From an uncultured Mollicutes bacterium (GTDB taxonomy: Bacteria > Bacillota_I > Bacilli_A > RFN20 > CAG-826): a stretch of 64,000 bases of DNA. The notes beneath the pieces were generated by a model. The model was given only the letters and a program-made list of their open reading frames with translations, searched no databases and was not told the origin of the DNA. The translations under genes were made by a program, and so were the position numbers. The stretch is taken from contig CAMESG010000004.1 in NCBI GenBank assembly GCA_945936135.1, forward strand, positions 50,520 to 114,519, read 5' to 3'. Positions within the stretch are counted from its first letter, which is position 1; every line of letters begins with the position of its first letter. Shown here one piece after another: positions 1 through 64,000 of the stretch.

Positions 1-195
1 TTCTTCGGCGGCAATCAATCCATTTGGTTCATTCTGATCCTCGGAATCCCCATCCAAGCGATTCTCGTCCTTCTCGCGAATTGGAAGAAGACGCCCAAGA
101 AAAAGCCGAGTCAATCGAAACAATCATGAATTCTCCTAAATGGAGAATTCTTTTCTTCTCGCGTAGGCGCAGGAATAGAGGCGCTTTGCTTTCTT

Positions 196-212
196 CATGC
201 ATATAATGCATG
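196..212. promoter_or_regulatory. 17-bp perfect palindrome CATGCAT-ATA-ATGCATG carrying a TATAAT -10 hexamer, about 15 bp upstream of the 228 GTG start
   Basis: Read directly from the sequence; the arms are exact reverse complements; TATAAT lies at 202-207. Confidence 0.3.
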
Positions 213-227
213 CTAGGTAGGTAGTCC

Positions 228-3200
228 GTGAAAAAAGAAAGTTCCTTCGCTCTACGTTCCATCCTCGGGATCACGCTCGGGGCGGTTTTGCTTGCTTCCT
301 GCTTTCACGTAACTCGCCCTTTCACCCCCTCAGAAAAAGAGGACGATAACTCGACGGCTTCTTCTCTTTCGCCAGATGGAGAAGAGGGAAAACACCGCTT
401 CCTTCAAAGCTTTTCAAGCCTTGCAAAAGGTGGTGTCCAGTTAAAGATCGATGAGGGGTTCTATACGATTGACGCGAAAGTCGAAGGCAAAGAAAACCGA
501 ATCGATTTTCAAAACGCAGAACTTCGTTTTGCCTTAGAAGGGTTTTCCCTCCATGACCTTTATTTATCGTTGGACGCCCCAATTTCCTATAACGGTGTCT
601 CCCGTTATCTCGGATTATATCTTGCAAACGACGAGCTCTATTTCAACGTCGCTTCGCCAGAATCCAACGAAGGTCAAGGCTTCAAAGGGCCTTCCATCAA
701 ATACAAAACGGACCTCACGCCTTACGTCGGCGAATACGATGATCCGACAGGTGGGACAACCCAATACGAATACGGGCACCTTTCCTGGATCATCGAAAAC
801 ATCCTGGAAACCATTCAAAGCTCCACGGGATCGGCCGTCTCGATCCCCAAGAAGGATGGCGAGGAAACGACGGCCATCGATTGGACTCATGTTTTATCTT
901 GCTTCGATACAATTGAGGAAACAAGGGTCGATTCCTTGCCTTACTTCACCCTCAATCTCTCGTTAAAAGAGGGTGGAATCGTTTATCCGATTGGTTTCTC
1001 GGCGGACGCCAACTTCGCTTGGACCGGGGTCGATTTCCCCGCAGCGACTTCTTCTACCCCGGAATTCTCCTTGACGCCTACCAGCCGAATCAAACTCAAG
1101 GCCTCGGTTGATAGCGAGGCTGCGCCCGTCGACTGGAAAAAGCCAAGCGACGAAGGAAGTTATCTTCCTCTCCAAAACTCTTTGGATCTCTTCACGAGAA
1201 TCACCCGTTACATAAGCAGCGCCTCGTTCAACATCGATCTCGACATGACGATTCTCCATCACGAGGACGAAATCCCGAGCACCCCGACTTCTTTTGGACG
1301 CGGTGAAGTCGACGAAGGACTGAGCCTGAAGGCGAACGCATCCGTCGACACGGAAGGTGCTTCCTTGGATTCTATCGGGGCGAAGCTCCAGATGGAATAT
1401 CTTAAACGCCAAGTCGAAGGAGATCTCGTTCAATACCTTCCAACAGGCCAAACGAGTTCCATCGATTTCGAATACGAAAGCGCCGCGATTGATCCCAATC
1501 ATCGCATCTTTGGACGGCTGAATAACGCCACGGCTTTCCGCACCTCAAAGACGGTGATGGATGCCTTGGTTGCAAAGTTCTCAGGGCTCAACGTCGGCAA
1601 AGCGGATAACGCTTCAAACGGCATGTTCGCCGGCTTGCTTTCTTCGATGGATGCGATTGCAGTTCAAATCGAAGAATTGAAGAAAAGCGCCCTTGGCTCT
1701 GGGTTGATCGATGGGCATTATGAATCCGTCCTTGAAATTCTTACGGGCATCGAGATCTCGGATAACCTTTGGAAATTGACCTTGGACCTTTCCAAAGCCG
1801 GACTTTCGGGCATGATCTATCTGACACTTTCCGGCAAAGAAGGAGATTCCCTTGCAAGCATCGTCTTCGAGAAAGCGAAGTTCGCCTTCTTCGAATTCTC
1901 GGGAACGTTAACCGTTGGGGAATATCAAGAGATTGCCATTACGGACAAGGATTCGTTTAACGAATTGACCCACGTTCCCTCGATCAGCGATCAACTCGGC
2001 ATGCTCGTTTCTTCCAAGCAAGTCCAGATCAATTTCTCGGGGTATTCTTTGAAAGAAGGCACGACAGCGACCAACAAATACACGGATAACACCTATCAGA
2101 GGACGGAGGAAGGCAGTGAATTCAGCGGCACTTTTGCTTTGGATTTAGAGAAATCCATGGGCGCCGGCAATCTTGCCATCATCAACCGCATGGCCAATTA
2201 CTTTGAAAAGCACTACGTGGATGTTGACGTCAGCGGACCGGCGATCGATGGAAGCGACGCTTCAACCGACAATCAAATGTTCCTCCGCTACCATAGCGAC
2301 GGTGCAAGCAACGGACCTTTGATGGGTCGCATGTCGATCACATCTTTAAACGAAGTGATCCAATTGGTCTTGAACCTGACCCAAAGCAACGACCCACGTT
2401 ATAAACGTTTGGGCAACCTTTTCTCTAGCGACGGCGCCACTTCTTTGATCAGCAAAATCCAGCAAGGCAAGTTCTTAGACGCCCTTTCTAGCGAACTTGT
2501 GAAATCCCTCTCCATTCAACCCGAACTCACAACCCTTGTCCTGCCAAAATCGATGCTCGGCCTTTACGACGATCTAACGATTCGCCTCCACTTTGGGGAC
2601 AAGACCTTCCATAGCGATGATGAAGGCAACGTGAACATAACCAATGCCTTGAACACCATCGAAATCGAGACAAAATCAGGCAGCGAGGAAGCGATCAATG
2701 ACCTCTACATCAAAATCGATCTTATTGAAGTCGATATCAATGAAACTGCCGTTGACCCCGAAACTAATAACCCGATTCTTTACCGGAACTTTGGGCAGAA
2801 TCCGAACCTTGGCTCTTTCACGGACTTCACTAGCCTTTCTTCGTTAGTAGAACACCTTCTAGGAACAATCTCCTTGGGCGTCACGGATACGAACAACCTG
2901 ACGACCTACCATCTTTCGGGAAACGTGCAATTGAAGGCTCTCGGCATCAATGCAGGCAACGTCGGAATCGATGCCTTCATCTCCTTAGACGGCATTCAAG
3001 TCAACGTCTATGGTCGTATTCACACGCCGAAAGTCATCGTTGTCGCCAATAGGGAAACCTGGACCGACTTCTTCTACCACACCGATGGAAACGATCCAAC
3101 AGGAACGCTATATTTCAGGCGTTTACAGAAATGGACTTCTTGGTTTCAAGATCAATACGAACTCACCGAACACAAATTAACAGGAGAGTATTTCGCAGAA

Positions 3201-3743
3201 AACCTTTTGGATTGGGTGTTGTTCTACATGCTCGGTTTAAGCAACACCATCTATGATGCGGTCCACAAAGAAACCAATCCTTCCGAAGGCATTAACGGGG
3301 AAGACGTTTTAACTTCTTATGGATCCAAAGGCACCGCGGAGGAGCCGATTTGGTCTATTGGAATGAATATCCAAGAAGTCGGTCAGCTTTCTGTCTCCAT
3401 GAACCTTGACGCCGATCTTTACGGAGCGAGAATCAACGCCAATTCCAACGCCGATCATGCGATTCGCAGAATGACGGGGAAACTCACCGTTCTTTCGATC
3501 ATCACCATGAACCCTGACCTTTCCGTGACAAACCTCACCTCCAATGGGGATGGTTATGCTTATCACGATTCCTGGACGGACACCGCATATAACCAAGCCA
3601 CCGTTGATCTAGACAAAGGAAAAACCCAGACTGGTGGCGTCGACTCCTTATTCCATTCCTACTTCTACGACGAAGGCAATTCCGCTTACATCGCGAAGAT
3701 CCAGAACATGGGCTATACGACAGCCCTTCCGCCCATCAATTGA
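228..3743 (+). CDS. large predicted lipoprotein (1171 aa) of unknown function
   Basis: GTG start preceded by AGGTAGG; signal peptide ending in the lipobox LLASC; long uninterrupted ORF with no recognisable catalytic motif. Confidence 0.55.
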   Translation: MKKESSFALRSILGITLGAVLLASCFHVTRPFTPSEKEDDNSTASSLSPDGEEGKHRFLQSFSSLAKGGVQLKIDEGFYTIDAKVEGKENRIDFQNAELRFALEGFSLHDLYLSLDAPISYNGVSRYLGLYLANDELYFNVASPESNEGQGFKGPSIKYKTDLTPYVGEYDDPTGGTTQYEYGHLSWIIENILETIQSSTGSAVSIPKKDGEETTAIDWTHVLSCFDTIEETRVDSLPYFTLNLSLKEGGIVYPIGFSADANFAWTGVDFPAATSSTPEFSLTPTSRIKLKASVDSEAAPVDWKKPSDEGSYLPLQNSLDLFTRITRYISSASFNIDLDMTILHHEDEIPSTPTSFGRGEVDEGLSLKANASVDTEGASLDSIGAKLQMEYLKRQVEGDLVQYLPTGQTSSIDFEYESAAIDPNHRIFGRLNNATAFRTSKTVMDALVAKFSGLNVGKADNASNGMFAGLLSSMDAIAVQIEELKKSALGSGLIDGHYESVLEILTGIEISDNLWKLTLDLSKAGLSGMIYLTLSGKEGDSLASIVFEKAKFAFFEFSGTLTVGEYQEIAITDKDSFNELTHVPSISDQLGMLVSSKQVQINFSGYSLKEGTTATNKYTDNTYQRTEEGSEFSGTFALDLEKSMGAGNLAIINRMANYFEKHYVDVDVSGPAIDGSDASTDNQMFLRYHSDGASNGPLMGRMSITSLNEVIQLVLNLTQSNDPRYKRLGNLFSSDGATSLISKIQQGKFLDALSSELVKSLSIQPELTTLVLPKSMLGLYDDLTIRLHFGDKTFHSDDEGNVNITNALNTIEIETKSGSEEAINDLYIKIDLIEVDINETAVDPETNNPILYRNFGQNPNLGSFTDFTSLSSLVEHLLGTISLGVTDTNNLTTYHLSGNVQLKALGINAGNVGIDAFISLDGIQVNVYGRIHTPKVIVVANRETWTDFFYHTDGNDPTGTLYFRRLQKWTSWFQDQYELTEHKLTGEYFAENLLDWVLFYMLGLSNTIYDAVHKETNPSEGINGEDVLTSYGSKGTAEEPIWSIGMNIQEVGQLSVSMNLDADLYGARINANSNADHAIRRMTGKLTVLSIITMNPDLSVTNLTSNGDGYAYHDSWTDTAYNQATVDLDKGKTQTGGVDSLFHSYFYDEGNSAYIAKIQNMGYTTALPPIN

Positions 3744-3796
3744 TTTGGGCAAAAGAAATGGCCGACCCAAAGGTCAGCCATTCGTTTTATGAAATT

Positions 3797-4477
3797 TCAT
3801 CCGATAACAATCGTCATCCAAAGACCATATAAGGCATAAGAACTTTCGTTCCTAATCGAGATATACGTGTCATAAACAGGGAAAGACACTGCATAGGTTT
3901 TCTCGTCAGAAACCACGGGTTCTGCATCAATTTTTGTATTGAAAGCGCCCTTTTCGGTCCCTGCATAGGCGGTTAACGCGCCCGTATATTGACCTTTATT
4001 TAGATAGAAGAACGTCACAGACCCAGAGAGTTTCTGGTTGGATGTGATCTCGGAGACGCCCTTCTTCATTTGGAAAACTGGGGTCGCGTTGCCTTCGATA
4101 TCCTGGGTGTTTCCCTGCATGACGTAAGAGGTCGTGAAGGAATATCCATCCTTTTCAACCAAGGCATTCTCAGGGTAGGTGTTATTCGCTTTCTCGGGGA
4201 AGTCAGAGATGTTGAAGACGTACTCATGAGCAAGCAAGGTGGAGGATTGATCCGTATCGTCTGAGCCCGTTGGCTCTTCCGACGTGGAACTTGGTTGCTC
4301 AGAAGTCGTGCTGGATTCATCCGAGGTTTCGCTAGATTCATCCGGACTTTCAATGACCGATGAACTTGATTCGAAAATCGAAGAAGAATCTTCTACGGAC
4401 GAAGACTCGTTAGAAGAAGATGTCCCGCAGGAAGCAAGAATCCCCGCGGTCAATATGAGAAGGGAAATGTTTTTCAT
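3797..4477 (-). CDS. small lipoprotein with a Ser/Glu-rich low-complexity linker
   Basis: Signal peptide plus lipobox ILASCG; roughly 60 aa of S/E/D/T-rich linker followed by a globular C-terminal part. Confidence 0.5.
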   Translation of the reverse strand: MKNISLLILTAGILASCGTSSSNESSSVEDSSSIFESSSSVIESPDESSETSDESSTTSEQPSSTSEEPTGSDDTDQSSTLLAHEYVFNISDFPEKANNTYPENALVEKDGYSFTTSYVMQGNTQDIEGNATPVFQMKKGVSEITSNQKLSGSVTFFYLNKGQYTGALTAYAGTEKGAFNTKIDAEPVVSDEKTYAVSFPVYDTYISIRNESSYALYGLWMTIVIG

Positions 4478-4525
4478 ATACCAACATTATAGATATTTCC
4501 TTACGCGATAAGCCATCCTAAAAGC

Positions 4526-4539
4526 GTTCCTATAGGAAC
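4526..4539. promoter_or_regulatory. perfect 14-bp palindrome GTTCCTATAGGAAC in the divergent promoter region between the 4477 lipoprotein gene and pepF
   Basis: Seen in sequence; exact inverted repeat 50 bp upstream of the pepF ATG. Confidence 0.3.
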
Positions 4540-4589
4540 AAACCCCGGCTTTGTTGTAGACTTATCCACGAAAGGAAACACATTGCTTT

Positions 4590-6371
4590 ATGAATCAAAA
4601 CCACAATTGGGATCTTACCTACTTCTACAAAACCGAAGAGGAATTCCAACGGGATCTTGAATCCTTCAAGAAACTCATTCCTTCCGTTGCTTCTTTTCAA
4701 GGAAAGATCGCTTCGGAAGAGGGACTTACGGGCTATCTAACCCTCGATAAGGAAATCACGAAGATCTACATCAAACTCGCCTTCTATTCTTCGATGCGCG
4801 CCGACTTGAACCGCAAAAACTCGGAGAACGTCGCCGCGGAATCCAAGGTTGAATTGGTCCTTCAAAACCTCATCAACGTTTCGAGCTATTTCGAACCGGA
4901 GCTCCTAGCCTACGGCAAAGAAAACGTCGAAGCCTTCTTGGCCAAGCACCCCGAATTCGACGAATACTCCTTCTCCTTCGAGAAGCTTTTCCGCGGCCAG
5001 GCCCACGTCTTGACCGCGGATAAAGAAGCCCTTCTCTCCGCGTTTAGTCCTTTGAGTTCGGAGGCCGGGAACCTCTATTCCATGCTGACCGTCGCGGACT
5101 ACAAACCAAAGAAAGTCACGTTATCCGATGGATCCGAAATCGAAGTCAACCTCTCCAACTGGACCTCGATCATGGGGAAAACGGAAAAGCCAGAAGACCG
5201 TCAAGCGATCTTCGAATGCCTCTATTCGTATTATGATGACCGCAAAAACGTCTATGGAGAGATCTACAATACGGGACTTCAAATCCAACTCGCCAACATG
5301 CGCACGCGCGGGTACTCTTCTATTTTAGAGGAGCATCTCTTCCATAACGCGATCCCAACCTCCGTCTTCCATTCCTTGGTCGACGTCGCTTCTAGCGATG
5401 AAGGCACCGCTCCTCTGAAGCGTTATTATGAGCTTCGCCGCAAGGCTTTAGGTCTTACGAAGCATCGCTCTTACGATCGCTTCCTCCAACTTGCGAAGTC
5501 CGAAAAGACCTACACCTATGAAGAAGCGCGCGATCTCTTCTTCTCCTCGATTGCAGGAATGCCAAATGATTTCCAAGAAAAGGCGCATGAAGTCTTAAAA
5601 GAAGGCTTTGTTGACGTCAATCCCGCCCCCGGCAAGCGCACCGGCGCCTATTCCAACGGAGGCTATGACTTCCACCCTTACATTCTTTTGAACTTCCAAG
5701 GAGAATTGGACGATGCCTTCACCCTTGCCCACGAAGCAGGCCACTCGATCCACACCCTCTATAGTGAAGAAGCCCAAAAGACCTTGAAGCAAAATTACAC
5801 GATCTTCGTCGCGGAAATCGCCTCGACCTTCAATGAGCACAACCTTTTGGATTACCTCCTCAACAGCGGAACCCTTTCGAAGAACGACCGCATCGCTCTC
5901 CTTCAAAAGGCGATTGATGAAATCTGTTCGACTTTCTACCGCCAGACCTTATTCGGACACTTCGAATACGAAGCTTCCCTCCTCGCGGAGAAAGGCGAAC
6001 CCGTTAACGCAGACGTCCTTTCGAAGATCATGATCGATCTCTATGCCCGTTATTACGGTATCGACATCAAGGAAGAGAAGGTCAAGCCCTTGGTCTGGGC
6101 CTATATTCCTCACCTCTTCTACACCCCATTCTACGTCTATCAATATGCGACGAGTTTCACGAGTTCCATGTTGATCTATGAACGCGTGAAAGAAGGAAGG
6201 GAAGGCGCGATGGATGGCTACCTCTCCTTGCTTCGCAGCGGCGGAAGCGATTACCCCGTCGAGCAAGTCAAAAAAGCAGGCGTCGATCTCACAAGCAAGG
6301 AACCCTTCCTCGCGGTCGTCAAACGCATGAGCGAACTCGTCGATCTCCTTGCAAAGGAACTTGGAGAATAA
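4590..6371 (+). CDS. pepF: oligoendopeptidase F (M3B family)
   Basis: 593 aa; HEAGH zinc-binding motif (TLAHEAGHSIH); length and overall pattern typical of PepF. Confidence 0.9.
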   Translation: MNQNHNWDLTYFYKTEEEFQRDLESFKKLIPSVASFQGKIASEEGLTGYLTLDKEITKIYIKLAFYSSMRADLNRKNSENVAAESKVELVLQNLINVSSYFEPELLAYGKENVEAFLAKHPEFDEYSFSFEKLFRGQAHVLTADKEALLSAFSPLSSEAGNLYSMLTVADYKPKKVTLSDGSEIEVNLSNWTSIMGKTEKPEDRQAIFECLYSYYDDRKNVYGEIYNTGLQIQLANMRTRGYSSILEEHLFHNAIPTSVFHSLVDVASSDEGTAPLKRYYELRRKALGLTKHRSYDRFLQLAKSEKTYTYEEARDLFFSSIAGMPNDFQEKAHEVLKEGFVDVNPAPGKRTGAYSNGGYDFHPYILLNFQGELDDAFTLAHEAGHSIHTLYSEEAQKTLKQNYTIFVAEIASTFNEHNLLDYLLNSGTLSKNDRIALLQKAIDEICSTFYRQTLFGHFEYEASLLAEKGEPVNADVLSKIMIDLYARYYGIDIKEEKVKPLVWAYIPHLFYTPFYVYQYATSFTSSMLIYERVKEGREGAMDGYLSLLRSGGSDYPVEQVKKAGVDLTSKEPFLAVVKRMSELVDLLAKELGE

Positions 6372-6393
6372 GGCTTTCTAGATCCAACAAAAA

Positions 6394-6415
6394 ACGGCGC
6401 ATCTGCGTCGTTTTT
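6394..6415. terminator. bidirectional rho-independent terminator between pepF and the convergent membrane-protein gene
   Basis: Hairpin ACGGCGCA-tc-TGCGTCGT flanked by an A-run upstream and T5 downstream. Confidence 0.55.
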
Positions 6416-6422
6416 CGTTTGT

Positions 6423-7520
6423 TTAGGCTTTTTTCTTCCAGGCTTCGCCAATCTTATCCGGAGCCGGGATTGGGCTGACATCGGTCTTGGTGCGGTCCAT
6501 CGTTAAGTTCGAAGCAGGCTTCTTTAGAGGCGCAGGCCCCTGAACGATGATCGGCGTCGCCGGAGCCTTCTTCATGGCGAGCAAGGTCAAATCTTCTTTG
6601 GCCGCCACTTCCCCAGCGTTGCTCAATTTGTTTTGTTGAGCGAGCATGTCGAGGATTTCACGCTGGACAGGGAAGTTTGCTTGACCATTCAGATAGCCAA
6701 ATTCCTTTTCGCGGATCGAATGATCCACCTTGCCGACAAAATAGGCGAAGTAGGTTAATTCGTCCTTTGTAAGGGGCGAGGTTTTTACTTTCTCGAAGAC
6801 GTAGGGGTAGAGCAAATCCAACATCTCGTCGTACTTCTTCTTGCGGTAAAGCTTGAAGAAATTGTTGCGGACTTCCGAGGGCTTCGGGACGAAAGGCTCG
6901 CCGAAGTGTTTGGAGCAATAACGGATCGAACGACGACGCATCGAATAGATCTTACGGTACTTGAAGGGAGGGATCACGCAATAGAGAATCTCGAAGATCG
7001 AGGCGGCACCGATGAAAGCGAAGTCCGCGTAAAGGGCAAGGCCAATCCAAGTGTTTTGCATTTGGCTCACCAATTCCGGATTGAATTGCGCGGCAACGGG
7101 AGGAACCAAGAAGAGCGCCCAGAAAACGGGGAGCACCCACTGGAGGGCCCAAATGGGAATCGCGAAGATAAGGAAGATCGCGCGTTTCATGACCATCTTC
7201 CTCGCCATCGAGGCAGGAACGATCAAAAGAATGCAAGTCGCCGCCAGGTGAAGGGAATAGTAATTGATGAAATCCACCAAGGTGGAATCCGCGTTAGGAA
7301 CATGAAGAACAATGCCTTCCATGAAGGTGAAAAGCTCCGGCTTATAAAGCCAAGCGAAGAAGAAGCCCATCGCAAGAGCGAGGAAGATCAAAGAAACGAA
7401 ACCTTGGACGACGACAGAAGTTTTTGGGCGACTGCCATAGCCCTTCTCTAAAAATGCGCGGTTAACCATAGCATTTATACTATAGAGGAAATTTTCCTTA
7501 AAGAAACGCCTTTTTTCCAT
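6423..7520 (-). CDS. polytopic membrane protein of unknown function
   Basis: 365 aa with several hydrophobic helices and a charged C-terminal tail. Confidence 0.5.
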   Translation of the reverse strand: MEKRRFFKENFLYSINAMVNRAFLEKGYGSRPKTSVVVQGFVSLIFLALAMGFFFAWLYKPELFTFMEGIVLHVPNADSTLVDFINYYSLHLAATCILLIVPASMARKMVMKRAIFLIFAIPIWALQWVLPVFWALFLVPPVAAQFNPELVSQMQNTWIGLALYADFAFIGAASIFEILYCVIPPFKYRKIYSMRRRSIRYCSKHFGEPFVPKPSEVRNNFFKLYRKKKYDEMLDLLYPYVFEKVKTSPLTKDELTYFAYFVGKVDHSIREKEFGYLNGQANFPVQREILDMLAQQNKLSNAGEVAAKEDLTLLAMKKAPATPIIVQGPAPLKKPASNLTMDRTKTDVSPIPAPDKIGEAWKKKA

Positions 7521-7524
7521 AAGG

Positions 7525-7554
7525 AAAAGGGGATTCGCCTCAAGGCAAACCCCC
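7525..7554 (-). terminator. rho-independent terminator of clpB
   Basis: Minus-strand RNA GGGGGUUUGCC-uuga-GGCGAAUCCCC (11 bp with G-U wobbles) followed by UUUU. Confidence 0.5.
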
Positions 7555-7570
7555 TTTAGGAAAATTTCGC

Positions 7571-9697
7571 TTATAACACGGGTTTAATCACGAGCTTTTC
7601 GCCATCGCGATCAAGGATCATATCGTGATCAATCGGTAGGGCACCTTTGATGATTTGCTCCGCCAAATAGGTCTCAACTTGATCTTGAATGAATCTTTTG
7701 ATTGGACGAGCGCCGAATTCTTCGTTGTAGGATTCGTCTAAGATCCAATCCTTTAAGGCATCGGAGAAGGTAATCAAATAATGCCCTTCTACCAAACGGG
7801 TCGAAAGCTCTTGCAGCATCTTGTCAACGATCTTCTTTTGCGCTTCCTTCCCTAATGGGTTGAAGTAGACGATTTCATCGATTCGGTTAAGAAACTCGGG
7901 CTTGAAAGTATGGGCCAAAAGTTCTTGTGCTTCCCCTTTGTTTCCTTCAAGCAAGGCTTTGGAACCAAGGTTGCTCGTCATGATAATAACCGTGTTCTTG
8001 AAGTCGACGATATGGCCTTGGCTATCCGTGAGTCTTCCTTCGTCAAGCACCTGAAGCAAGAGGTTGAAGACTTCGGGATCCGCCTTTTCAATCTCATCGA
8101 AAAGAACAATGGAATATGGGTTTCTGCGCACTTTTTCGGTCAATTGACCGCCTTCTTCGTAGCCAACGTAGCCTGGCGCAGCGCCAATCAAACGAGAGAC
8201 GCTGTATTTCTCCATGTACTCAGACATGTCGATGCGGATGATGTTGTTCTCATTATCGAACAAGGCTTCCGCTAACGCCTTCGAGACTTCCGTTTTGCCT
8301 ACGCCCGTTGGACCGAGGAAAAGGAAACTGCCAATTGGGCGATTCGGGTTCTTAATCCCGGCGCGTTGACGGAGAATCGCGTTGGAAACCAAGCGGATTG
8401 CTTCGTCTTGCCCAATGACACGCTTCGCTAAGGTATCGCGAAGATCCAAGACCTTTTCTTTCTCACCTTTCGCGATTCGGGCAACAGGAATGCCGGTCAT
8501 CTTGGCGACGATCTCCGCGATTTCTTCTTCATCGACGACTTCGTTGACCAAACGATCCGTTTCGGCGTTCTTCTCCTTCATCGCGCGAAGTTGAGCTTCA
8601 AGCTCAGGAATGACTTGGTATTGAAGTTGCGACGCCTTTTGGTAGTCGCCGTTTTGGAAGTTCGTCTGGAGATCGAATTTCGCGCGTTCAAGTTTTTCCT
8701 TCAAACCTTTCGCGTTCGCGACATCTTTCTTCTCTTCTTCCCAGAGGTTCATAAGGCTTTGAAAGTTCGCCTTTTCTTTGTCGAGTTCTTGTTCCAATTC
8801 TTCAAGACGCTTCTTAGAACTTTCGTCCTTTTCCTTCTTGAGAGCTACGCGCTCAATCTCCAATTGACGAATTTTGCGGTTGGATTCATCAAGTTCCGTC
8901 GGCATCGATTCGATTTCGACCTTGATGCCAGCGCAGGCTTCATCCAAAAGGTCAATGGCCTTATCCGGCAAGAAGCGGTTCGTGATGTAGCGATTCGAAA
9001 GGGTGGCTGCGGCCACCAAGGCGCCATCGGTGATTTGAACGCCGTGATAGGATTCAAAACGTTCCTTCAAGCCGCGAAGAATGGAGATCGTATCCGCAAC
9101 GGTGGGCTCTCCGACCATGACGGGTTGGAAGCGGCGTTCTAGCGCGCGGTCTTTTTCAATGTATTTGCGATACTCATTAAGCGTGGTCGCGCCAATGCAT
9201 TCGATTTCGCCACGCGCAAGCAAGGGTTTCAGCATATTGCTCGCATCAAGGCTGCCTTCCGCGTTGCCCGCCCCAACGATCAAATGGATTTCATCGATGA
9301 AAAGGATGATCTTTCCTTCCGATTCCTTGATCTTGTTTAAAACCGCTTTCAAGCGTTCTTCGAATTCGCCGCGGTATTTCGCCCCGGCGACAAGGCTCCC
9401 CATATCGAGTTCATAGATTTCTTTATCCTTCAGAGAAGCAGGGACATCCTCTTTTACAATGCGTTCGGCCAAACCTTCAAGAATCGCGGTTTTGCCAACG
9501 CCTGGTTCGCCTAAAAGGACAACGTTGTTTTTCGTCTTGCGCGAAAGAATTTGAATGACTTTCCGGATTTCGTCGTCGCGCCCGATCACGGGATCAACCT
9601 TGCCCGAAGCGACGAGTTCGTTGAGATTGCGCCCGAAACGATTCAAGATTTCGGGATCGTCCATGTAATTTTCTGGACCCATTTGTTGAAATTGCAT
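7571..9697 (-). CDS. clpB: ClpB-type AAA+ disaggregase lacking the N-terminal domain
   Basis: Two Walker A boxes ([16 protein letters not shown]); coiled-coil middle domain between the two nucleotide-binding domains; 708 aa with no N-domain. Confidence 0.9.
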
Positions 9698-9761
9698 CGA
9701 GATTACCTCCTATAATGCAGCTGCCTCTTTTCTTGAGGCCTGCTATATTGTAGCGCACAAT

Positions 9762-9788
9762 TTAGCACTCGCAAGTATTGAGTGCTAA
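9762..9788. promoter_or_regulatory. CIRCE element (HrcA operator) upstream of clpB, overlapping a putative -35 TTGCGA / -10 TACAAT promoter
   Basis: Exact match to the consensus TTAGCACTC-N9-GAGTGCTAA, about 65 bp upstream of the clpB ATG. Confidence 0.8.
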
Positions 9789-9845
9789 AAATGGAAAGGA
9801 AGTAAAATAATGCCGATCCGTTCGAGTGTTTCTATATACGAATTT

Positions 9846-11060
9846 TTACCAACGGCAAGTTTTATCGATTAAATCGGCGAGTTCTCGACCGCTCGTGATG
9901 GCCGCGGCGATGTTCTTGGGTCCGTAACGGCAATCGCCGTTCACATAAATATTGGAGAAAGGATGGGCGATGTCGGTCGCGTTTTCAAAACGTCGATCCA
10001 AAGAAGAGAGGATCGATTTCTGCCCAATCGCAAGGATCAAGCATTCCGCGGGAACCTCCGTCTCGCTCCCTTCCACTTCAACGGGTTTTCTTCTTCCGCT
10101 TGAATCGGGCTCGCCAAGTTGCATTTTAACGATTTCGATCCCTGAAAGTCTTCCTTCGTCGTCCTTCACAGATTTCACGTTCGTCAAGAAAGCGAAATTC
10201 ACCCCTTCTTCTTGGGCTAATCTTATCTCTTTTGGGTTTCCGGGCATTTCTGCTAGCCCACGACGGTAGAGGATCGTCGCGTTACCGAAAAGTCGTTTCG
10301 CCGTTCTAGCGCAATCCAAGGCGACGTTGCCGCCGCCCCATACATAGATCGGGGAATCTTTCGCAAGTTGAAAGTCGTGCCCTTCATTCGTATAACGGAG
10401 AAAATCAAGCCCACCATAGATCCCTGGAAGCCGAGGCAAGTTTCCGAAATTTTCCTTTTCGGTTCCAATGCCAAGCACAACGCCGTCAAATTCTTCTTCC
10501 AAAGCGGCAAGGGTGATGTCGCTTCCAACGTCGCATCCATAATGGAACACTCCGCCAAGATCCTTAAGGTCGGATTCGATGTTTTTTAAAACGTTTTTGT
10601 CAAAACGCCAATCGGGGATGGCATTAAGGATTGCACCGCCCAAAGACTCATTCTTCTCAAAAAAGTCGACGTTCCAACCGCGCCTTAACAAATAGTAAGC
10701 GGTCGTGAGATTCGCAGGTCCTGCGCCAACGAAAGCCAAACGACCCTTTAACATCCTCACTCTCCCCAAGAAACGATGCCCAATAGATGCAAGATGAGCC
10801 TCGATCGAAGGGAAATCGACGGGTTCGTTCTTATTTCCCAAAATGCAGTTGCCGAGACATTGACGTTCCGTGTCGCATAAAGCGGACGTTAGTTCCGGAA
10901 AGGGGTTGACGGAATACAAAACGTCAGAAGCTTCATCCACCTTTCCCTCTTTCAGCAAACCTAGGATCTCCTTAATTTTGATTTTCGCGGGGCAAGAAGA
11001 CTCCGCTAGGCAATGCAGACATTGAAGGCAACGATTGGACTCGTTAAGAACATTTTCCAT
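9846..11060 (-). CDS. GltD-family Fe-S / FAD / NAD(P)-dependent oxidoreductase (small-subunit-like)
   Basis: N-terminal Cys cluster CLQCLHC..C; dinucleotide-binding GxGxxN (VGAGPANL); second Rossmann motif VWGGGNVALD. Confidence 0.7.
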   Translation of the reverse strand: MENVLNESNRCLQCLHCLAESSCPAKIKIKEILGLLKEGKVDEASDVLYSVNPFPELTSALCDTERQCLGNCILGNKNEPVDFPSIEAHLASIGHRFLGRVRMLKGRLAFVGAGPANLTTAYYLLRRGWNVDFFEKNESLGGAILNAIPDWRFDKNVLKNIESDLKDLGGVFHYGCDVGSDITLAALEEEFDGVVLGIGTEKENFGNLPRLPGIYGGLDFLRYTNEGHDFQLAKDSPIYVWGGGNVALDCARTAKRLFGNATILYRRGLAEMPGNPKEIRLAQEEGVNFAFLTNVKSVKDDEGRLSGIEIVKMQLGEPDSSGRRKPVEVEGSETEVPAECLILAIGQKSILSSLDRRFENATDIAHPFSNIYVNGDCRYGPKNIAAAITSGRELADLIDKTCRW

Positions 11061-11116
11061 AATGCGCGTATTCTAACGCCATTGCGTGCGCATGGGGAGA
11101 AGAATAAACTTCCTTT

Positions 11117-11854
11117 ATGGCTATCGATCCCTATTTCTTGCCCCATCTCCAAGACTTGAACCGGCAAGCGCAAAAGCAGTATCGCACCATAGGTAGCGCC
11201 TTTTTGACGTTAGAAGAGGCGGCTTTTGCAACGAATTTCTTCCAAGGGAAAGCAAATTTTAAGGTAGACGGTGGTTACGAAGAAGCCGAAAGAGTGCGTC
11301 TGTTCTTCGCTCCGGACGGGGAAGAGATCATCTCGGATTTGGTTTTGCTTAAAATCTCGCCAAAGGGGAAAAGACTTGGGATGGCGCTAGCCCATCGGGA
11401 TACCTTAGGCGCAATTATGGGCTTAGGGATCCGCCGAGATTGCATCGGAGACCTCGTTATTTTTGAAGGCGAAGCTTACCTCTTTGCTTTGCCTTCTTTG
11501 AAAGATGATCTTCTATCGTTGAGCGAAGTTGGGCGTCAAGCCGTAACCGTAGAAGAGATCCCTTTATCTTCGTTCGCCTTTGCTCCGAAGATCGAAGAAA
11601 AGAGGATCACCCTTTCGAGTCTTCGCCTTGATCTGGTCGTTTCGGCGGCATTCAGCCTAAGCCGAGATAGCGCGAAAAGAGCCGTGGTTTCAGGCTTAGT
11701 GACCCTCAACGGCGTCATCGTTCAAAAACCAGATCTCGAACTTCAAGAAGGCGATCGATTCTCCTTGAAAAGTAAGGGCAAGCGAAAGGTCCTGTCTCTT
11801 GAAGGCGAGTCGAAAAAAGGCAAGGAAGTCGTGATCCTTGGCTATTATCGTTGA
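11117..11854 (+). CDS. YlmH-like S4-domain RNA-binding protein
   Basis: C-terminal S4 domain (LRLDLVVSAAFSLSRDSAKRAVVSGLVTLNG); 245 aa. Confidence 0.6.
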   Translation: MAIDPYFLPHLQDLNRQAQKQYRTIGSAFLTLEEAAFATNFFQGKANFKVDGGYEEAERVRLFFAPDGEEIISDLVLLKISPKGKRLGMALAHRDTLGAIMGLGIRRDCIGDLVIFEGEAYLFALPSLKDDLLSLSEVGRQAVTVEEIPLSSFAFAPKIEEKRITLSSLRLDLVVSAAFSLSRDSAKRAVVSGLVTLNGVIVQKPDLELQEGDRFSLKSKGKRKVLSLEGESKKGKEVVILGYYR

Positions 11855-12414
11855 GAATAATTCGGATCTAAGCGATCCAATAAAGCAACAGAAGCTTTCG
11901 CTGCCTCTTCCCTCGATAAACTATCCTTTCGGAAGATGATCCGCGCATAGATGCAAGCGATGCCGGAAGCAACAATTTTTAGTTCGGTTCGTTGTTCTTC
12001 ATTTTCGGGGTAAAAAGCATCTTCGAAGTGGCGAAGATTGATTTTCGTGATCGTGTCTTCAAGCCCTAATCGGAAGTTTTCGGGCATGCTTTGAGAAAGG
12101 GCGAGGGTTACTTTCTTGTTACTCTCAATGGCTTCGCTCACCGTTTCGAAGAAGCGAACGCGAAGTTCGTGTGTTTCAAATCCGATTTCTTCGCAGGCCT
12201 TTTCCAAGCGACCGAAATATTCCTTGGCAATGGCCATTGCAAGATCCTTCATGTTCCGATAATGGTTGTAGAACGTGCCACGATTAACGCCCGAAGTTTC
12301 GCATAGCTTGGTGATCGTGATTCTGTTGAAAGGGACGCCGTCCTCCAAGAGATCCATCAGCCCTTGACGCAATTGTTCTTTGCTCCGTTTTGCATTTGAA
12401 TACTCGTTTCTCAT
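11845..12414 (-). CDS. TetR-family transcriptional regulator
   Basis: N-terminal TetR-type HTH (ITITKLCETSGVNRGTFYNHY); 189 aa. Confidence 0.75.
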   Translation of the reverse strand: MRNEYSNAKRSKEQLRQGLMDLLEDGVPFNRITITKLCETSGVNRGTFYNHYRNMKDLAMAIAKEYFGRLEKACEEIGFETHELRVRFFETVSEAIESNKKVTLALSQSMPENFRLGLEDTITKINLRHFEDAFYPENEEQRTELKIVASGIACIYARIIFRKDSLSREEAAKASVALLDRLDPNYSQR

Positions 12415-12544
12415 TCGTAAAGTTACCCTTTTCTTGTTTTACAGGATACCACAAAATTCGAGGCGGAAATCTGTTTCTAAATCCCTTTTCGTTCTCATAT
12501 CCCCATCCCCTCCTTTGCGGTAAAATAGAGCAAGGGAAACGACA

Positions 12545-13396
12545 ATGGATGATCTTCTTCTACGCGCGCTAGGTGAAAACTTGCAATACGTTGGCATCGC
12601 CGCCGAGGTAACCAACGCTTTAAACGAAGCCATCGATAAGCGCCATTACGATGTAACGACGGCGACGCTTGTCGGCAAAATGCTTTTGTTGACCGCGATG
12701 CTCGCAAGTTCGTTGAAAGGCAACGATTATTTGACCCTCTATATCCGCGATCCCGAAGGGCGATTCGCCCTCACCGCCGTCGCGGATGCAAAGGTTCAAA
12801 TCAAAGCTTCTTCTAATCTTCAAAACGGCACCCCGGACAAAGGGAAAGCTACGTTCACGCTCGCCAAAGATCTAGGACTAAAAGAGCCTTACTCCTCTTG
12901 CATCGATATGGACCTGTCCGATTTCGAAAAGGCCGTTTCTGACTATTTCAAGCAAAGCGAACAGAGCCTCGCAAAAGCCTGCCTTCACATCAATTTCGAT
13001 GAAACAGGTCACTGCACTCGCGCCTTCGGCTACATGCTTCAAGCCCTTCCCTTCGCGACTTTAGAAGCAACAGACCGCCTTTTCAGCCGCTTTGACGGAA
13101 TGTTGAAGGGCGAGTCCATTGAATTCCGAAACATGGGCATGAGCGATATCCTTGACGCCTTATTCCGCGGATCCGATCATCAAATCATCGTCGAAAAACC
13201 CATCCTTTGGCATTGCGGATGCAGCAAAGAAAAAGCCGTCAATTCTTTACGCGTTTGCGGCTCAAATGTCCTTCGTTCGTTAATCGCTGAAGGGAAAACC
13301 ACCCACGTAGACTGCGCTTTCTGTGGGAATTCCTATTATTTCACCGTAGATGATCTACGCGACATTCTAAAAGAAATCGAACCAAACAAGGCCTAA
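12545..13396 (+). CDS. hslO: Hsp33 redox-regulated chaperone
   Basis: 283 aa; C-terminal zinc centre CGCS...CAFCG (CxC...CxxC). Confidence 0.7.
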   Translation: MDDLLLRALGENLQYVGIAAEVTNALNEAIDKRHYDVTTATLVGKMLLLTAMLASSLKGNDYLTLYIRDPEGRFALTAVADAKVQIKASSNLQNGTPDKGKATFTLAKDLGLKEPYSSCIDMDLSDFEKAVSDYFKQSEQSLAKACLHINFDETGHCTRAFGYMLQALPFATLEATDRLFSRFDGMLKGESIEFRNMGMSDILDALFRGSDHQIIVEKPILWHCGCSKEKAVNSLRVCGSNVLRSLIAEGKTTHVDCAFCGNSYYFTVDDLRDILKEIEPNKA

Positions 13397-13830
13397 TCTT
13401 GGCCAATGAGTGCCAAGTAGCGTTTCAAGATTACACCAGCGGCGGCGCTATCGATGCACCGCTTCTGCTTTTTTGCGTTCAAGCCGATTTCATGGAGCAA
13501 GGCTGCGGCTTCCACGGTCGAGTTTCGTTCGTCGACCTTCGTGATTTTTGCGTTAGGAAAGGCGTCTTGAACCTTTGGAATAAACGCTTCGACAATCGGG
13601 GTCATCTCACAAGGATCGCCACTCGGATATAAAGGCCAACCTATCGCAATGTTCTCAATGGTCTCGCCGAAAAGAGCATCTTTGAGTCCTTGGATCGCGC
13701 TTTTATAATCGCCCGCTTTAAAACGGAGTTCCGGAAGCAAGTTCACGAACATCCCCGAACGGCTTAAGGCAATGCCGAGGGATCCCTTGCCTAAATCAAG
13801 CGCCAAAATGTTTTTTTCCATCCGGTTCAT
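13393..13830 (-). CDS. ruvX: Holliday-junction resolvase-like RuvX/YqgF
   Basis: 145 aa; N-terminal ILALDLGKGSLGIA; overall YqgF pattern. Confidence 0.8.
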   Translation of the reverse strand: MNRMEKNILALDLGKGSLGIALSRSGMFVNLLPELRFKAGDYKSAIQGLKDALFGETIENIAIGWPLYPSGDPCEMTPIVEAFIPKVQDAFPNAKITKVDERNSTVEAAALLHEIGLNAKKQKRCIDSAAAGVILKRYLALIGQD

Positions 13831-13902
13831 TCTACTTCTTAGACCCCTTCTTTCCTAGGGTCTTATCTTTACGGAAGCCACTTTCGTTGCGATAATACCG
13901 GC

Positions 13903-14475
13903 ATGGAAAACAAGAAAAAAGCATTGTCCAACGAAGGTTTGGCCTTCATCGTTCTTATCGTTTTGGCCTTAGTCGGGGTGGTCGTCTTGTTCTTTCGCGG
14001 TCTCGCCCCAGAAGCAGGTTATCCTTTCATCCTCCCCTTGCTTCTCCTTTCCGCCTCGCATCCCGTCTTGGTGATCATCGCTTCTTTCTTCCCTTTTCAA
14101 AATGGTTTGGGGCTTGAAGATAAAGAAAGGAAGAGCCTCCTTTATCTATCTTGCATCTCCTTCTGCATCTTGCTTGTACTTGCCTTGCTTTGCGAATTTG
14201 GAAGCTTTGGCGAGGAAATGAAAAACTTCGCGCCTTTGTTCGCGTTTGCTTCAGGTTTCCCCGCCTTTTTAACGCACGCCGGTCTATTGCTCTACAAGGC
14301 TTTTAAGAGCAAAGAAGAGGATTCTGCAAAGAAAACGATTCTCACTGTCGTGATTCTTCTTGTGACAACCGCCGATATCATCGGTTTAATTTTCCTTGGT
14401 TTAGGTAATTTCGCCTTTGGCTATTTACTGCTTGCGAACATCTTCTTCGCCTTTCTTTTCCCCAACTTGGCTTAA
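13903..14475 (+). CDS. small polytopic membrane protein
   Basis: Hydrophobic ORF of 190 aa. Confidence 0.4.
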   Translation: MENKKKALSNEGLAFIVLIVLALVGVVVLFFRGLAPEAGYPFILPLLLLSASHPVLVIIASFFPFQNGLGLEDKERKSLLYLSCISFCILLVLALLCEFGSFGEEMKNFAPLFAFASGFPAFLTHAGLLLYKAFKSKEEDSAKKTILTVVILLVTTADIIGLIFLGLGNFAFGYLLLANIFFAFLFPNLA

Positions 14476-15045
14476 GGCTGCTTTCTTCTTTTCTTCCAAG
14501 CGGTGGAGGCGAAGATTCGAGAGGTTGACCGCGATCCACCAGATCAAAAGGAGCATCGGCAGCACCATCAAAATCCAATAGGTGATGTTGGCAAAATCGA
14601 AAGGCGTATACGGCCCTAGATCGTTTTCGAAACTCGAAACATAGCTGACCGTGGCGATCAATGCCGCCATGGTTCCAATCGCCATCGCAATGAGCCCCGG
14701 GAACATCAAGGCGTTCAACTTTCCGCAGGTGCGAAAGTTTGGCTTGAAGGCAACGAATACGCCAACGAAGCATAGATACGCCCAGGAAATCACCGTAAGG
14801 GCAAAAAACGTGGCGCTAAGAGGCGAAGCAAAGATCAATTGATAGCCCGATAACGAAGAGGCGGCAATTCCTTCGCCGACAAGGATTTCTGGCGCGACCG
14901 GAAATAAAGGAAAGGCGAAGCTAATCGCGAAAAACACGGGGAAGAAAGCCAAACAAATGGGAACCCAGTAAAAGCCTTTGTTCTTTTCCGGCAGGTTATG
15001 ATCCTTGTCTTCCATCGAATCGACGTTGGTATAGCTGTTCTTCAT
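14425..15045 (-). CDS. polytopic membrane protein
   Basis: Hydrophobic ORF of 206 aa; overlaps the preceding ORF on the opposite strand. Confidence 0.45.
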   Translation of the reverse strand: MKNSYTNVDSMEDKDHNLPEKNKGFYWVPICLAFFPVFFAISFAFPLFPVAPEILVGEGIAASSLSGYQLIFASPLSATFFALTVISWAYLCFVGVFVAFKPNFRTCGKLNALMFPGLIAMAIGTMAALIATVSYVSSFENDLGPYTPFDFANITYWILMVLPMLLLIWWIAVNLSNLRLHRLEEKKKAALSQVGEKKGEEDVRKQ

Positions 15046-15653
15046 CGAAATCTCTCCAATAAATAGCGTAGCATAAGCCTCGCGGTCAAGGGCACGACAT
15101 AGTGCGCGGTATCTTCCAAAATGTTTGGAATTTCCTTCAAAGGAACAAGGCGGCAGCGGATGTCTTCAAATTCTTCGAGCCGTTTCTCTTTAAATTCAAC
15201 AATGCGAGCAAGAAGCAAGGAATCGATCTCATCGCTTAATCCGCTAGAGGTAGGCGAAGGAGGAGAAATGACTTCGATATCGTCGATCACAACGCCGCTT
15301 TCTTCCAATGCTTCTCGCTTTGCGGCTTCGATTTCGTCTTTATCTTGAGGATCAAGCAACCCCGCGGGGAAACTCGTCAGGTATCGTCCTAAGGCAGGGC
15401 GAAATTGAGTCGTTATGATCACTGAAACTTCTTCGGTGTTCGGATCTTGGTAATAGAGGCAAAGGACGACGGCGTCAGGGCGATCGAAATGAGGATTCTT
15501 CGCCTGCAATTGGTCAAGTTCATTCCTAGAGGCGACGAAGTAGGGATAATGGGCGATAGACCCATCCTCTTTGGTCACTTCATAATGCAAGGTGAAAAGG
15601 TTCAGGAATCGATGATCCGTTTCCTTGTCCGCTGAAAGAAATCGCCACTGCAT
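15042..15653 (-). CDS. NUDIX hydrolase (ADP-ribose pyrophosphatase-like)
   Basis: Nudix-like box GLLDPQDKDEIEAAKREALEESGV. Confidence 0.6.
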   Translation of the reverse strand: MQWRFLSADKETDHRFLNLFTLHYEVTKEDGSIAHYPYFVASRNELDQLQAKNPHFDRPDAVVLCLYYQDPNTEEVSVIITTQFRPALGRYLTSFPAGLLDPQDKDEIEAAKREALEESGVVIDDIEVISPPSPTSSGLSDEIDSLLLARIVEFKEKRLEEFEDIRCRLVPLKEIPNILEDTAHYVVPLTARLMLRYLLERFR

Positions 15654-15705
15654 GGCTAAACTATACCCTTCTTTAAATCCTTCACCAATAGTAAACTATT
15701 GAGGT

Positions 15706-16281
15706 ATGCCACTCTATTATTGCAGACACGGACAAACGGATTGGAACATCCAAGGCTTGGTTCAAGGACGAGTGAACATCCCCTTGAACGAAATTGGAAT
15801 TCAACAAGCCCAAGAGGCGAGGGAGCATTTGAAGGATCTTCCAATTGATCTTGCCTTTTGTTCCCCGATAGGGCGGACCATGCAGACCGCGGACATCATT
15901 CTCAAAGGGAGAAACATTCCTCTTCAAGAAGATCCTAGACTTCTGGAGTTCTATTACGGAATTTATGAAGGGAAGAGCATCAAGGACGAGGAATTCCTTG
16001 CGAGAAGGAAAGCCCACTTCAAAAGGGTCAAGGGCGCCGAAAGCTATTTCGACGTTGCCTATCGCGTTTATTCCTTCCTCCACGAAATCGAAGAAAAGTA
16101 TCCTGACAAGAACGTTCTCGTCATCGCTCATGGCGGTCTATCCCGCGTCGTTCAAAGCTACTTCTTCGATATGGAAAACGAGGAATTCGAAACCTTTCGA
16201 ATCGGCAATTGCGAGGTTGTTCGATACGATTGGCCGCACCGGGATATTCCGCAATGCATCGAACCCTCTGCATATAAATAA
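15706..16281 (+). CDS. histidine phosphatase family (phosphoglycerate-mutase-like) protein
   Basis: N-terminal RHG motif (YYCRHGQTDWN); 191 aa. Confidence 0.8.
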   Translation: MPLYYCRHGQTDWNIQGLVQGRVNIPLNEIGIQQAQEAREHLKDLPIDLAFCSPIGRTMQTADIILKGRNIPLQEDPRLLEFYYGIYEGKSIKDEEFLARRKAHFKRVKGAESYFDVAYRVYSFLHEIEEKYPDKNVLVIAHGGLSRVVQSYFFDMENEEFETFRIGNCEVVRYDWPHRDIPQCIEPSAYK

Positions 16282-16349
16282 GCGCAAAAATCCTATATCG
16301 TTATCAAATTGCGGGTTTTTATCCCGCTTAGCATTAGAAAGGAAGTAAC

Positions 16350-17659
16350 ATGAAACAAGAAATCACACCTGAACTGCTTGCGTCGTTTGAAAAGGAAGCC
16401 GATTGCACTTCCACCCACGCCGCCATGCGCAGCGTTATGGCCCATGGTTTATCCGCTAGCGCCGTGGACGAAGGGAAGAAAAGAACCAACCCCATGGTCT
16501 TCAACCTTGAATTGAAGGCAGGAGATGTTTGCAATCAAAAGCAATCCGGCCGCTGCTGGATGTTCGCAGGACTTAATATCCTTCGCATGACCGCGATGGA
16601 AAAACTCAACGTCAAGAATTTTGAGTTCAGCCAGTGCTATCTCCAGTTCTTTGACAAACTTGAAAAGGCGAACTTCTTCTTGGAGAAGGCTCTAGAGCGC
16701 AAGGATCGCCCGCTTGATGACCCGGAGCTCGTTTATCTCTTCGATCACGCGATTGAAGATGGCGGCCACTTTGCAATGTTCAAGAATCTTGTAAAGAAAT
16801 ACGGCGTTTTCCTTCTTCCGTCATGCCCGATAGTTCCGTTTCCTCAAGCACAAAGGAACTAAACGCCTTCCTCCATCGAATTCTCGCGGCGGATTTCCTT
16901 GCGTTAAAAGAAGCCCAAGATCCCAAAAAAGAAAAGGAAGCGATGCTTCAAGACATCTATCGCCTCCTGACGATTTGCCTTGGCGTTCCGCCGAAGAGCT
17001 TCGTCTATGAATACACGGACAAAGATGAGAAGGCTCAACGCATCCAAACCACTCCAAAGGAATTCTTCGATACCTACGTCGGAGAAGAATTGGAAGATTG
17101 GGTGAGCCTCGCGCATGTACCGATGCTCCGCTTCCCGCCTTACGAGAAAGTTGGCGCCCCCTTGGTCAATAACGTTGTCGAAGGCGAGCACGCCTTCTTC
17201 TTCAACGTTAGCATGGACGAATTCAAGCATGCCGTCCTCTCTGAACTCAAAGCGGGTCGTCCCGTTTGGTTCGGCGCTGATGTCGGCGCGGAATCGCTTC
17301 GCAAAGAGGGCTTCCTTGTCAAAGACGTCCTTCGTCTTGACGAACTAACGGGAATTAATCCGAACATCGATAAGGGCCAATTGCTCGACACTCGCGTCTC
17401 CCATTGCTCCCACGCGATGGCCTTCACGGGCGCAAACATCGAAGAGGGCGGCCGCGTCTCTCGCTACAAGGTCGAGAACTCTTGGGGCGAAGAAAACGGC
17501 AAGAAAGGCTTCTACGTCATGGACGAGGCTTGGTTTGAGACGTACGTTCACCAAATCTTCGTCCGTCGCAGCTCCTTGCCGGAAGACCTGTTGAAGAAAT
17601 ACGACGAAGCGAAAGTATCGGAGGTCGGGCCCTTCAATACGCTTTGGTTACAAGACTAA
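16350..17659 (+). pseudogene. pepC: aminopeptidase C / bleomycin hydrolase (C1B) split by a 1-nt frameshift near 16815
   Basis: ORF 16350-16862 carries the active-site QSGRCWMFAG; ORF 16823-17659 carries the His region HAMAFTG; the frames join at ...KKYGV|FPSSVMP... inside the run GTTTTCC. Confidence 0.7.
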
Positions 17660-17670
17660 CAACGTTGAAA

Positions 17671-17698
17671 GCGCGGTCATATGTCCGCGTTTTCTTTT
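17671..17698 (+). terminator. rho-independent terminator after pepC
   Basis: Hairpin CGCGG-tcatatgt-CCGCG followed by TTTTCTTTT. Confidence 0.5.
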
Positions 17699-18267
17699 GC
17701 CTGGCGAACAATCGTTTCCAATTGATCCAACTTAGCGGAGAGCTCCGCGATTTCCTGTTCGTCGCGAAAAGTGGATTTCCTCCACCTTTCTAATTGCTCC
17801 CTGGTTTCTTTTTTGGTGGGCGAAAGCCCTTCTTTTACCCCGTCTAGAACATAGCCTGCAATCGAGAGAACAGGCCCAAAATATTTAGAAACATTGGTGT
17901 CGTTATGATCAGCTGCGAGGATGAAAGGATATAGGTTCAAAAAGGCGTCAGCGTAAGGGTAATAAGGAACAGAAGATAAGTCATTAGGATCCCACTCCGG
18001 CAAATCAAGAGTTTCCGTCGAACCAGGCAGTTCAGCTTTCCGACTGAAAAGCACACTCAACGTAGAAGTCATTCCCGCCGTCCACATCTCTTGGGAAAAG
18101 CCAGGACCCGTAAGATAGGAGGAAACCAGAAAAAGAACATAAGGAGCAAGACCGCGAGCCTTGCGTTTTTCAGCGCTCTCAACTTCCATAACGTGGGAAA
18201 GGCCAACGCAGAACATGATGGCGATTTTTTCGCAAAGCATAGGGTTTAAAGTTACGGTTTCGTTCAT
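17677..18267 (-). CDS. hypothetical protein (196 aa)
   Basis: ORF with no recognisable motif; its 3' end overlaps the pepC terminator. Confidence 0.4.
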   Translation of the reverse strand: MNETVTLNPMLCEKIAIMFCVGLSHVMEVESAEKRKARGLAPYVLFLVSSYLTGPGFSQEMWTAGMTSTLSVLFSRKAELPGSTETLDLPEWDPNDLSSVPYYPYADAFLNLYPFILAADHNDTNVSKYFGPVLSIAGYVLDGVKEGLSPTKKETREQLERWRKSTFRDEQEIAELSAKLDQLETIVRQAKENADI

Positions 18268-18346
18268 GGAAAAAAGTATATAGTAAAGCAGAACAAAACA
18301 TGAAACGTTTAGGAAAAATTCTTATACTTTGAAGGTATACATTTGC

Positions 18347-18375
18347 TTGTGCTTTCATTTAAACATTCTTATACT
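18347..18375 (+). promoter_or_regulatory. putative promoter (-35 TTGTGC, 17 nt spacer, -10 TATACT) inside a tandem 14-bp direct repeat ATTCTTATACTTTG (18318-18331 and 18365-18378)
   Basis: Hexamers and the repeat read directly from the sequence. Confidence 0.3.
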
Positions 18376-18400
18376 TTGGTTAGAAAGAACAAAAGAAACA

Positions 18401-19741
18401 ATGGAAAATCAAATTCTCTCAAATTCTAAGTCACCAACGGTATTTATTGGTGAATCCAAAGTTAACATAGACTTGATTTTGGAATGGATTTGCGCCGCTA
18501 GAAATACAAACGATATTACTCTATACATTGGCTTTGAAAATCAAAATGGAAAGATCGTTTTAAAAGGTGTTGAGGAATTTGAGAGTGTGAAAAAATCCAT
18601 ACTGGATATCCTTCGCTGCGATTCTCGCATCTCATATCACTCCTATCTTTCTTCTGATTTAATCGTCAAAGAAGACAAAGAAAAGAAAGGTTTGATTCTC
18701 ACTGTCCGCGAAGCTCCCTCAGAAGAAAAGCCCGTCAAAATTTTCGACACTCTTTCCTATGCTTTTACTCCAGCAAGCGGGGTCCATGAGATTGTTTCAA
18801 AAGACTTAAGGATCCTTGAAAATATCAAAAACCCTTATCGCGCAGACACCTCAGAATTAAGTCAATTTTCCGCAAGTATTTTGCAGACAAATGCCTACCT
18901 CAGTTTCCGTGAAATCTTCTTTAAAAATCATGGGGACTATCGTCACAAAACGCCCAAGGAATTCATGTCCTTACTCTCATTTGGAACCGCTGATTTTCAC
19001 CCTACTTATGCAGGTGCAATTTTCTTTGGTAACGACGCTCTTCTTCGCGATATCCAGCCTGGCTTAACCTACAAACTTATCATTTTGAAAAACGCTGGTT
19101 CCCAGGTGTTTTCGCCTCAAGATGGTTCTTTTGAAGGTGGGGCGCTTTCTTTTTATCAATTTGCGATCAAAAAGTTTAAAGAAACCTATCCAAAAGAATC
19201 AGACCGCGAATTTTCTAACGCTTTATGCTATGCAATTACGAATGCTAATTATGAAGAAAACGAGCCTTTGATCGTTACTTTTTCAAAGGAAAAGGCAGAG
19301 ATTTCCTTCCAAGGAATCCGTGGATATTTCCGCCTTCCGCTTCACCCTTTGCTTTCGAATTGGTTCTTGATGATAGGCGTTGGAAAACCCTATTCCGCAT
19401 ATAAATCTCCCTACGTTTTTGATTCGCTTAATTCTACTTATTCAACGATCTTCTCCTTTGAAAAAACCAAGGAAGATTCCGTAAATGCAAAGGCTACATC
19501 CCGTCGAAAAGTCGAAGATGCGATTTACAAGAAATACGCCTCCATCTTTAAAGAACCACTGGTTTCCCATTTGGCCCAATTTGAAAAGGAAACCGGCGTG
19601 AATGTCTTTGGACGCACGGAAATCCTAAATGCCACCAAAGTTTCCCCAGCGACCGCGACCTCCATCATCAAGAAAATGGAAAAATCAAAAGTAATTAAGC
19701 CAATCAAAGGACAAGGCAAAGGAAAATTTCGTTTCCATTAA
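18401..19741 (+). CDS. AlbA_2 / HATPase_c_4-like putative DNA-binding regulator with a C-terminal winged HTH, encoded on a low-GC insert
   Basis: Start taken at ATG 18401 (MENQ) rather than the TTG at 18329; C-terminal LNATKVSPATATSIIKKMEKSKVIKP; regions resembling the HATPase_c_4 core (PLHPLLSNWFLMIGVG); GC clearly lower than flanking genes. Confidence 0.45.
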   Translation: MENQILSNSKSPTVFIGESKVNIDLILEWICAARNTNDITLYIGFENQNGKIVLKGVEEFESVKKSILDILRCDSRISYHSYLSSDLIVKEDKEKKGLILTVREAPSEEKPVKIFDTLSYAFTPASGVHEIVSKDLRILENIKNPYRADTSELSQFSASILQTNAYLSFREIFFKNHGDYRHKTPKEFMSLLSFGTADFHPTYAGAIFFGNDALLRDIQPGLTYKLIILKNAGSQVFSPQDGSFEGGALSFYQFAIKKFKETYPKESDREFSNALCYAITNANYEENEPLIVTFSKEKAEISFQGIRGYFRLPLHPLLSNWFLMIGVGKPYSAYKSPYVFDSLNSTYSTIFSFEKTKEDSVNAKATSRRKVEDAIYKKYASIFKEPLVSHLAQFEKETGVNVFGRTEILNATKVSPATATSIIKKMEKSKVIKPIKGQGKGKFRFH

Positions 19742-20682
19742 GCCTTTCTCTTCTTGGTTTTTTTGGCCTTCTTGCTCTTTTCGTAATAAGGACCAATCAC
19801 TTCGGCGAGCTCATTGTCATGATAAAAGAGGTCTAATCGGAAAGGTTTCGCCGATTTTTGATCTAGCAAAGGAAGAAAAACTCTGTCACCTTCCCATAAA
19901 TTAAGGTTCATCATATCTTTCTTACATACCCAAAGAAGATCGCCTTCATCACACGGACGAAGTTCTCCTTCAAAGGATGTAACCTTGTAAAGATACATGC
20001 GTTCGGGCGGAAACAAATCGTTAAGGAAGTCGATTTTCCCTAGGTAGTGATACTTTTTTACAACGAGTCCGGTCTCTTCCAAGATCTCGCGTTTCATGCA
20101 GGCAATGGGGGATTCGCCCTTTTCGAGGTGACCTCCTACGCCAATATATTTCCCTTCGTTGGGATCTTGTTTCTTTTTGACGCGATGTAAGAAAAGGTAG
20201 CGATCGCCATCTTCTATGTAGCAAAGTGTCGTACAGGATTGAATCTTCTTTTTTAAATCGAGAACCCTTTTCCTTGTTTCAATCGCTTCTAGAATCGTCT
20301 CTACAACGCCTTCGAGGTTCTTTTCGATCTCATTGCCCCAAAAGCGGAGAACCAAATAGCCATCCTCTTTCAAGGCGCGATTCACCTCTTCGTCTCGCTC
20401 GATGTTCCGACGAATCTTTGGAATCCAATAAGAGGTGTTGGTCTTTATCTTCTCAAGGTTTTCTTCAAAGCGGTAGCCATGCCAAAACTCCGAATCGCAG
20501 AAAATCGCAATCCGGTATTGTTCTAAAAGCAAGTCAGGATGGCCGATGACGGAGGAAGAATACAAACGGTAACGGACGCCCTTTTGGCTTAACGCTTTCC
20601 GGAGTTTGATTTCGATGCCCGTGTTCTTCCCTTTGATTCGTTTCATGATTTTCGAAGACAAAGCGGGATCGCGCGGAGGCAT
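19738..20682 (-). CDS. fusion of a Vsr-type very-short-patch-repair endonuclease with a NUDIX (MutT-like) hydrolase
   Basis: N-terminal half aligns with Vsr (SSKIMKRIKGKNTGIEIKLRKAL; GHPDLLLEQYRIAIFCDSEFWHG; YWIPKIRRNIERDEE; GYLVLRFW); C-terminal half has a canonical Nudix box GGHLEKGESPIACMKREILEETGL; one continuous 314-aa frame. Confidence 0.75.
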   Translation of the reverse strand: MPPRDPALSSKIMKRIKGKNTGIEIKLRKALSQKGVRYRLYSSSVIGHPDLLLEQYRIAIFCDSEFWHGYRFEENLEKIKTNTSYWIPKIRRNIERDEEVNRALKEDGYLVLRFWGNEIEKNLEGVVETILEAIETRKRVLDLKKKIQSCTTLCYIEDGDRYLFLHRVKKKQDPNEGKYIGVGGHLEKGESPIACMKREILEETGLVVKKYHYLGKIDFLNDLFPPERMYLYKVTSFEGELRPCDEGDLLWVCKKDMMNLNLWEGDRVFLPLLDQKSAKPFRLDLFYHDNELAEVIGPYYEKSKKAKKTKKRKA

Positions 20683-20685
20683 AAA

Positions 20686-22212
20686 TTATTCCTCAATTCC
20701 TTCCGAGCGAAGCAAGGCGGCCTCTTGGAGGCGGCGATAGTTTAACGAAGGATCCTCAAATCCTACGTTGCCCAAAATCACGGCAAACAAACTAAGCGAA
20801 GCGCCGAGGAAGCGAATCACCGCGCTTAGCGTCAGATCTTCTTTGTTTAATAGCAAAGCAGAGCTCATCTTTCCTGGCTCACCATAGAAAGCGACAACCA
20901 TCCATTCATCGGAATGGAAAGAGGAAAAATGGTCATAAACCGAAGATCCCTTCTCCGGAAGCAAGGGAGAAAAAGCCGTCGTTCCAAGAATCTCCAAAGA
21001 TTCAAATTTGGAGAGGCGATCCAAAAGATAGGATTCCCCATAAACAAAGGAATCGTCCGCTTCCAAAACGGAATGGAAGGCCAAGGCCGCGCTGTTTAAA
21101 TTTCGATAGATAAAGAAACGATAAATCGGAGAGAGCCCGGTATTCTTAGGCGTCAACACATCCTCCTTCGTAGGGATGGGAGAAGAAACGTTCTCGCTAT
21201 CAGAAGCAGGTGCCTTATTAACGGGCGAAGAAGGCGCTGGAGCTGGAGCTTTTTGTTCGACGTTCGGCTTCTCGATTTTCGATTCGGCGATCTTTGGTTT
21301 TTCTTCGTCTTTCGCCTTAATTTCCGGAGCCTTTTTCTTCGATGTTTCTTTGCGCTTATTCAAATCCTTGGGCTTCTTTCCATTGCCTTGGAAGTCCCCT
21401 TTGAACGAAGAAACATCGACGATCGTTGGCTCTTCTTGAACGTCTTCTTTTTCGATTTCTTCCTTTTGAAAACGATTCGGTTCAGGACGATGATCGCGCA
21501 AAACCATCGGCTTTTTGTTTGAATTGCCTTGGAAATTGCCTTGGAAAACAATGAGATTAACTTCTTGAGGCTCATCGTTTTCTTCTTCCTCCTCGGCTTC
21601 GATAACCTTGCTAGGCGAGGGGGCGAATTTCTTCTTTTTGTTTCCTTCGAAACTCGGGCGGGCTACCGCAGCGATCGCTTCGAAATCGACGTCGTCTTCT
21701 TGCTCGATTGGTTCAGGAGGAACGTCCAGGTTCACCGGCTTGGTTGTCCTCTTCGAAGGCTCAAAAATGGGTTTAGAAATCACGGACTCTTCCTTGTATC
21801 CGATCGTTTCCAAAAGAGTGTCGGAGTCCAAGACTTCGCCTTCTTCTTCGACGCCGAACGCCCCATGGATTTCCGCTTTGATTTCCTTGGTTTTCAAATC
21901 GATGACCAACGCGAAGCGGCGATCGTTTTTCTTTAAGAGAAGAACGGAAGTCACTTCGTCTTTCAAACTCGCGGCGAGAGGCTCCCAAGAAGAATAATCA
22001 AAATGTCCCGTCGCATCCAAATCGACATTCGTCGGTTCATAATCCTCGGGCAAAAACAAGCAATCTCGGCTCCAGGCGAGCATCCTTAAGGAGGACAAGG
22101 CCTCATTGACCTCTTCCTTTAATTCGTTGACGAAGGGATCGCCAGATAGGAAGGCAATGACCTCTTCTCCTTTGGAGGCTTCGCCCCGATAAACATAGAC
22201 CATCTTGCGCAT
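20686..22212 (-). CDS. hypothetical protein with a long Lys/Glu-rich disordered middle and repeated F[QK]G[ND]FQGN motifs
   Basis: 508 aa; structured N- and C-terminal domains flank a low-complexity KE-rich region; DNA direct repeat AATTGCCTTGGAA x2 near 21520; 3-nt gap to the Vsr-NUDIX gene. Confidence 0.5.
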   Translation of the reverse strand: MRKMVYVYRGEASKGEEVIAFLSGDPFVNELKEEVNEALSSLRMLAWSRDCLFLPEDYEPTNVDLDATGHFDYSSWEPLAASLKDEVTSVLLLKKNDRRFALVIDLKTKEIKAEIHGAFGVEEEGEVLDSDTLLETIGYKEESVISKPIFEPSKRTTKPVNLDVPPEPIEQEDDVDFEAIAAVARPSFEGNKKKKFAPSPSKVIEAEEEEENDEPQEVNLIVFQGNFQGNSNKKPMVLRDHRPEPNRFQKEEIEKEDVQEEPTIVDVSSFKGDFQGNGKKPKDLNKRKETSKKKAPEIKAKDEEKPKIAESKIEKPNVEQKAPAPAPSSPVNKAPASDSENVSSPIPTKEDVLTPKNTGLSPIYRFFIYRNLNSAALAFHSVLEADDSFVYGESYLLDRLSKFESLEILGTTAFSPLLPEKGSSVYDHFSSFHSDEWMVVAFYGEPGKMSSALLLNKEDLTLSAVIRFLGASLSLFAVILGNVGFEDPSLNYRRLQEAALLRSEGIEE

Positions 22213-22287
22213 GGGCTCCTCCTTTTCCTTTTTCCGGAATATCGTATTATGATACCTGAAGGCACCGCTGTTTGGTAGAAAAAAGCT

Positions 22288-22824
22288 ATGATGAGTCTCA
22301 AAACGAGAAGGATGAAATCAATGGATCTCGAAGCCTTGAAGCCTCTTTTCTCGCGTTATGCCTCTTTCTTAGCGAACAAAGGCATTCAGTTTCCCCTTCC
22401 TTCTTCCCTTGAAGATCAGCCCTTCGAACTACTTACGATCGGCAAAGAAATCATAGGAGTCTCCCTTATCTCTCAAAACGCCAAAGAAAAGATCTTCGAT
22501 GGCAATCTATCTTCCTATTACACCTTCTTAGACGAAGGAAACCCAGGTGACCGTCCCCTTTACCTCATTGAATCTTTCTTCATCGATCCGGGCGTGAAAG
22601 ACACGTCCGTCAAAGAACTCTTTTGGCAGGATGTCTCACGCAAAAGGAACGGAGGAGATTTCCTTATCGAATTAGATCAAAAGGACTTAGAAGCCATTTC
22701 CTTTTACAAGGATCATGGTTTCTATCAAGTTCCTTCGCTTTTCGTTCCCCATGCAAAAGAAGGGAAAGTCCTCCTCCATAAGCCCTTTATTCCCCAAGGT
22801 CTATGCAGTCTAGGAACTTGGTAA
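22288..22824 (+). CDS. small protein, possibly a GNAT-like acetyltransferase
   Basis: 178 aa; weak GNAT-like C-terminal pattern only. Confidence 0.35.
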   Translation: MMSLKTRRMKSMDLEALKPLFSRYASFLANKGIQFPLPSSLEDQPFELLTIGKEIIGVSLISQNAKEKIFDGNLSSYYTFLDEGNPGDRPLYLIESFFIDPGVKDTSVKELFWQDVSRKRNGGDFLIELDQKDLEAISFYKDHGFYQVPSLFVPHAKEGKVLLHKPFIPQGLCSLGTW

Positions 22825-24618
22825 CTAAGCAAGCTGAGAACGATAGAGATCGGCGAAGAAGCCGTTTTGTTCCATGAGTTCGCGGAAGTTTCCTTTTTCG
22901 ATGATCGTCCCACCGTCCATCACCAAGATCAAATCCGCGTTGCGGATCGTCGATAAGCGGTGAGCGACAACAATCGAGGTTTTGCCCTTCATCAACTCAT
23001 CGAAGGCATCGCTAAGCAAAAGCTCGGTACGAAGATCAATGTTCGAAGTGGCTTCATCCAAGACGACGATTTCGGGTTGGATCAAGATGATTCTGGCGAC
23101 ACAAAGAAGCTGCTTCTGGCCGGTAGAAAGCCCAGAATCATTGGAAATAATCGTGTCGTATCCATTCGGCAATTGACGGATGAAGTCATCGGCTTTCGCT
23201 TTCTTGGCGGCGGCGATGATCTCTTCTTTGCTTGCCTCAGGTTTGCCCATCGCGATGTTCTCGGCCACGCTGCCTTTCGCAATCCAGGTCTCTTGAAGCA
23301 CCATCCCAATATGGCTGCGCAATTCTTTCTTCGGAAGATCGAAGGTTGAAATCCCGTTGAAAGAGAAATGCCCTTTTTGAGGATCGTAGAAACGCATTAG
23401 CAAATTGATGATCGTGGTTTTGCCGCAGCCCGTCGTACCAACCAAAGCGATCTTGTGCCCTGGGCGGATATCGATGGAGAAATCCTTGATGATGTCTCTA
23501 GATTCGTCGTAGCCAAAGGTCAGATGCTCCGCCTCGATTAAGGATACCGGGCCATTCAAGTTCTCTTTTCCTTCGTCGATATCCTTTGGGGCGGTCACGA
23601 GCTCGCTAACACGGCGCAAGGAAGCGCGCGCTGAAAGGATCTCACCCATCGCGTCCGCGATTTCGTTGAAAGGCGTCATGTATTGATTGGAATAGGTCAA
23701 GAAAGAAGAAAGCCCGCCAACGGTAAAGGAGACATGCACCCAAGAGGGGGATTTCAAAAGCAAGGCGATGCCAAGGCAAATGACCGTGCCGTAAATGATG
23801 TTGTTCACAAGACGCGTGCAGGGGTTGATCCAGCAGGCGGCAAAGGTTGCCTTGAAGGAAGATTTGCGCATGGATTCATTCCTCAACGCAAAGGATTCGT
23901 GTTTTGCGGGCTCTAGCCCATAAGATTGCAAAGCCTCAAGATTCTGAATGCTTTCCAAGGAGAATCCATTGACTTCGCCCATGCGCTTCGTTTGGTCTTT
24001 GAAGTATTTGGCGTTGTGACTGGAAATGAAGCGGCTGACCAAAACCGAGATCGGCGTCAAGACAATGACCGTGACCGCCAAGGCCCAATGAAGGGTGAAC
24101 ATAAAGCCGATCGTGATCGCGATCTGAACCGCGCCTTCATAAACCGCTCCGACGCCCATGACAAGGCCCGTGTGGGTCGTTTCGATATCGTTCGTAAGGC
24201 GAAGCATGAGGTCGCCTTTTTCTCGGGCATCCAAATAGGAAACCGGGACTTCAAGCAAGGAAGCATAAACATCGTCACGAAGCCGCTTCACAAGCTTTTG
24301 CCCAACCGAGGAGGTGCAATAATCGAAGAAGTAACGGAAGATCGTCCCGATGAAAATGAAAACGAGAATCAGCAAGACGCAGATGCCGACTTGATGAAGG
24401 ATATCGTCCGTGAAACCATGTTGTTCCGCGCCGAGAATCAAGTCGATCGCCTTGCCGGTCACGAAAGGAACGGCCATCTTGCTTACGACGGAAAACAAGG
24501 CGAAGATGAAGGAAAGGAAGGCTTCCCAATAGAGGCCCCGTCCATATTTCTTTAATAATTCAAACGTCTTCATTGGGCATTCACCTGCGCTTCGTAAATT
24601 TCGCGATAGATATCGCAC
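22825..24618 (-). CDS. ABC exporter, fused permease-ATPase (type I exporter half-transporter)
   Basis: Six TM helices; Walker A GTTGCGKTT; signature LSTGQKQLL; Walker B ILDEATS. Confidence 0.9.
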   Translation of the reverse strand: MRYLSRNLRSAGECPMKTFELLKKYGRGLYWEAFLSFIFALFSVVSKMAVPFVTGKAIDLILGAEQHGFTDDILHQVGICVLLILVFIFIGTIFRYFFDYCTSSVGQKLVKRLRDDVYASLLEVPVSYLDAREKGDLMLRLTNDIETTHTGLVMGVGAVYEGAVQIAITIGFMFTLHWALAVTVIVLTPISVLVSRFISSHNAKYFKDQTKRMGEVNGFSLESIQNLEALQSYGLEPAKHESFALRNESMRKSSFKATFAACWINPCTRLVNNIIYGTVICLGIALLLKSPSWVHVSFTVGGLSSFLTYSNQYMTPFNEIADAMGEILSARASLRRVSELVTAPKDIDEGKENLNGPVSLIEAEHLTFGYDESRDIIKDFSIDIRPGHKIALVGTTGCGKTTIINLLMRFYDPQKGHFSFNGISTFDLPKKELRSHIGMVLQETWIAKGSVAENIAMGKPEASKEEIIAAAKKAKADDFIRQLPNGYDTIISNDSGLSTGQKQLLCVARIILIQPEIVVLDEATSNIDLRTELLLSDAFDELMKGKTSIVVAHRLSTIRNADLILVMDGGTIIEKGNFRELMEQNGFFADLYRSQLA

Positions 24619-26333
24619 GATCCAAGAAGTTCTTCATGGGTTCCAACCCCCACGATCTTCCCGGCGTCTAGCACATAGATGCGATCGCAATCCTTGATTG
24701 AGGTCGCGCGTTGAGAAACAAGCACCGTCGTTAACTCTCGTTTCGCGATGTTCCGGCGGACCTTTAGATCGCTCTTATAGTCCAAGGCGCTCGTCGCATC
24801 GTCTAGGATCAACAAAGGTCTCTTCGAAAGCAAGGCACGAGCAATCAGCAAGCGCTGCTTTTGACCACCGCTTAGGTTCGCTCCGCCTTCTTCGACAAGA
24901 TGATCCAAGCCATCCGCATAATGACAGAAATACTCGCTGCAAAGAGAATCCTCAATCGCTTCTTGGATCTCGGATTCGCTCAGGTTTTGCGCGCCTAAGG
25001 TCAAATTATCACGCAAAGTTCCTTTGAATATTTGCGGCTTTTGTGAGACCAGGGCAATCTCGCTGCGGAACGTAGACAAGGCATACGTTGGCAAGGGCTT
25101 GCCTCGATATAGCACTTCTCCGATGGTTGGATCATAGAAGCGCTCAAGCAAAGAAAGAACCGTGGATTTGCCAGAACCCGTGCCACCGATGAGGCCAATC
25201 GATTCGCCTTCGTTGATCACGAGGTTGATGTTCTCAACCGCGTACTTCTCGCCACCGAAGGAAAGGCAGACATCGCGAAGTTCAAAAATCGGCGCATCGG
25301 GATCTTCGCTCTCTTTGCCACCGATCCCGTCTTGAATCGGCTCTTCTTTCGCGAAGAAGGCATCGACCCTGCGTTTGGAAGCAAAGGCCTTGCCCATGCT
25401 CGTGACCAAGCGGGTAAATTGAAGCAAGGCTGATAAAGACTGGGTCAAGAACGAAATCAAGGCGACGATCGAGCCGACGCTCAAGCCCGTTTTAGGATAA
25501 GCAAATGATCCAAGGTAGATCATCGCGACTACCGCGAGATTCACAAAACCAAAGGTCAAGGGGTTAATGAAGGAATTGATGCGATTGATCGTCTTCGAAA
25601 CGCGGCGGTACTTCTCGCTTTGCTCCTTGAATTTTTCCAAGGACGCTTCTTCTTGGTTGAAGGCGCGCAAAACGCGAGAACCGCTTGTCGCTCCATCGCC
25701 TAAGGTCGTGATCGCGTCGAGTTCTGCGTTAAGCAAGGCGTAACGTTTCGGGGTGCAACGAAGCACAAAGAAGATCGTGATCGCGCAGCAAAGCAAGGCG
25801 ATCGAAATCGCGATGCCCGCGTAAACATTGACAAGGAAGCCCGCGACCACGGATCCCACCACCAAGAAAGGGGCACGGACCATCAGACGCATGAAAAGCT
25901 GGACGCCAACCTGCAAGGAATAGCTATCGACCGTGATGAGATTGAGGATACGGCCCTTGCCGAATTCATCGATCGTCTTGGAGGAAGAAGCCGTTAACTT
26001 TCCGTATATCGCTTTCTTCAAATCATAGGCGTAATCCGTTGAGACCTTGGAAGCCAGGTATTGCGAACACATTGTGAAAAGGAAGCCAAGGACCGCGAAA
26101 ACGAAGACCAGTGAAGCAAGGGTGAAGATGTAGGTCGTGTCCCCATAATGGGCGCCGTAATTCATCCCGGGAACCGGCTCGGTCAAACCTTGGTCAATGA
26201 TTTCGCGAACCAGGAAAGGAACGGCAAGTTCCATGGTGCACTCGATGATTTTAAGTGTCGGTGCCAAAAAGACCCAAAATAGTTTCTCTTTTAAAAAGGA
26301 CAGGGCATTTATCGAAGCGCGTTTATTTTTCAT
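24570..26333 (-). CDS. ABC exporter, fused permease-ATPase (partner half-transporter)
   Basis: Walker A GGTGSGKST; signature LSGGQKQRL; Walker B ILDDATSALD. Confidence 0.9.
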   Translation of the reverse strand: MKNKRASINALSFLKEKLFWVFLAPTLKIIECTMELAVPFLVREIIDQGLTEPVPGMNYGAHYGDTTYIFTLASLVFVFAVLGFLFTMCSQYLASKVSTDYAYDLKKAIYGKLTASSSKTIDEFGKGRILNLITVDSYSLQVGVQLFMRLMVRAPFLVVGSVVAGFLVNVYAGIAISIALLCCAITIFFVLRCTPKRYALLNAELDAITTLGDGATSGSRVLRAFNQEEASLEKFKEQSEKYRRVSKTINRINSFINPLTFGFVNLAVVAMIYLGSFAYPKTGLSVGSIVALISFLTQSLSALLQFTRLVTSMGKAFASKRRVDAFFAKEEPIQDGIGGKESEDPDAPIFELRDVCLSFGGEKYAVENINLVINEGESIGLIGGTGSGKSTVLSLLERFYDPTIGEVLYRGKPLPTYALSTFRSEIALVSQKPQIFKGTLRDNLTLGAQNLSESEIQEAIEDSLCSEYFCHYADGLDHLVEEGGANLSGGQKQRLLIARALLSKRPLLILDDATSALDYKSDLKVRRNIAKRELTTVLVSQRATSIKDCDRIYVLDAGKIVGVGTHEELLGSCDIYREIYEAQVNAQ

Positions 26334-27687
26334 GCTTATCCTCTAAAATCTCGAAATCGAAAACGACGTATTCTTGGTCCGTATTCGGATCAAGGGCGTG
26401 GAAGCAAATGTGATCTTCTGGGAAGTCAAAGGAGATAATCTGAGCTTCTTTCCCCAACTCCCCTTTGACCAATCTTGCGTGGAAAGTCCAAGTAATATCC
26501 ATCGGACCATGGGCGCTTTGCAGGCCATTGGTATCCACCAATAAAGGCGCGAATTCCGTGAAACGCGTCTGAACCTTCAAGGTCTCCGCTTCTTCGTTTT
26601 CGATCTCGACTTTGGCAAGGCAAGGGAAGTCAATTGCCTTGAAAAGAAAGCCAAAGGAATCCATGAACGTATAGTAATCGTATTGAATCTCAGGCGCTTT
26701 CTCGTAATCGAGCTGTTTCGCAAGAACCGCGATCTGTTCCTCGCAATCCGTTTCTTCGGCAATCTTCACGCCGAATTCATCCTCGATGACCTGCTTTACC
26801 ACAAGATAGTGATACAAGGCGGAAGTAACCGTAGTTTCGGGCTTATCCGTATGGGCGTAATAGTAGAGCAATTCGGAGTTCGCCTGCAAAAAGGCTTCCA
26901 GGGTCATCTTACGATGGACGGGCGAATAGCGCCTTGAGAGGAGGTAACGATGGAAAAGAAGAGGGTAGCATTGGCGCATGATCGCGTAGAAGATATCAAA
27001 ATCGACGCGAACATGCGTTCCCGTTAGATAGCACCTTGCTAGCGCCGCGGAACTTAGTAAGTCCCCTAACGCGCTGCCACGAGACCAAAGTTCATAGGTT
27101 CGTTTCTCAAAACCGGCGCCCTTCTTCTCCTTGGCGAGTTCAAAGGCAGCGGTGCCCGCTAAAAAACAACAAAAAGGATCGGCTTGAGCGATGGGATCTT
27201 TCAAAAGCTTCCACGCCGCGTTTGGATCCGGGGTGAATCCGTTCCCTCCATAGAGGTTGTTGAAGGCCAAAGAAATCAAGGCTTCGACATCGCCATATTC
27301 CCTTGCGAGACGATTAAGAGAAAGGTAATACAATTCCTGGTGCTCTTTAGAATCCGTCGAAATCATTCCATGTTCATAACGATCGACGTAAGAAGAAAGG
27401 AAAGAAGCCTCATCGTCGGCGTTAATCGAGCAGATGAATTCCATGTGGCCGCGATCTAAGTTGGCTTTCGTAAACGGAATTTTGCCGTTCGCATCACCCA
27501 TGACCGCAGGAACGCCGCAACGGGGACAGACGGCTTTCGTCTCTCCGCCCTTGCTCTCCCAATCGTTCACTTCTTTCGCAGGGAAGCGGCTATCGCAGAA
27601 AAGGCAATAAGCTTCCTTGGATTTAAGGATGGTGGCCTCGTTGTTTTTCGTTAATTCTAGATAATCGGCGTACTTCGGGTATCTCAT
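26323..27687 (-). CDS. zinc-ribbon plus Sel1-repeat protein with a C-terminal domain of unknown function; last gene of the ABC exporter operon
   Basis: Start reassigned to ATG 27687 (MRYPKY), since the longer ORF would overlap the plsX promoter region; CxxC...CxxC ribbon (CLFCDSRF...CPRCG); Sel1-like repeats (AAWKLLKDPIAQADPFCCFLAGTAAFELAKEKKG...). Confidence 0.55.
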   Translation of the reverse strand: MRYPKYADYLELTKNNEATILKSKEAYCLFCDSRFPAKEVNDWESKGGETKAVCPRCGVPAVMGDANGKIPFTKANLDRGHMEFICSINADDEASFLSSYVDRYEHGMISTDSKEHQELYYLSLNRLAREYGDVEALISLAFNNLYGGNGFTPDPNAAWKLLKDPIAQADPFCCFLAGTAAFELAKEKKGAGFEKRTYELWSRGSALGDLLSSAALARCYLTGTHVRVDFDIFYAIMRQCYPLLFHRYLLSRRYSPVHRKMTLEAFLQANSELLYYYAHTDKPETTVTSALYHYLVVKQVIEDEFGVKIAEETDCEEQIAVLAKQLDYEKAPEIQYDYYTFMDSFGFLFKAIDFPCLAKVEIENEEAETLKVQTRFTEFAPLLVDTNGLQSAHGPMDITWTFHARLVKGELGKEAQIISFDFPEDHICFHALDPNTDQEYVVFDFEILEDKHEK

Positions 27688-27750
27688 AACGGCATGATTA
27701 TAACAACCTTCCTTTTCTACAAAAAGGAGGAGAGACCACAATCCTCCAAT

Positions 27751-27779
27751 TTGAAGGGCTCTTAGATTTGGGGTATCAT
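27751..27779 (+). promoter_or_regulatory. putative plsX promoter: -35 TTGAAG, 17 nt spacer, -10 TATCAT
   Basis: Hexamers read directly; GGAGA RBS 6 nt before the ATG. Confidence 0.35.
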
Positions 27780-27796
27780 TTGCGCGGAGATATCCT

Positions 27797-28822
27797 ATGA
27801 AAATCATCTTTGACATCCTCGGGGGAGACAACGCCCCTTTAGCGCCCTTAGAAGGCGCAATCAAGGCAATGAAGAGCCATCCGGATCTGACCTTGATCCT
27901 CGTCGGTCCAAGGAAAATCATCGAAGAAGGCCTCATCAAAGCGAAAATCGAACCGTCCCGTTATGAAATCATCGACGCGGAAGAAGCCGTCCTTAATACC
28001 GATCATCCCGCCGATTTCTTGCGCACAAAGCCTAATTGCTCGATGGCGCAAGCCTTTCAGACGTTGAAGAATCGTGGCGACGTCGATGCCTTCCTTAGCG
28101 CGGGGCCCACGGGCGCCTTGCTTAGTGGCTGCATCTTCAAAGCAGGCCGCATCAAAGGAGTCAAGCGCCCCTGCCTTATCACGACGCTTCCTAGCAAAAC
28201 CGGACAACTCGTCCGCATCGCAGATGTTGGGGCCAACATGGACTGCAAAAGCGAATATCTCATGCAATTCGCCAAGATGTCGAACGCTTATTTACAAACG
28301 ACGGGCATTGCTTCTCCGCGCATCGGCCTTCTCTCCGTCGGCATGGAAGAAGGAAAGGGAAACGAATTGACCCGCGAGGTTTATGGCCTATTGAAAGAGG
28401 ATCCGACCTTGAACTTCATCGGCAACATCGAAGCGGATAAAGTCCTCGATGGCATCTGCGACATCGTGATCTCGGACGGCTTCTCCGGGAACGTGTTTGT
28501 GAAATCCCTTGAAGGCGCCGCTTATTACGTCAGCGATCTCTTCAAAGACGCGGTTCTAGGCAAGTGGTGGCGGGCCATCGGGACGATCTTCCAAGCCCAT
28601 GCCTTGATGAACGTCAAGAAACCCTTCAAGCTCGCGAATGATGCAATCGCCCCGCTTCTAGGATGTTCTCGCCTCGTCGTGAAGTGCCACGGGAAATCAA
28701 AAGCGTCCAACTTCGAAGGCGCCTTGAACGAGACGATAAAACTCGTGAACGAAAAACTCATAGAGAACGTTCAAAACGCGATCAACGAATCCTTGTTGGA
28801 AGCAACACCTGCCGCTGAATAA
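27797..28822 (+). CDS. plsX: phosphate acyltransferase PlsX
   Basis: 341 aa; N-terminal KIIFDILGGDNAP and overall PlsX pattern. Confidence 0.9.
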   Translation: MKIIFDILGGDNAPLAPLEGAIKAMKSHPDLTLILVGPRKIIEEGLIKAKIEPSRYEIIDAEEAVLNTDHPADFLRTKPNCSMAQAFQTLKNRGDVDAFLSAGPTGALLSGCIFKAGRIKGVKRPCLITTLPSKTGQLVRIADVGANMDCKSEYLMQFAKMSNAYLQTTGIASPRIGLLSVGMEEGKGNELTREVYGLLKEDPTLNFIGNIEADKVLDGICDIVISDGFSGNVFVKSLEGAAYYVSDLFKDAVLGKWWRAIGTIFQAHALMNVKKPFKLANDAIAPLLGCSRLVVKCHGKSKASNFEGALNETIKLVNEKLIENVQNAINESLLEATPAAE

Positions 28823-28828
28823 AAATCG

Positions 28829-28854
28829 CGGGCTCCGATTTGGAGCCCGTTTTT
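28829..28854. terminator. bidirectional rho-independent terminator
   Basis: Perfect 8-bp stem CGGGCTCC-gattt-GGAGCCCG flanked by an A-run and a T-run. Confidence 0.6.
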
Positions 28855-29450
28855 CATTCCTTTTCTTCAACCGGAATGCCTTTTTTCTTCTTGACGTAAT
28901 GGACGATCTCTTTAAGGCCAGGGAAGATCAAGCCCGTGGTCAAGAGTTCGAAGAAGAGCAAGATCACGTGCGTGGAAGCGTGATGCTCGGACGGATTGAT
29001 AATCAAGAGAATGGAAAGAGTAATACCGACCAAGGATTCCGCGATCGAGAGGAAAACAGGTTCCTTATGGAAGATTTCGATCACGCTTTCTTCGAGTTCA
29101 AGGGATTCGCGAAGCATCGACCAAACCGCCCAAACCACGCAGACGGAGGTATATTCAACGGAGCCGGATTCCCCCAAATCTCCAAAGCAAAGAACAACGA
29201 TGCCAAGCAAGATCTCCAAGAGGCCCCAAAAGAAACGATTGTTCTTTTTGAAGCTCTTCTTAAGAACCAAATGAAGGACACAGGCCTCGACGCCATAAAC
29301 GACCATTAAGGATCCGACGAGGTAGTTCAAGCTATGAACAAACTGTTCGCGGAACACCAAAACGAGGATCGCGGCGATCGTCCAAAGGACCGCTTTGACG
29401 GGTTTCCATATCTTCATTACCATATTTTTGCTTATCCTGCTTTCTAACAA
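28854..29450 (-). CDS. small polytopic membrane protein
   Basis: 198 aa hydrophobic ORF immediately downstream of the hydrogenase-like gene. Confidence 0.45.
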   Translation of the reverse strand: MLESRISKNMVMKIWKPVKAVLWTIAAILVLVFREQFVHSLNYLVGSLMVVYGVEACVLHLVLKKSFKKNNRFFWGLLEILLGIVVLCFGDLGESGSVEYTSVCVVWAVWSMLRESLELEESVIEIFHKEPVFLSIAESLVGITLSILLIINPSEHHASTHVILLFFELLTTGLIFPGLKEIVHYVKKKKGIPVEEKE

Positions 29451-29480
29451 CCGCGCAAATTCGGCTTATCTCTTCCTATT

Positions 29481-30935
29481 CTACTCTTCTTTGCCAGCAA
29501 TGCTAGGATCCGCCATCAAGTAGTCGACTGCCGATTGCAAGGTCTTCTCCTTGCTCGATTTTGCATACATATCGACTTCCGCGGCATCGCGCGTCGCATG
29601 GGTCAAAGCCGCCGGGCCGCCGATGCAACCACCCGGGCAAGCCATGCCTTCGATGAAGTTTCCCTGCAAGCGGTTGCTGCGCGCTTGGTTCAAGGCCATC
29701 TTGCATTGATCCAAACCCGCGGCTTTCACAGGCTTCACTTCAAAGGTGGACCCTTGTTCCTTCAAGGCTTGCGCGACCGCTTCGCTCACGCCACCAGAGC
29801 GGGCAAAGATACGCCCGAAGTAAGAGGCGTTATCCAAGGGCGATTCTTCCAAAGTTGTTAAATCGATCTTCTTCGCATCGAAAAGAACCATGAGTTCTTC
29901 GAAAGTGATCACGCAATCGATATAGGGGGCGACTTCTTTTTCCATCGCTTCCATCTTTTTGGCAATGCAGGGCCCAACGAAGACGACCTTCGCATTCGGA
30001 TCCGTGGATTTGATGTACCGTCCAATCGCCGCCATCGGGGAATAATTCGAGGAGATCTTATCCTTCAAGGTCGGATAGGAGATCTTGACGTAACGGACGA
30101 AAGCCGGGCAGCAAGAAGAGGTCAAGAAACCTTTGGAAGAGAGTTCTTTCGCCTCGTTCATGGCGACCAAATCGGCGCCGACTGCCGCTTCGACAACGTG
30201 GGTGAAACCAAGTTTTTTGCAGCCCGTGATCACCTGGCCAAGCTTCGCAAAATCAAATTGGCTGGAGATCGAAGGCGCCGCGACCAAGTAGACATTCCTG
30301 GAAGGATCCGCTTCTTTTTCCTTTAAGAAATCGATGCAGCGCGTGATGAAGCTCTTGTCCATGATCGCGCCGAAGGGGCAAGCGTAGGAACATTGCCCGC
30401 AACGGGTGCACTTCTCTTCATCAATTTCCGAGATCCCATCTTCGCGAGCGTGGATCGCATTGACCTTGCAAGAGACCTCGCAAGGACGACGGCGATTGGC
30501 GATCGCGCCAAAAGGACAAGCCGCGGCGCATAGGCCGCAATTGACGCAAAGGTTCTTATCAATACGGGCGTGAAGGTCCGGTCCAAAGGAAATCGCGTTG
30601 CGGTGGCAGGCTTGCTCGCAGCGGTGCGCGATGCACCCGCGGCAAAGATCCGTGACTTCAACGCCGGAGAAAGGGCAAGAATCGCAGGCGGGCTCGATGA
30701 CTTCCAACAAATTGGGGTTCTCGGGATCCCCGCCCAAGGCAAGCTCGATCCGTTCCCGAACGATCTCGCGCTCCTTGTAAATGCAGCAGCGCATCGTGGA
30801 TTTTGGGCCAGGCGAGATGATCTTTGGGATCTTGCGTTTCTTTTGATCCAAGGTGCCTTCCCAATAATCTGTCGCGACTTCGAGCAAGACGCGATATTTC
30901 AAATGTTGCACATAGGTGTCGAATCTTTTGTCCAT
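29481..30935 (-). CDS. [FeFe]-hydrogenase-like protein with an N-terminal ferredoxin-like 4Fe-4S domain (HfsD-like)
   Basis: Two CxxCxxCxxxCP ferredoxin motifs; H-cluster-like motifs TSSCCPAFV, GPCIAKKME, EGMACPGGCIGG. Confidence 0.8.
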   Translation of the reverse strand: MDKRFDTYVQHLKYRVLLEVATDYWEGTLDQKKRKIPKIISPGPKSTMRCCIYKEREIVRERIELALGGDPENPNLLEVIEPACDSCPFSGVEVTDLCRGCIAHRCEQACHRNAISFGPDLHARIDKNLCVNCGLCAAACPFGAIANRRRPCEVSCKVNAIHAREDGISEIDEEKCTRCGQCSYACPFGAIMDKSFITRCIDFLKEKEADPSRNVYLVAAPSISSQFDFAKLGQVITGCKKLGFTHVVEAAVGADLVAMNEAKELSSKGFLTSSCCPAFVRYVKISYPTLKDKISSNYSPMAAIGRYIKSTDPNAKVVFVGPCIAKKMEAMEKEVAPYIDCVITFEELMVLFDAKKIDLTTLEESPLDNASYFGRIFARSGGVSEAVAQALKEQGSTFEVKPVKAAGLDQCKMALNQARSNRLQGNFIEGMACPGGCIGGPAALTHATRDAAEVDMYAKSSKEKTLQSAVDYLMADPSIAGKEE

Positions 30936-30944
30936 AAGTTTTCC

Positions 30945-32126
30945 TCAATAATACGAAACCGTGACGTTCTTCCCCATGGAACGGAGTTCATCCGCCAAGG
31001 AGTGAATGATCAACATCTTCATTTTGATGTCGATGCCCATGCCCTGCTCTTGATGGGAGGGATTCACCGCGCAGCCGACGGAGAAGAAGATATCCGTGGC
31101 TTCTTCGAAAAGCTTCCTCGCAAGCAGACTCGCGCCATCTTGACGGAAGCTCCATTCGAAGTAGAACTTGTTTTGTTTTTGGTAATCTTTGGCGAGTTCC
31201 AAGACCTTGTTCAAGGTGATTATCCCCTCGGTCACGAGGTCGACCCCTTCAATGTAACTGATCGGAGGAATCGTGGAATCTTCGAAATCCAGACTTCCTT
31301 GCACGGGCTCATTGAGGTAGTCCGCGGCGATCCTCGCCGTCGTGCCTCCGCAGATCACGTGAGGTCCTTCTTTTTTGAAGAATTCATCGAGCCTCAAAAT
31401 GTCGTCTTCTTTTCTCGTCGCTGGGCCAACCATCAAATTCAAAGGGCTTCTCGACCTTCGCTTGATGGCGAGGCACGTCGTATCGTCCCCAGGGTTTCGG
31501 TTATAAAGAAGATCGCATTGATCGACGAGATAGGTCGCGAGATTCTTCGCGCTTAGCCCAGGGTGGCAAAGGGCTTCGAGATAGGCGATGATCTCTTCTC
31601 TCGTCCAGCCGAAGTTCAAGCTTTCCCCAATGCCCGCGTGGATTGCACCGTCGGAGAAAATCGCCATCACATCCCCAACCTCAAAGGCAAAGGAAGCATA
31701 ATAGATTTTCTTGCCTTCGATCTCCCTCATCTGGTAATCGAGTTCTTCGTTAACACCGTTTCGCAAAAACACCGGCGTTGGGTTATCGAAGTTATAAACG
31801 GTCGCTTGGAAATCCTTGTCCACCCGAACGATCGTGAAGGTACTATAAGCCACGTTCCCGCGGTCTTTGGCAATCGGCAAGGTCTTGACCAAGGCGTCAA
31901 CCCCTTCTTCGATGGAAAGCCCTCTTTCGATCATCTTGCAAAGCATGGTCGAAGCAAGGGTCGAAAGGATGCTCGCGACAACGCCAGAACCAATCCCATC
32001 CGCCAAAACAAAGGTATAGGCGCCTTCAGAATCCGCGCTAATCTCCACGTGATCGCCGCAAAGCTCCTCTCCTTTGTGATTAATCGAGAGGTAGCCGTAT
32101 TCCATCATGGAATCGATCTCGCCCAT
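30945..32126 (-). CDS. PP2C-type (SpoIIE-like) serine phosphatase (HfsC-like)
   Basis: 393 aa; metal-binding ADGIGSG motif; PP2C-like architecture. Confidence 0.75.
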   Translation of the reverse strand: MGEIDSMMEYGYLSINHKGEELCGDHVEISADSEGAYTFVLADGIGSGVVASILSTLASTMLCKMIERGLSIEEGVDALVKTLPIAKDRGNVAYSTFTIVRVDKDFQATVYNFDNPTPVFLRNGVNEELDYQMREIEGKKIYYASFAFEVGDVMAIFSDGAIHAGIGESLNFGWTREEIIAYLEALCHPGLSAKNLATYLVDQCDLLYNRNPGDDTTCLAIKRRSRSPLNLMVGPATRKEDDILRLDEFFKKEGPHVICGGTTARIAADYLNEPVQGSLDFEDSTIPPISYIEGVDLVTEGIITLNKVLELAKDYQKQNKFYFEWSFRQDGASLLARKLFEEATDIFFSVGCAVNPSHQEQGMGIDIKMKMLIIHSLADELRSMGKNVTVSYY

Positions 32127-32131
32127 ATTCT

Positions 32132-33826
32132 TTACTTCTTTTCACCCGTTAAAACGCGGGAAAGGTTCGTCAAGGCGACCTTCGTCTCCGCGACGCTTTG
32201 ACCCAAGAGCTCCGCGATTTCTTGAACCGCACGCATGTTCTTTTCAATGACTTCTTTGGTGACGCGATTCGCCTCGGCGGCGGTTTCTCGTTTCTCTTTC
32301 ATTTCCAAGACCGTGTGGGTGCGGTCGCGGAAGGTTCCGATCACGATGTGATACCGCTCGTCGTGGCGGACGGTCGCTTCCAAATAGAGATTCCTATCTT
32401 CCCAGGCGATATGACGGCTCACGCTATTTCTGCCTTCCAAAGCATCGAGGAACAAGGTCGGATCGATAAAGTCGGAAACGATGTTCCCAATCATGGCCTC
32501 GGGCGTTGATCCCGCCATCGAGGCAAGGACGGGGTTCGCGAGTTGGATGCGAAGGTTCTCGTCGATGACGATGATCCCATTCGGCGAAGATTCAACGACG
32601 TCGTTGCTGAAACTCATCGCCTTGTCCATAAGATAGGGGAGGCACATCGAAACCTGCGCCTTGCCTTTTAACACAGCTTTGGCCTTCTCTCGGCAGGTCA
32701 AATACCCGCAGGAACCGCAATTGAGTTCATCCTTCTTGGTATATTTGCCCATCAAATTCAAAATTCGTTGGATGTCTTCTTTCTTGAAGTCTGGTTCATC
32801 CGTAGGGGTGGATTTCAATTCTTTGGAGAGCTCCTTTAAGGAATAGGGAACCGTCTCAAAGTCTTCGTTGCCCGTCAAGGCACGGACGCGAAGCGAACTC
32901 TTCAAGGCGTTTCGCTTATGCAAAACAGGCCCGTTGACGCAGCTGCCTTCGCAGGCGCTTACTTCCAAAAACAAGTGATGGACATCGCCCGAGGCGACGT
33001 CGCTTAACGCGGACATCACTTCTTCCATCCCCGAGACGGAAACGTATTGATAGGATGGATTCCGTTTTTCCATCGTTTTCAAGATGCCGCCATCGGTTGG
33101 GAAGATGCGCGCCCTTGATTTCTCCAAATAAGCGCTCTTCTCTTCTTTCTCGATAACGATGCCTTTGGATTCAAGCATTCGATTCAGTTCAAGGAAGGTC
33201 AAAGCCAAATCAACGTCATCGTCTTGATCCGCTTCGCCTTTCTTGGCGATGCAAGGCCCGATGAAGATCACCTTGGCGTCTTCGTGGCGGCGTTTGATGT
33301 CTTTCGCGTGTGCGATCATTGGAGAAACGACCGGTGCCAAGCAATGGGCGATGTTCGGATAGAATCTTCTTACGAGGTCATTGACCGCCGGGCAGCAGGT
33401 CGAAAGGATCACTTCCCCTTGGGCTTTGTCAACCAATTCATCGTAGGCTTTCTTGACGATCGTCGCGCCGATCGCGGTTTCTTCAACGCCGGCGAAACCA
33501 AGTTGCTTCAAAGCTTTTTCAAACGTCGCTAAACTCGCATTTGGGTAAGCGCCTAAGAAGCTAGGCGCCAACGAGGCATAGCAATTGCCTTTTTCCAAGA
33601 GCTCAAAGGCGCGTTCCGTATCGTCGCGGATCACCTTGCACCCTTGGGGGCAAACCGTGTAGCAGCGTCCGCAAAGGACGCACTCTTCTTGGATGATGCT
33701 CGCTTGGTTATCGTGAAACGAGATCGACTTTGTCGGGCAAGAGCGAATGCATTTATAGCAAGAACGGCAATCGTTTTTTATCGAGATAAGAGGACGGTCC
33801 ATAAGTATGGCTCCTTTCGTGCGCAC
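32132..33826 (-). CDS. sensory-type [FeFe]-hydrogenase with a C-terminal PAS domain (HydS/HfsB-like)
   Basis: N-terminal Fe-S Cys clusters; H-cluster-like motifs STCCPAV, GPCIAKKGE, EVSACEGSCVNGP (degenerate versus catalytic HydA); extra CGSCGYLTC cluster; C-terminal PAS-like region. Confidence 0.8.
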   Translation of the reverse strand: MRTKGAILMDRPLISIKNDCRSCYKCIRSCPTKSISFHDNQASIIQEECVLCGRCYTVCPQGCKVIRDDTERAFELLEKGNCYASLAPSFLGAYPNASLATFEKALKQLGFAGVEETAIGATIVKKAYDELVDKAQGEVILSTCCPAVNDLVRRFYPNIAHCLAPVVSPMIAHAKDIKRRHEDAKVIFIGPCIAKKGEADQDDDVDLALTFLELNRMLESKGIVIEKEEKSAYLEKSRARIFPTDGGILKTMEKRNPSYQYVSVSGMEEVMSALSDVASGDVHHLFLEVSACEGSCVNGPVLHKRNALKSSLRVRALTGNEDFETVPYSLKELSKELKSTPTDEPDFKKEDIQRILNLMGKYTKKDELNCGSCGYLTCREKAKAVLKGKAQVSMCLPYLMDKAMSFSNDVVESSPNGIIVIDENLRIQLANPVLASMAGSTPEAMIGNIVSDFIDPTLFLDALEGRNSVSRHIAWEDRNLYLEATVRHDERYHIVIGTFRDRTHTVLEMKEKRETAAEANRVTKEVIEKNMRAVQEIAELLGQSVAETKVALTNLSRVLTGEKK

Positions 33827-33869
33827 GCACGGGAAGAAAGCGGAAGCCCATTGGCCTCCGCGAAAAAGA

Positions 33870-34121
33870 TTAACCCAAGCGAGGAAGGATGACTTCGTCC
33901 ACGAAGGAAGGGATCTTTTCGGGGGTTAAGCCCGAGTAGACGTCCTCGCCAACGCGAACCGAAACCCCTTCGGATCCGCAATGGTTCAAACAGAAAGCGG
34001 CTTTGAGATTCACCTTGGAAAGCAAATCCCGTTTGGAAAGTTCTTCTTTCATGGCGTCAATCACGGGCTTCGAGCCTTTCAAATGGCAAGAGCTTCCGAC
34101 GCAGATGGATACATCGATCAT
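33870..34121 (-). CDS. thioredoxin-like [2Fe-2S] ferredoxin (HydC/NuoE-like small subunit)
   Basis: 83 aa with four Cys (CVGSSCH...CLNHC); ATG 3 nt after the adhE stop. Confidence 0.65.
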   Translation of the reverse strand: MIDVSICVGSSCHLKGSKPVIDAMKEELSKRDLLSKVNLKAAFCLNHCGSEGVSVRVGEDVYSGLTPEKIPSFVDEVILPRLG

Positions 34122-34124
34122 ATA

Positions 34125-36767
34125 TCAATTCCCTTTGTAAGCCGCCTTCAAGATCTCGACCATGTCGGGGACGAGCGGCTCGCGAGGGTTCGCTGGTGTG
34201 CACTGGTCCTCGTAGGCCAGGTAAGCGATCTCCTCTAATTTGCTATTATACAGGGCTTCGTCGGGGACGAGGGAGGAGAAATTCATGTCGATTCCGATGT
34301 CTTTGCCCAAATCAAGAACGGCTTTGGCAAGGACATCCTTCGCCTCTTCCTTGTTCTTGCAAGGCAAATCGAGGATGCGGCAAACCTTGTAATACTTCTC
34401 ATCGCAGCAATAGGTCTCGTACTTCGGCCACAAGGCGAGCTTTGTCGGCTGGGTGCCGTTATAGCGGATCACATGAGGAAGCAAAATCGCGCAGGTCTGT
34501 CCGTGGATCGTATGGAATTCGCCGCCCATCTTGTGGGCCAAGGAGTGCGTGATGCCAAGGAAGGCATTCGCGAAAGCCATCCCGGCGATCGTCGCTGCGT
34601 TATGCATTTTCTCACGCGCCTCGGGGTCGTTCTTCCCATCGTGGACGCAACGGGGAAGGTACTTGAAAACCAATTCGATCGCGTGAAGCGCCAAGCCATC
34701 GGTGTAATCGCTCGCCATGACCGAGGTATAGGATTCGATCGCATGGGTCAAGACGTCCATGCCCGTGTAGGCAGTCGAATCCGCAGGAATGTTCGTCGTG
34801 AACTCCGGATCGACGATCGCGATCGAAGGCGTCAACGAGTAATCGGTCAAGGGATATTTCTTGTTGTTTTCCTTATCCGAGATGACGGCGAATGGCGTCA
34901 CTTCCGAGCCCGTTCCCGAGGTCGTCGGGATGCAAATCAATTTGGACTTGCGGCCCAATTCCGGAAATTTGAAGGCCCTTTTGCGGATATCCATGAATTT
35001 CTGCTTGATGTCATCGAAGTTGACTTCGGGGTGTTCATAGAAGATCCACATGCCTTTTGCGGCATCCATCGCGGAGCCTCCGCCAAGGGCGATGATCGTG
35101 TCGGGAGAGAATTCCCTCATCAAAGCGACGCCGCGAAGAACGGTCTTGATATCGGGATCTGGTTCGACCTCGGCGAAAAGCTGATACGTGACCGGGTTCC
35201 GGCGATGATGGAGTTCATCGGTGATCTTGCGCAAGAAGCCGAGCTGGACCATCGAACGGTCGGTGACGATGAAGACTTTCGAAATGTCTTTGGCAGACAT
35301 CAAATATTGAATCGAGTTGCGTTCGAAATAGATCTTTTGCGGAACCTTGAACCATTGCATGGTGTTTCTCCTTTTGCCGACGCGTTTGATGTTGAGCAAG
35401 TTCACGGCGCTGACGTTGCCGCCCACCGAGTTGCCGCCATAAGATCCGCAACCCAACGTAAGGGAAGGAATCAACGAGTTATAAACGTTCCCGATGCCGC
35501 CGAAGGTCGACGGGGAATTCCAAAGGATGCGGATCGCTTTGACCTTGTCGCCGAAGGCATCCGCCATCTTTTGGTCGTGGCAATGGATGGCCGCCGAATG
35601 GCCTAGACCTCCGAATTCAAGCATCTTCTCGCATTGCTCAAAGCCTTCTTTTGCATCCTTCACTTTATATACAGCGAGAATCGGGGAAAGCTTCTCGCGG
35701 CTCAAAGGCTCGATCGAACCAACCTCGGTGCAGTTTACCGCGATAATTTGTGTGCCCTCCGGAACGTCGAAGCCCGCGTTCTTCGCGATGTTTTTCGCGG
35801 ACATCCCGGCGACTTCGCCGCGGAGTTTTGCCTCGTCTTCTTTCCCACACCCTTTGGTCACGCCAAACATATAGGCTTCAAGCTTTGTCTTTTCTTCTTC
35901 GTTTGCGAAGTAGACGCGGTACTTCTTGAAAAGATCGATCGTTTGATCATAAACGGAATCGTCGATGAACACGGCGGATTCCGAGGCGCAGATCATGCCG
36001 TTATCAAAGGACTTCGACAAAACGACATCGTTGACCGCGCGAGTCAAATCCGCGGTTTCGTTGATGTAACAAGGAACGTTTCCAGCGCCGACGCCAAGGG
36101 CAGGCTTGCCTGAGGTATAGGCAGCTTTCACCATGCCAGGTCCGCCCGTAGCGAGGATCGTCGCGACGCCAGGATGCTTCATCAAGGCGCTTGTCGCGTC
36201 AATCGAAGGATGCTCGATCCATTGAATACAGTTTTTCGGAGCACCGGCTTTCACCGCGGCATCCAACATCACCTTGGCCGCTGCGACCGAGCACTTCTGC
36301 GCGCCGGGGTGAAACCCAAAGATAATCGGATTTCTCGTCTTGATGGCAATCAAGCTTTTGAAGATTACGGTCGAAGTTGGGTTTGTGACCGGAGTAACGC
36401 CGCAGATGACGCCAACGGGTTCCGCGATTTCCGTGATGCCCGTAACCGGATCTTCCGAGATCACGCCCACGGTCTTGAGGTGACGCATGTTGTTCACGAC
36501 GTATTCGCAAGCGAAGAGATTCTTCGTCGCCTTGTCTTCGAAAACGCCACGGCCAGTTTCCTCAATCGCCATGCGCGCAAGGATACCATGGTTGTCCAAT
36601 CCGGCGACCGACATCTTCGCGACCATGTTATCCACTTGATCCTGGGTCGCCGTGGAGAATTCCTCCAAGGCGATCAAGGCCTTTTTCACCAACGAATCGA
36701 CTTCTTTTTCGGCCGCGGCTTTTTGAGCCGCCTTTTCCTCTTCGGTTAAGATTTTCTTCTCTGCCAT
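34125..36767 (-). CDS. adhE: bifunctional acetaldehyde-CoA / alcohol dehydrogenase
   Basis: 880 aa; N-terminal aldehyde dehydrogenase domain plus C-terminal iron-type ADH domain (GGGSAMDAAK). Confidence 0.95.
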   Translation of the reverse strand: MAEKKILTEEEKAAQKAAAEKEVDSLVKKALIALEEFSTATQDQVDNMVAKMSVAGLDNHGILARMAIEETGRGVFEDKATKNLFACEYVVNNMRHLKTVGVISEDPVTGITEIAEPVGVICGVTPVTNPTSTVIFKSLIAIKTRNPIIFGFHPGAQKCSVAAAKVMLDAAVKAGAPKNCIQWIEHPSIDATSALMKHPGVATILATGGPGMVKAAYTSGKPALGVGAGNVPCYINETADLTRAVNDVVLSKSFDNGMICASESAVFIDDSVYDQTIDLFKKYRVYFANEEEKTKLEAYMFGVTKGCGKEDEAKLRGEVAGMSAKNIAKNAGFDVPEGTQIIAVNCTEVGSIEPLSREKLSPILAVYKVKDAKEGFEQCEKMLEFGGLGHSAAIHCHDQKMADAFGDKVKAIRILWNSPSTFGGIGNVYNSLIPSLTLGCGSYGGNSVGGNVSAVNLLNIKRVGKRRNTMQWFKVPQKIYFERNSIQYLMSAKDISKVFIVTDRSMVQLGFLRKITDELHHRRNPVTYQLFAEVEPDPDIKTVLRGVALMREFSPDTIIALGGGSAMDAAKGMWIFYEHPEVNFDDIKQKFMDIRKRAFKFPELGRKSKLICIPTTSGTGSEVTPFAVISDKENNKKYPLTDYSLTPSIAIVDPEFTTNIPADSTAYTGMDVLTHAIESYTSVMASDYTDGLALHAIELVFKYLPRCVHDGKNDPEAREKMHNAATIAGMAFANAFLGITHSLAHKMGGEFHTIHGQTCAILLPHVIRYNGTQPTKLALWPKYETYCCDEKYYKVCRILDLPCKNKEEAKDVLAKAVLDLGKDIGIDMNFSSLVPDEALYNSKLEEIAYLAYEDQCTPANPREPLVPDMVEILKAAYKGN

Positions 36768-36829
36768 CGTTACGCTCCTATCGTTCCATTTTCAAACCCC
36801 GTTCTTTCTTCGGGTCATCTCCATAATAT

Positions 36830-37498
36830 TCAAGAGGTAACCCAAGTCAAACTTTTAAGTAAATATTTACCGATATAAGGGATTGAAAACGCTTCCAAAC
36901 TTTTCCCGATCTTGCTCCGTGTGTTTATTTGGAACAAGAAGGATGAAGTTTGGAAGAAAAGATTAGGCGTTTTTGTCCATTTCGTAGGCGCCTTACAAAG
37001 TTTCGGATCCTTTGATCTCACCTTGTTGATATACGCCGTTGCCGATAAGGTCCCTTTGACCACGCCGCCTTGCACGCAATCGACATAGCCTTGCATGTCG
37101 GCCAAGGTGCGATTCGCCGATTCAAGATCTTCATCCGCCATCGTGACGATGAAGTAGAATTCCTTGTTCTTCACTTCAAGCCAACGGGCAACAGTGCGAT
37201 CGATGACCGCCTTGAGTTGAGCGGTGATCGAATAGAAAAAGACGGCGCTAGATGGCACGATGACATCCGCATTGATCATCTTTTGAAGGACGTCCGCCAT
37301 CGCATCTTTTTGCACGCATTCCCTATGGTGTTCGCGGCAGTAATAGCAAGCTAGGCACGGGGCGATCTTCTTGCTCGCGACATGGATCTTTTCAACATCG
37401 TTTTCAGCCTCTTTCGCACCGCGGGTGAACTCATCGCAAATCAAGTCCGAGTTTCCTTTGATTCTCGGAGATCCCGAGAGGACTAAAATCTTTTTCAT
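36830..37498 (-). CDS. flavodoxin-like NAD(P)H-dependent FMN reductase / iron-sulfur flavoprotein family
   Basis: N-terminal KILVLSGSPRIKGNS; CLACYYC cysteine cluster; the C-terminal ~60 aa are atypical and may be an extension. Confidence 0.6.
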   Translation of the reverse strand: MKKILVLSGSPRIKGNSDLICDEFTRGAKEAENDVEKIHVASKKIAPCLACYYCREHHRECVQKDAMADVLQKMINADVIVPSSAVFFYSITAQLKAVIDRTVARWLEVKNKEFYFIVTMADEDLESANRTLADMQGYVDCVQGGVVKGTLSATAYINKVRSKDPKLCKAPTKWTKTPNLFFQTSSFLFQINTRSKIGKSLEAFSIPYIGKYLLKSLTWVTS

Positions 37499-37709
37499 AT
37501 ACGTTTCCTTTCATTATTGTTTGCCTATGCCAATGGGGGTACTGATTCGTTGCAAGGCTTCCGACGAAATACGCATTGATCATATGGATATTGAAAGCCC
37601 TTGTGTTAAGGAAGAATTTGCCGGATTCCCGCCATTCCGAAGTTCATGAGCAAAGCCCATAATTAATCCTAGCATTCCCCGAGGGTTTCATGTATATTAA
37701 TGAACGCGC

Positions 37710-37802
37710 GGAGACATACCCAAGAGGCCGAAGGGGACGGTTTGCTAAACCGTTAGATCGGGAATCCCTGGTGCGAGGGTTCGAATCCCTCTGTCTCCGC
37801 CA
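37710..37802 (+). tRNA. tRNA-Ser (anticodon GCU)
   Basis: 93 nt; acceptor stem GGAGACA/TGTCTCC; anticodon loop TTGCTAA; long variable arm; T-arm GGTTCGAATCC; encoded CCA. Confidence 0.9.
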
Positions 37803-38033
37803 TTACGTCAATCCGCCTCAATGTTTATTGGGGCTTTTTCTTTCACGCCCGGAGCGATGGCTTAAGGCCAACGTGAAGATCGACGAGATTTCGGACTTCC
37901 CGAAACACCGTTCTCTTTTAAATCAATAATTTTTCGTAATATTTGAGGTGCATTTCGTTAGAATTCAGGAAGGCGGAGAGAAATATGGATCTAAAGAGTT
38001 GCGAATACGCCCCCGGGCGCATTGATTTTTTAG

Positions 38034-38519
38034 GCCTACGCAAAGTTCAAGGAGAATCTTGGCGATGGCTTATTCTATCAGGCGGAGAATCTAGAAGAAA
38101 TCGACGTCCCCTCTAGCGTTATCATGATCGAGCCGGAAGCATTCGCAGGTTGCGTGAATCTAAGGCGTTGCGAACTGTGTTCCTGCAACATTCCCAAAAT
38201 CTCCCCGAACACCTTCGAAGACTGCCTTTCTTTGGAGGAACTCCGCCTTCCCGAGGGAACTCTCGTCGTTGGCTCCGATGCGTTTAAAAAGTGTTCTTCT
38301 TTGAAGGCCCTTTCCATTCCCGATTCGGTTCGGGTGATTAACAAAGGCGCGTTCGAAGGATGCGTTTCCTTAGCTACAATTGACCTAAGCGACTCCAAAT
38401 GGGAATATAAGGGCCCTTTTGGTCCGATCTCTTTCACCGGCTATTACTCAACTAGCCCCGCTCAAGCCGCTGCGGATTTGGTCTCGAAATATAGAGGCGT
38501 CTGCAAGAAATTCAAGTGA
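38034..38519 (+). pseudogene. 5'-truncated remnant of a BspA-type leucine-rich-repeat (LRR_5) surface protein gene
   Basis: Reading frame open from the stop at 38031-33 with no start codon until 38124; repeats of the form F.GC..L..I.IP.SV..I...AF..C..L. Confidence 0.5.
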
Positions 38520-38791
38520 ACCGATGAAGAGTTCGAGGCTTTAAGAAATCAAGATAGTGCGAAAAACAGAATGCTCTTGAACATCTATAACAGCAGTCTT
38601 AAAAAAGAATAAAAAGGGCGCCTTCTCCCTGTCCTAAACCTAGAATCATCTTCTGCAGATGTTTTGCCTTCGAGGTTATCGGTTAACTCGCTTATCGAAA
38701 TAACGAAGAGACAATCGAAAAGGGGGAGGTTTCTTTGTTTAACAATGCATCTCCCCTCTTATAGCCTTGTAAGAAATCAAACCAATGAAAA

Positions 38792-38808
38792 TACACCAAT
38801 AGTGTATA
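38792..38808. promoter_or_regulatory. operator-like palindrome TACAC-CAATA-GTGTA about 100 bp upstream of the HTH-protein gene
   Basis: Seen in sequence inside an AT-rich spacer; the downstream gene encodes an N-terminal HTH. Confidence 0.3.
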
Positions 38809-38912
38809 TTTTTTCTCAATAAATAATTTGTATGCTTTTCATATATGCAAAGGCAAGATAGCTTTTACCCATGCCTTCTTGATAATCTTGTTTTGCGAAA
38901 GGAATTTGAGTC

Positions 38913-40145
38913 ATGCTTAAATTAAAAACCAATGAAGAAATAGGTGCATATCTAAAGAAACTAATTCTAAAAAGATATAAAAATTGCAGGCAATTTTGCC
39001 TTGCCTATGCCGCGTTGAGTAATGTTCCGCCGGATCAACGAGACGGCGAGGTAAAACGACTCGCGAACAGAATGTCGCAGATCTCGAAGGGTAAGAAGGG
39101 CATTCAAATCTACGATTTCCCCATCTTCTCGGAACTTTTGGATGCATCTTGCGAGCAAATTCTTTCTGCAGGGGAACTTTGTTTTCCCCGCATGAATCGA
39201 AAAACCAACTACAGCATTGCCTCCTCAAACAACGAATCCGATTGGATCGAATATCTAGAACGAAAGGATTGCGCGGCTTCTTATCTCGACGAATTCGGCA
39301 AATCACTAATCGATTATGCAATCGAATTCAAAAACTATGCTTTGATTAAGTTTCTGACAGAAAAAGGATATATCACCTTCGTTGAAAATGACGCGGAGTA
39401 TCCAGACTTGAACTTCGGGGCGACCACTTCGCTGCAAACAAGGACTGAAGTCAAAACGTTAAAGGACGAACTTTTCGAAAACAAAACGCTTCGGACCAGC
39501 ATCATAACTCTAGCTCTGGAAAAGAACGACTGCAGCGTTTTGGAAAAAATGAAAGCAAGGGAATTCCCTCCTCAATCGTTCATGAATGGAAACACCAATC
39601 TAACGACCAAGATCGCTGATTACTACGATGAGCAATATCTTGAGACCATTTTGCACTCGAACGCCAACGTGATCCGTTATTTCTGCGAAGAGTATAAAGT
39701 GAAGCAATATTGGCAAGGCGATGAAGTTGTATGGATGTTTCCGTTCATGGGAACGCTTATCGCCAAAGCCGTGAAAGAGAACCACGAATATGCGGTCCCT
39801 TTGTTGGATGCGGCAATTAAGCACAACGAGGATTTTTTCAGAAAATTGAAAACGGCGGTACTTCACACAGCCCAACGCATTAAGAAAAACGAAAGACCGG
39901 GAACTGAATTCAAAGAAGTGATCATGGGCGTTCTTCATTACTATCGAGTTTCAAAGGAAAACGACTTTGTTTGCTTCTGGTATCCAGGGTTCGAGGAAAC
40001 CTCCAAAGCGATGACAAACGTCGTTATCGCGAAGGCTCAATCGGAAAACCCTGAAATCCAAAGGAAAATCGACAGTCTAAACGATTTGTATTCTCAATCA
40101 ATAAACCTTGAGGATTATTTGTTCAAAAAGACAACGGCTCGTTGA
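38913..40145 (+). CDS. protein with an N-terminal XRE-like HTH, ankyrin-like repeats and a C-terminal domain of unknown function
   Basis: AGGAA RBS; HTH-like NEEIGAYLKKLILKRYKNCRQFCLAYAAL; ankyrin-like GKSLIDYAIEFKNYALIKFLTEKG and TSIITLALEKNDCSVLEKM; GC below the window average. Confidence 0.6.
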   Translation: MLKLKTNEEIGAYLKKLILKRYKNCRQFCLAYAALSNVPPDQRDGEVKRLANRMSQISKGKKGIQIYDFPIFSELLDASCEQILSAGELCFPRMNRKTNYSIASSNNESDWIEYLERKDCAASYLDEFGKSLIDYAIEFKNYALIKFLTEKGYITFVENDAEYPDLNFGATTSLQTRTEVKTLKDELFENKTLRTSIITLALEKNDCSVLEKMKAREFPPQSFMNGNTNLTTKIADYYDEQYLETILHSNANVIRYFCEEYKVKQYWQGDEVVWMFPFMGTLIAKAVKENHEYAVPLLDAAIKHNEDFFRKLKTAVLHTAQRIKKNERPGTEFKEVIMGVLHYYRVSKENDFVCFWYPGFEETSKAMTNVVIAKAQSENPEIQRKIDSLNDLYSQSINLEDYLFKKTTAR

Positions 40146-40160
40146 AATACTAAGGAAGGA

Positions 40161-40481
40161 ATGAAGATGTCAAAATTCAAAATAGTCAAAGTCTGGGATG
40201 AGTTATATCCCAATGAAACCGAACTCTACGATTACGCAGGAAGGAAAATGAAAAAATCCGCTTGTGGTAATCTTCAAAGCTCATATTGTCCAACAATCGA
40301 TCACATCCGCCCTCTTTCCCAAGGCGGGAAAGATATTCTGGGAAATATTGTGATTTGCCACCGTGAAACCAACGCGGAAAAAGCGGATTCATTCCCTCAC
40401 TGGAAAGCAAATGGGAAAAGATTCAAGGCCATCCGCATCAAAGGGACCAAAGGCAAATACAAGATTGTCGAGGATGAATAA
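40161..40481 (+). CDS. small HNH endonuclease
   Basis: 106 aa; CGNLQSSYC...IDHIRPLSQGGKD...GNIVICHRETNAEK (Cys pair, DH, N and H of the HNH fold); 15 nt downstream of the preceding gene. Confidence 0.7.
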   Translation: MKMSKFKIVKVWDELYPNETELYDYAGRKMKKSACGNLQSSYCPTIDHIRPLSQGGKDILGNIVICHRETNAEKADSFPHWKANGKRFKAIRIKGTKGKYKIVEDE

Positions 40482-40530
40482 ACCGAAAAAACGCCCTTTC
40501 AAGATTTGACGGATTTCAATTCGTAAAAAA

Positions 40531-40564
40531 AGCCCTTCGAATCAATCGAATGATCCAAAGGGCT
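40531..40564 (-). terminator. rho-independent terminator of the minus-strand surface-protein operon
   Basis: Minus-strand RNA stem AGCCCUU...AAGGGCU followed by U7. Confidence 0.45.
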
Positions 40565-40575
40565 TTCGAAGGCGA

Positions 40576-42255
40576 TTACTTACGCGTCAAGCGGACGTTG
40601 TCGAGATAAGCGATGGTTTCGCCCACGCTTCCGCCCGGGAAGAATTGCAAGACATCGATTTGGCCAGCGAGTTCAAAATCCATATTGAAATGGTGCACAA
40701 CGCCCACTTCGAGATTTGGGAAAGCTGGATCTTTGAATCCTCCGTTCCAGAAGAACTTCAAATACATCGTGTCGGTAAACTTTTCAATGAGGTAATCGAA
40801 CTCCAAAGTATAGGTGCCCGCTTGCATAAGAGCTTTGTCAAAGGGAACCAAATAGACGCCGGCATAGCTCCCGTTCGAAACGATTTTGACAGAGCTTCCT
40901 TCGATTCCGTCCGAAACGACGCTGGAAGATGGAGCAGGCGCAGCATCGAGACGGAAGACTTCGTTCGCAGGATCCCCGAAGGTTTCTAACATCGTGTCGC
41001 CAGCATTTGACATGGAATACGGTTTCTCATTCGTTTCCTGCAAGACGTGAGAAACAGTGAAATTATCGATGGAAAGACTCGTTTTCCCTTGAGCCCCTCC
41101 CGGGAAGATTTGGAAAAGATCAGAAGCTTCGGTGGCCGTATACATCCAAGAGAAATGCTGCACGCTTCCAACCAAAGACGGTCCCCCGAACTGCGTGAAG
41201 TGATTCGTGGCGCCCGGGACTTGGAAATATAGCGTATCCACGAAATCATGAATCAAATAATCAAAGGAAATCGCATAGGTTGTCCCGACTTCCATCGCAA
41301 CGAATTGCTTTAGATAAACGCAATTAAAGGCGCCCGAGGATTCAACATAAAGATGGCCGGTGCCATCGATCGCTGTTCCTGCCTCGGTGGAGACTTTTGA
41401 ATTGGGGGTTTGAACATTGTCGTATGCGATCATCGGATCGTGTCGGAAATCGTCGAAAGTCGCGGTTTTGCTCTCGCCAACCTTCAAGGCTGTGGCGTCG
41501 GCAGGCTTAACGACATGATAAGTCAATTCCGTCGTCGCTCCAAAGAAGTTAATGGCTGCGCTCTTCGCGCCCGGAGACGAGGTATCCACGCCTTTCATCA
41601 ACGAAGCATCAAGGGCGAGATCCGCCGAGGTGCCATCTTTATAATTTACGCGCAAAACCGCGCCTTCCGTATTCAATTTCGCACCAACAAGGGTATCGTC
41701 AAGCGTTCCTTGGACAGCGATCGAATCGACGAGATTCGCAATGCAGGTGTATTGGATGGAATAGGCGCTGACCTTTGCTTCCGCACCTTCGTTGACGAGC
41801 ACGAGATAGGCATAAGGTAATGAAGCTTCATAGCTTCCGCTCCCGTTGAACGTGTGGAGCTTTTGATCCAACGAAGTTCCGTCCTTCGAACCGTAGAGGG
41901 CGAGTTTCGCTTCTCCATCGGCTTCGACGTTCACGCGACGGATGCCCGTGACTTCGCCAAGGTTCGCGATTCTGCCTTCGCCGTTGCCCTTCAACACCGC
42001 AACGCCGTCAGACGATGCTTTCGCTTGAGTGAAAGCGAAGGAGGTGTAACGGGAAGCCGCGGTAACGCTGTCTTGATAATCCGTATCAAGAATCGGGCGG
42101 TTCGTTTGGTCAAACGAGATTTCGTAGTTACCCGTCACGCCATAGAAATTTTGAACCGGTGCTTTCCAGTTCGGGCTCATAGCCATGGCAACGCCGCCAA
42201 TCATCATCGTGGCAAGAGCGCCTGCGCCAAGAACCAATTTTGTCTTCTTGTTCAT
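40576..42255 (-). CDS. secreted or surface protein with two copies of a ~100-aa carbohydrate-binding-module-like domain
   Basis: Signal peptide; repeated motif GTGHLYVESSGAF...IFPGGAQG...; paralogous to the next gene. Confidence 0.6.
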   Translation of the reverse strand: MNKKTKLVLGAGALATMMIGGVAMAMSPNWKAPVQNFYGVTGNYEISFDQTNRPILDTDYQDSVTAASRYTSFAFTQAKASSDGVAVLKGNGEGRIANLGEVTGIRRVNVEADGEAKLALYGSKDGTSLDQKLHTFNGSGSYEASLPYAYLVLVNEGAEAKVSAYSIQYTCIANLVDSIAVQGTLDDTLVGAKLNTEGAVLRVNYKDGTSADLALDASLMKGVDTSSPGAKSAAINFFGATTELTYHVVKPADATALKVGESKTATFDDFRHDPMIAYDNVQTPNSKVSTEAGTAIDGTGHLYVESSGAFNCVYLKQFVAMEVGTTYAISFDYLIHDFVDTLYFQVPGATNHFTQFGGPSLVGSVQHFSWMYTATEASDLFQIFPGGAQGKTSLSIDNFTVSHVLQETNEKPYSMSNAGDTMLETFGDPANEVFRLDAAPAPSSSVVSDGIEGSSVKIVSNGSYAGVYLVPFDKALMQAGTYTLEFDYLIEKFTDTMYLKFFWNGGFKDPAFPNLEVGVVHHFNMDFELAGQIDVLQFFPGGSVGETIAYLDNVRLTRK

Positions 42256-42291
42256 GTCATTTTTCCTTTCTTAAAGTTTATTTTTAGACGC

Positions 42292-44301
42292 TTAAGCAGA
42301 GCGTCGAATGACTAAATCGTCGAGGATGAAGCTCGTCGTCCCGCTCGCTCCTCCGGGGAAGATCTGGATCAAGCATCCCGCGGAGGTATTGAGGGTGAAT
42401 TCGTGATCAAAGGTTTTGACTTGTCCGATCTCGGAAGGTGAGCCAAATTGCTCGAAGACCGAAGGGGAACCGAAGAATTGGAAGTAGATCGTGTCAACGA
42501 AGGTCAAGACCTTGTAAGAGAAGGTCACGTGATAGGTCGCTCCCTTCACGTATTCGATCCCCTTATGGATCATGAGCGTTTTGTAGCTGCCCGCGGATTC
42601 AACGTAAAGGTAGCCCGTTCCGTTGATCCCGTCGTCTCCTTGCTTCACGCCGCTATTGGGCGTTTGGGCGTTATCGATCCCAAGTTTCATCGCATTCGGC
42701 GAATCGAAGGTTTCGTGGATTTCATCGCCCACTTCGAGCAAGACGTTCTTAATTTCCGCGGTCGTGCCTTCTTGGCGTTCGATCTTGAGGTTATCCAAGA
42801 CCATGTCGTAACCCGTTTGGGCCGGGAAGAGCATGAGTGCGTAATCATCAACCCCATCAAGGCGGAAAATGTATTCGAAGCGATAGTCTTCTCCAACCTT
42901 GACTTGGCTTAGGTCGATCGGCGAGAACTTGTCGTGGTTATACCCTCCATTCAAGGAACGAAGCTGGACATAGCAGGTCTCGCCCTTGCTGAAGAATCGA
43001 TAATCGAACGAAAGCTTGTAGATTCCATTCGAAGCGAAGCGGATGCCCGAGAAGTAAGTCGCGTTATAGGAACCGGGTGACTTCAAGCGGAGCGAAGAAG
43101 AGCCAGAGAGCACATCTTCCGCTTTCTGAGTGATGTAGGCTTCCGATCCTTGCTGCGGCGCGAAGTAGAGATCGCCACGCGCATCGCCTTGGGGTTCGAA
43201 GTCCTCGGTGAAGGATTCGCCATAATCAAGGGTGATTCTCCGACCCGTGTCGATGCCGATGCCGCCAATCGGATTGGAGGTATAGACGATCGTTGGAAGG
43301 CCGATCGCTTCTTCTCCTAGCGATTTGCTATACGCCGTGACGGAGATACCGACGTACCATCCGTTCAAGTCCTCGGTGATTTCCAAGGAATTGCTCGTTT
43401 CATTGAGGTGCGTTTGGTTCAAGCCATCTTTATCCAAAGCCGCGATCCAGGAATATTCGATGTGGTCGAGTTCATCCCCTTCCGCATCGTAATAGCCGTG
43501 TTCGAAGGAAAGCGTCTTGCCAACTTCCGCTTCACCCGTAAGGCGAAGGTTCGTCACGGTCGGGCGGGAGTTGTTGCGCGTGATCGAAATGTTGTCGATC
43601 GCCATGCTCGCGGCGCTCGTGCTCGGGAAGAGCATGATGCGGTAATCAGAGAAATTCGATAGGTTGATATCGAAAGTCTTATGCATCTTCGCCCCATTGC
43701 CACCATCGAATTGGGCAAAGACATCGCTCGCCGTGCCACCTGTTAAGGAACGGAACTGGAAGTAGAACGTCTGAGGGACATCGATGCAGCGGTAATCCAA
43801 CGAAATCGTGTAGCGTCCAGAGGCTGCGAAGTTCATGCCGCCGAAGGTCACCCCGGCGTAATTGCCTTCGCTATGGATGATCAACGTGTTGTTATCGATC
43901 CCGAATTCGTGATCATTCGCGACTTCGTAACTTGCACCGCTATCCGCGGAAACCGGGCAGATTTTCGTGTGAATTGCGTCCTTTTCGAAATCTTCGACGT
44001 AGGTTTCACCAGAGTTTAGAACCCTCTTCTTTTCCAAAAGAAGATCGTAGAGAGGATCATCCGGCGTACGATTCTCGTTCGTTCCTTCAAGCTTTGTTCC
44101 TTGACCATTCGGGTCGTTATTGAGGTCGCGGATGATCGAGGCTTCGTCAAGACTAGAAGAGGACGAAGAGGAACTCGCTTCTTGGCTCATCGAGCTAGAA
44201 GACGAGGAAGAAGATGAAGAGGGGGAGTCTTGGTCTTCTCCGCAGGAGCATAAAGCCAACGCGGAGAAGGCGAGAAGGAGGATGGGCTTAAGTTTATTCA
44301 T
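42292..44301 (-). CDS. surface lipoprotein with a poly-Ser linker and two to three copies of the same CBM-like domain
   Basis: Lipobox LALCSCG; S-rich linker; repeated GTGYLYVESAGSY...IFPGGASG motif. Confidence 0.6.
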   Translation of the reverse strand: MNKLKPILLLAFSALALCSCGEDQDSPSSSSSSSSSSMSQEASSSSSSSSLDEASIIRDLNNDPNGQGTKLEGTNENRTPDDPLYDLLLEKKRVLNSGETYVEDFEKDAIHTKICPVSADSGASYEVANDHEFGIDNNTLIIHSEGNYAGVTFGGMNFAASGRYTISLDYRCIDVPQTFYFQFRSLTGGTASDVFAQFDGGNGAKMHKTFDINLSNFSDYRIMLFPSTSAASMAIDNISITRNNSRPTVTNLRLTGEAEVGKTLSFEHGYYDAEGDELDHIEYSWIAALDKDGLNQTHLNETSNSLEITEDLNGWYVGISVTAYSKSLGEEAIGLPTIVYTSNPIGGIGIDTGRRITLDYGESFTEDFEPQGDARGDLYFAPQQGSEAYITQKAEDVLSGSSSLRLKSPGSYNATYFSGIRFASNGIYKLSFDYRFFSKGETCYVQLRSLNGGYNHDKFSPIDLSQVKVGEDYRFEYIFRLDGVDDYALMLFPAQTGYDMVLDNLKIERQEGTTAEIKNVLLEVGDEIHETFDSPNAMKLGIDNAQTPNSGVKQGDDGINGTGYLYVESAGSYKTLMIHKGIEYVKGATYHVTFSYKVLTFVDTIYFQFFGSPSVFEQFGSPSEIGQVKTFDHEFTLNTSAGCLIQIFPGGASGTTSFILDDLVIRRSA

Positions 44302-46915
44302 GGTCCGCTCCTCCCACTTTGAAACGGCTCATCTTGGCTGGAACGTATTTGTTGTACTCAACGGGGTTCAAGCAGGTCGCGCTTTGGACGCGGATATGCT
44401 GACGGTCGAGGTCGTTGAAGTTGACGGTCAAGGCGAATTCTTCGCCCGCGTCGATCTTGGCTTTAACACCAGGGATGACCTCGAAGGGGATGTAAGCCTT
44501 GCCGACGTAGCCATTGCTCGCGCTATTCTCAACGAAAGACATCTTGATTTGGTCCTTCTTCTCCATGATCTTTTCCGAGGTGCGGAGCGAGATCACTTGG
44601 TTCCCGGATTCTTGGTGGCCGGAAAGGAAGAGCTGCAAGCAGGAATCGTCGGACATCTTCAAAACGTTCAAGGGGTCTTCGCTTTCCGTATCCGCGGAAA
44701 GGAAGATTTCGACGCCGTCGCCTTCCCAATAATTGGAGCCGCTATACATGAGGTCGTCGTCATGGACCTTGAAGCCAATGTAGAGGCCATCGTCCGAATA
44801 GGCGACTTTAAGCCCTTCAACGTCAAACGATTCGGGATCCGGCGTCACTTCGTTAAGGTCAACGTCCGCACATCCTTTGATGGCGACATCGCCTCCAATG
44901 GCAGCCCAATCATCAAAGCCCAAACCATCCGTGGAGAGTTTGCCTGCAACCTTCGGAAGATCGAAGACCACAGTCGAGGTCGTTGTGGAGATATCGTCTT
45001 TGGAGAAGCCTTTGTTGTTCAAACATTCGACCAAGGAAGAGTTGATGCTCGGGCCGACGCGGATCGCCTTGTAGGTCAAGGACGAAGGAGGGACAACGGA
45101 GTTTCCGATGAGGGAAATGTTGTCAGAATAGGCAACGTAGATCCCGGACTCAAAGGTCGGATTCAGTGGCAAAAGCCCGTTATTCGCAATCAAATTGTGC
45201 GAAATCGACAGACCCGAAACGGAGTTTGCGTAGACCGCGGCATTCGCCCCGGAGCCAAAGAAATTGTTCTCGATCGAGACGTTCTTGACGGAGCCGATAG
45301 CGCCGAGATTGTAGCCTTTGCCAAACGGGGTGATCGAAATATCGCCGCCCGTGTTGCCGATTGCGTAGTTGCAGCGGAGGAACTTGTTATTTTTGATCGT
45401 CACATCTTCCGCGGGCAAGGATTCGTACCAATCGTTGGCGTCGGCGGTCAAAAGGACGCCGCCATCGCTAAGGTTCGCGAAGGTGTTGTTCGCGATAAGG
45501 GCATGACGGGTTTGGACCAAGACGCCGCGGCAACGCTTGTTGCGGGCGATGTTGTTCGTGAATTCAAGTCTCGGAGTCCGCGTGATGTTGCCGATCACTT
45601 GTCCCGAGGCAACCTTTGGATCGACTCCTTCTTCAAAGGTGAAGACGAAGCCGCCGGAAGGATGATCTTTGACCGTTTTGACGGTAACCGCGGAAACGAG
45701 GCCGAGGTCCAAGGAGGACAGGATTTCCAATTTGTCCCCGACGGAGGGTTTGAAGTTGTAGCCTCTTGGGTTCACCGCCAAGACCTTGTCGCCTTCGACG
45801 GATTGGACTTCAAGGAAGGCACCGTGGACGTTCACCGCGTCATCGCCGCAGTTCTCAAAGAGGGAATTTGTGATCTTAAGATCGCCCAAGCAATCCATGA
45901 AGTGAAGGGCGTCCGCCGTGACGGTCATCAAGCGACCGCTATTCGGCTTGATTTTCGTGTTGAAGCGGTTGAAATAAAGATTCTCGGAGCTATGGACGCG
46001 AGCGGCCATGCCAGGAGCGCTATAGATGTTCACCGTTTCGAAGTGGACATCTTTTGAACGATCGATAAAGATCGCATCGTATTCATAAAGGTAATGGCGA
46101 AGGATGACCAAGGTTCCTTTCGGTGGGATCGAATAGGTGCCATCGAAGGTGATCGAGAGGACGTTATCGCCAAGATAGTTCGTCGAAAGGACGTTCCCGT
46201 AGATGTCGTTGCCTCTCGTTCTTGGGGCGAAAGACATCGGAGAATATTCAAGGAATGCCGAGATTCTCGTTGATCCATCGACGGAATAGCCATCGTTCAC
46301 CTGGACTTTGAAAGTCGTGCCGTCGCTTTCAAGGATCGTGCCGATCGAGAAGGGAGGAATGCCGTAATCGAGGTTCACGTTCTCGAAGTAGACGTTCTCG
46401 CATTCTTCGATCTTTATGCCCGCGGTCTCGCCATGGAAATAAAGGGTCGTGTTTTGCCCAGAGAAAACGACGTTCTTCAAGCCTTTGAGCATCAACCCGA
46501 ATTCGAGGTTCAAGGGGTTCGTCGATTCGATAAAGTCAAGTTCGCCTTTCGGGAGGATGACTTTGGTCATCGCCCCGTTCTGCTTCTTCACTTCTTCCAA
46601 GACCTTGTTCCACGCATCAACGTCGTTCTTCTTGTCTTTGCCGTTGAGTCCGAAGTCTGCGCCATTGATTTCGTGAGCGATCGTCAAGGATTCCGAGCCA
46701 TACTTACGTTCGTTCTCATAGGCTTCTTTATGCACGCCAACATCGCCATAATCCAAAAGGCCCGGGCCTTCGTTGATGTCGCGGGTTTCAAGGGCGAATT
46801 CATCCCTCTCCATATCTTTGTAGAAACGGTTGTCCATCTGATTTGCATCCTTTCCGCAGGAAACGAGGGCGAAGCTCGTCATCAGCAAGCCCAATATTCT
46901 TTTCTTGTGTTTCAT
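44294..46915 (-). CDS. right-handed beta-helix (pectate-lyase-fold) surface lipoprotein with a C-terminal CBM-like domain
   Basis: Start taken at ATG 46915 (MKHKKRILG...LVSCGKD lipobox); repeated NN..N beta-helix turns (NNKFLRCNYAIGNTGGD, NNFFGSGANAAV, NNGLLPLN). Confidence 0.6.
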   Translation of the reverse strand: MKHKKRILGLLMTSFALVSCGKDANQMDNRFYKDMERDEFALETRDINEGPGLLDYGDVGVHKEAYENERKYGSESLTIAHEINGADFGLNGKDKKNDVDAWNKVLEEVKKQNGAMTKVILPKGELDFIESTNPLNLEFGLMLKGLKNVVFSGQNTTLYFHGETAGIKIEECENVYFENVNLDYGIPPFSIGTILESDGTTFKVQVNDGYSVDGSTRISAFLEYSPMSFAPRTRGNDIYGNVLSTNYLGDNVLSITFDGTYSIPPKGTLVILRHYLYEYDAIFIDRSKDVHFETVNIYSAPGMAARVHSSENLYFNRFNTKIKPNSGRLMTVTADALHFMDCLGDLKITNSLFENCGDDAVNVHGAFLEVQSVEGDKVLAVNPRGYNFKPSVGDKLEILSSLDLGLVSAVTVKTVKDHPSGGFVFTFEEGVDPKVASGQVIGNITRTPRLEFTNNIARNKRCRGVLVQTRHALIANNTFANLSDGGVLLTADANDWYESLPAEDVTIKNNKFLRCNYAIGNTGGDISITPFGKGYNLGAIGSVKNVSIENNFFGSGANAAVYANSVSGLSISHNLIANNGLLPLNPTFESGIYVAYSDNISLIGNSVVPPSSLTYKAIRVGPSINSSLVECLNNKGFSKDDISTTTSTVVFDLPKVAGKLSTDGLGFDDWAAIGGDVAIKGCADVDLNEVTPDPESFDVEGLKVAYSDDGLYIGFKVHDDDLMYSGSNYWEGDGVEIFLSADTESEDPLNVLKMSDDSCLQLFLSGHQESGNQVISLRTSEKIMEKKDQIKMSFVENSASNGYVGKAYIPFEVIPGVKAKIDAGEEFALTVNFNDLDRQHIRVQSATCLNPVEYNKYVPAKMSRFKVGGADHE

Positions 46916-48483
46916 TTCACCCTCCGATCGTAGGCGGCCTGAGTAATCTCTTTGAGTTTCGAGACTTTGATCTTCTCGAGGCTCGAAAGGTGCTCGGCCC
47001 AAGTTTCGTCGTCCAATTCGACCTTGCCCGTGATAACCTTCTGTTCGAAGACGGAAGCGTAGATCTCAAGGTCAGTTTCGATGATCGCCTTGCCGTTTCT
47101 TTCTTCGTTGGTGAAAACCAGTTCGGGCATAGGGATTTTCAAGCAATCCATGTAACCGGCATCTTCGACGTTTTTGTTGATTCTGCCGGTGTATTCGTTA
47201 TCTTCCTTCAAAACGAAGTCCTTGCTCCAATAGCCGACTTGCCCAAGGCCAACCCCCGGGGTAAGGGTGCCGCGGAACTCTTCGATCGACATGTTGTCCG
47301 GGACATTGAAGGTGAAGGAAGTTTTCGCTTCGTCTTTCCAGGTGAAGTCGATGCCTTCTTCGCCGAAGGCTTGGAGTTGAATGCCTTCTTGCGAATAGAG
47401 GAAGTCCATCCAACGGACGATTTCGCGATGATACGGCGAAGACTTCGGAACAAGGATGGCGCTTGGAGAAACGGTTGAGTTGAAACCAAGCCACATCTTC
47501 TTTTGGTTCATCGAACTCGTCAAAGGAGGCAGAGCGACGTAATCCGCGTCATTGGCCATTCCGGCGACGAGGTAGGCGGCCGCTCCGTCAAAGGAACCAA
47601 GGAGGTCGCCTTTCGCCGAGAGACCCGCGTCGTCAATCAAGAAGGTCGAGTTGTCCAATAGCCCGTCTTTGTAAAGCTTCGCTGCGTATTCAAGGTAGGC
47701 GCGATAGTTGTCCGTTTCCGGAACATAGACGACTTTCCCTGCACCATTAACTTCCAAACCTGTCGAGACAAAGCCAAAGGCGGACATCAAGAAGTTGCGC
47801 GTTTGGTTGAGCTTTGCGCTGGAAAGCGGTACTTCGTCCGGTATTCCGTTCCCGTTTGGATCGTTTTCCTTAAAAGCTTTCAAGACCTTAGCGTATTCTT
47901 CAACGGTCGTTGGCATCGACAAGCCGAGGTTATCGAGCCACTTCTTGTTGATGAATTGCTTGAAGGTCTGATCGCGCGGAACATCGTTGATGCTCAAGAA
48001 GGAATAGATCTTGTCATCGAAGCGTTGGAGTTCGTCATACCCTTCGTGGGCAGCGACTACCGCGTTATAGTTCGGGGCGTACTTCTCGATGTCTTCGGTG
48101 AGATCGTGAACCAGGCCGCGTTCTCCGTAATAGGAGACTTCCTGGATCGGGTTCCAGAGGAAGAAGGCGTCGGGTTTGTTCTTGCTTTCCCATTGGGCGC
48201 TGCGAAGCTCATCGTAACTGGAGATCGAGCCATACTGCCAATTGATGTGGATGTTGGTCTTCTCTTCCATTTTCTTGAAGAGTTTCATCTCGTTCCAGCC
48301 ATCCTTGTGATGGAGAGGATGAAGCGGCGCAAAGAAGGTCAAATTGATTTTCTCTTTGACGATCTGATCGCCGGTTTCGAGGAAGTTGTTCGGATCGTAA
48401 GCTGCGCCATTGTTCCCTCCACAGGAAGCAAGGTTTGCCACCGTGAGGAGGCTAAGCAAGACAAGGCGTTTCGAATTCTGCAT
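46912..48483 (-). CDS. extracellular solute-binding lipoprotein of a CUT1-type sugar ABC importer
   Basis: Lipobox LASCGG; 523 aa; family-1 SBP pattern. Confidence 0.8.
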   Translation of the reverse strand: MQNSKRLVLLSLLTVANLASCGGNNGAAYDPNNFLETGDQIVKEKINLTFFAPLHPLHHKDGWNEMKLFKKMEEKTNIHINWQYGSISSYDELRSAQWESKNKPDAFFLWNPIQEVSYYGERGLVHDLTEDIEKYAPNYNAVVAAHEGYDELQRFDDKIYSFLSINDVPRDQTFKQFINKKWLDNLGLSMPTTVEEYAKVLKAFKENDPNGNGIPDEVPLSSAKLNQTRNFLMSAFGFVSTGLEVNGAGKVVYVPETDNYRAYLEYAAKLYKDGLLDNSTFLIDDAGLSAKGDLLGSFDGAAAYLVAGMANDADYVALPPLTSSMNQKKMWLGFNSTVSPSAILVPKSSPYHREIVRWMDFLYSQEGIQLQAFGEEGIDFTWKDEAKTSFTFNVPDNMSIEEFRGTLTPGVGLGQVGYWSKDFVLKEDNEYTGRINKNVEDAGYMDCLKIPMPELVFTNEERNGKAIIETDLEIYASVFEQKVITGKVELDDETWAEHLSSLEKIKVSKLKEITQAAYDRRVK

Positions 48484-48487
48484 AGGT

Positions 48488-49366
48488 TTATCCTTTTATT
48501 GACCCGAGTAGGGCCCCTTTCTCAATGTATTTGCCGAAGAACGGTGCGACCAAGAGGATCGGCACCGAAGAAACGACGATGGAGACGTATTGGATGGAAC
48601 GGAGGATCTTCCCCTGGTCGATCATGGATCCCCCGATGCCGAAGGAAGAGATGTCGTTCGAGATCACGATGTCCGAGAGCACCCTTTGCAAAGGGAACAG
48701 GTTCGGATCGCTTAAGTAAAGCAAGGAGTTGAAATAGGAATTCCAATATCCAACCCCATAGAACAAGGTCATGATCGCAAGGATCGGCACGGACATCGGA
48801 AGGACGACGTGGATGAAGATGCGGAAGTCGCCCATCCCATCGATCTTCGCGGCTTCATAGAGTTCGAAGGGAATCGTCTGGGAGAGGAAGCTTCGCGCGA
48901 CCATCAAGTTCCAAACGCTTAAGGCACCAGGGAGGATGAATCCCCAGATCGTGTTCCTTAGTCCTAAGCCATCGACGACCAAGAAGGTCGGGATCATGCC
49001 ACCACTGACGAACATCGTAAGAAGGAAGATCGCACTGAAGAATCCCCGGTGTTTGAAGTCCTTTCTCGAAAGCGGGTAGGCCGCCGTGAAGGTCAAGAAC
49101 AAGCTGATCGCCGTGCCCAAGACCGTATAGAGCAAGGAATTCAAGAAACCGCGCTGGACCAGAGGATTTCCCAAGACCATCGCGTAGATCTCGAAATTGA
49201 AGGAAGTCGGGATCAAGCCAACCTTCCCCGCGGCGACATCGGCGTAATCCGAGACCGAGTTCGCGAGGATGAAGAACATCGGAACGAGGATGATCACGCC
49301 AAAAAGACAAAGGAGGACGTAAACGGTGGCGTTGAAGCCATGGTTTTTTCTATCGCAGTTTAACAT
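48488..49366 (-). CDS. sugar ABC transporter permease
   Basis: Six TM helices; EAA loop EAAKIDGMGDFRIFIHVVLP. Confidence 0.85.
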   Translation of the reverse strand: MLNCDRKNHGFNATVYVLLCLFGVIILVPMFFILANSVSDYADVAAGKVGLIPTSFNFEIYAMVLGNPLVQRGFLNSLLYTVLGTAISLFLTFTAAYPLSRKDFKHRGFFSAIFLLTMFVSGGMIPTFLVVDGLGLRNTIWGFILPGALSVWNLMVARSFLSQTIPFELYEAAKIDGMGDFRIFIHVVLPMSVPILAIMTLFYGVGYWNSYFNSLLYLSDPNLFPLQRVLSDIVISNDISSFGIGGSMIDQGKILRSIQYVSIVVSSVPILLVAPFFGKYIEKGALLGSIKG

Positions 49367-49381
49367 CTTCTTCCTCCTTTC

Positions 49382-50299
49382 TCACAAGATCGATTCCTTG
49401 GTCAAGGCCTTCGAAATCGCGTTCGCGCCAACCAAGAGGATGATGTTCACAACGCTGTTGAACAAACCGACCGCGGTGCCGAAGCTCATGTCCTTGACGG
49501 TCACGAATGAGACGTTATAGGTATAGGTTGAGATGATTTCGCTGACTTCGCGGTTCGCGGGGTTCTGCATCAAGAAGACTTTTTCAAAACCAACGTTCAT
49601 CACCTGGCCCATGGCCATGATCGTCAAGACCATGATAAGGGGAAGAATCGAAGGCAAATTGATGTGGAGGATGCGCTGCATCCGGCTTGCGCCATCGACC
49701 GCCGCGGCTTCGTGCAAGTCCGGCGAGATGTTCGCAAGAGCGCCAACGTAGATGATGGCCCACCAACCTACACCTTGCCAAAGACCGGTGAAGACATAGG
49801 TCGTGGAGAACAAAGCAGGATCGCCAAGGAAGTCAACGGGCGGTAGCCCTAGCCCCGTGATGATCTGGTTCATGAACCCACCATCGGTACTTAAGAACAT
49901 GTTGAACATGCCAACCAAGACGACGAGCGAAATGAAATAAGGCATGTACGAAAGGGTCTGAATGAAGCGTTTGAAACGAACGGAGGCAACTTCGTTGATG
50001 AGCAAGGCTAGCAAGATCGGGAAAATCGTGTTCACGACCAAGGAATACAGCGAAAGCACCAAGGTATTGCGCAGAATATCCCAGAAATAGTAGCTTGAGA
50101 AGAACATCTCGAACTTATCCCAACCAACCCACGGGGAATCAAAGAAACCTAACGCAGGAGAATAATCCTTGAAGGCGATGATGATCCCAATGATCGGGAC
50201 ATAGCAAAAGATCAAGACATAGGTCAAAGCAGGGATGAGGAAAAGATAGAGCACCCAGTGCTTCTTCATTTCAATGCCCAAACGCTTTATGCCAGACAT
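49382..50299 (-). CDS. sugar ABC transporter permease
   Basis: Six TM helices; EAA loop HEAAAVDGASRMQRILHINLP. Confidence 0.85.
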   Translation of the reverse strand: MSGIKRLGIEMKKHWVLYLFLIPALTYVLIFCYVPIIGIIIAFKDYSPALGFFDSPWVGWDKFEMFFSSYYFWDILRNTLVLSLYSLVVNTIFPILLALLINEVASVRFKRFIQTLSYMPYFISLVVLVGMFNMFLSTDGGFMNQIITGLGLPPVDFLGDPALFSTTYVFTGLWQGVGWWAIIYVGALANISPDLHEAAAVDGASRMQRILHINLPSILPLIMVLTIMAMGQVMNVGFEKVFLMQNPANREVSEIISTYTYNVSFVTVKDMSFGTAVGLFNSVVNIILLVGANAISKALTKESIL

Positions 50300-51174
50300 T
50301 CGATAACCTCTTCTTTCAATGTTTCTAGATCATGAAGGTTCAAGGCGACTTTGTGCTTGCCTTGGCCTTCGCGGAAGACGGTCTTCCCATCGTTCGTCGC
50401 TTCGATCCTCCCGGTCGCGAACTCGAATCGCTCCGGATAAAGCAAGGCATAGGGGACGGCGACGTCATAAAGGATGGAACTCGACGATTTCTCATCGTAC
50501 TTCAAGGCTCCCCCGACGTAAGAAGCGTCCCAAACGCGATAGTTCTCCAAGACCGCTTGGCCCAAGGGGGAACACCCCTCGCAGAGACGTTGATAGAGTC
50601 CGCCGTCGATAATGATGTCGCGACAGACGTCCAAGGGGATAAGGGTGATGTCTTCAAGGTGATCGAAGAGCCAATTCGAGGCATCGATCGAACGGACGAG
50701 GTTCGATTCTGCGCCAGGGGCGGATTCGTTGATGTAGCCCTTCTTCACGGCGCCGGCCATGTAGCAAATCGAATGGCTTGAAACAAGATCGAGGTGCTTT
50801 CTTGCGAAAGCGGAAAAATCGTTACTGGGTCCTAGAAGCAAGATCTTCGCGTCGGGGTATTTTTCCAACGCGTTTTTCATGCCTTCTTCGTAGGTCGAGA
50901 ACTTATGTTTTTGATTCCAACCTTTCACCCAATCTTCTTGGGGATGAACCCCATCGGTGTGGTAGATGCCGACGGAAATCGTGGCGCTTTCTTTCTTGGC
51001 GATGGCAAAAAGGCGATCCAAGATCTTGGCCTTGTAGGAGGTTTCGCCCGTCGTCGCGCCGACGTGGACGATCTCGACGTCTGGCCTCGACAAAAGGTAG
51101 GCCACCGCCCACGTATCGTCGATGTCGTCACCGATGTCGGTATCTAGGATCACCTTAATCATCGTCAGTTCCAA
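50287..51174 (-). CDS. inosine-uridine-preferring nucleoside hydrolase family protein
   Basis: N-terminal DTDIGDDIDD (DxDxxxDD) motif. Confidence 0.85.
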   Translation of the reverse strand: MELTMIKVILDTDIGDDIDDTWAVAYLLSRPDVEIVHVGATTGETSYKAKILDRLFAIAKKESATISVGIYHTDGVHPQEDWVKGWNQKHKFSTYEEGMKNALEKYPDAKILLLGPSNDFSAFARKHLDLVSSHSICYMAGAVKKGYINESAPGAESNLVRSIDASNWLFDHLEDITLIPLDVCRDIIIDGGLYQRLCEGCSPLGQAVLENYRVWDASYVGGALKYDEKSSSSILYDVAVPYALLYPERFEFATGRIEATNDGKTVFREGQGKHKVALNLHDLETLKEEVIECLA

Positions 51175-52481
51175 TCCGGGAGATAGTCCTTCTCCACTTC
51201 AAACATCTCGTTCACCAAAGCGCGGATATCATCAAGGGAAAGCTCGCTTAAGGTGTGAGGATCTAGGGCAGCGGCGTGGAAGATCATTTCCTTGTCGCGG
51301 TGATAGGCGCCTTCCATCGCAAGAATCTGAACGTTGATGTTCGTGCGGTTGATGGCGGCGCAGACTTCCGGCAATTTGCCAACGCTGCACGGCGTGATGC
51401 CGTTTTTATCGGCAAGGCAAGGCACTTCGACGCAGGCTTCACGCGGAAGGTTGGCGATAAGGCCATTGTCGTTCATGACGTTGCCATGGAAACGATAGGG
51501 TTCATCGGTTTCGCAAGCGCGGATAATCCTTGAACCGAACTCGTTGGACTTTTGATGTTCCAAGGCTTTATCGCCGATCACTTCTTCGCGCATCGTCTCC
51601 CAATCCTTGATCTGCTTTTCGCAGCGACGCGGATATTCATCGAGGGGGATATTGAACCGTTCGATGAGTGCAGGATATTTGGATTTGATGAACCAGGGGG
51701 TGTATTCGGAGGTGTGCTCGCTGGATTCGGTGATGTAGTAACCAAATTGCTTCATCATCTCCAAACGGACGAGGTCCCACTTCTTATCGTATTTGTCGCC
51801 CTCTTCCAGGTTTCTGCGCTTGATCTCAGGATAGAGGTCGTTGCCTTCCGCGTCGCGGACGTCCAAAAGCCAAGCTTGGTGGTTGATGCCGGCGATTTGG
51901 TAATAAGAACCCGGGAGTTTGTCTTCCATCTTGAGGGTGGTAAGCAAGCCTTTCGTGCAGGCCTGCACGCTATGGCAAAGGCCAACCGTGCGGATCCCAA
52001 GGTATTTGGAAAGATAACCGGTGACCATCGCCATCGGGTTCACGTAGTTCAAGAACAAGGCGTTCGGGCAGACTTCTTTGATGTCTTTGGCGAAGTCTTC
52101 CATGACCTTGATCGTGCGAAGGGCGCGGAAGATGCCAGCGACCCCAAGGGTATCGCCGATCGTCTGCGTAAGGCCATACTTCTTCGGGATTTCAAAATCC
52201 CAAACGGTGCAGGGCTTGTAACCGCCAATTTGAACCGCGTTGACGATGTATTTCGCGCCGCGAAGAGATTCCTTGCGGTCGAGAAACTTCAAGATCGTCG
52301 CTTTGCCGTGATGATGCTCGTTGATGTTGCAAAGCATCTGATAGGAATCTTCAAGACGTTCGGGATCGATGTCGTGAAGGGCGATTTCAAACTCGCCAAG
52401 CTCGGGCGTCAAAATGCAATCCCCGAGGATGTTTTTGGCGAAGATCGTGCTCCCCGCCCCTAAAAAAGTGATGCGAAACAT
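51165..52481 (-). CDS. glycoside hydrolase family 4 (NAD+/Mn2+-dependent alpha-glucosidase/galactosidase-like)
   Basis: N-terminal ITFLGAGS NAD-binding motif; 438 aa; GH4 pattern. Confidence 0.85.
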   Translation of the reverse strand: MFRITFLGAGSTIFAKNILGDCILTPELGEFEIALHDIDPERLEDSYQMLCNINEHHHGKATILKFLDRKESLRGAKYIVNAVQIGGYKPCTVWDFEIPKKYGLTQTIGDTLGVAGIFRALRTIKVMEDFAKDIKEVCPNALFLNYVNPMAMVTGYLSKYLGIRTVGLCHSVQACTKGLLTTLKMEDKLPGSYYQIAGINHQAWLLDVRDAEGNDLYPEIKRRNLEEGDKYDKKWDLVRLEMMKQFGYYITESSEHTSEYTPWFIKSKYPALIERFNIPLDEYPRRCEKQIKDWETMREEVIGDKALEHQKSNEFGSRIIRACETDEPYRFHGNVMNDNGLIANLPREACVEVPCLADKNGITPCSVGKLPEVCAAINRTNINVQILAMEGAYHRDKEMIFHAAALDPHTLSELSLDDIRALVNEMFEVEKDYLPDWN

Positions 52482-52508
52482 ATTTCTTACCTCGCCGAAA
52501 TCATAGAA

Positions 52509-52522
52509 TGTAAGCCCTTACA
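52509..52522. promoter_or_regulatory. cre-like palindrome TGTAAGCCCTTACA upstream of the GH4-headed operon
   Basis: Perfect inverted repeat TGTAAG-NN-CTTACA; one mismatch to the cre consensus WTGNAANCGNWNNCW; about 30 bp upstream of the GH4 start. Confidence 0.3.
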
Positions 52523-52552
52523 TCAAAAGAAGCCAGCGTTGCAATAAATTGT

Positions 52553-53404
52553 TTAAATGTTGCTTTCAGTTTCAAAAGGATCTTTTCGATATTCCTTGGG
52601 AGAAACCCCGAACCGCTTTTTAAAACCCTTTAAAAATGAGGGGTAATCTTGAAATCCAGCCTCAATCGCGACCTCTTTTATCGTTTTTGTTGTGTCTTTG
52701 AGTAAGATTGTCGCCCGTTTGAACCTTGCATCAAGAATATAGTCTTTTGGTGATATGCCCATCTTGTTCTTAAACACGCGGAACATGTGCGAGCGATCGA
52801 CATGGAAAAATGTTGATAATTCGGAGATCCGGAGATCTTGATCCAAGTGATGATCGACGTAAGAAAGAATCGCGTCAACAAGGTCGGGTTTCTTCCCTTC
52901 TCCTAAAACCGGCGCCGTTCCAAATTGACGGACGAGCAACGAGAAAATCCGATAACAAGCGGAAAGCAAGGAGAATGACATTGAGGAAGGATTGGAGTCC
53001 CCATCCTGCAAAGATTCAAAGATCTCTTCCATTCCCTTCTTATCCTCGACTTCGAAGGTATAAAGCGAAGAGATCCCAAGCTTCTCCAACGTGTCTTTCG
53101 CTTCCGAGCCGTGGAAACCAAACCAATAATAGACCCAGGGATCCTTCGCATCGGCCTGATAATAGGTTGTTTCCCCTGGCTTGATTTGAAACATCATCCC
53201 AGGGGTCACTTCATAGGTTTTCCCTCCAACGCAATAGACGCCTTTTCCTTTGACGATGTAATGAAAAAGATAGTGTCTTCTTGCCGTCGGCCCAAAGGAA
53301 TGAGAAGGCGCGCAGCGTTCAAAACCCGCCTCATCGACCCCGATCGACAAGGGTTCGAGTCTAGCGTTGTAGAAGAGTTGGAAGTCGAGCGCTGCCTTTT
53401 TCAT
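52553..53404 (-). CDS. AraC-family transcriptional regulator (cupin sensor plus HTH)
   Basis: C-terminal AraC HTH (ISELSTFFHVDRSHMFRVFK...GFQDYPSFLKGFKKRFGVSPKEYR). Confidence 0.8.
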   Translation of the reverse strand: MKKAALDFQLFYNARLEPLSIGVDEAGFERCAPSHSFGPTARRHYLFHYIVKGKGVYCVGGKTYEVTPGMMFQIKPGETTYYQADAKDPWVYYWFGFHGSEAKDTLEKLGISSLYTFEVEDKKGMEEIFESLQDGDSNPSSMSFSLLSACYRIFSLLVRQFGTAPVLGEGKKPDLVDAILSYVDHHLDQDLRISELSTFFHVDRSHMFRVFKNKMGISPKDYILDARFKRATILLKDTTKTIKEVAIEAGFQDYPSFLKGFKKRFGVSPKEYRKDPFETESNI

Positions 53405-53416
53405 ATCGTTTCCCCT

Positions 53417-54316
53417 TTACTTGAAATAACGAACGACTTCTTCTTTGGTTGGAATCGAATCCGAGGCGCCCATCTTGGTCACCGCCAACGCGCTAGCCTT
53501 CACGGCCAAGCCGAGGTTTTCTTCGATGGCTAAGCCGGAAGCCAAGGAGGAGGCGAAATACCCAAGGAAGGTATCGCCTGCGCCGACCGTGTCGACGACT
53601 TCGACCTTTTGACCAGGCAAGGCAAAGGAATGTTCTTGATCAAAATAGGCAACGCCCTTGTCCCCAAGGGTCATGACGATGCCTTTCAAGCCAAAAGGAA
53701 CAAAGGGATCAATCGAGGCAATGGTTTCTTCCTTCTGCACCAACCCCATGATCATCCGTCCTTCTCCTTCGTTGACAACAAGGTAATCGACCAAAGAAAG
53801 AAGTTCCTTGTTCATCGGTTTGATAGGAGAGGGGTTAAGAATCGTGATCATGCCTTTTCCTCTCGCAAGTTTCAAGGCGAACGCGATCGCCGAGAGGTTA
53901 TTCTCTAAGGCCGTGACGAAGATGTCCCCTTCTTGGGCGCTTTCTAGGAAGCAAGATACTTCCTCTTCGTCAATTTCAAGGTTCGCGCCTCCGATCACGA
54001 TGATGCGGTTATCGCCCTCATGAAGAATGATCGAGGCCATACCCGTTGACGAGCCATTTTCCAAAACGTGGAGATCCGCGCCTTCGAGTTTTTTCAAGGA
54101 GGATCTTGCCAAACCGCCGAAAGCGTCGTTCCCAATCTTTGCAAGAAAGTGGAGATCGCCTCCGGCTCGATGGATCGCAATCGCCTCGTTCATCCCCTTT
54201 CCACCGATCCCTAAATGAAAGGAATCGCCGTGCACCGTTTCCCCTTTCATTGGGAAAACGCCCGTTAAGACGCTGACGTCGACGTTGATCGAACCAAGAC
54301 AATAAACGCGTTTCAT
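53417..54316 (-). CDS. ribokinase / PfkB-family sugar kinase
   Basis: GG near the N-terminus; C-terminal DTVGAGDTF anion-hole motif. Confidence 0.8.
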   Translation of the reverse strand: MKRVYCLGSINVDVSVLTGVFPMKGETVHGDSFHLGIGGKGMNEAIAIHRAGGDLHFLAKIGNDAFGGLARSSLKKLEGADLHVLENGSSTGMASIILHEGDNRIIVIGGANLEIDEEEVSCFLESAQEGDIFVTALENNLSAIAFALKLARGKGMITILNPSPIKPMNKELLSLVDYLVVNEGEGRMIMGLVQKEETIASIDPFVPFGLKGIVMTLGDKGVAYFDQEHSFALPGQKVEVVDTVGAGDTFLGYFASSLASGLAIEENLGLAVKASALAVTKMGASDSIPTKEEVVRYFK

Positions 54317-54487
54317 AACTTACCTCTTTCTTTTCTATCATAAGCATGAAAGAGGCTTTGTCAAAAAAGGCAATTCGCTTCTGCTCTCTTCGGAAATTCA
54401 TCTTTTGAAATTAAAATTGCGCGGTTTTGCAAAAGAAAAAAGCCCGTGCAAATCCATGCACAAGCTCTAAATCCATGCAAATCTATC

Positions 54488-55998
54488 TTATTTGCGTTTC
54501 TTTTTGAGGAAGTGAAGGGCGATCGCCGCTCCGCCACCGGCCACACCGACAACACACACGCCGCCAAGGGTCCACCATAACGGGGTAAAGGAATGGGCGG
54601 TCGATGGTTGTTCGCTAGATCCACTCGAATCGGAAGAACTGGGCAAAGAAATCTCGGAGGAATCTTCCGAAGCAATCGGATTGGAACTCTCGCTAGCGAT
54701 CGGCGCCGAAATTTCGCTGGAAACGGGTCCCGAACTTGAGGATTCTTCGGGATCCACCGGCTTTTTGGGAAGCGGGTTCTCGTTTGATAAGGTGCGAAGG
54801 ATCAGCTGGGCGTAGAGGCAAACCAAGAAGTCGTTCGGGTGGTTGATGTTGTTGCCCGTCATATCCGCGTAACGCTTCGCATGAAGCAAGGGGGGTGCGC
54901 CGAATAGACGTCCGCGCAGGCAACACCTTCGCCTTCAAGACCAAGAAGCTGTTCCGAATACAAGGGGATGTTTTTATAACATCTTGGTTCATGAACGCTT
55001 CAGGATTCGTCAAGAAGTTCGTGACGAGGATGAACTCGCAATCTGGATTGGCCTTCTTGATCGCGTTCATGGAACGGAGGATGTTCGCCATATAGGTACG
55101 GGGGGGCGAGGTCCTTCGTTGCCCGCGAATTCAATGATCACGAGGTCAGGATTCAAAGCGCCGGCGTTCGGGGCTTGTTGGAGACCCCAGTTGCTGTCCA
55201 TCCCGCCCTTCGCATAATCGACGTTCAACTCAATGTTGTCTTTCTGATAGATGTCTTTAAGGCGGTTCACGACCATGCTCGTCCACTTATTGATGTAGGG
55301 GGCCTTGATGAGACCCGTCGCGTTCGCGCCTTCCGAGACAGAGTCCCCAAGGACCGCGATCTTCATCGGTTCATCGCTTTGAAGCTTCGCCATCGTCTTA
55401 GGTAAGAGCCTCGCCTTGCCGAAAATCGGATAATTGCTATCCCAAGAATCCCCGTGCTTGTAGGTGATCGCGACCTGCATCAAAGGGAACATGTACTGCT
55501 CTCTGAAGGAGACATAGCCTCCGCCAACCTTGTCCATCGTCCCGCCGAACATGCCCGTGTTTGGGCGCTAGGATAGTAGTCTTCGTATTTGACGACGGGG
55601 ATTCTCGTTCCTTCTAAGAGGTGGATTTTCCCATCGACGATCGCGTAGTCGACGCCTTCTTCAAACTCGAAGAAGAGATCGCTCGAACGGAAGGAAACGA
55701 TTTCCCCGGGGCTATCCTTGGTCAAAGGAACCGCCGTATCGCCCGTCGGGACTTCGTCTGCGTAAAAAAGCATCTCGAAGCCCGCTAGATTGACGTCAGT
55801 GAGAGCCTCGTCTTTCACGGCGACATCCACGAAGATGTTCCCCGAAACATAGCGGATCGAGAAACGGGCATCGATCCCATCTCCATTCAAGACGTTCTTT
55901 TCCATCTTATTGGAAAAATCCGAAAGCGACGTAGCCTGGACCGCTGGAGCGGGTTTGGCAAGCAATCCTCCTCCAACGCCGAGGCTCGTCGATAGCAA
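54488..55998 (-). pseudogene. surface-anchored SGNH/GDSL hydrolase gene interrupted by three frameshifts, all at G/C homopolymers; possibly phase-variable
   Basis: Four consecutive same-strand ORFs: a signal peptide; a GDSL block KIAVLGDSVSEG; a C-terminal S-rich linker plus TM anchor and KKKRK tail. Frames rejoin if the C3 run near 55554 becomes C4, G7 at 55100-55106 becomes G8, and G6 at 54890-54895 becomes G5. Confidence 0.6.
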
Positions 55999-56243
55999 GA
56001 ATGCAAAACAGCCAACAACTTCTTCATTCTTTTTTCCTTCCCGAAAGGGCGATGCACCCCTTCCTTAGGTTCATCGACATTTAAAAGAAAGCGCTTTCTC
56101 AGTGAAAGAAAATTAAAGGAACTAGCAACTATCTTTAATGTTTCGGCAACAATATTTAAGGCATCGCCTTCTCCCTTCTCTCCTTCGAACGTCCATCCCA
56201 AGAATTTCGAAGAAAGGATTTCGTAAAGGAGGCGATCGAATAC

Positions 56244-56546
56244 ATGGACGAAGAATTCTCTTCCGGGATCTCGATTTCCGAAGTCGCGAAGAAAATCCAC
56301 GTGGAACGTACCTACTTCTTCCAGCGATTCAAAAAGGAAATCGGGGTGTCGCCTTCCGATTACTTGTTAGGCGTTCGTCTTGAAAAGGCAAAGGATCTTC
56401 TTCGGAATCCCAACCTATCAATCGCATCCATCGCGAAAGCCGTTGGCTATAACAACTACGTGACCTTCACGGAATCCTTTGCCAAGAAGATGGGTCTACG
56501 CCCCTCCGAATATCGAAAGAAAGCCTTGCCGAAGAACAATGGATAG
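56244..56546 (+). CDS. stand-alone AraC-type HTH domain protein (100 aa)
   Basis: AAAGGAGG RBS; two AraC HTH helices (ISEVAKKIHVERTYFFQRFKK...IASIAKAVGYNNYVTFTESFAKKMGLRPSEYR) with no sensor domain. Confidence 0.6.
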   Translation: MDEEFSSGISISEVAKKIHVERTYFFQRFKKEIGVSPSDYLLGVRLEKAKDLLRNPNLSIASIAKAVGYNNYVTFTESFAKKMGLRPSEYRKKALPKNNG

Positions 56547-56591
56547 AAAAAGCGCCCTCGAATCTCTTCAAAGGCGCATTTTGTTCGATGA

Positions 56592-58028
56592 TTAATAGGC
56601 TTTCGCGAAGTAGGCGATGAGCTTTGAAGGCTTGCCGCAGACAGGGCAGATACTGCCTTCAGGCGCAGATTCTTTGTAGATGCAGCGCGCGGTTCCACCA
56701 TTGGTGTAAGCCTTGATGGCGTCTTCGCATTCCATCTCGCCACAGAAGGCCATGCGGGCGTAGCCGCCCTTTTCAAGGGCTGTTCTAAGTTCGTCCAAGG
56801 TCTCGACGTCCACGATCTTCGTGTTCAAGAAAGCGAGTGCCTTTTGATACATCTCTTCTTGGATCGCCTTAAGCAAGGAAGGAATCTCGTTTTCGATATC
56901 CTCGATGGGCTTCGTGAGTTTCTCGCCGTTATAGCGTTTCGCGAGGGTCATGACGCCTTGGGCAAGGTCGCGAGGACCGATTTCAAGACGAAGAGGGACG
57001 CCTTTCATTTCCCATTCAGCGAACTTCCATCCAGGGGTATGGTCGGATTCATCGACCTTAACGCGGACGCCCAAGCCTTTGAGGACGCTTTCGATCTCGT
57101 GACACTTCTCCAAGATGCCTTCTTCTTGTTGGCGGACCGGGACGATCACGACTTGGATCGGCGCGACTTCGGGAGGCAAGACCAAGCCGTTGTCGTCACC
57201 GTGAACCATGATCACCGCCCCAATGAGGCGAGTCGAAACGCCCCAAGAGGTTTGATGAGGCGCATGGAGTTTGTTGTCTCTTCCAAGGAAAGAAATTCCG
57301 AAAGCTTCCGCGAAACCGGTGCCCAAGTAATGGGTGGTGCCGCTTTGAAGGGCCTTGCCATCATGCATCAAGGCTTCGATCGAATAGGTCGCGACCGCGC
57401 CGGCGAACTTTTCGTGCTCAGTCTTCTTGCCTTTGACGAAGGGGATCGCCAAAAGATCGCGTCCGATGGAATCGTAAACTTCGAGCATATCCATCGTGTT
57501 CTTGACCGCTTCTTTTTCGGTTTCAAATAAGCAGTGGCCTTCTTGCCAGAGGAATTCCGAGCCGCGAAGGAAAGGACGGGTCGTCTTTTCCCAACGGATG
57601 ACGGAGCACCATTGGTTGTAGATCTTCGGCAAATCCCGATAGGAAGAAACGAGTCTCTTATACATATCGGAGAAAAGGATTTCGGAGGTTGGGCGGATGA
57701 TCAAAGGATCTTCGAGCTTCTTGTTGCCGCCGATCGTCGCGACCAAGCATTCTGGGGCAAAGCCTTCGATATGCTCCTTCTCTTTGCCAAAAAGCGAAGA
57801 GGGGATAACGCAGGGCAAATAGACGTTTTGGGCGCCGTGTTCTTTGAACTTCTTGTCGGCGAAAGCTTGGATCTGTTCCCAGATCGCATAGCCATACGGC
57901 AAATAATCGATGAAGCCTTTGACCGAGCTATAGTCCATAAGCTCGGCCTTGCGGCAGACATCGGTATACCATTGCGCGAAGTCAACATCGCGCGAGGTGA
58001 TCGAGGCGTTTTTGATTTGTTGTGCCAT
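56592..58028 (-). CDS. proS: prolyl-tRNA synthetase, archaeal/eukaryotic type
   Basis: 478 aa; class II motifs; no bacterial insertion domain; C-terminal zinc-binding ...CPVCGKP... Confidence 0.9.
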   Translation of the reverse strand: MAQQIKNASITSRDVDFAQWYTDVCRKAELMDYSSVKGFIDYLPYGYAIWEQIQAFADKKFKEHGAQNVYLPCVIPSSLFGKEKEHIEGFAPECLVATIGGNKKLEDPLIIRPTSEILFSDMYKRLVSSYRDLPKIYNQWCSVIRWEKTTRPFLRGSEFLWQEGHCLFETEKEAVKNTMDMLEVYDSIGRDLLAIPFVKGKKTEHEKFAGAVATYSIEALMHDGKALQSGTTHYLGTGFAEAFGISFLGRDNKLHAPHQTSWGVSTRLIGAVIMVHGDDNGLVLPPEVAPIQVVIVPVRQQEEGILEKCHEIESVLKGLGVRVKVDESDHTPGWKFAEWEMKGVPLRLEIGPRDLAQGVMTLAKRYNGEKLTKPIEDIENEIPSLLKAIQEEMYQKALAFLNTKIVDVETLDELRTALEKGGYARMAFCGEMECEDAIKAYTNGGTARCIYKESAPEGSICPVCGKPSKLIAYFAKAY

Positions 58029-58045
58029 AATCGAATTTCTCCTTA

Positions 58046-59800
58046 TCAGGATTTCATGTCGTGGATTTTGCGAATGGATTTGCTTGTCGGCGGATTGAGC
58101 ATGGGGTCGTAGGGGGCGAAGGCGTCGCTGGAGATGAGCGAGAGGCCGCTGCGGACGATGATCTCAATCGCATCCCATCCTTCGATGTCGCTTGCGATGA
58201 TCGGGCGGCGGTACTTCAATAGCTTTTCGACCAAGCTATGGAGCTTCGAACGGATCTTCGCGTCCATGCTCGTGGCGCTGCCGGCAAAGCCGAAGCCGCA
58301 AACGAAGAAATCATAAGCGCTATAGAGGTTGCTAGGAAGAGACAATTCCGCATTTTTAAGGAAAATCGCGACTTGATACCCTTTCGCCCGGATTTCACGC
58401 ATCATTTCCATCACGCCATCCGGGTTATTCGGATCGAAATGGGCGCGGATGTCGTCCTCATCGAAGAGGAAGACCGCGTTCGTCTTCGCGGCGTCTTTAT
58501 ACCGAGAGAAAGACGGGAGCAAGAAGCTGCGATCCTTGACGTGGACGCGAAGGAAGAGCCTCGCATCGTGAACGCGCAGCTCGCTTAGGTAGGTTGGGAC
58601 GGTGTTGCGAAGGATCATCGATAACAAGGCGCGGTCTTCGCCCGTCTTGTTCGCGTAGTCGTAAAGATCATTCATCGAATCGAAATAGGTGTTGATCGGG
58701 GTGGCGGTAGAGAGATAGCCGAAGATCTTCTCCTTCCTCACGTCGTAGACGGGGCGGAACTTCACGGAGACCTTGTTCTCGTGGATGATGCGTTCGACTT
58801 CCGTGCGGTAGGAAGAAGGATCGTCAAAGAGCGTGAAATTCTCGTTTCCCTTCTCGTAAACCGTGACCTTGGTCGGCTCGGCGAAAGCGTATTGGGAGGC
58901 CTTCTTTCCGTTTTCTAGGATGGCCGCGGCATCACGACCGAAGAGGCGATGCTCGATGGCCAGGACGCGGAAATCGATGCTCGATACATAGCCATTTAGG
59001 GAAAGATAACGGGATATTGCGCTGCCAATGGCTTTCGCGAGACGCAAACCTTCGGGTTTTGGATTGAGGTGGAAATCCGCGATCATCATCGTATTCTCGT
59101 CAAGCCGGAGCAATTGACGACGATTGATCACGTGGGGGAACAAGGCGTTCTTCACCTGGTTCATGATCAAAGGCGACATCGCTTCGTCCTTTCGCTGGAT
59201 GCTTCGATAGGTAAGGCGAACGATGATCGAAATGCCCTTTCGTTTCGAAGCTTGGGCAAGGCCTTCCTGGAATTGTTTCGCGGAAGAAAAGCCGTGGGCT
59301 TCGATGCCGTTTTTGCTCTTCTCGACCAAACTCTTCAACAAGTAGGATTGTAGATGGATGATCCCGGAAGTCTTATCGACCGCGTCGACTTCCAACATCG
59401 AGAAATAGGTGTGTTTCCCTTTTTCCACGCGGGTATCGATCTCGAAGAAATCGGGCACGTCTTCTTTCTCGGGATCGACCAAATCGTTGATCCAAGCGAT
59501 CACCGATTGTTGATCCTCGCCGACGAAACGCCCAAAGAAATCGGTCAAAGGGAGCAAAGAAGAGATGTCGGAAGGCGACATCACGTTGAAATAGCGGACC
59601 GTTTGATGAACCGTGTCCAAGACATAGATCCGGCTCGAATTCATCGCGTTCTGGAGTTCTTCGTTGAATTTCTTGTGCTTGGATTGCGAAACAAGCAAGG
59701 CGATAAACACCATGAGGATGAACGCCAATAGCAAGAACAAGGAAACGATGATCGGCCAATGGCGGAGAAAGAGATCGAGAATATCGGTTAGCAAAACCAT
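58046..59800 (-). CDS. membrane-anchored protein with a degenerate EAL-like (c-di-GMP phosphodiesterase-like) C-terminal domain
   Basis: Start reassigned to ATG 59800, since the longer ORF runs antisense through the tRNA and gives the GFEPW artefact; N-terminal TM helix; C-terminal similarity to the EAL fold (FRPVYDVRKEKIFGYL...CGFGFAGSATS...IASDIEG) but no intact EAL motif. Confidence 0.45.
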   Translation of the reverse strand: MVLLTDILDLFLRHWPIIVSLFLLLAFILMVFIALLVSQSKHKKFNEELQNAMNSSRIYVLDTVHQTVRYFNVMSPSDISSLLPLTDFFGRFVGEDQQSVIAWINDLVDPEKEDVPDFFEIDTRVEKGKHTYFSMLEVDAVDKTSGIIHLQSYLLKSLVEKSKNGIEAHGFSSAKQFQEGLAQASKRKGISIIVRLTYRSIQRKDEAMSPLIMNQVKNALFPHVINRRQLLRLDENTMMIADFHLNPKPEGLRLAKAIGSAISRYLSLNGYVSSIDFRVLAIEHRLFGRDAAAILENGKKASQYAFAEPTKVTVYEKGNENFTLFDDPSSYRTEVERIIHENKVSVKFRPVYDVRKEKIFGYLSTATPINTYFDSMNDLYDYANKTGEDRALLSMILRNTVPTYLSELRVHDARLFLRVHVKDRSFLLPSFSRYKDAAKTNAVFLFDEDDIRAHFDPNNPDGVMEMMREIRAKGYQVAIFLKNAELSLPSNLYSAYDFFVCGFGFAGSATSMDAKIRSKLHSLVEKLLKYRRPIIASDIEGWDAIEIIVRSGLSLISSDAFAPYDPMLNPPTSKSIRKIHDMKS

Positions 59801-59881
59801 GGGAATACAATACCACAAAGCGGGCGCTTGGACATAAGGCAAGTGCGCCTGCGCCTGTAGGCTCTCGCGAAAAGTTGCCCC

Positions 59882-59910
59882 TTGTGCCACCTTCTTGAGA
59901 ATGCTATTAT
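59882..59910 (+). promoter_or_regulatory. putative promoter of tRNA-Ser(CGA): -35 TTGTGC, 17 nt spacer, extended -10 TGcTATTAT
   Basis: Hexamers read directly, 13 nt before the tRNA 5' end. Confidence 0.4.
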
Positions 59911-59923
59911 TGCCACCGGACTT

Positions 59924-60015
59924 GGAGAAATACCCAAGTGGTCGAAGGGGGCGGTTTCGAAAACCGTTAGTGGGGTCATGCTCCAGCCAGGGTTCGAATC
60001 CCTGTTTCTCCGCCA
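59924..60015 (+). tRNA. tRNA-Ser (anticodon CGA)
   Basis: 92 nt; acceptor stem GGAGAAA/TTTCTCC; anticodon loop TTCGAAA; long variable arm; T-arm GGTTCGAATCC; encoded CCA. Confidence 0.9.
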
Positions 60016-60026
60016 ATCGTGTCCAT

Positions 60027-60057
60027 CCCCGAATCGCATGGTTCGGGGTTTTCTTTT
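60027..60057 (+). terminator. rho-independent terminator after the tRNA
   Basis: Hairpin CCCCGAA-tcgcatgg-TTCGGGG followed by TTTTCTTTT. Confidence 0.6.
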
Positions 60058-60604
60058 ACTTCAGCAAGTACGCGATCAAGAAGGCGATCGCGGCGCCGAC
60101 AATGACCGAGCCGATCCCAACCCAGATCCTTGCTTTCTTCGGAAGGCTGTGCTTTTGTTCTTCGATCTTCTCTTCCTTTTCGACCATCAAGGCGTTGTAG
60201 ATCGAGACCAAGGAGTTCAAAAGATAATTGAAGGCTTCGATCGTTCGCGGGTAAACGGCAGCGCAATCCTTCAGATGGTTCCCGGCGTCCAAGAAAGATA
60301 CGTGCAAGCGTTCGAAGAAGGTGCCATAAAACTCGCTCCGCTTCGTTAGATCCTTGATGGTCGGCAAAGAAAAGATCACCCTCTCGACCTTGTCTTCGAC
60401 TTTCTTTAACCAGCCCGCGGCTTCTTCGTCTAAGGCCTCGGTTGCCTTAAAAGGCTTTTCTTGCTTTGCTTCGTGGGCGAGCTCCGCGGACAAGCTGCGC
60501 ACCGCCCAAATAAGAGGTTGAAGCTTATCTTCTTCCACCCCATCGAATTGCTCAATGGCTTCTCTTAAAGCCACAATCGTCGAACGTTCTTGTTCTTCAT
60601 TCAT
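60056..60604 (-). CDS. hypothetical tail-anchored membrane protein
   Basis: 182 aa; soluble helical N-terminus; single C-terminal TM helix. Confidence 0.45.
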   Translation of the reverse strand: MNEEQERSTIVALREAIEQFDGVEEDKLQPLIWAVRSLSAELAHEAKQEKPFKATEALDEEAAGWLKKVEDKVERVIFSLPTIKDLTKRSEFYGTFFERLHVSFLDAGNHLKDCAAVYPRTIEAFNYLLNSLVSIYNALMVEKEEKIEEQKHSLPKKARIWVGIGSVIVGAAIAFLIAYLLK

Positions 60605-60669
60605 GGGGATATTTTACACCTTGAACCGCGTTCGTTTACAAAAAAGCGTGACAAAGCGATAATTAACCC

Positions 60670-61038
60670 ATGAAAGAAACGACGTTCTCCGCCTTTCAAT
60701 CCCTCATCGAAGTCCTGGACTCCGATCCTAGGATCTTGAATCTCAAGGCCATCGAAGAAGAGATGGAACACAGTGATGTCTTAGCTTCTCTGTCGTTAAT
60801 AGCGAAGCAAAAGGCAAAAGAATACGAGGTCGAACTGGAAAAGGACGCAGATTCAGATGAAACGAAAACGGCGCAAAAAGCCCTCTATTGTGCAAAAAGA
60901 GCATTGGATCAGCACCCTTTGACGCGGAAATACATGGAAGCGTACGCGCCCATTCGCCTTCTTTACGCCCAAATCGATGAAGCAATCTTTCATGCCTTTC
61001 GGAACACCCCTCCTTGCAAGGAGAAACCAAAATGCTAA
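60670..61038 (+). CDS. YlbF/YmcA-family (UPF0342-like) small regulatory protein
   Basis: 122 aa helical protein directly upstream of rsmD-coaD, as in the Bacillus ylbF-ylbG-ylbH-ylbI arrangement; weak sequence similarity only. Confidence 0.45.
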   Translation: MKETTFSAFQSLIEVLDSDPRILNLKAIEEEMEHSDVLASLSLIAKQKAKEYEVELEKDADSDETKTAQKALYCAKRALDQHPLTRKYMEAYAPIRLLYAQIDEAIFHAFRNTPPCKEKPKC

Positions 61039-61562
61039 GAGTCATCGCAGGCACCTATCGTTCGAGGAAACTTGAAGTCCCGGAAGAATACACCATCCCA
61101 ACCAAAGATCGCGTGCGTGAAGCCTTGTTCTCTTCTTTGGGAGACAAAGTCCATGGTGCTAGAGTCCTAGACGCCTTCGCAGGGTCGGGCGCTTTAGGCA
61201 TTGAAGCGTTAAGCCGCGGCGCAGCCTTCTGCTTATTCTCCGACATCCACACCGCTTCAATCGTTCAAAAGAACCTTGATACCCTAAACGAGACCAAGGC
61301 CAAAGTCGAATCAAGGGACATCCTCGAAGTATTGAAAACGGAAACGCAACCCTTCGATCTCATCTTCCTCGATCCGCCTTACGCCGAGAAAGAGATCTAT
61401 CAAAGGGTGATTGATCTCTTAAAGGCAAACAATCTCCTAAACGAAGGCTATCGCATCGTCTTGGAATACGAAGGGGATTATCCCATCGACCCTTCGTCAT
61501 ACGCGTATGCGCGCGAAAAGAAATATGGATACAGCAAGATCCTCGTGATCGGAAAGGAATAG
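61014..61562 (+). CDS. rsmD: 16S rRNA (guanine966-N2)-methyltransferase RsmD
   Basis: SAM-binding LDAFAGSGALGIEALSRGA; DPPY motif. Confidence 0.85.
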   Translation: MQGETKMLRVIAGTYRSRKLEVPEEYTIPTKDRVREALFSSLGDKVHGARVLDAFAGSGALGIEALSRGAAFCLFSDIHTASIVQKNLDTLNETKAKVESRDILEVLKTETQPFDLIFLDPPYAEKEIYQRVIDLLKANNLLNEGYRIVLEYEGDYPIDPSSYAYAREKKYGYSKILVIGKE

Positions 61563-61565
61563 TCT

Positions 61566-62045
61566 ATGAAGATCGGCGTTTACCCTGGATCCTTTGATCC
61601 CTTGACCAATGGACATATGGACATCCTTAAACGGAGTCTAGAAGTCTTTGACAAGGTCGTGCTCCTTCTTGCCGTCAATCCGAGCAAAGCGAGCGTCTTT
61701 TCCGTCGAACAACGTTTAGCGATGATGAAGGAAGCCGTCAAGGATTATCCTTCGGTCTCCGTAGACTACACGCCCGGCTTGACCGTCGATTATTGCCGAA
61801 AGATCGGCTCGAAGCACATTATTCGCGGTCTTCGTGCCGTCACCGACTTCGAATACGAATTCCAGCTTGCCGCGGCGAACAAGTTCGTTGGCGAAGACAT
61901 CGATATGGTCTTCTTCATGGCGAGCTCTTCCACGACCTTCATCTCCTCTTCGACGATCAACGAGATGGTCGCGTCGAATGTCGACGTCTCTCCCCTTGTC
62001 CCTCCTTCGGTCATCAAGGCCTACGAAGCGAAGAAAAGAAAATGA
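61566..62045 (+). CDS. coaD: phosphopantetheine adenylyltransferase
   Basis: GVYPGSFDPLTNGHMDI nucleotidyltransferase motif; 159 aa. Confidence 0.9.
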   Translation: MKIGVYPGSFDPLTNGHMDILKRSLEVFDKVVLLLAVNPSKASVFSVEQRLAMMKEAVKDYPSVSVDYTPGLTVDYCRKIGSKHIIRGLRAVTDFEYEFQLAAANKFVGEDIDMVFFMASSSTTFISSSTINEMVASNVDVSPLVPPSVIKAYEAKKRK

Positions 62046-62086
62046 CGCCTCCGCCTGGAAGCGTCATTGCCTAACCATCGATTCGC

Positions 62087-62647
62087 TCAACGAAGGATGC
62101 CTTCGATGATGTTCTTTTCCTTATCTCCGCGAAGGGCGCTATAAAGAAGGGTTGGGTTTTCAAAAGTGTCGTAATCGCTAATAAAGATGTTCTCGGGCTT
62201 CACGCCAAGGCGACGAAGGTAAAACACCGTAACCATCTGAGGGTCGATAAACTTCACCCCAGAGGTGCCTTTGCACGCCAAGCGGAGCCCATCCTTATAC
62301 GCTTTCTCGACCACCTCTTCCGAGACAGGGCAATGGGAGAAGGTAAGGGAAGGCCCTAAAACCGCTTCCACCTTTGAAGGATCGATCCCATCTTGTTCAA
62401 AGGCCATCTTGATGCGTGCGAAGACTTCGCCTTCAAGCGCTTCTTCTTTGGAGAAGGAAACGCCATAGAGCCAGCTTCCCTCCACCCCAAGGAACAAAGG
62501 GATTTCATCCGCGACGGAAAGGCGGATGGATTCGCCAAGGGTACGGACAACGCCGATCGAAGAGACTTGGACGAAGGGAAGGTTTGAATTCCTCCCGAAG
62601 GTTTTGACTTCCAACGCGGAAGGAGAGAGAAGATCCATAGGGTTCAT
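62087..62647 (-). CDS. PgeF/YfiH (DUF152, laccase-domain) family protein, short and possibly N-terminally truncated or divergent
   Basis: C-terminal matches to family motifs (GPSLTFSHCPVSEEV; CTFENPTLLYSALRGD); no recognisable HAGWRG; only 186 aa. Confidence 0.45.
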   Translation of the reverse strand: MNPMDLLSPSALEVKTFGRNSNLPFVQVSSIGVVRTLGESIRLSVADEIPLFLGVEGSWLYGVSFSKEEALEGEVFARIKMAFEQDGIDPSKVEAVLGPSLTFSHCPVSEEVVEKAYKDGLRLACKGTSGVKFIDPQMVTVFYLRRLGVKPENIFISDYDTFENPTLLYSALRGDKEKNIIEGILR

Positions 62648-62700
62648 AATAAAGAGGCCTTTCGATAAAGAAATGCCCGACCGGCGTCGGGCAAGGGATT

Positions 62701-63636
62701 TTACTTATTGTAGTAAGAGGAGAACGGGTTCGACACGCTGCTGTTGTCGTAGTTCCACATGTTCATCAACAGCTCGGCTTTTTCGTAGTTGTTCTCGCCA
62801 CTGATGGTGAAGAGGGCTTCGATCAAGCCGAACCGTCCAGAATCCCAAGCGGACCTCGAGAAGTCAACAAGGAAGATGGTCGGGGTGGCCCAGGTTCCGG
62901 CGTCCGGTGTGGTGATGTTGTCGTAGCTGCTATCGGCGATGCCCGCATTCATTTTATAGGCGGTATCGTCTTGGAGCGAGGTGCCGACATACGAGAAGAA
63001 GTCCGCGCCGCCATTGCCGCCATTCCATTTTTGGAGGTAGCGGGAGAAGGCTTTCTTGTCCTCTTCCAAATCGTAATCGTCATCGTTCGTCGAGGTGTCG
63101 TCGGTGAAAATCGCATGGAGACGGAATTCTTCGCCGGCGTGGTATGGGAGATAGGTGCCGGTGCCCCAGACGCCCTCCAAGGTTTCGAAGGCTTCGGCGG
63201 CGGTCGAGACGGCGGAGGAATCGCGATCGACGTAAGCGAGGTAGTACTTCTCGCCGTAGGTCGAGATCACATGCTTTTCTTCAAGCGCGGCGCGATAGGC
63301 ATCATAGCTCGCGAATTCGTCTTTCGCGACGAATTGGTAGGAATATTCGTAGAGCGTGCGGGTCAATTCATCGGCTTTGGAATCGCGGATGTTGCCTTCG
63401 TTATCCTGAACGGCGTCTTCTCCTTCAAGCGAGAGTTTGTAGGAATTGAAATAGCCTTTCGAGCTATCGGATCCCATAGCGCTGAACCAGGTCGAGAACT
63501 TCGGGATCGAGAAGATGATGGCGAAGATGCCACCGACGATCAACAAAGGTTGCACCCAAGCGGTTTCGCGGATCCATCTCCAGAAACGGGAGAAGGCATT
63601 GCTAATGGATTTTAGAATGTACATATAAGCCTCCAA
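62701..63636 (-). CDS. hypothetical membrane-anchored extracytoplasmic protein
   Basis: 311 aa; N-terminal TM helix then a D/Y/W-rich domain. Confidence 0.45.
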   Translation of the reverse strand: MEAYMYILKSISNAFSRFWRWIRETAWVQPLLIVGGIFAIIFSIPKFSTWFSAMGSDSSKGYFNSYKLSLEGEDAVQDNEGNIRDSKADELTRTLYEYSYQFVAKDEFASYDAYRAALEEKHVISTYGEKYYLAYVDRDSSAVSTAAEAFETLEGVWGTGTYLPYHAGEEFRLHAIFTDDTSTNDDDYDLEEDKKAFSRYLQKWNGGNGGADFFSYVGTSLQDDTAYKMNAGIADSSYDNITTPDAGTWATPTIFLVDFSRSAWDSGRFGLIEALFTISGENNYEKAELLMNMWNYDNSSVSNPFSSYYNK

Positions 63637-63653
63637 AAAGGACGTGTCTGCGT

Positions 63654-63998
63654 TTACAGCGGGTTAATCATAGCACTATGAAAAACCTCGGGCAATGCCT
63701 TCTTACTATGTAAGAGGGCTCTCGAGCAGGGTTTTCTTTCCCTGCTTTTAGATTTCAAAGATGGAAAAGCCAAAAACCTTCGATGCATTCGAAGAAATAT
63801 TAGGTCCGAAACGAAAGAGAACATTGCCCCTTCAGCCCATTGGGAATCGAGCTCATACAATTGATCGAGCGTGACGCTTTCAACGTTTTCGTTTCCCTCG
63901 TAATGCATTCCGCTTCTCGTGACGAAAACGTATTTATAGCAGGCAAAGCCCGTTTTCTTCACTTGTTCGATCTCTTCTTCGACCTCGCGATTCGACAA
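63654..63998 (-). CDS. ORF at the window edge, possibly partial; the C-terminal half has non-protein-like composition
   Basis: Open frame only; overlaps a strong plus-strand hairpin plus T-run (about 63727-63760). Confidence 0.2.
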   Translation of the reverse strand: MSNREVEEEIEQVKKTGFACYKYVFVTRSGMHYEGNENVESVTLDQLYELDSQWAEGAMFSFVSDLIFLRMHRRFLAFPSLKSKSRERKPCSRALLHSKKALPEVFHSAMINPL

Positions 63999-64000
63999 CG

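What the first reader, a model, noticed from the sequence alone, without database searches (positions are those of the whole stretch)
19738..20682. Orphan Vsr endonuclease fused to a MutT-like NUDIX hydrolase
Seen in sequence: one continuous 314-aa frame. The N-terminal ~140 aa align motif-for-motif with very-short-patch-repair endonuclease (Vsr, PD-(D/E)xK T:G mismatch nickase). The C-terminal ~150 aa carry a textbook Nudix box, GGHLEKGESPIACMKREILEETGL. Established knowledge: Vsr normally works with a Dcm-type cytosine-5 methyltransferase encoded next to it; no methyltransferase lies within this window. Inference: the fusion joins two mutation-avoidance activities, mismatch nicking and sanitising of oxidised or non-canonical nucleotides. 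Alternatively it is a Vsr-like nuclease effector with a nucleotide-hydrolysing partner domain, as seen in some anti-phage proteins. It lies 3 nt downstream of a 508-aa largely disordered protein, so the two are probably co-transcribed. It is convergent with a low-GC AlbA_2-like gene.
Basis: partly seen in the sequence, partly recalled or inferred. Interest (0 to 1): 0.6.

Follow-up and report, generated by a model that had tools for sequence, protein, structure and literature searches.

The report
Vsr nickase fused to NUDIX hydrolase
An uncultured gut bacterium carries one conserved gene that joins a DNA-repair enzyme for T:G mismatches to an enzyme that destroys damaged DNA building blocks; the fusion is real and undescribed in the papers I could search, but both parts are well known.

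Summary

The identical protein is on 22 separately assembled contigs, and more than 120 clusters share the architecture, so it is not a frameshift artefact. The host is Candidatus Enteromonas (RFN20/CAG-826). The gene sits in a conserved housekeeping neighbourhood. In sister lineages the same slot holds a stand-alone Vsr, and a separate small MutT-like NUDIX lies upstream (22/30 loci vs 0/22 fused).

No C5-methyltransferase lies in the 64-kb window or within 10 kb of any fused locus, although positive controls were detected. The fusion is absent from the phage and plasmid collections.

Best reading: a chromosomal, bifunctional mutation-avoidance enzyme, combining a T:G nickase (Asp at the H64 position, as in Neisseria V.NgoAXIII) with a dNTP-pool sanitiser. 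A defence role is unlikely. Substrates are untested, and an unlinked Dcm elsewhere cannot be excluded. It is a new variant of known kinds, of moderate interest.

The parts
19738..20682 (-). Whole Vsr-NUDIX gene (314 aa plus stop)
   Evidence: ORF listing; Pfam, NCBIfam and PADLOC domain hits; the identical product is called on 22 contigs.
20320..20673 (-). Vsr endonuclease domain (aa 4-121)
20479..20502 (-). Active-site motif FCDSEFWH (aa 61-68): Asp at the E. coli H64 position and Glu in place of the zinc ligand C66
   Evidence: Translation; alignment to E. coli Vsr; group table; the same xD[GS]xFWH type occurs in the 26 closest stand-alone Vsr representatives and in a N. gonorrhoeae Vsr.
20248..20316 (-). 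Linker helix (aa 123-145) joining the two domains
   Evidence: The AlphaFold2 model has helix 123-145, with mean pLDDT 89 and pTM 0.81. The junction length is identical in both fused groups.
19786..20238 (-). MTH1-like NUDIX domain (aa 149-299)
20065..20133 (-). Nudix box GHLEKGESPIACMKREILEETGL (aa 184-206)
   Evidence: Translation. G184, E190, R198, E199, E202 and E203 are invariant in 37 aligned members. 119 of 120 family clusters keep [RK]ExxEE.
19741..19782 (-). Lys/Arg-rich C-terminal tail EKSKKAKKTKKRKA (aa 301-314), predicted disordered
   Evidence: Translation; low pLDDT at the C-terminus. Fused proteins have 5-12 K/R in the last 20 residues, against 0-6 in stand-alone NUDIX and 2-6 in stand-alone Vsr.
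20690..20694 (-). GAGGA Shine-Dalgarno-like motif, 7 nt upstream of the ATG and inside the 3' end of the upstream ORF
   Evidence: Read directly from the sequence.
20686..22212 (-). Upstream 508-aa ORF, probably co-transcribed here, but a variable neighbour and not a conserved partner
   Evidence: 3-nt gap; no Pfam family; weak homologues (24-33% identity) in only some fused loci, absent or replaced in others; E/K/P-rich middle.
18329..19741 (+). Convergent 470-aa low-GC ORF (called as 446 aa in source assemblies); the stop codons overlap
   Evidence: Only a weak wHTH hit and a C-terminal PADLOC PDC-S72 hit at 1e-10; no AlbA_2. Homologues lie at the same position in L008, L009, L012, L014, L015 and L017.

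Best explanation
This is a chromosomal housekeeping gene of the uncultured gut lineage RFN20/CAG-826 (Candidatus Enteromonas). It encodes a bifunctional mutation-avoidance enzyme.

Vsr half. I infer that it binds duplex DNA, wedges its N-terminal helix (M13, I16) and the aromatic triad (F66, W67, W86) into a T:G mismatch, and nicks 5' of the T using the Mg-water cluster held by E24, D50, D63, H68 and D97. Because it has Asp where E. coli Vsr has H64, as in the Neisseria enzymes that cut T:G in degenerate contexts, it probably does not need one particular methylase site.

NUDIX half. I infer that it is an active MTH1-like nucleoside-triphosphate pyrophosphohydrolase that removes mutagenic (d)NTPs from the pool. 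Examples would be oxidised or methylated purine dNTPs; the exact substrate is unknown.

Linker and tail. A rigid helix fixes the two domains together. The Lys-rich tail probably adds non-specific DNA affinity, which would place the sanitiser at the site where the repair patch is resynthesised.

Shown: the gene, its domains, the intact catalytic residues, the folds (predicted model), the conserved core-genome synteny, the absence of a linked methyltransferase, and the absence from mobile elements.

Inferred: both enzymatic activities, the relaxed sequence context, and any physical coupling between them.
For: - The domains score above curated cut-offs.
- All Vsr catalytic, wedge, intercalating and mismatch-contact residues are invariant in fused proteins and in stand-alone orthologues. 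The active-site list E25/D51/H64/H69/D97, and the H64->D substitution in active V.NgoAXIII and V.Nme18VIP, come from PMC12907096. A N. gonorrhoeae Vsr at 42.5% identity carries VDGEFWH.
- The Nudix box is invariant.
- Stand-alone relatives of the NUDIX half (47-48% identity) are named 8-oxo-dGTP diphosphatase by PGAP. The same NUDIX subtype is fused elsewhere to the house-cleaning enzymes Maf and 2-thiouracil desulfurase.
- Synteny p538-ABC-ABC-(GNAT)-(p508)-Vsr is conserved in the fused loci and in 40 stand-alone-Vsr loci.
- A separate small MutT-like NUDIX lies upstream in 22/30 stand-alone loci against 0/22 fused loci.
- No hit in phages or plasmids covers 80% or more of the protein.
- The basic tail is specific to the fused form.
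Against: - No biochemical data exist for any member.
- The NUDIX half fails every NCBIfam equivalog cut-off. It lacks MTH1's N33 (here I180) and D119 (here G265), keeping only W117 and D120, so the substrate may not be 8-oxo-dGTP.
- The E. coli zinc site is absent. However, the Neisseria enzyme and the 26 nearest Vsr representatives also lack it.
- The 22/30 vs 0/22 contrast rests on one or two evolutionary events, so the Fisher p-value overstates it.
- The same NUDIX subtype is also fused to unrelated enzymes (ADH, UDPGP, APH, SASA), so fusion alone is weak evidence of coupling.
- Whether the genome has 5-methylcytosine at all is unknown.
Confidence: 0.6

Rival explanations
1. Canonical very-short-patch repair with an unlinked methyltransferase. 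The Vsr half serves one or more Dcm-type methylases encoded elsewhere in the genome, as Caulobacter VsrA does for ScmA, and corrects 5mC-deamination T:G mismatches at their sites. The NUDIX half is an independent MutT-like passenger. This overlaps with the best explanation and differs only in context specificity and in the existence of a cognate methylase.
For: An unlinked but functionally coupled vsr/MTase pair is documented (PMC12907096). Vsr of the same motif type is Dcm-linked in the control loci L080, L085 and L086 and in N. gonorrhoeae. One syntenic stand-alone locus (L056) has a PF00145 gene 9 kb away.
Against: No PF00145-like ORF lies in the 64-kb window, in 39 fused loci or in 42 other syntenic loci. 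The vsr slot is conserved across many species, whereas methylases are usually strain-variable. The Asp variant at the H64 position is the one tied to relaxed context.
Confidence: 0.2
2. The NUDIX domain works on nucleic acid rather than on free nucleotides. It could read a lesion, like the NUDIX-fold C-terminal domain of MutY, or process a DNA or RNA end (pyrophosphate removal) at the nick. The fusion would then be a single DNA-bound machine with a lesion specificity other than plain T:G.
Against: The Nudix box is complete and invariant, whereas in MutY it is degenerate (established knowledge). The closest structures are free-nucleotide enzymes, MTH1 and 3fk9, not MutY. Stand-alone homologues at 50-57% identity lack any DNA-binding partner.
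Confidence: 0.12
3. Anti-phage defence effector: a Vsr-like nuclease that nicks invading or modified DNA, paired with a nucleotide-depleting NUDIX.
For: PADLOC models hit both halves (Vsr PDLC03397 at 5e-18; candidate PDC-S07 at 9e-12), and the convergent neighbour hits candidate PDC-S72 at 1e-10. The neighbour has low GC.
Against: The PADLOC hits are no better than the generic Pfam hits. The locus is core and syntenic among housekeeping genes across many species. There is no full-length copy in the phage or plasmid collections. The residues specific for T:G recognition are all kept. The 470-aa neighbour is absent from most fused loci.
Confidence: 0.05
4. Artefact: two adjacent genes joined by a sequencing or assembly frameshift.
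For: One species representative (L039) has the two halves in different frames. A nearby gene in this window (pepC) is split by a frameshift.
Against: The identical 314-aa product is on 22 separately assembled contigs. More than 120 clusters and 31 other species genomes have the uninterrupted fusion with the same junction length. The linker is modelled as a confident continuous helix.
Confidence: 0.01

Closest known systems
E. coli Vsr (very short patch repair endonuclease; PDB 1cw0, 1vsr)
   Different: H64 is Asp here. All four zinc ligands (C66, H71, C73, C117; from my knowledge of the crystal structure) are replaced by E, Y, F and N. The gene is not in an operon with dcm, and it carries a C-terminal NUDIX domain and a basic tail.
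Neisseria V.NgoAXIII / V.Nme18VIP (relaxed-context Vsr)
   Same: Asp at the H64 position (PMC12907096). A N. gonorrhoeae Vsr at 42.5% identity has the same zinc-less xDGEFWH motif. This is the closest biochemically studied type.
   Different: The Neisseria genes stay next to cytosine-methylase genes, which are sometimes truncated. They are single-domain proteins of about 145 aa. I did not confirm which named enzyme the L088 ORF is.
Caulobacter crescentus VsrA
   Same: A vsr-like gene not genetically linked to any cytosine methyltransferase, with Asp at the H64 position (PMC12907096).
   Different: VsrA is single-domain and has a demonstrated functional partner, ScmA, elsewhere in the genome. 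No partner is known here.
MTH1/NUDT1 and its bacterial structural relatives 3fk9 (B. halodurans) and 2b06 (S. pneumoniae)
   Different: 24-28% identity. The bacterial structures have no published activity that I know of.
E. coli MutT (8-oxo-dGTP diphosphatase, TIGR00586)
   Same: NUDIX superfamily; a role in sanitising the dNTP pool is the likeliest function.
   Different: Scores 26 bits against the 97.9-bit equivalog cut-off, so it is not a MutT orthologue.
MutY (adenine glycosylase with a NUDIX-fold C-terminal domain)
   Different: In MutY the NUDIX-fold domain is catalytically dead and reads 8-oxoG in DNA. Here the Nudix box is intact, and the partner is a PD-(D/E)xK nickase rather than an HhH glycosylase.

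Membership tests
Vsr endonuclease (TIGR00632 / PF03852) | Profile score above the curated cut-off | tested here: met
   TIGR00632 121.3 bits vs 97.85; PF03852 74.4 bits vs 27.
Vsr endonuclease (TIGR00632 / PF03852) | Catalytic residues equivalent to E25, D51, H64, H69 and D97 | tested here: met
   E24, D50, D63, H68 and D97 are invariant in 34 fused and 43 stand-alone sequences. H64->D is the variant found in active Neisseria enzymes.
Vsr endonuclease (TIGR00632 / PF03852) | DNA-intercalating aromatic triad (F67, W68, W86) and N-terminal wedge (M14, I17) | tested here: met
   F66, W67, W86, M13 and I16 are invariant.
Vsr endonuclease (TIGR00632 / PF03852) | Structural zinc site (C66, H71, C73, C117 of E. 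coli Vsr) | tested here: not met
   Replaced by E65, Y70, F72 and N117. The site is also absent in a N. gonorrhoeae Vsr and in the 26 closest stand-alone representatives, so it defines the E. coli subtype and not the family.
Vsr endonuclease (TIGR00632 / PF03852) | Vsr fold | tested here: met
Vsr endonuclease (TIGR00632 / PF03852) | Genetic linkage to a C5-cytosine methyltransferase (typical, not universal) | tested here: not met
   A Dcm HMM found no hit in the 64-kb window or in 39 fused loci (+-10 kb). It detected the controls L080, L085 and L086. The rest of the genome was not searchable.
Vsr endonuclease (TIGR00632 / PF03852) | T:G mismatch-specific nicking 5' of the T | not testable with these tools
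   Needs a heteroduplex nicking assay.
NUDIX hydrolase superfamily (PF00293) | Nudix box GX5EX7REUXEEXGU with the metal-binding Glu residues | tested here: met
   GHLEKGESPIACMKREILEETGL. G184, E190, R198, E199, E202 and E203 are invariant. 119/120 clusters keep [RK]ExxEE.
NUDIX hydrolase superfamily (PF00293) | Profile score above the cut-off, and the alpha/beta/alpha fold | tested here: met
MTH1/NUDT1-like subgroup | Closest structural neighbours are MTH1-type enzymes | tested here: met
MTH1/NUDT1-like subgroup | Base-recognition residues N33, W117, D119 and D120 | tested here: not met
   W263 and D266 match W117 and D120, but N33 is I180 and D119 is G265. The substrate therefore cannot be assumed to be that of MTH1.
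MutT equivalog (TIGR00586 / PRK10776) | Equivalog score cut-off | tested here: not met
   26.2 bits vs 97.9 and 26.4 bits vs 148.
Anti-phage defence system (PADLOC Vsr / PDC-S07) | Location in variable defence islands or on mobile elements, with system partners | tested here: not met
   Core syntenic locus among housekeeping genes. No phage or plasmid record has a full-length copy. The PADLOC hits are domain-level only.

The most novel reading that the evidence does not exclude
The fusion is one coupled device for a genome that makes no 5-methylcytosine of its own. A reduced gut symbiont that salvages nucleotides from host, dietary and microbial DNA would be exposed to modified dNTPs such as 5-methyl-dCTP or O6-methyl-dGTP. 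The NUDIX half would destroy them. The context-independent Vsr half, tethered to DNA by the basic tail, would correct the T:G (or T:O6-meG) mispairs left by whatever was incorporated. This would explain a Vsr conserved at a core locus across an order without any linked methylase. It would also explain why a MutT-like gene is either encoded in the same cluster or fused to the Vsr. It would define a methylase-independent role for Vsr.
Probability: 0.12. Interest if true: 0.75.

Novelty: new variant of a known kind. Interest (0 to 1): 0.45.

Why it matters
Vsr is textbook as the partner of Dcm. Here a Vsr is fixed at a core chromosomal position across many species of a reduced, uncultured gut lineage, with no linked methylase. 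In one clade it is welded to a nucleotide-pool sanitiser.

If both halves are active, this is a compact two-step mutation-avoidance enzyme. It would also be a tractable test case for an open question: what do unlinked, relaxed-context Vsr proteins do, a question only recently opened experimentally in Caulobacter.

There is a practical point for annotation. NCBI names these proteins only 'DNA mismatch endonuclease Vsr', which hides the second catalytic domain. The bacterial MTH1-like NUDIX subgroup (3fk9, 2b06) has solved structures but, as far as I know, no assigned substrate.

Tried and rejected
1. Frameshift artefact: rejected.
2. My first C5-methylase motif regex was crude, giving two false positives and no motif-IV matches. 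I replaced it with an HMM built from three Pfam-verified Dcm proteins.
3. The invariance of CDSEFWH among the fetched loci is partly circular, because FCDSEFWH was one of the retrieval patterns. I re-checked it on the unbiased HMMER representative set.
4. One versus two fusion events is unresolved.
   - The ABC-gene NJ tree puts a second fused group (L034, L035, L037, L038) inside the stand-alone clade.
   - The NUDIX-domain NJ tree also splits the two fused groups.
   - Bootstrap support is negligible: all-fused monophyly 1-11%, main clade 11%.
   - Identical junction length, a shared GPxY motif and the shared basic tail argue for one origin.
   - My first bootstrap script timed out.
5. A link between locus GC content and fusion status: none seen.
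6. Searching with the L056 Dcm to learn whether the lineage encodes C5-methylases was uninformative. Hits are spread over Mycoplasma, Clostridia and unnamed MAGs, and none is named Enteromonas.
7. Literature searches for a Vsr-NUDIX or Vsr-MutT fusion found nothing relevant; 'VSR' mostly means viral silencing suppressors.
8. The afdb50 fold library was unavailable.
9. The promoter/terminator scan was at or below chance and uninformative.
10. I first suspected the ORFs at 34125 and 32132 might be MutS/MutL. They are an AdhE-type aldehyde/alcohol dehydrogenase and a hydrogenase-like PAS protein.
11. NCBI taxonomy has no entry under 'Candidatus Enteromonas'. I took the lineage from PMC8035907 instead.
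Full report
**1. The observation**

The window has a 314-aa ORF at 19738..20682 on the minus strand.
- Pfam places Vsr (PF03852, E 6e-21) at residues 5-72, a DUF559-type continuation at 94-134, and NUDIX (PF00293, E 1e-15) at 153-272.
- NCBIfam's Vsr model TIGR00632 scores 121.3 bits, above its curated cut-off of 97.85. No NUDIX equivalog model comes near its cut-off.
- The Nudix box GHLEKGESPIACMKREILEETGL (20065-20133) fits the consensus exactly.
- The upstream 508-aa ORF stops 3 nt before the ATG, and a GAGGA motif lies 7 nt upstream of the ATG inside that ORF.
- The downstream 470-aa ORF is convergent, its stop overlaps the gene's stop, and its GC is 0.389 against 0.494 for the window.

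The identical protein is called on 22 contigs assembled from different samples. All of the best 120 homologue clusters (54-100% identity) are 274-334 aa, and all but one truncated 274-aa member carry both domains. The fusion is therefore real.

Two side labels fail.
- The 470-aa protein has no AlbA_2 signal, even at E<=10 or in the precomputed hits.
- The 508-aa protein is disorder-like only in its E/K/P-rich middle, about residues 121-360.

**2. Source and context**

NCBI labels a 90%-identity cluster member as from Candidatus Enteromonas sp.. That genus is GTDB UBA733, order RFN20, family CAG-826 (PMC8035907). The lineage has reduced genomes, is predicted to lack peptidoglycan, and evolves fast (PMC10868615). 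The rest of the window is housekeeping: ProRS, PlsX, a Clp-type ATPase, oligopeptidase F, hydrogenases and AdhE.

In relatives the gene always occupies the same slot: an unassigned ~540-aa protein, two ABC exporters, often a divergent GNAT, sometimes a 508-aa-like protein, then Vsr-NUDIX.

A scan of one genome per species found 32 genomes with the fusion; in one of them (L039) it is frame-shifted. It also found 43 genomes in which a stand-alone Vsr of about 145 aa sits downstream of the same ABC pair. In 40 of those the ABC pair is visible, and the other three contigs have no upstream sequence. So the Vsr is ancestral at this locus, and the NUDIX is an addition in part of the lineage.

An exhaustive HMMER search of 1.84 billion representatives returned a single full-length representative plus fragments. 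All other hits match one half only. The fusion is thus a tight clade built from two large families.

**3. Is it orphan?**

I built a Dcm HMM from three Pfam-verified C5-methylases that flank non-syntenic Vsr genes (L080, L085, L086). These served as positive controls. I searched 1.44 Mb: the window plus 87 loci.

Apart from the controls, only L056 matched. It is a stand-alone syntenic locus, and the methylase lies 9 kb from the vsr. Nothing matched in the 64-kb window or within 10 kb of any fused gene.

The rest of the genome could not be searched, and an attempt through Dcm homologues was uninformative. An unlinked vsr is not unprecedented: Caulobacter VsrA lies far from its partner methylase ScmA (PMC12907096).

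**4. The Vsr half**

Aligned to E. coli Vsr, the protein keeps:
- the wedge residues M14 and I17;
- E25, D51, H69 and D97;
- the intercalating F67, W68 and W86;
- K89 and N93.

All are invariant in 34 fused and 43 stand-alone sequences.

H64 is Asp. This variant occurs in the active Neisseria enzymes V.NgoAXIII and V.Nme18VIP, which cut T:G in degenerate contexts. A N. gonorrhoeae Vsr at 42.5% identity carries VDGEFWH next to a methylase remnant.

The four E. coli zinc ligands (from my knowledge of the crystal structure) are replaced by E, Y, F and N. The same is true of the 26 closest stand-alone representatives in an unbiased set, so this is a broad zinc-less subtype and not decay. The check on the unbiased set was needed because FCDSEFWH was one of the patterns used to fetch the loci.

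**5. The NUDIX half**

Every Nudix-box residue is invariant, and 119 of 120 clusters keep [RK]ExxEE.

The MTH1 W117 and D120 equivalents are invariant (W263, D266). N33 and D119 are Ile and Gly, so the substrate cannot simply be read across from MTH1.

Stand-alone relatives at 47-57% identity occur in Clostridia, and PGAP names some of them 8-oxo-dGTP diphosphatase.

The subtype is fused elsewhere to Maf and to 2-thiouracil desulfurase, both nucleotide house-cleaning enzymes. It is also fused to unrelated enzymes.

**6. Features of the fusion itself**

A single helix (aa 123-145) joins the domains.

The fused proteins end in a Lys/Arg-rich tail, with 5-12 K/R in the last 20 residues. Stand-alone NUDIX proteins have 0-6 and stand-alone Vsr proteins have 2-6.

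Among loci with at least 9 kb of upstream sequence, 22 of 30 stand-alone loci carry a separate small MutT-like NUDIX gene upstream on the same strand. None of the 22 fused loci do. The nominal Fisher p is 2e-8, but this reflects only one or two evolutionary events. In the second fused group, the three-gene block that holds the small NUDIX is absent.

Whether the fusion arose once or twice is unresolved.

**7. Rivals**

- Defence is unlikely. The locus is core and syntenic, no phage or plasmid record has a full-length copy, and the PADLOC hits are only domain-level.
- A MutY-like reader role for the NUDIX domain is possible, but the intact catalytic box disfavours it.
- Canonical repair with an unlinked Dcm remains open.

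**8. Verdict**

This is a real, conserved fusion that I could not find described in the searchable literature. Most probably it is a housekeeping enzyme that combines a T:G nickase with a dNTP sanitiser. It is a new variant of known kinds, of moderate interest.

Noticed in passing
window 16350-17659 (+): An aminopeptidase C-like gene (Peptidase_C1_2) is split into two overlapping ORFs of 170 and 278 aa. The same split is seen in assembly L089, but the gene is intact (436 aa) in assembly L090 of the same species, and it is a single ORF in relatives. This is a strain-level frameshift, a pseudogene or a sequencing error.
   Followed up: partly
window 18329-19741 (+): A low-GC (0.389) 470-aa ORF is convergent with the fusion, with overlapping stops. 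Its only signals are a weak C-terminal winged-helix hit and a PADLOC candidate PDC-S72 hit (1e-10) at the C-terminus. Homologues sit at the same position in six related genomes (L008, L009, L012, L014, L015, L017) and are absent from the other fused loci. Its function is unknown.
   Followed up: partly
L040-L083, e.g. L043 4159-4590 and L064 4071-4517: Stand-alone-Vsr genomes carry a small (136-163 aa) MutT-like NUDIX gene in the same cluster, in some cases directly upstream of the p538-ABC-ABC genes. It has a conserved C-terminal 'S.DFDKVL' motif and is 27-36% identical to the fused NUDIX. This subtype is distinct from the MTH1-like one.
   Followed up: partly
L039 9902-11004: In the species representative UBA1624 the Vsr and NUDIX halves lie in two overlapping frames. 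This is either a natural fission or pseudogene, or an assembly frameshift.
   Followed up: no
L040, L071, L072, L025, L011 (record titles): Several 'cleanbin' genome records that carry the RFN20-type synteny are titled Escherichia coli, Alistipes shahii, Bacteroides uniformis, Parasutterella or Bacteroidales. The taxonomic labels of these bins look wrong.
   Followed up: no
window 20686-22212 (-); L012-L019 at about 5770-9500: The 508-aa upstream protein has ordered-looking N- and C-terminal parts with weak mutual similarity (32% over 40 aa, E 0.03), flanking an E/K/P-rich spacer. Some relatives have a version of about 1,240 aa in the same place, and others have none. It matches no Pfam family.
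   Followed up: partly
window 37710-42255: A tRNA gene (37710-37799) is followed by a lower-GC stretch (0.43-0.45 at 38-41 kb). That stretch holds two large ORFs with no Pfam family (38913-40145 on the plus strand, 40576-42255 on the minus strand). This may be an integrated element or a lineage-specific island.
   Followed up: no
window 15042-15653 (-): A second NUDIX gene (203 aa) shows weak NudE/ADP-compound hydrolase similarity. It is conserved a few genes downstream of the Vsr slot in many relatives (42-59% identity). It is not MutT-like.
   Followed up: partly
window 228-3743 (+): A 1,171-aa ORF matches no Pfam family at E<=1e-5.
   Followed up: no
P0145, P0230, P0218 (representative hits): The same MTH1-like NUDIX subtype is fused in other organisms to Maf, to 2-thiouracil desulfurase and to YunG. 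Together these suggest a wider set of composite nucleotide house-cleaning enzymes.
   Followed up: partly

Follow-up and report, generated by a model that had tools for sequence, protein, structure and literature searches.

A putative high-hydrogen fermentation cluster joining adhE to genes for a sensory-type hydrogenase, a PP2C phosphatase and a group B [FeFe]-hydrogenase in an uncultured Bacilli lineage

The window analysed here is a 64-kb stretch of DNA with chromosome-like context from an uncultured gut bacterium of a Bacilli lineage ('Candidatus Enteromonas' MAG). Its minus strand carries five co-directional genes, adhE, fdx, hydS, a PP2C phosphatase gene and a second [FeFe]-hydrogenase gene, which are listed below in the order of transcription together with the predicted signals around them.

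36855..36874, minus strand: palindromic operator-like element ATCGGTAAATATTTACTTAA, 4 nt 5' of the -35 hexamer
36823..36850, minus strand: predicted sigma-70-like promoter, TTGACT-16-TATTAT, 5' of adhE (consensus match)
34125..36767, minus strand: adhE, bifunctional acetaldehyde-CoA/alcohol dehydrogenase, 880 aa (Pfam, NCBIfam NF010378)
33870..34121, minus strand: fdx, thioredoxin-like [2Fe-2S] ferredoxin, 83 aa, in the HfsA position (PF01257, E 4e-8)
33840..33861, minus strand: terminator-like hairpin GCGGAGGCC-AATG-GGCTTCCGC, then TTTCTT (9 pairs, 7 of them G-C)
33811..33838, minus strand: second predicted hairpin, pairing the U-tract with the hydS Shine-Dalgarno sequence (MFE and centroid structures)
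32132..33802, minus strand: hydS/hfsB-type PAS-[FeFe]-hydrogenase, 556 aa, putative H2 sensor (Pfam domains, residue pattern)
30945..32126, minus strand: hfsC-type PP2C/SpoIIE Ser/Thr phosphatase, 393 aa (SpoIIE/PP2C domain)
29481..30935, minus strand: hfsD/hydA2-type monomeric group B [FeFe]-hydrogenase, 484 aa, catalytic type (TIGR04105)
28854..29417, minus strand: DUF308 membrane protein, probable sixth gene (PF03729, co-directional)
28828..28850, bidirectional: intrinsic terminator shared with the convergent plsX (stem-loop and T-runs)

The genes, strand and coordinates of the first-pass annotation were correct, as was the domain content of the five genes (Pfam and NCBIfam profiles), but its intergenic gaps of 3–43 nt were not. 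From adhE to hfsD the gaps are 3, 67, 5 and 9 nt, because the hydS start has been moved to the ATG at 33802. This codon, with the ribosome-binding site AAAGGAG 8 nt 5' of it, is the most likely start instead of the GTG at 33826, and the resulting length of 556 aa was also given by gene callers on six other contigs. No terminator-like site was detected in the gap preceding the DUF308 gene, which also lies downstream of the cluster in the sister species L089. The transcription unit probably closes after this gene, at the strong terminator 28828–28850, which has a 10-pair stem (7 G-C) and T-runs on either strand.

AdhE contains the Pfam domains Aldedh, Fe-ADH and ADH_Fe_C, and its fused ALDH and Fe-ADH parts match the NF010378 equivalog profile at 1373 bits (cut-off 951). 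The 83-aa ferredoxin has four Cys in the pattern C-x4-C...C-x3-C, and its ATG lies 3 nt beyond the adhE TGA, so that the identities and spacing first proposed for this pair hold. The promoter TTGACT-16-TATTAT matches the consensus at 10 of 12 positions and is the best promoter-like site in the region; a single promoter region appears to drive adhE and fdx. The palindrome next to it (ATCGGTAAA-N2-TTTAC...) is promoter-proximal and conserved and has a Rex-box-like 7-4-7 geometry. It is the sole match to CGGTAAA-N2-TTTACCG with at most two mismatches in the 21-kb equivalent locus L003. The relative L009 has an identical operator-plus-promoter layout, and in four related species (loci L009, L011, L013 and L014), where rex is the first cluster gene, the sole match in each locus lies 39–101 nt 5' of the rex start.

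HydS combines an N-terminal Fer4 domain, Fe_hyd_lg_C, a PF04060 domain with its four-Cys motif and a PAS domain at about residues 400–480. It had been described as a sensory hydrogenase with degenerate H-cluster motifs. Residue alignment upheld the substitutions (E279K, E282D, S319A, M353G and M497S) and the PAS domain, but the H-cluster ligands are all present (Cys at positions C300 and C355 and both Cys of E-V-S-A-C-E-G-S-C, the L3 motif), and the proton-relay Cys at the C299 position is retained. Across 80 HydS orthologues, position 279 is never Glu, S319 is replaced by Ala in 78, M353 by Gly in all 80 and M497 by Ser, whereas the H-cluster ligands, K358 and E361 are strictly conserved. Group C3 hydrogenases (HydDB, PMC5037454) have an H-domain with all Cys ligands plus a C-terminal PAS domain and an adjoining phosphatase gene, and both features are present here: the PP2C start codon lies 5 nt past the hydS stop, hydS is next to a Ser/Thr phosphatase gene in 80/80 genome loci, and in nearly all of them the two genes overlap or lie end to end. 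Cys at the C299 position is shared by 79/80 orthologues in this phosphatase-linked clade; among sensory sequences the proportion is only ~17% (PMC10055695), and because HydS keeps it, some catalytic activity is possible. A sensory type is predicted for HydS from E279K, S319A, M353G, M497S and the PAS domain.

HfsC consists of a SpoIIE/PP2C domain and a conserved C-terminal alpha/beta domain. The profile match to its 393 aa bears out the phosphatase identity, the PP2C fold is recognisable, and the invariance of the catalytic metal-binding Asp residues suggests that the enzyme is catalytically competent. HfsD, in which Fe_hyd_lg_C is accompanied by Fer4 domains, matches TIGR04105 over its full length (545.3 bits; cut-off 450). 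C299, E279, E282, S319, M497, K358 and E361 are unchanged in it, and it differs at M353G; all 69 orthologues share C299, E279 and S319, and 65 share E282. By profile and residues, HfsD is a ferredoxin-dependent group B [FeFe]-hydrogenase of the catalytic type, orthologous to HydA2/HfsD. The ferredoxin domains noted earlier are confirmed, but the protein is more than "[FeFe]-hydrogenase-like". The module can also no longer be regarded as purely regulatory, given an HfsD of catalytic type that is 57% identical to HydA2 of Ruminococcus albus and keeps all proton-pathway residues.

The adhE-HydS-PP2C-HydA2 layout is already known from plasmid pRUMAL01 of R. albus 7, a rumen bacterium, in the order rex-adhE(aad)-kinase-fdx-fdx-hydS-SpoIIE phosphatase-hydA2 (Zheng et al. 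2014 J Bacteriol; Greening et al. 2019, PMC6776011). The order and orientation of adhE, the [2Fe-2S] ferredoxin, the PAS-hydrogenase, PP2C and the group B-type hydrogenase are the same in the window, which thus seems to be a further member; identities are 46% for AdhE, 42% for HydS, 49% for HfsC and 57% for HfsD/HydA2, and R. albus HydS has the same sensory-type substitutions. This putative eight-gene cluster is down-regulated 111-fold when a partner organism removes H2, and co-transcription of its sensory hydrogenase gene with those for AdhE and the hydrogenase has been described (PMC6776011). Its co-transcription and H2 regulation having been published (PMC6776011; Zheng et al. 2014, as cited in PMC5707799 and PMC11837493), the circuit proposed in the first-pass annotation is not a new idea. 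Unlike the R. albus megaplasmid cluster, the window has one ferredoxin gene instead of two, the extra DUF308 gene and a 67-nt structured fdx-hydS gap, and it lacks rex, the APH-type kinase and the upstream LysR gene. In the whole 64 kb, no Rex homologue was found even at E=10 using the Rex proteins of the closest relatives, tblastn gave 0 matches to the R. albus kinase, and there was no LysR homologue.

The hfsABCD operon of Thermoanaerobacterium saccharolyticum (Shaw et al. 2009; Eminoglu et al. 2017, PMC5707799) encodes a small Fe-S protein, a PAS-hydrogenase, PP2C and a hydrogenase in the order seen in the window and, like the window, has no kinase gene; adhE lies elsewhere on the Thermoanaerobacterium chromosome, whereas it is the first cluster gene here. 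Window proteins were likened to HfsA-D (ACU11594-97) by gene order and domains. HfsB has been equated with HydS and HfsD with HydA2 (PMC11837493, PMC13277313), but the correspondence of HfsA to the thioredoxin-like ferredoxin is doubtful because HfsA aligns poorly with known proteins (PMC11837493). In T. saccharolyticum, deletions of hfsA/B raised the adhE transcript 2–3 fold, whereas deletions of hfsC/D caused no such rise (PMC5707799); genetic data from this organism tie hfsA/B to adhE expression and ethanol yield. HydS of Thermotoga maritima is a biochemically characterised sensory [FeFe]-hydrogenase (PMC10055695). Compared by its description, it resembles window HydS in the H-domain plus PAS, the small Gly at the M353 position, Ser at the M497 position and a disrupted canonical proton pathway, but has Ala instead of Cys at the C299 position; the residue patterns across the 80 HydS and 69 HfsD orthologues agree with that published account of sensory HydS.

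The position of adhE was scored in the 54 species-representative genome loci that had enough upstream sequence. In 28 of these, including both Bacilli-labelled and Clostridia-labelled loci, adhE lies directly 5' of the module, and it is absent from that position in the other 26; the arrangement exceeds chance because the gene order recurs in those 28. The adhE gene is thus physically coupled to the module, as had been claimed, and this linkage is evolutionarily conserved, but translational coupling is possible only at the 3-nt adhE-fdx spacing. The sister species L089/L090 has lost adhE by deletion and keeps fdx-hydS-hfsC-hfsD, and therefore the module needs no adhE in cis. The Bacilli-type relatives (L009–L011, L013–L016 and L018), whose AdhE is 73–80% identical to that of the window, likewise have a single ferredoxin and no APH-type kinase, and they share the promoter-proximal CGGTAAA-N2-TTTAC element and, in L009–L011, the fdx-hydS hairpin. 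Their clusters read rex-adhE-fdx-hydS-hfsC-hfsD, whereas in the window adhE directly follows promoter and operator. The window cluster is a stripped-down form, with no homologue of rex, the kinase or LysR in 64 kb.

The fdx-hydS gap makes it uncertain whether the genes form one operon, as first proposed. The 70-nt intergenic fold has an energy of -28.6 kcal/mol (z -3.75), its hairpin is the second-strongest terminator-like site within 12 kb, and hairpins of differing sequence occupy the same position in L009/L010, L011 and L089, giving conservation of position and structure in four species. These features, and the retention of the module by a sister species without intact adhE, would suit two adjoining units: adhE-fdx, with the hairpin as its terminator, and hydS-hfsC-hfsD-DUF308, transcribed from a promoter that escaped recognition. 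Their linkage would then reflect co-regulation or shared ancestry. However, a -35/-10 scan from adhE to hydS detected no promoter-like site in fdx or the gap, where only ~30 G+C-rich nt separate the hairpin from the hydS ribosome-binding site. The U-tract (UUUCUUCC) is weak, 9 of the 14 relatives examined at this junction have fdx-hydS spacings of 0–40 nt and no strong hairpin, and the R. albus cluster was reported as a single unit (PMC6776011). Of the internal terminator and promoter that separate transcription would imply, then, a terminator-like hairpin was seen and a promoter was not, and we consider two units unlikely. The hydS Shine-Dalgarno AGGAG (33811–33815) lies inside the second predicted hairpin, and an analogous pairing is predicted in L089 and L011. 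The hairpin pair may act as a partial terminator and Shine-Dalgarno-masking element; adhE-fdx would then be expressed strongly, and read-through would supply smaller amounts of the sensor, the phosphatase and the hydrogenase.

On balance, we favour the reading that this is a "high-hydrogen fermentation" cluster, orthologous to the R. albus 7 adhE-hydS-phosphatase-hydA2 genes and equipped with an H2-sensing circuit. Going by the protein families and by the literature on Thermoanaerobacterium and R. albus, a cell in which H2 accumulates needs two electron sinks, and these would be AdhE, which passes electrons from NADH to ethanol, and HfsD, which passes them from reduced ferredoxin to H2. The H-cluster of HydS, adapted to sensing and not to turnover, would bind H2, and the PAS domain would relay this signal to the phosphatase, whose gene begins 5 nt after hydS. 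By dephosphorylating some target, the phosphatase would then change how much AdhE and HfsD is made or how active they are. Since rex, the kinase and LysR are all unlinked here, the output should either depend on factors whose genes lie elsewhere or take effect after translation on enzymes of the cluster itself. Several points weigh against this reading: the fdx-hydS hairpin could be a full terminator, the sister species keeps the module without adhE, 26 of the 54 loci have no adhE at this position, HydS retains the C299 Cys, the kinase of the R. albus model is missing, we know of no substrate for the phosphatase in any organism studied, and to our knowledge no hydrogenase of this class has been demonstrated to sense H2 in living cells.

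The ferredoxin, HydS, HfsC and HfsD might instead form one multi-subunit catalytic "Hfs" hydrogenase without H2 sensing, adhE being a co-expressed second redox sink. The complete H-cluster ligands and C299 Cys of HydS would fit such an enzyme; a summary in PMC11837493 relates that hfsABCD was originally taken to encode the main hydrogenase for H2 evolution in T. saccharolyticum, and HfsABC activity without HfsD is still considered in a recent paper (PMC13277313). Yet essentially no HydS orthologue retains the proton-pathway residues E279 and S319, a simple hydrogenase would have no use for a PAS domain or for a PP2C with intact catalytic residues, and the hfsB deletion raised hydrogenase activity, a phenotype unlike that of the whole-operon deletion (PMC5707799), which points to regulation; the multi-subunit enzyme is thus very unlikely. 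Equally hard to credit is a circuit otherwise unchanged in which the PAS-hydrogenase senses the cellular redox state (ferredoxin or NADH pool), and not H2, through its Fer4 and PF04060 clusters and the [2Fe-2S] ferredoxin. Such sensing would account for these accessory domains and for the one or two dedicated [2Fe-2S] ferredoxin genes directly 5' of hydS in nearly all related loci; the PAS domain has been described as possibly responsive to redox potential (PMC11837493), and many species have rex, the gene of a redox sensor, along with the cluster. A pure redox sensor would have no need, however, of the full set of H-cluster ligands with K358 and E361, and the R. albus cluster reacts to H2 removal (PMC6776011).

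Within the favoured H2-sensing reading, a minimal self-contained circuit can be tentatively imagined, though we do not think it probable, in which HydS-PP2C acts post-translationally on AdhE or the group B hydrogenase, and transcription is set only by the palindrome and an internal attenuator fixing the AdhE-to-sensor ratio. As part of the same improbable view, the ATCGATA-N6/7-TATCGAT arrays that mark Clostridia-type clusters would be the DNA sites, long looked for, at which the regulator at the end of the pathway acts.

ORF listing and profile searches confirmed the claim of the first-pass annotation that adhE forms a tightly spaced cluster with sensor, phosphatase and hydrogenase genes. All five genes lie on the minus strand, in the following setting:

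36850-36823, minus strand: promoter-like site TTGACT-16-TATTAT upstream of adhE, the best match of the region
34125-36767, minus strand: adhE, 880 aa (NF010378, 1373 bits against a cut-off of 951)
33870-34121, minus strand: fdx, thioredoxin-like [2Fe-2S] ferredoxin, 83 aa
start at ATG 33802, minus strand: hydS, PAS-[FeFe]-hydrogenase (HfsB type) with Fer4, H-domain, PF04060 and PAS, 556 aa
30945-32126, minus strand: hfsC, SpoIIE/PP2C phosphatase, 393 aa
29481-30935, minus strand: hfsD, second [FeFe]-hydrogenase (HydA2 type) with Fer4 domains, 484 aa
28854-29417, minus strand: DUF308 membrane-protein gene, next after hfsD
28828-28850: strong bidirectional terminator common to the cluster and the convergent plsX, which ends the unit

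The hydS gene most likely starts at ATG 33802 rather than GTG 33826; the ATG has the ribosome-binding site AAAGGAG 8 nt upstream, and gene callers give a 556-aa product on six other contigs. Because of this shift the intergenic gaps are 3 (adhE TGA to fdx ATG), 67, 5 and 9 nt, and not 3-43 nt as originally described. The PP2C of hfsC is intact, and no terminator-like site was found in the hfsD-DUF308 gap. An Rfam scan of positions 28000-39500 (E≤1) found no riboswitch or known leader, its sole match being a tRNA-Ser. The identical locus is present on at least 20 metagenome contigs, and HfsC shares 99% identity with a protein from a MAG named 'Candidatus Enteromonas sp.' at NCBI; among the matches listed, with one genome per species, the nearest species-level genome loci are labelled uncultured Bacilli. 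Upstream of adhE, an FMN_red/flavodoxin-like gene (36830-37498, minus strand) appears degraded at its 3' end (alternative frame GEIKGSETL*..AYEMDKNA*) and is called differently by strain, as 159 aa, as split 83+156 aa or as 222 aa.

Scanning the HfsC alignment over one genome per species gave at least 590 confirmed relatives, from which 80 loci were fetched; adhE lies directly upstream on the same strand in 28 of the 54 fetched loci in which 4.5 kb or more precede hydS. Loci of the Clostridia/Ruminococcus albus type have the layout (LysR)-rex-adhE-kinase-fdx-fdx-hydS-hfsC-hfsD, and Bacilli-type loci have rex-adhE-fdx-hydS-hfsC-hfsD, with AdhE 73-80% identical to that of the window. The window cluster is the Bacilli layout minus rex. 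No homologues of rex, the kinase or LysR were detected by tblastn in the 64-kb window, Rex not even at E=10. In several Clostridia-type loci (L019, L022, L023, L028, L053, L072, L079) hfsC and hfsD are separated by roughly 1 kb of additional DNA, presumably a single gene.

The arrangement of adhE with sensor and hydrogenase is already known. Searching plasmids with tblastn retrieved R. albus 7 pRUMAL01, annotated in the order rex, adhE, phosphotransferase (kinase), two [2Fe-2S] ferredoxins, PAS-hydrogenase, SpoIIE phosphatase and 478-aa hydrogenase. This 'putative eight-gene cluster' is 111-fold down when Wolinella removes H2 (Greening et al., PMC6776011). With neither the kinase nor the Rex of R. 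albus, the window cluster is a new and reduced representative of this published system; it offers no new principle and is of modest interest, its linkage reaching loci labelled Bacilli as well as Clostridia.

Residue patterns of the two hydrogenases were compared by aligning 80 HydS and 69 HfsD orthologues to CpI fragments from a PDB search (CpI numbering). The window HydS keeps all H-cluster ligands as well as K358 and E361. Its substitutions are Lys for E279 (Glu in none of the 80 orthologues), Ala for S319 (Ala in 78/80), Gly for M353 (Gly in 80/80), Ser for M497 (Ser in the commonest L3 motifs of the 80 orthologues) and Asp for E282 (Glu in 59 orthologues, Asp in 21). Sensory HydS enzymes are described as having such a pattern, with the single departure that C299, the proton-relay Cys, is retained in the window protein (and in 79/80 orthologues), as it is in only about 17% of sensory sequences (PMC10055695). 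HfsD was described as 'hydrogenase-like'; in the window protein C299, E279, E282, S319 and M497 are all retained, its score against TIGR04105 ('monomeric [FeFe] hydrogenase, group B1') is 545 bits (cut-off 450), and its identity to R. albus HydA2 is 57%. These features argue that HfsD is, judged by its sequence, a catalytic-type enzyme and not a regulatory part. In HydDB, group C3 comprises sensors labelled 'phosphatase-linked (putative)', and the members of group B are entered as putative H2 evolvers coupled to ferredoxin (PMC5037454).

The 67-nt fdx-hydS gap contains an element that the single-operon reading had overlooked. Two hairpins are predicted in it (-28.6 kcal/mol, z -3.75): the first has a G+C-rich stem of 9 pairs with UUUCUU after it and ranks second among the terminator-like sites of 12 kb, and the other is predicted to pair the U-tract with the Shine-Dalgarno sequence of hydS. 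The Bacilli-type relatives L009/L010 and L011 and the sister species (L089) also have hairpins at this position, although the sequences are quite different. They were not found in loci with 0-40 nt between fdx and hydS; R. albus, with this spacing, differs from the window in lacking them. The terminator-like hairpin may separate two transcription units, but a crude consensus scan, whose negatives carry little weight, found no promoter-like site between adhE and hydS. We read the cluster as an attenuated operon, in which adhE-fdx transcripts would be abundant and those for sensor, phosphatase and hydrogenase less so.

Canonical Rex control is unsupported, because the box TTGTKAA-N4-TTMACAA gives no match near the window's adhE when up to 3 mismatches are allowed, nor, with up to 2, upstream of rex/adhE in 13 loci, R. 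albus included. A different palindrome, ATCGGTAAATATTTACTTAA, lies at 36874-36855 on the minus strand, 4 nt upstream of the -35 hexamer of the promoter-like site, and is the sole match to CGGTAAA-N2-TTTACCG at ≤2 mismatches in the equivalent 21-kb locus. The element, (A/T)TCGGTAAA-N2-TTTAC(C/T)..., is likewise the sole such match per locus of about 20 kb in each of five Bacilli-type species:

window 36855-36874, minus strand: upstream of adhE
L009 4582-4601: upstream of rex
L013 4745-4764: upstream of rex
L014 4717-4736: upstream of rex
L011 784-803: upstream of rex

In the four relatives rex is the first cluster gene and the match lies 39-101 nt upstream of its start; L009 has the same layout of operator, -35 and -10 ahead of rex. 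The window element persists upstream of adhE although rex, its neighbour in relatives, is gone. Its 7-4-7 spacing is reminiscent of the Rex operator TTGTGAA-W4-TTCACAA (PMC2883068). Aligning the DNA upstream of adhE between strains is uninformative because the sequences are about 99% identical.

Clostridia-type loci have an analogous element, ATCGATA-N6/7-TATCGAT, of which two or three copies often overlap in 15-nt phase. Of 72 genome loci, 30 have it just upstream of the rex/adhE/hydS cluster (L001 4265-4285; also L022, L024, L025, L042, L043, L051, L087 and others), and it is enriched 39-fold within the 350 nt that precede the cluster (54 matches/27.7 kb vs 64/1.29 Mb); at ≤1 mismatches nearly all matches hold this position. 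The arrays sit between rex or adhE and a conserved, co-directional LysR-family gene directly upstream of the cluster (L001 3258-4190). This gene has homologues in at least 24 loci, is 40-69% identical to R. albus RUMAL_RS17345, and was not found in the window or in Bacilli-type loci; the R. albus cluster may include it as a ninth member, so far unreported. A diverged Rex may bind these operator-like elements, or else the LysR protein or some other factor.

A sister Enteromonas species, represented by two independent assemblies (L089 and L090), possesses fdx-hydS-hfsC-hfsD in the same neighbourhood (proS, plsX, ABC transporters), with HfsC 74% identical to that of the window. Its adhE is reduced to the last ~136 codons (residues 745-880; 72% identical), frameshifted and abutting fdx (L089 5593-5999; L090 1242-1648). 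Therefore adhE was deleted there while the hydrogenase module persisted, and the linkage, which in the window takes a minimal form without kinase and Rex, is ancestral but dispensable. In the sister species the gene after hfsD belongs to the histidine phosphatase family (His_Phos_1; L089 10656-11390).

In gut and rumen fermenters, H2 partial pressure decides between ethanol and acetate plus H2. The leading candidates for the cell's H2 sensors are phosphatase-linked sensory hydrogenases. The earlier interpretation, a regulatory H2/redox circuit acting on adhE, is reasonable, although it belongs to a system already published for R. albus and overstated the regulatory nature of a cluster with a catalytic-type HfsD. 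HydS would sense H2 (or redox state) and control HfsC, which would dephosphorylate a target setting the levels or activity of AdhE and HfsD. Because no kinase or transcription factor is linked, the output would be encoded elsewhere or be post-translational. HydS as an H2 sensor is a proposal of Zheng et al. 2014, as relayed in passages of PMC5707799, PMC10838669 and PMC11837493. In Thermoanaerobacterium, hfsA/B deletions raised the adhE transcript 2-3 fold and increased ethanol yield; hfsC/D deletions did not (PMC5707799). Experiments on the output step can draw on the conserved operator motifs and the internal hairpin, as well as on the LysR neighbour and the set of 80 genome loci.

Elsewhere in the window, about 17.8 kb (37803-55690) are absent from two other strains of the species (L003 and L004, 99% identical on both sides). 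This segment resembles a strain-specific island with a tRNA gene as its insertion site; its left boundary in L004 coincides exactly with the 3' end of tRNA-Ser(GCT) (37710-37802), and homology in L003 continues to 37851. It contains large Ser-rich lipoprotein-like ORFs (40576-47002) and six successive ORFs of ~280-440 aa (48488-54316). A solitary 404-aa GltD/NfnB-like protein (9846-11060, minus strand; Fer4_20 and Pyr_redox_2), with no NfnA-like gene adjoining, could bear on NADPH/ferredoxin balance, since NfnAB has a role in ethanol production in Thermoanaerobacterium.

Follow-up and report, generated by a model that had tools for sequence, protein, structure and literature searches.

The window analysed here, a 64,000-nt stretch of DNA from an uncultured bacterium that the label on a mate in its 90% cluster assigns to Candidatus Enteromonas (Bacilli), contains a two-gene cassette of about 1.8 kb at about 38728-40525 (+ strand), which is an insertion relative to a sister genome with 97% identical flanks. 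The first gene encodes a 410-aa protein with a predicted HTH and the second a small HNH nuclease. We propose, with a probability of roughly 45%, that the cassette is a defence module with a nuclease gated at the level of transcription, and that it was acquired as an islet without an integrase. All features listed in the initial annotation were found at or close to the positions given there, with corrected borders.

The sister genome (locus L066) has two intact LRR genes and lacks the cassette; in all sister loci (L065-L068) both cassette genes are absent and the LRR genes intact. The window differs from the sister by a deletion of about 2 kb (junction 38067-38072) and by the insertion. The block 34000-38070 is collinear with L066 at 96.8% identity and includes a tRNA-Ser(GCU) gene (37710-37802, + strand; ARAGORN; Rfam tRNA 56.6 bits), which is native and lies outside the insert. 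The adjoining segment 37803-38067 is likewise native and common to both genomes. By blastn, the window up to 38070 corresponds to L066 up to 12449, and from 38068 onwards to L066 from 10469 onwards. The approximately 1.98 kb of L066 missing from the window comprises a 460-aa LRR gene and the 5' third of a 285-aa LRR gene. A three-way alignment placed the switch after CTTGGCGATG, with a microhomology of only 2-4 nt.

What is left of the LRR genes is a BspA-type remnant (38034-38519, + strand; Pfam LRR_5, E 4.8e-25), an open frame without a 5' start codon, just as the initial annotation had described it, which is terminated prematurely by a TGA. With the 3' part of the sister's 285-aa gene it shares 81.6% identity, and an internal ATG at 38124 opens an ORF of 131 aa. 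The TGA at 38517-38519 corresponds to GGA in L066, and the following 31 codons, up to the ancestral TAA at 38610-38612, can be aligned codon by codon to the end of the LRR gene in L066 and form a pseudogenised tail (38520-38612, + strand). Reading this TGA by genetic code 4 was rejected because the 410-aa gene, too, stops at a TGA, at the point where its relatives end as well. The tail is followed by native intergenic DNA (38613-38727; MAFFT alignments A2 and A3), which can still be aligned to the sister, with one 40-nt indel. The segment 38520-38912 had been taken as an AT-rich, non-coding spacer. It is indeed AT-rich, with a GC content of 0.40 for 38520-38727 and 0.32 for 38728-38912 compared to 0.51 in the flanks, but its first 93 nt are LRR tail. 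A non-coding RNA in the spacer was considered and rejected, as Rfam matched only the tRNA.

At the left border of the insert, similarity to the sister stops after ATCGAAAAGGGGGAG (MAFFT). The borders are good to about 20 nt, the insertion takes the place of about 30 nt of intergenic DNA in the sister, and the inserted sequence has no counterpart in L065-L068. The GC content of the cassette is 0.409 compared to 0.51 in the flanks. The absence of the segment from the sister genome, together with this lower GC content, supports the earlier proposal that a two-gene cassette was acquired horizontally. As cassettes in low-GC hosts have a GC content of 0.27-0.37, the copy in the window is partly ameliorated. 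The foreign DNA is smaller than the tRNA-flanked islet originally delimited at 37803-40565. On the left, about 265 nt of native DNA and the LRR remnant intervene, and the insert starts about 925 nt past tRNA-Ser with native DNA between. On the right, the hairpin terminator (40529-40566; inverted repeat of 19+19 nt, 84% complementary), which lies between the HNH gene and a convergent 559-aa gene at 40576-42255 and had been counted as part of the islet, has a homolog in the hairpin that follows this gene in L066 and is thus native rather than cassette-borne.

At the borders of the insert, neither inverted nor direct terminal repeats were detected, and a search of the window for an att-like repeat of the tRNA-Ser 3' end near the islet, which the initial annotation had suggested, was negative. 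Integration at the tRNA site was therefore rejected for this copy, which has neither an integrase nor a tRNA 3'-end repeat at its far border. That the window lacks an integrase, as noted before, agrees with a rough check: tblastn with two tyrosine integrases gave no match in the window, and none is annotated within 8 kb in the syntenic sister loci. At the level of the family, proximity to tRNA genes is significant (11 of 66 loci versus 0.68 expected), the sites lying just downstream of the tRNA genes, and in the relative L166 an 18-nt att-like direct repeat flanks the pair on both sides, beginning within the 3' end of tRNA-Leu. CIMEs, att-flanked cis-mobilisable islets without a recombinase, have been described in Streptococcus thermophilus. 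The cassette resembles them as a small integrase-less islet, and the pair in L166 has the bracketing repeat, but the copy in the window lacks a flanking repeat and is not directly adjacent to the tRNA gene. A phage origin was rejected because neither IMG/VR nor INPHARED contains the 410-aa family and the HNH family is represented by a single IMG/VR contig; phage-side HNH matches were otherwise limited to the core motif, in HNH genes of mycobacteriophages. A plasmid origin was also considered and rejected.

The 410-aa protein (38913-40145, + strand), our proposed repressor and sensor, is predicted to begin with a five-helix lambda-repressor-like fold typical of the XRE-family HTH. Of the domains originally assigned to it, this fold and the unrecognisable C-terminal part stood, and the ankyrin-like middle is weakly supported. 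Nothing exceeded the cut-off in Pfam, NCBIfam, PHROGs, PADLOC or a PDB profile search, PADLOC-DB v2 gave no family at E values up to 1, and no P-loop, TPR or DNA-modification reader domain was detected. The family comprises 461 representatives (clusters at 50% identity) with a patchy distribution, and no clear housekeeping orthologs were found among them. Most of the distant homologs (30-38% identity) occur without the HNH gene, suggesting that the 410-aa protein can work without it.

The second gene (40167-40481, + strand) encodes a predicted Cas9-type HNH (His-Me finger) nuclease of probably 104 aa. The initial annotation had assigned 106 aa, starting at 40161, and a distance of 15 nt to the 410-aa gene. 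The start was placed at 40167, which gives a gap of 21 nt, because MSK forms the N-terminus of all 30 aligned relatives and an RBS (AAGGAAGG) is present at 40151-40158. The assignment to the HNH nucleases was confirmed (Pfam HNH_4 28.8 bits, cut-off 22; Pfam HNH 24.9 bits, cut-off 21.4). The beta-beta-alpha motif TIDHIRPLSQGGKDILGNIVICHRETNAEK, with the catalytic D-H and the structural and metal-binding Asn residues, is intact and aligns to the Cas9 HNH core, and D45-H46, N60, N69, and K72 are invariant in the 30 relatives. The nearest solved proteins are the HNH domains of Cas9 and IscB (E 0.016-0.08); against PADLOC, only weak matches to Cas9 HNH domains and none to PtuB were obtained. The HNH family comprises 173 clusters at 90% identity.

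The promoter region of the 410-aa gene contains two palindromic predicted operators that are conserved throughout the family, consistent with an XRE-type regulator acting on its own promoter. O1 (AATACAC-CAATA-GTGTATA, 38790-38810, + strand) overlaps a -10-like box (TATATT, 38805-38810); its core ATACAC-CAATA-GTGTAT (38791-38807) is found a single time in the 64 kb, where 0 occurrences are expected. For 12 other loci, O1 could be aligned to the consensus of the family, TTGACA-TATACACcaaaaGTGTATA-TAAT. In the distant homologs L136, L047, L051, and L060 the half-sites change in step. The operator-like O2 (TTGTATGCTTTTCATATATGCAA, 38828-38850, + strand) is degenerate in the window and aligns to a conserved TGTATGCTTTTnGTGTATACA located about 20 nt past the -10 box. 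Further along the same strand are another conserved -10-like box (GATAAT, 38881-38886) and the RBS of the 410-aa gene (GAAAGGAA, 38897-38904), for which alignment A6 gave the consensus TGATATAAT ... CAAGGAG. The layout -35/O1/-10/O2 is conserved in the 12 aligned loci. The initial annotation had suggested a possibly autoregulated DNA-binding protein, and the palindrome noted there appears to be a conserved operator inside a conserved promoter. In the window, the family -35 box TTGACA has been lost and the -10 box and RBS are weaker than the family consensus, so expression of this particular copy is uncertain.

With respect to linkage, the two genes, separated by 15-21 nt in the window, are adjacent and co-oriented at distances of 1-86 nt in 16 distinct loci, which belong to more than one lineage of the Firmicutes (several in all), and this bears out their proposed pairing. 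In nine GTDB loci the HNH gene lies immediately downstream of a 410-aa gene whose product is 37-58% identical to that of the window. R-M or PADLOC candidate genes are frequent neighbours of the pair. Its surroundings include type I R-M systems (adjoining it in L166 and L010), the PADLOC candidates PDC-S53 (5.9e-95; L004) and PDC-S01 plus PDC-M60A (L009), and a PrimPol-helicase (L007), and an HNH variant in L074 is located among AbiEii, SduA_C, and McrB_N genes. This context favours defence over a toxin/immunity or selfish-nuclease function. No methyltransferase domain was found in the two genes of the cassette or in 16 related loci. Short ORFs of 53-96 aa, which are acidic and, as read from their sequences, lack signal or export motifs, follow many 410-aa homologs and also trail HNH genes with other partners. 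Small acidic ORFs are present after the HNH gene in about half of the loci and absent after that of the window.

The HNH family is not restricted to this partner. Its members are also found behind pVip (viperin; PADLOC 3.9e-65), AAA_15/21 ATPases (AriA/PtuA/GajA-like), DUF4238 plus HTH_3, and proteins of 413, 444 (p444 plus HTH_3), and 454 aa without a family assignment. An XRE HTH is next to the HNH gene in every partner class, and the RBS and start of the HNH gene are near-identical across all of them. At an integrase/tRNA-Pro hotspot, HNH copies that are 96-99% identical carry unrelated partners. L113, L116, and L146 share the same backbone on both sides (95-99% nucleotide identity) with unrelated cargo between, which extends from the 3' end of a tyrosine integrase gene on the left to 16 nt before the HNH ATG on the right; the swap breakpoint is at the HNH RBS, and tRNA-Pro lies 440-700 nt beyond the HNH gene.

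In the mechanism that we propose, a dimer of the 410-aa protein would bind O1 and O2 and keep the operon, including the nuclease, nearly silent. The ankyrin-like and C-terminal part might sense an infection cue, which could be a phage protein or a cell state, and sensing, the purely inferential step, would release the protein from the operator and raise HNH expression. The nuclease would then nick or degrade DNA, and either the phage or the infected cell would be stopped. The cassette of the window would represent one class of a modular family in which the HNH nuclease is placed under an XRE HTH and a palindromic operator and the partners are interchangeable.

As none of the libraries searched describes the cassette, the original statement that it fits no described system holds, and our literature search (HNH with DUF4238, pVip or ankyrin/XRE; PF13395 in defence) found no description of the pairing. 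The closest parallels are partial. Septu reportedly consists of the ATPase PtuA and the HNH protein PtuB (Doron et al. 2018). Septu and retron-associated Septu share with the cassette a defence-type arrangement of two genes, the last of which encodes a small nuclease of the HNH_4/HNH type, and HNH relatives that are 59-68% identical are located directly behind ATPases of 591-602 aa (AAA_15/AAA_21) matching PADLOC PtuA, AriA, and GajA. However, an ATPase is absent in or beside the cassette of the window, where the partner is an HTH/ankyrin-like protein without a P-loop, and the HNH protein matches no PADLOC PtuB model. In CapH/CapP and ImmR/ImmA, a separate metalloprotease cleaves the repressor, whereas the cassette has no protease and the sensor would be fused to the repressor. 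Ambrosia is a validated five-gene system with XRE-gated HNH expression, in which an XRE regulator and a two-component system gate a methyltransferase and a type IV HNH nuclease (bioRxiv 10.1101/2025.09.30.679545). The likeness is one of concept, namely a potentially self-toxic HNH nuclease whose expression is blocked by an XRE-type repressor and freed on infection; methylase, histidine kinase, and response regulator are all absent from the cassette.

An alternative that we regard as unlikely is an addiction module similar to type II TA systems, with the HNH protein as DNase toxin and the 410-aa protein as both repressor and direct neutraliser, the latter via its ankyrin-like/C-terminal part, which would stabilise the islet or a mobile element and possibly cause abortive infection as a by-product. 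The bicistronic arrangement agrees with this, as a regulator gene with a predicted HTH fold precedes the putative toxin gene by 15-44 nt (15-21 nt in the window) behind a promoter with conserved, predicted autoregulatory palindromes, and the pair is patchily distributed and found in association with mobile elements. The acidic ORFs behind about half of the HNH genes recall the pairs of colicin DNases and Im proteins, but the HNH gene of the window has no such ORF. A cognate protein-protein neutraliser is also difficult to reconcile with 96-99% identical HNH proteins having unrelated partners, among them ABC ATPases and pVip with its own antiviral activity, and 410 aa is far above the typical size of an antitoxin. 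The same partner exchange, with its breakpoint at the HNH RBS, suggests that the HNH gene may serve an integrative element as its anchor or core gene and not be the effector of its partner. The pair would then not be a functional unit, the HNH gene with its RBS being the constant part of a cargo hotspot and the 410-aa regulator one of numerous independent cargo genes. The shared backbone of L113, L116, and L146 with different cargo before the HNH gene, the tRNA-Pro gene beyond it, the near-identical RBS and start in all classes, and the 410-aa homologs without HNH would fit, yet we doubt this reading as well. In the 410-aa class the HNH gene, at 15-44 nt from the upstream stop codon, lacks its own promoter; the two genes have diverged jointly, to 49-60% and 58-70% identity, in distinct genomic contexts; in the window both genes arrived together without an integrase or other element genes; and an XRE HTH accompanies the HNH gene in every class.

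Considerably less probable is a solitary restriction nuclease of type IV-like character under the control of a C protein, in which the HTH would be the controller, the remainder of the 410-aa protein would target the HNH to modified or foreign DNA, and a methyltransferase would be dispensable. The paired upstream palindromes resemble C-boxes, HNH is a common restriction fold, one source labels a relative 'McrA', and two loci have type I R-M neighbours. The C proteins of R-M systems, however, are stand-alone proteins of 70-100 aa, whereas here the HTH is fused to about 320 further residues, and no cassette has the methyltransferase of an R-M system with a C protein. The nuclease is a 104-aa HNH without a targeting domain, no DNA-modification reader domain was detected, and the partners in other classes are not R-M-like. 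We see hardly any prospect for an RRNPP-like peptide-sensing factor, consisting of an HTH and a helical-repeat receptor, for which the neighbouring genes would merely be the regulon. The ORFs of 53-96 aa after many homologs could be brought forward for it, but they are acidic, lack signal or export motifs, occur equally behind HNH genes with other partners, and have no equivalent in the window; moreover, neither a TPR domain nor a propeptide gene was found and the rmsd outside the HTH was 12-14 Å. The gated defence module remains our preferred reading. An extension of it, which we consider speculative and rather improbable as a whole, is that the HNH gene together with the XRE-controlled promoter and the RBS forms a universal "effector socket" of an unrecognised defence superfamily of gut Firmicutes. 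Unrelated sensor or antiviral genes, among them HTH-ankyrin, ABC ATPase, DUF4238, and viperin genes and several without a family assignment, would be hot-swapped before it by recombination at the near-invariant HNH 5' end, in a cargo slot of integrative elements reaching from integrase to att. Immune specificity would in this way be altered by the exchange of cassettes, and the islet of the window would be a stranded two-gene copy.

For the uncultured Enteromonas lineage, the comparison reveals a strain-level event in which surface LRR genes were lost and the cassette was gained. If our reading is right, the cassette would be an anti-phage module, so far undescribed, that is fairly common in gut Firmicutes, and its logic would be a gating of immunity at the level of transcription, with a repressor fused to its own sensor silencing a minimal nuclease. 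The wider pattern, one near-invariant small nuclease with many unrelated partners including viperin, may matter more, and the exchange of partners between near-identical genomes offers a concrete, testable case of defence-module shuffling.

Downstream of a tRNA-Ser(GCU) gene (37710-37802; ARAGORN, Rfam) lie an open-frame fragment of a BspA-type leucine-rich-repeat (LRR) gene (38034-38519; Pfam LRR_5, E 4.8e-25), an AT-rich stretch, the 410-aa ORF (38913-40145), a small HNH ORF ending at 40481, a hairpin (40529-40566) and a convergent 559-aa gene from 40576. The GC content is 0.41 across 38728-40525 compared to 0.51 on both flanks. The initial annotation, which had described a low-GC islet here, was accurate.

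The flanking AdhE and 559-aa proteins have named 90%-cluster mates from 'Candidatus Enteromonas sp.' (exact look-up). The same neighbourhood was found in the same order in four sister loci (L065-L068), i.e., assembly GCA_051872275.1 and three Logan contigs: hydrogenase, AdhE, FMN reductase, tRNA, two LRR genes, the 559-aa and 669-aa genes, a beta-helix/CBM9 gene and a sugar ABC transporter. At this syntenic locus, neither the 410-aa gene nor the HNH gene is present in L065-L068. Blastn against L066 gave three blocks, window 34000-38070 (L066 16516-12449, 96.8%), 38068-38700 (L066 10469-9836, 81.6%) and 40576-44000 (L066 9680-6256, 96.9%). Compared to the sister, about 1.98 kb comprising one LRR gene (460 aa) and the initial third of another (285 aa) is gone at 38067-38072, with almost no microhomology, and the alignments place about 1.8 kb in the window where the sister has about 30 nt of intergenic DNA. 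The stop codon of the LRR remnant (TGA, 38517-38519) is GGA in the sister, and since the following 31 codons, up to 38612, still align, this stretch is a pseudogene tail rather than spacer. Because similarity to the native intergenic DNA extends to about 38727 and the hairpin is homologous to the sister's terminator, the foreign DNA spans approximately 38728-40525 and consists of a promoter and two genes only. The cassette is clearly a strain-specific insertion. We found neither inverted nor direct repeats at the ends of the insert nor a second occurrence of the tRNA 3' end near the islet, and tblastn with two tyrosine integrase queries revealed no tyrosine integrase in the window. The LRR remnant is 81.6% identical to the sister vs 97% for the flanks; recombination with a more distantly related donor may have brought it in along with the cassette.

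In the surrounding region, Pfam covers only residues 3-120 of a 222-aa FMN-reductase ORF (36830-37498, minus strand), whose C-terminal part resembles read-through; a 113-aa product is called there in the sister genome, which may reflect a frameshift or extension difference between strains. A 79-aa ORF (37690-37929, plus strand), which gene callers also predicted in several related contigs, overlaps the tRNA-Ser gene and is almost certainly spurious. The 559-aa and 669-aa proteins (40576-44301 and beyond, minus strand) have N-termini like those of secreted or membrane-anchored proteins and are essentially without Pfam match, except for a weak Big_3 match in the former; the latter contains a Ser-rich linker. 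With the beta-helix/CBM9 protein and sugar ABC transporter that follow in the sister genome, this region looks like a glycan-utilisation locus. The 3'-terminal 25 nt of a second tRNA-Ser (CGA, 59924-60015) agree with those of tRNA-Ser(GCU) at 23 positions. This tRNA gene is overlapped from the opposite strand by a 656-aa ORF, whose start is therefore probably mis-set; a weak integrase match at this site (tblastn, E 0.78) is probably due to chance.

The HNH protein scored above the Pfam cut-offs for HNH_4 and HNH. The closest solved sequences are the HNH domains of Cas9 and IscB, with marginal E-values; in PADLOC, only Cas9-domain models and not PtuB were matched. The family is tight (173 clusters, about 103 aa), with 60-70% identity to the window protein among the members listed and invariant D45-H46, N60, N69 and K72. 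As the aligned relatives all begin with MSK and a fitting RBS is present, the true start is probably 40167, which would give a protein of 104 aa and a gap of 21 nt to the 410-aa gene. An intact predicted HNH nuclease in the same operon as an XRE regulator is well supported.

The 410-aa protein matched no Pfam, NCBIfam, PHROG or PADLOC model at cut-off, and an assignment as an RRNPP regulator was rejected. Its family is real and uniform: it comprises 248 clusters at 90% identity and, at 50% identity, 461 representatives with E up to 1e-3 or 218 with E up to 1e-30, nearly all of 390-450 aa and matching end to end; mean column identity is 66% in 37 aligned members. An alignment of the 160-nt upstream regions from 12 other loci revealed a fixed layout, with a -35 region (TTGACA), an operator-like palindrome (O1, TATACAC-N5-GTGTATA) running into the -10 region (TATAAT), a second imperfect palindrome (O2, TGTATGCTTTTnGTGTATACA) about 20 nt beyond the latter, a second -10-like box (GATATAAT) and an RBS (CAAGGAG). 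The palindrome noticed initially (38791-38807) corresponds to O1, a predicted operator, which occurs once in 64 kb with none expected. Its half-sites co-vary in more distant homologs (L136, L047, L051, L060), as would be the behaviour of a cognate repressor-operator pair. In the window the promoter is weaker than the consensus, with the -35 region absent, TATATT as -10 region, and O2 and both RBSs degenerate. Family-invariant residues are all kept in both ORFs. That the cassette encodes an XRE regulator with conserved putative operators in its own promoter is firmly established.

Relatives of the 410-aa protein occur in 61 loci (one genome per GTDB species), nearly all from gut or rumen Firmicutes. 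In nine of these, HNH follows directly on the same strand after 1-86 nt, the 410-aa genes being 43-58% identical to that of the window, except one at 37%. Including metagenome loci, there are 16 distinct pairs, and conservation of the pairing across lineages is solid. Distant homologs (30-38% identity) mostly lack HNH and are followed by zinc-ribbon membrane proteins, a lipoprotein-like gene or short acidic ORFs. Some copies of the cassette clearly reside in defence islands: the pair adjoins type I R-M genes in L166 and L010, PDC-S53 (5.9e-95) in L004, PDC-S01 and PDC-M60A in L009 and a PrimPol-helicase in L007, and an HNH variant lies among AbiEii, SduA_C and McrB_N genes in L074. Other pairs are located between housekeeping genes. 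Neither family was found in cultured phages or plasmids, and IMG/VR contains no member of the 410-aa family. In several relatives (L004 7608-7910; L166 9609-9896; L089 4413-4630; L008 1300-1499), the cassette promoter is closely preceded by a conserved gene fragment of roughly 100 codons (...EYITTNYGNLENWLTTQIEATINILKNNYQ) that the window lacks; the fragment has no Pfam match, and some copies contain stop codons.

A metagenome scan seeded with HNH yielded 80 loci, whose upstream partners were counted after removal of duplicate HNH sequences and with at least 1.5 kb of upstream sequence required. The 410-aa protein preceded HNH in 16 distinct loci, a count inflated because many loci were fetched with this protein as query. 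A 591-602-aa AAA_15/AAA_21 ATPase (PADLOC AriA, PtuA and GajA model matches; C-terminus HTH-like by eye) was likewise present in 16, a DUF4238 protein with a 73-89-aa HTH_3 protein in 11, a 444-aa protein without assignment with a 71-aa HTH_3 protein in seven, a small HTH with prokaryotic viperin in three, and a hydrophobic, probably membrane-bound 454-aa protein without Pfam match in one. L152, in which a 413-aa protein without assignment precedes HNH, had less than 1.5 kb upstream and is outside this count. An XRE-type HTH adjoins HNH in every class; where it is a separate gene, a palindrome (e.g., TGAACC-N-GGTTCA) lies just upstream of the -10-like box preceding HNH. The HNH RBS and start codon are near-identical across all classes (AAAGGAGGTACTCAAAATGTCAAAG). 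In the viperin loci (L099 1257-2703, L106, L091, L119), pVip (PADLOC, 3.9e-65) lies between the small HTH gene and, 25-26 nt further on, the same approximately 103-aa HNH, an operon of which we found no description. A short acidic ORF belonging to one of three families (53-96 aa, no Pfam match; N-termini MSKRFFDYDDGDF..., MSKWCYNYDSGEYE..., MGKGHGVSGHTHTQ..NQNNPNN) lies after HNH in roughly half of 70 loci (e.g., from L017 9643, L014 9604 and L007 9597), though not in the window. Such ORFs also directly follow 410-aa homologs (L013, L015, L036, L044, L048, L052, L055), travelling with HNH or directly with the regulator.

Different partner classes precede HNH proteins of 96-99% identity. Among these relatives of the window locus, L113 (2968-6312) and L116 (561-6312) share 95-99% nucleotide identity on both sides of a swapped region. 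Its left edge coincides with the 3' terminus of a gene for a tyrosine integrase (474-477 aa; Pfam Phage_integrase, 1.5e-26) and its right edge lies 16 nt before the HNH ATG; the cargo measures 1.6 kb in the one locus (the 444-aa protein and HTH) and 4.0 kb in the other (AAA_21, RloB, AAA_15). A tRNA-Pro lies 440-700 nt beyond HNH. The swapped region represents the cargo slot between integrase and att in an integrative element. Near-identical backbones (95-99%) with unrelated cargo between integrase gene and HNH also include DUF4238 plus HTH (L146 2321-4518). The tRNA association proposed initially holds for the 410-aa family: of 66 distinct loci, 11 have a tRNA gene on the same strand no more than 1.2 kb upstream, with nine anticodons represented, vs 0.68 expected (Poisson P 2e-10), and in L166 an 18-nt direct repeat (CCATTAAAAACATATAGG; 9336-9353 and 11848-11865), whose first copy starts within the final 3 nt of tRNA-Leu(GAG) and whose second lies 265 nt after the HNH stop codon, brackets a 2.5-kb islet without integrase. 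This association does not extend to the window copy, which has no such repeat nearby.

A transcriptionally gated nuclease is the most likely mechanism, to which we assign a probability of roughly 45%: the ankyrin-like/C-terminal part of the 410-aa regulator would sense infection, upon which the regulator would let go of its operator. A precedent is provided by Ambrosia (bioRxiv 10.1101/2025.09.30.679545), a validated system whose HNH protein is proposed to be gated by an XRE regulator. The degenerate promoter in the window casts doubt on this model. The partner-swapping data would also fit HNH being a mere anchor gene of the hotspot, and the gene layout would likewise be consistent with a toxin-antitoxin-like module. 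Septu (no ATPase, no PtuB match) and an R-M unit (no methylase) were rejected. PADLOC v2 contains nothing matching the 410-aa protein, and a full-text literature search found no description of its pairing with HNH. We regard the cassette as a probable variant of HNH-effector defence or toxin-antitoxin-type modules under XRE control, and the swapping of partners in front of HNH is the most interesting lead.
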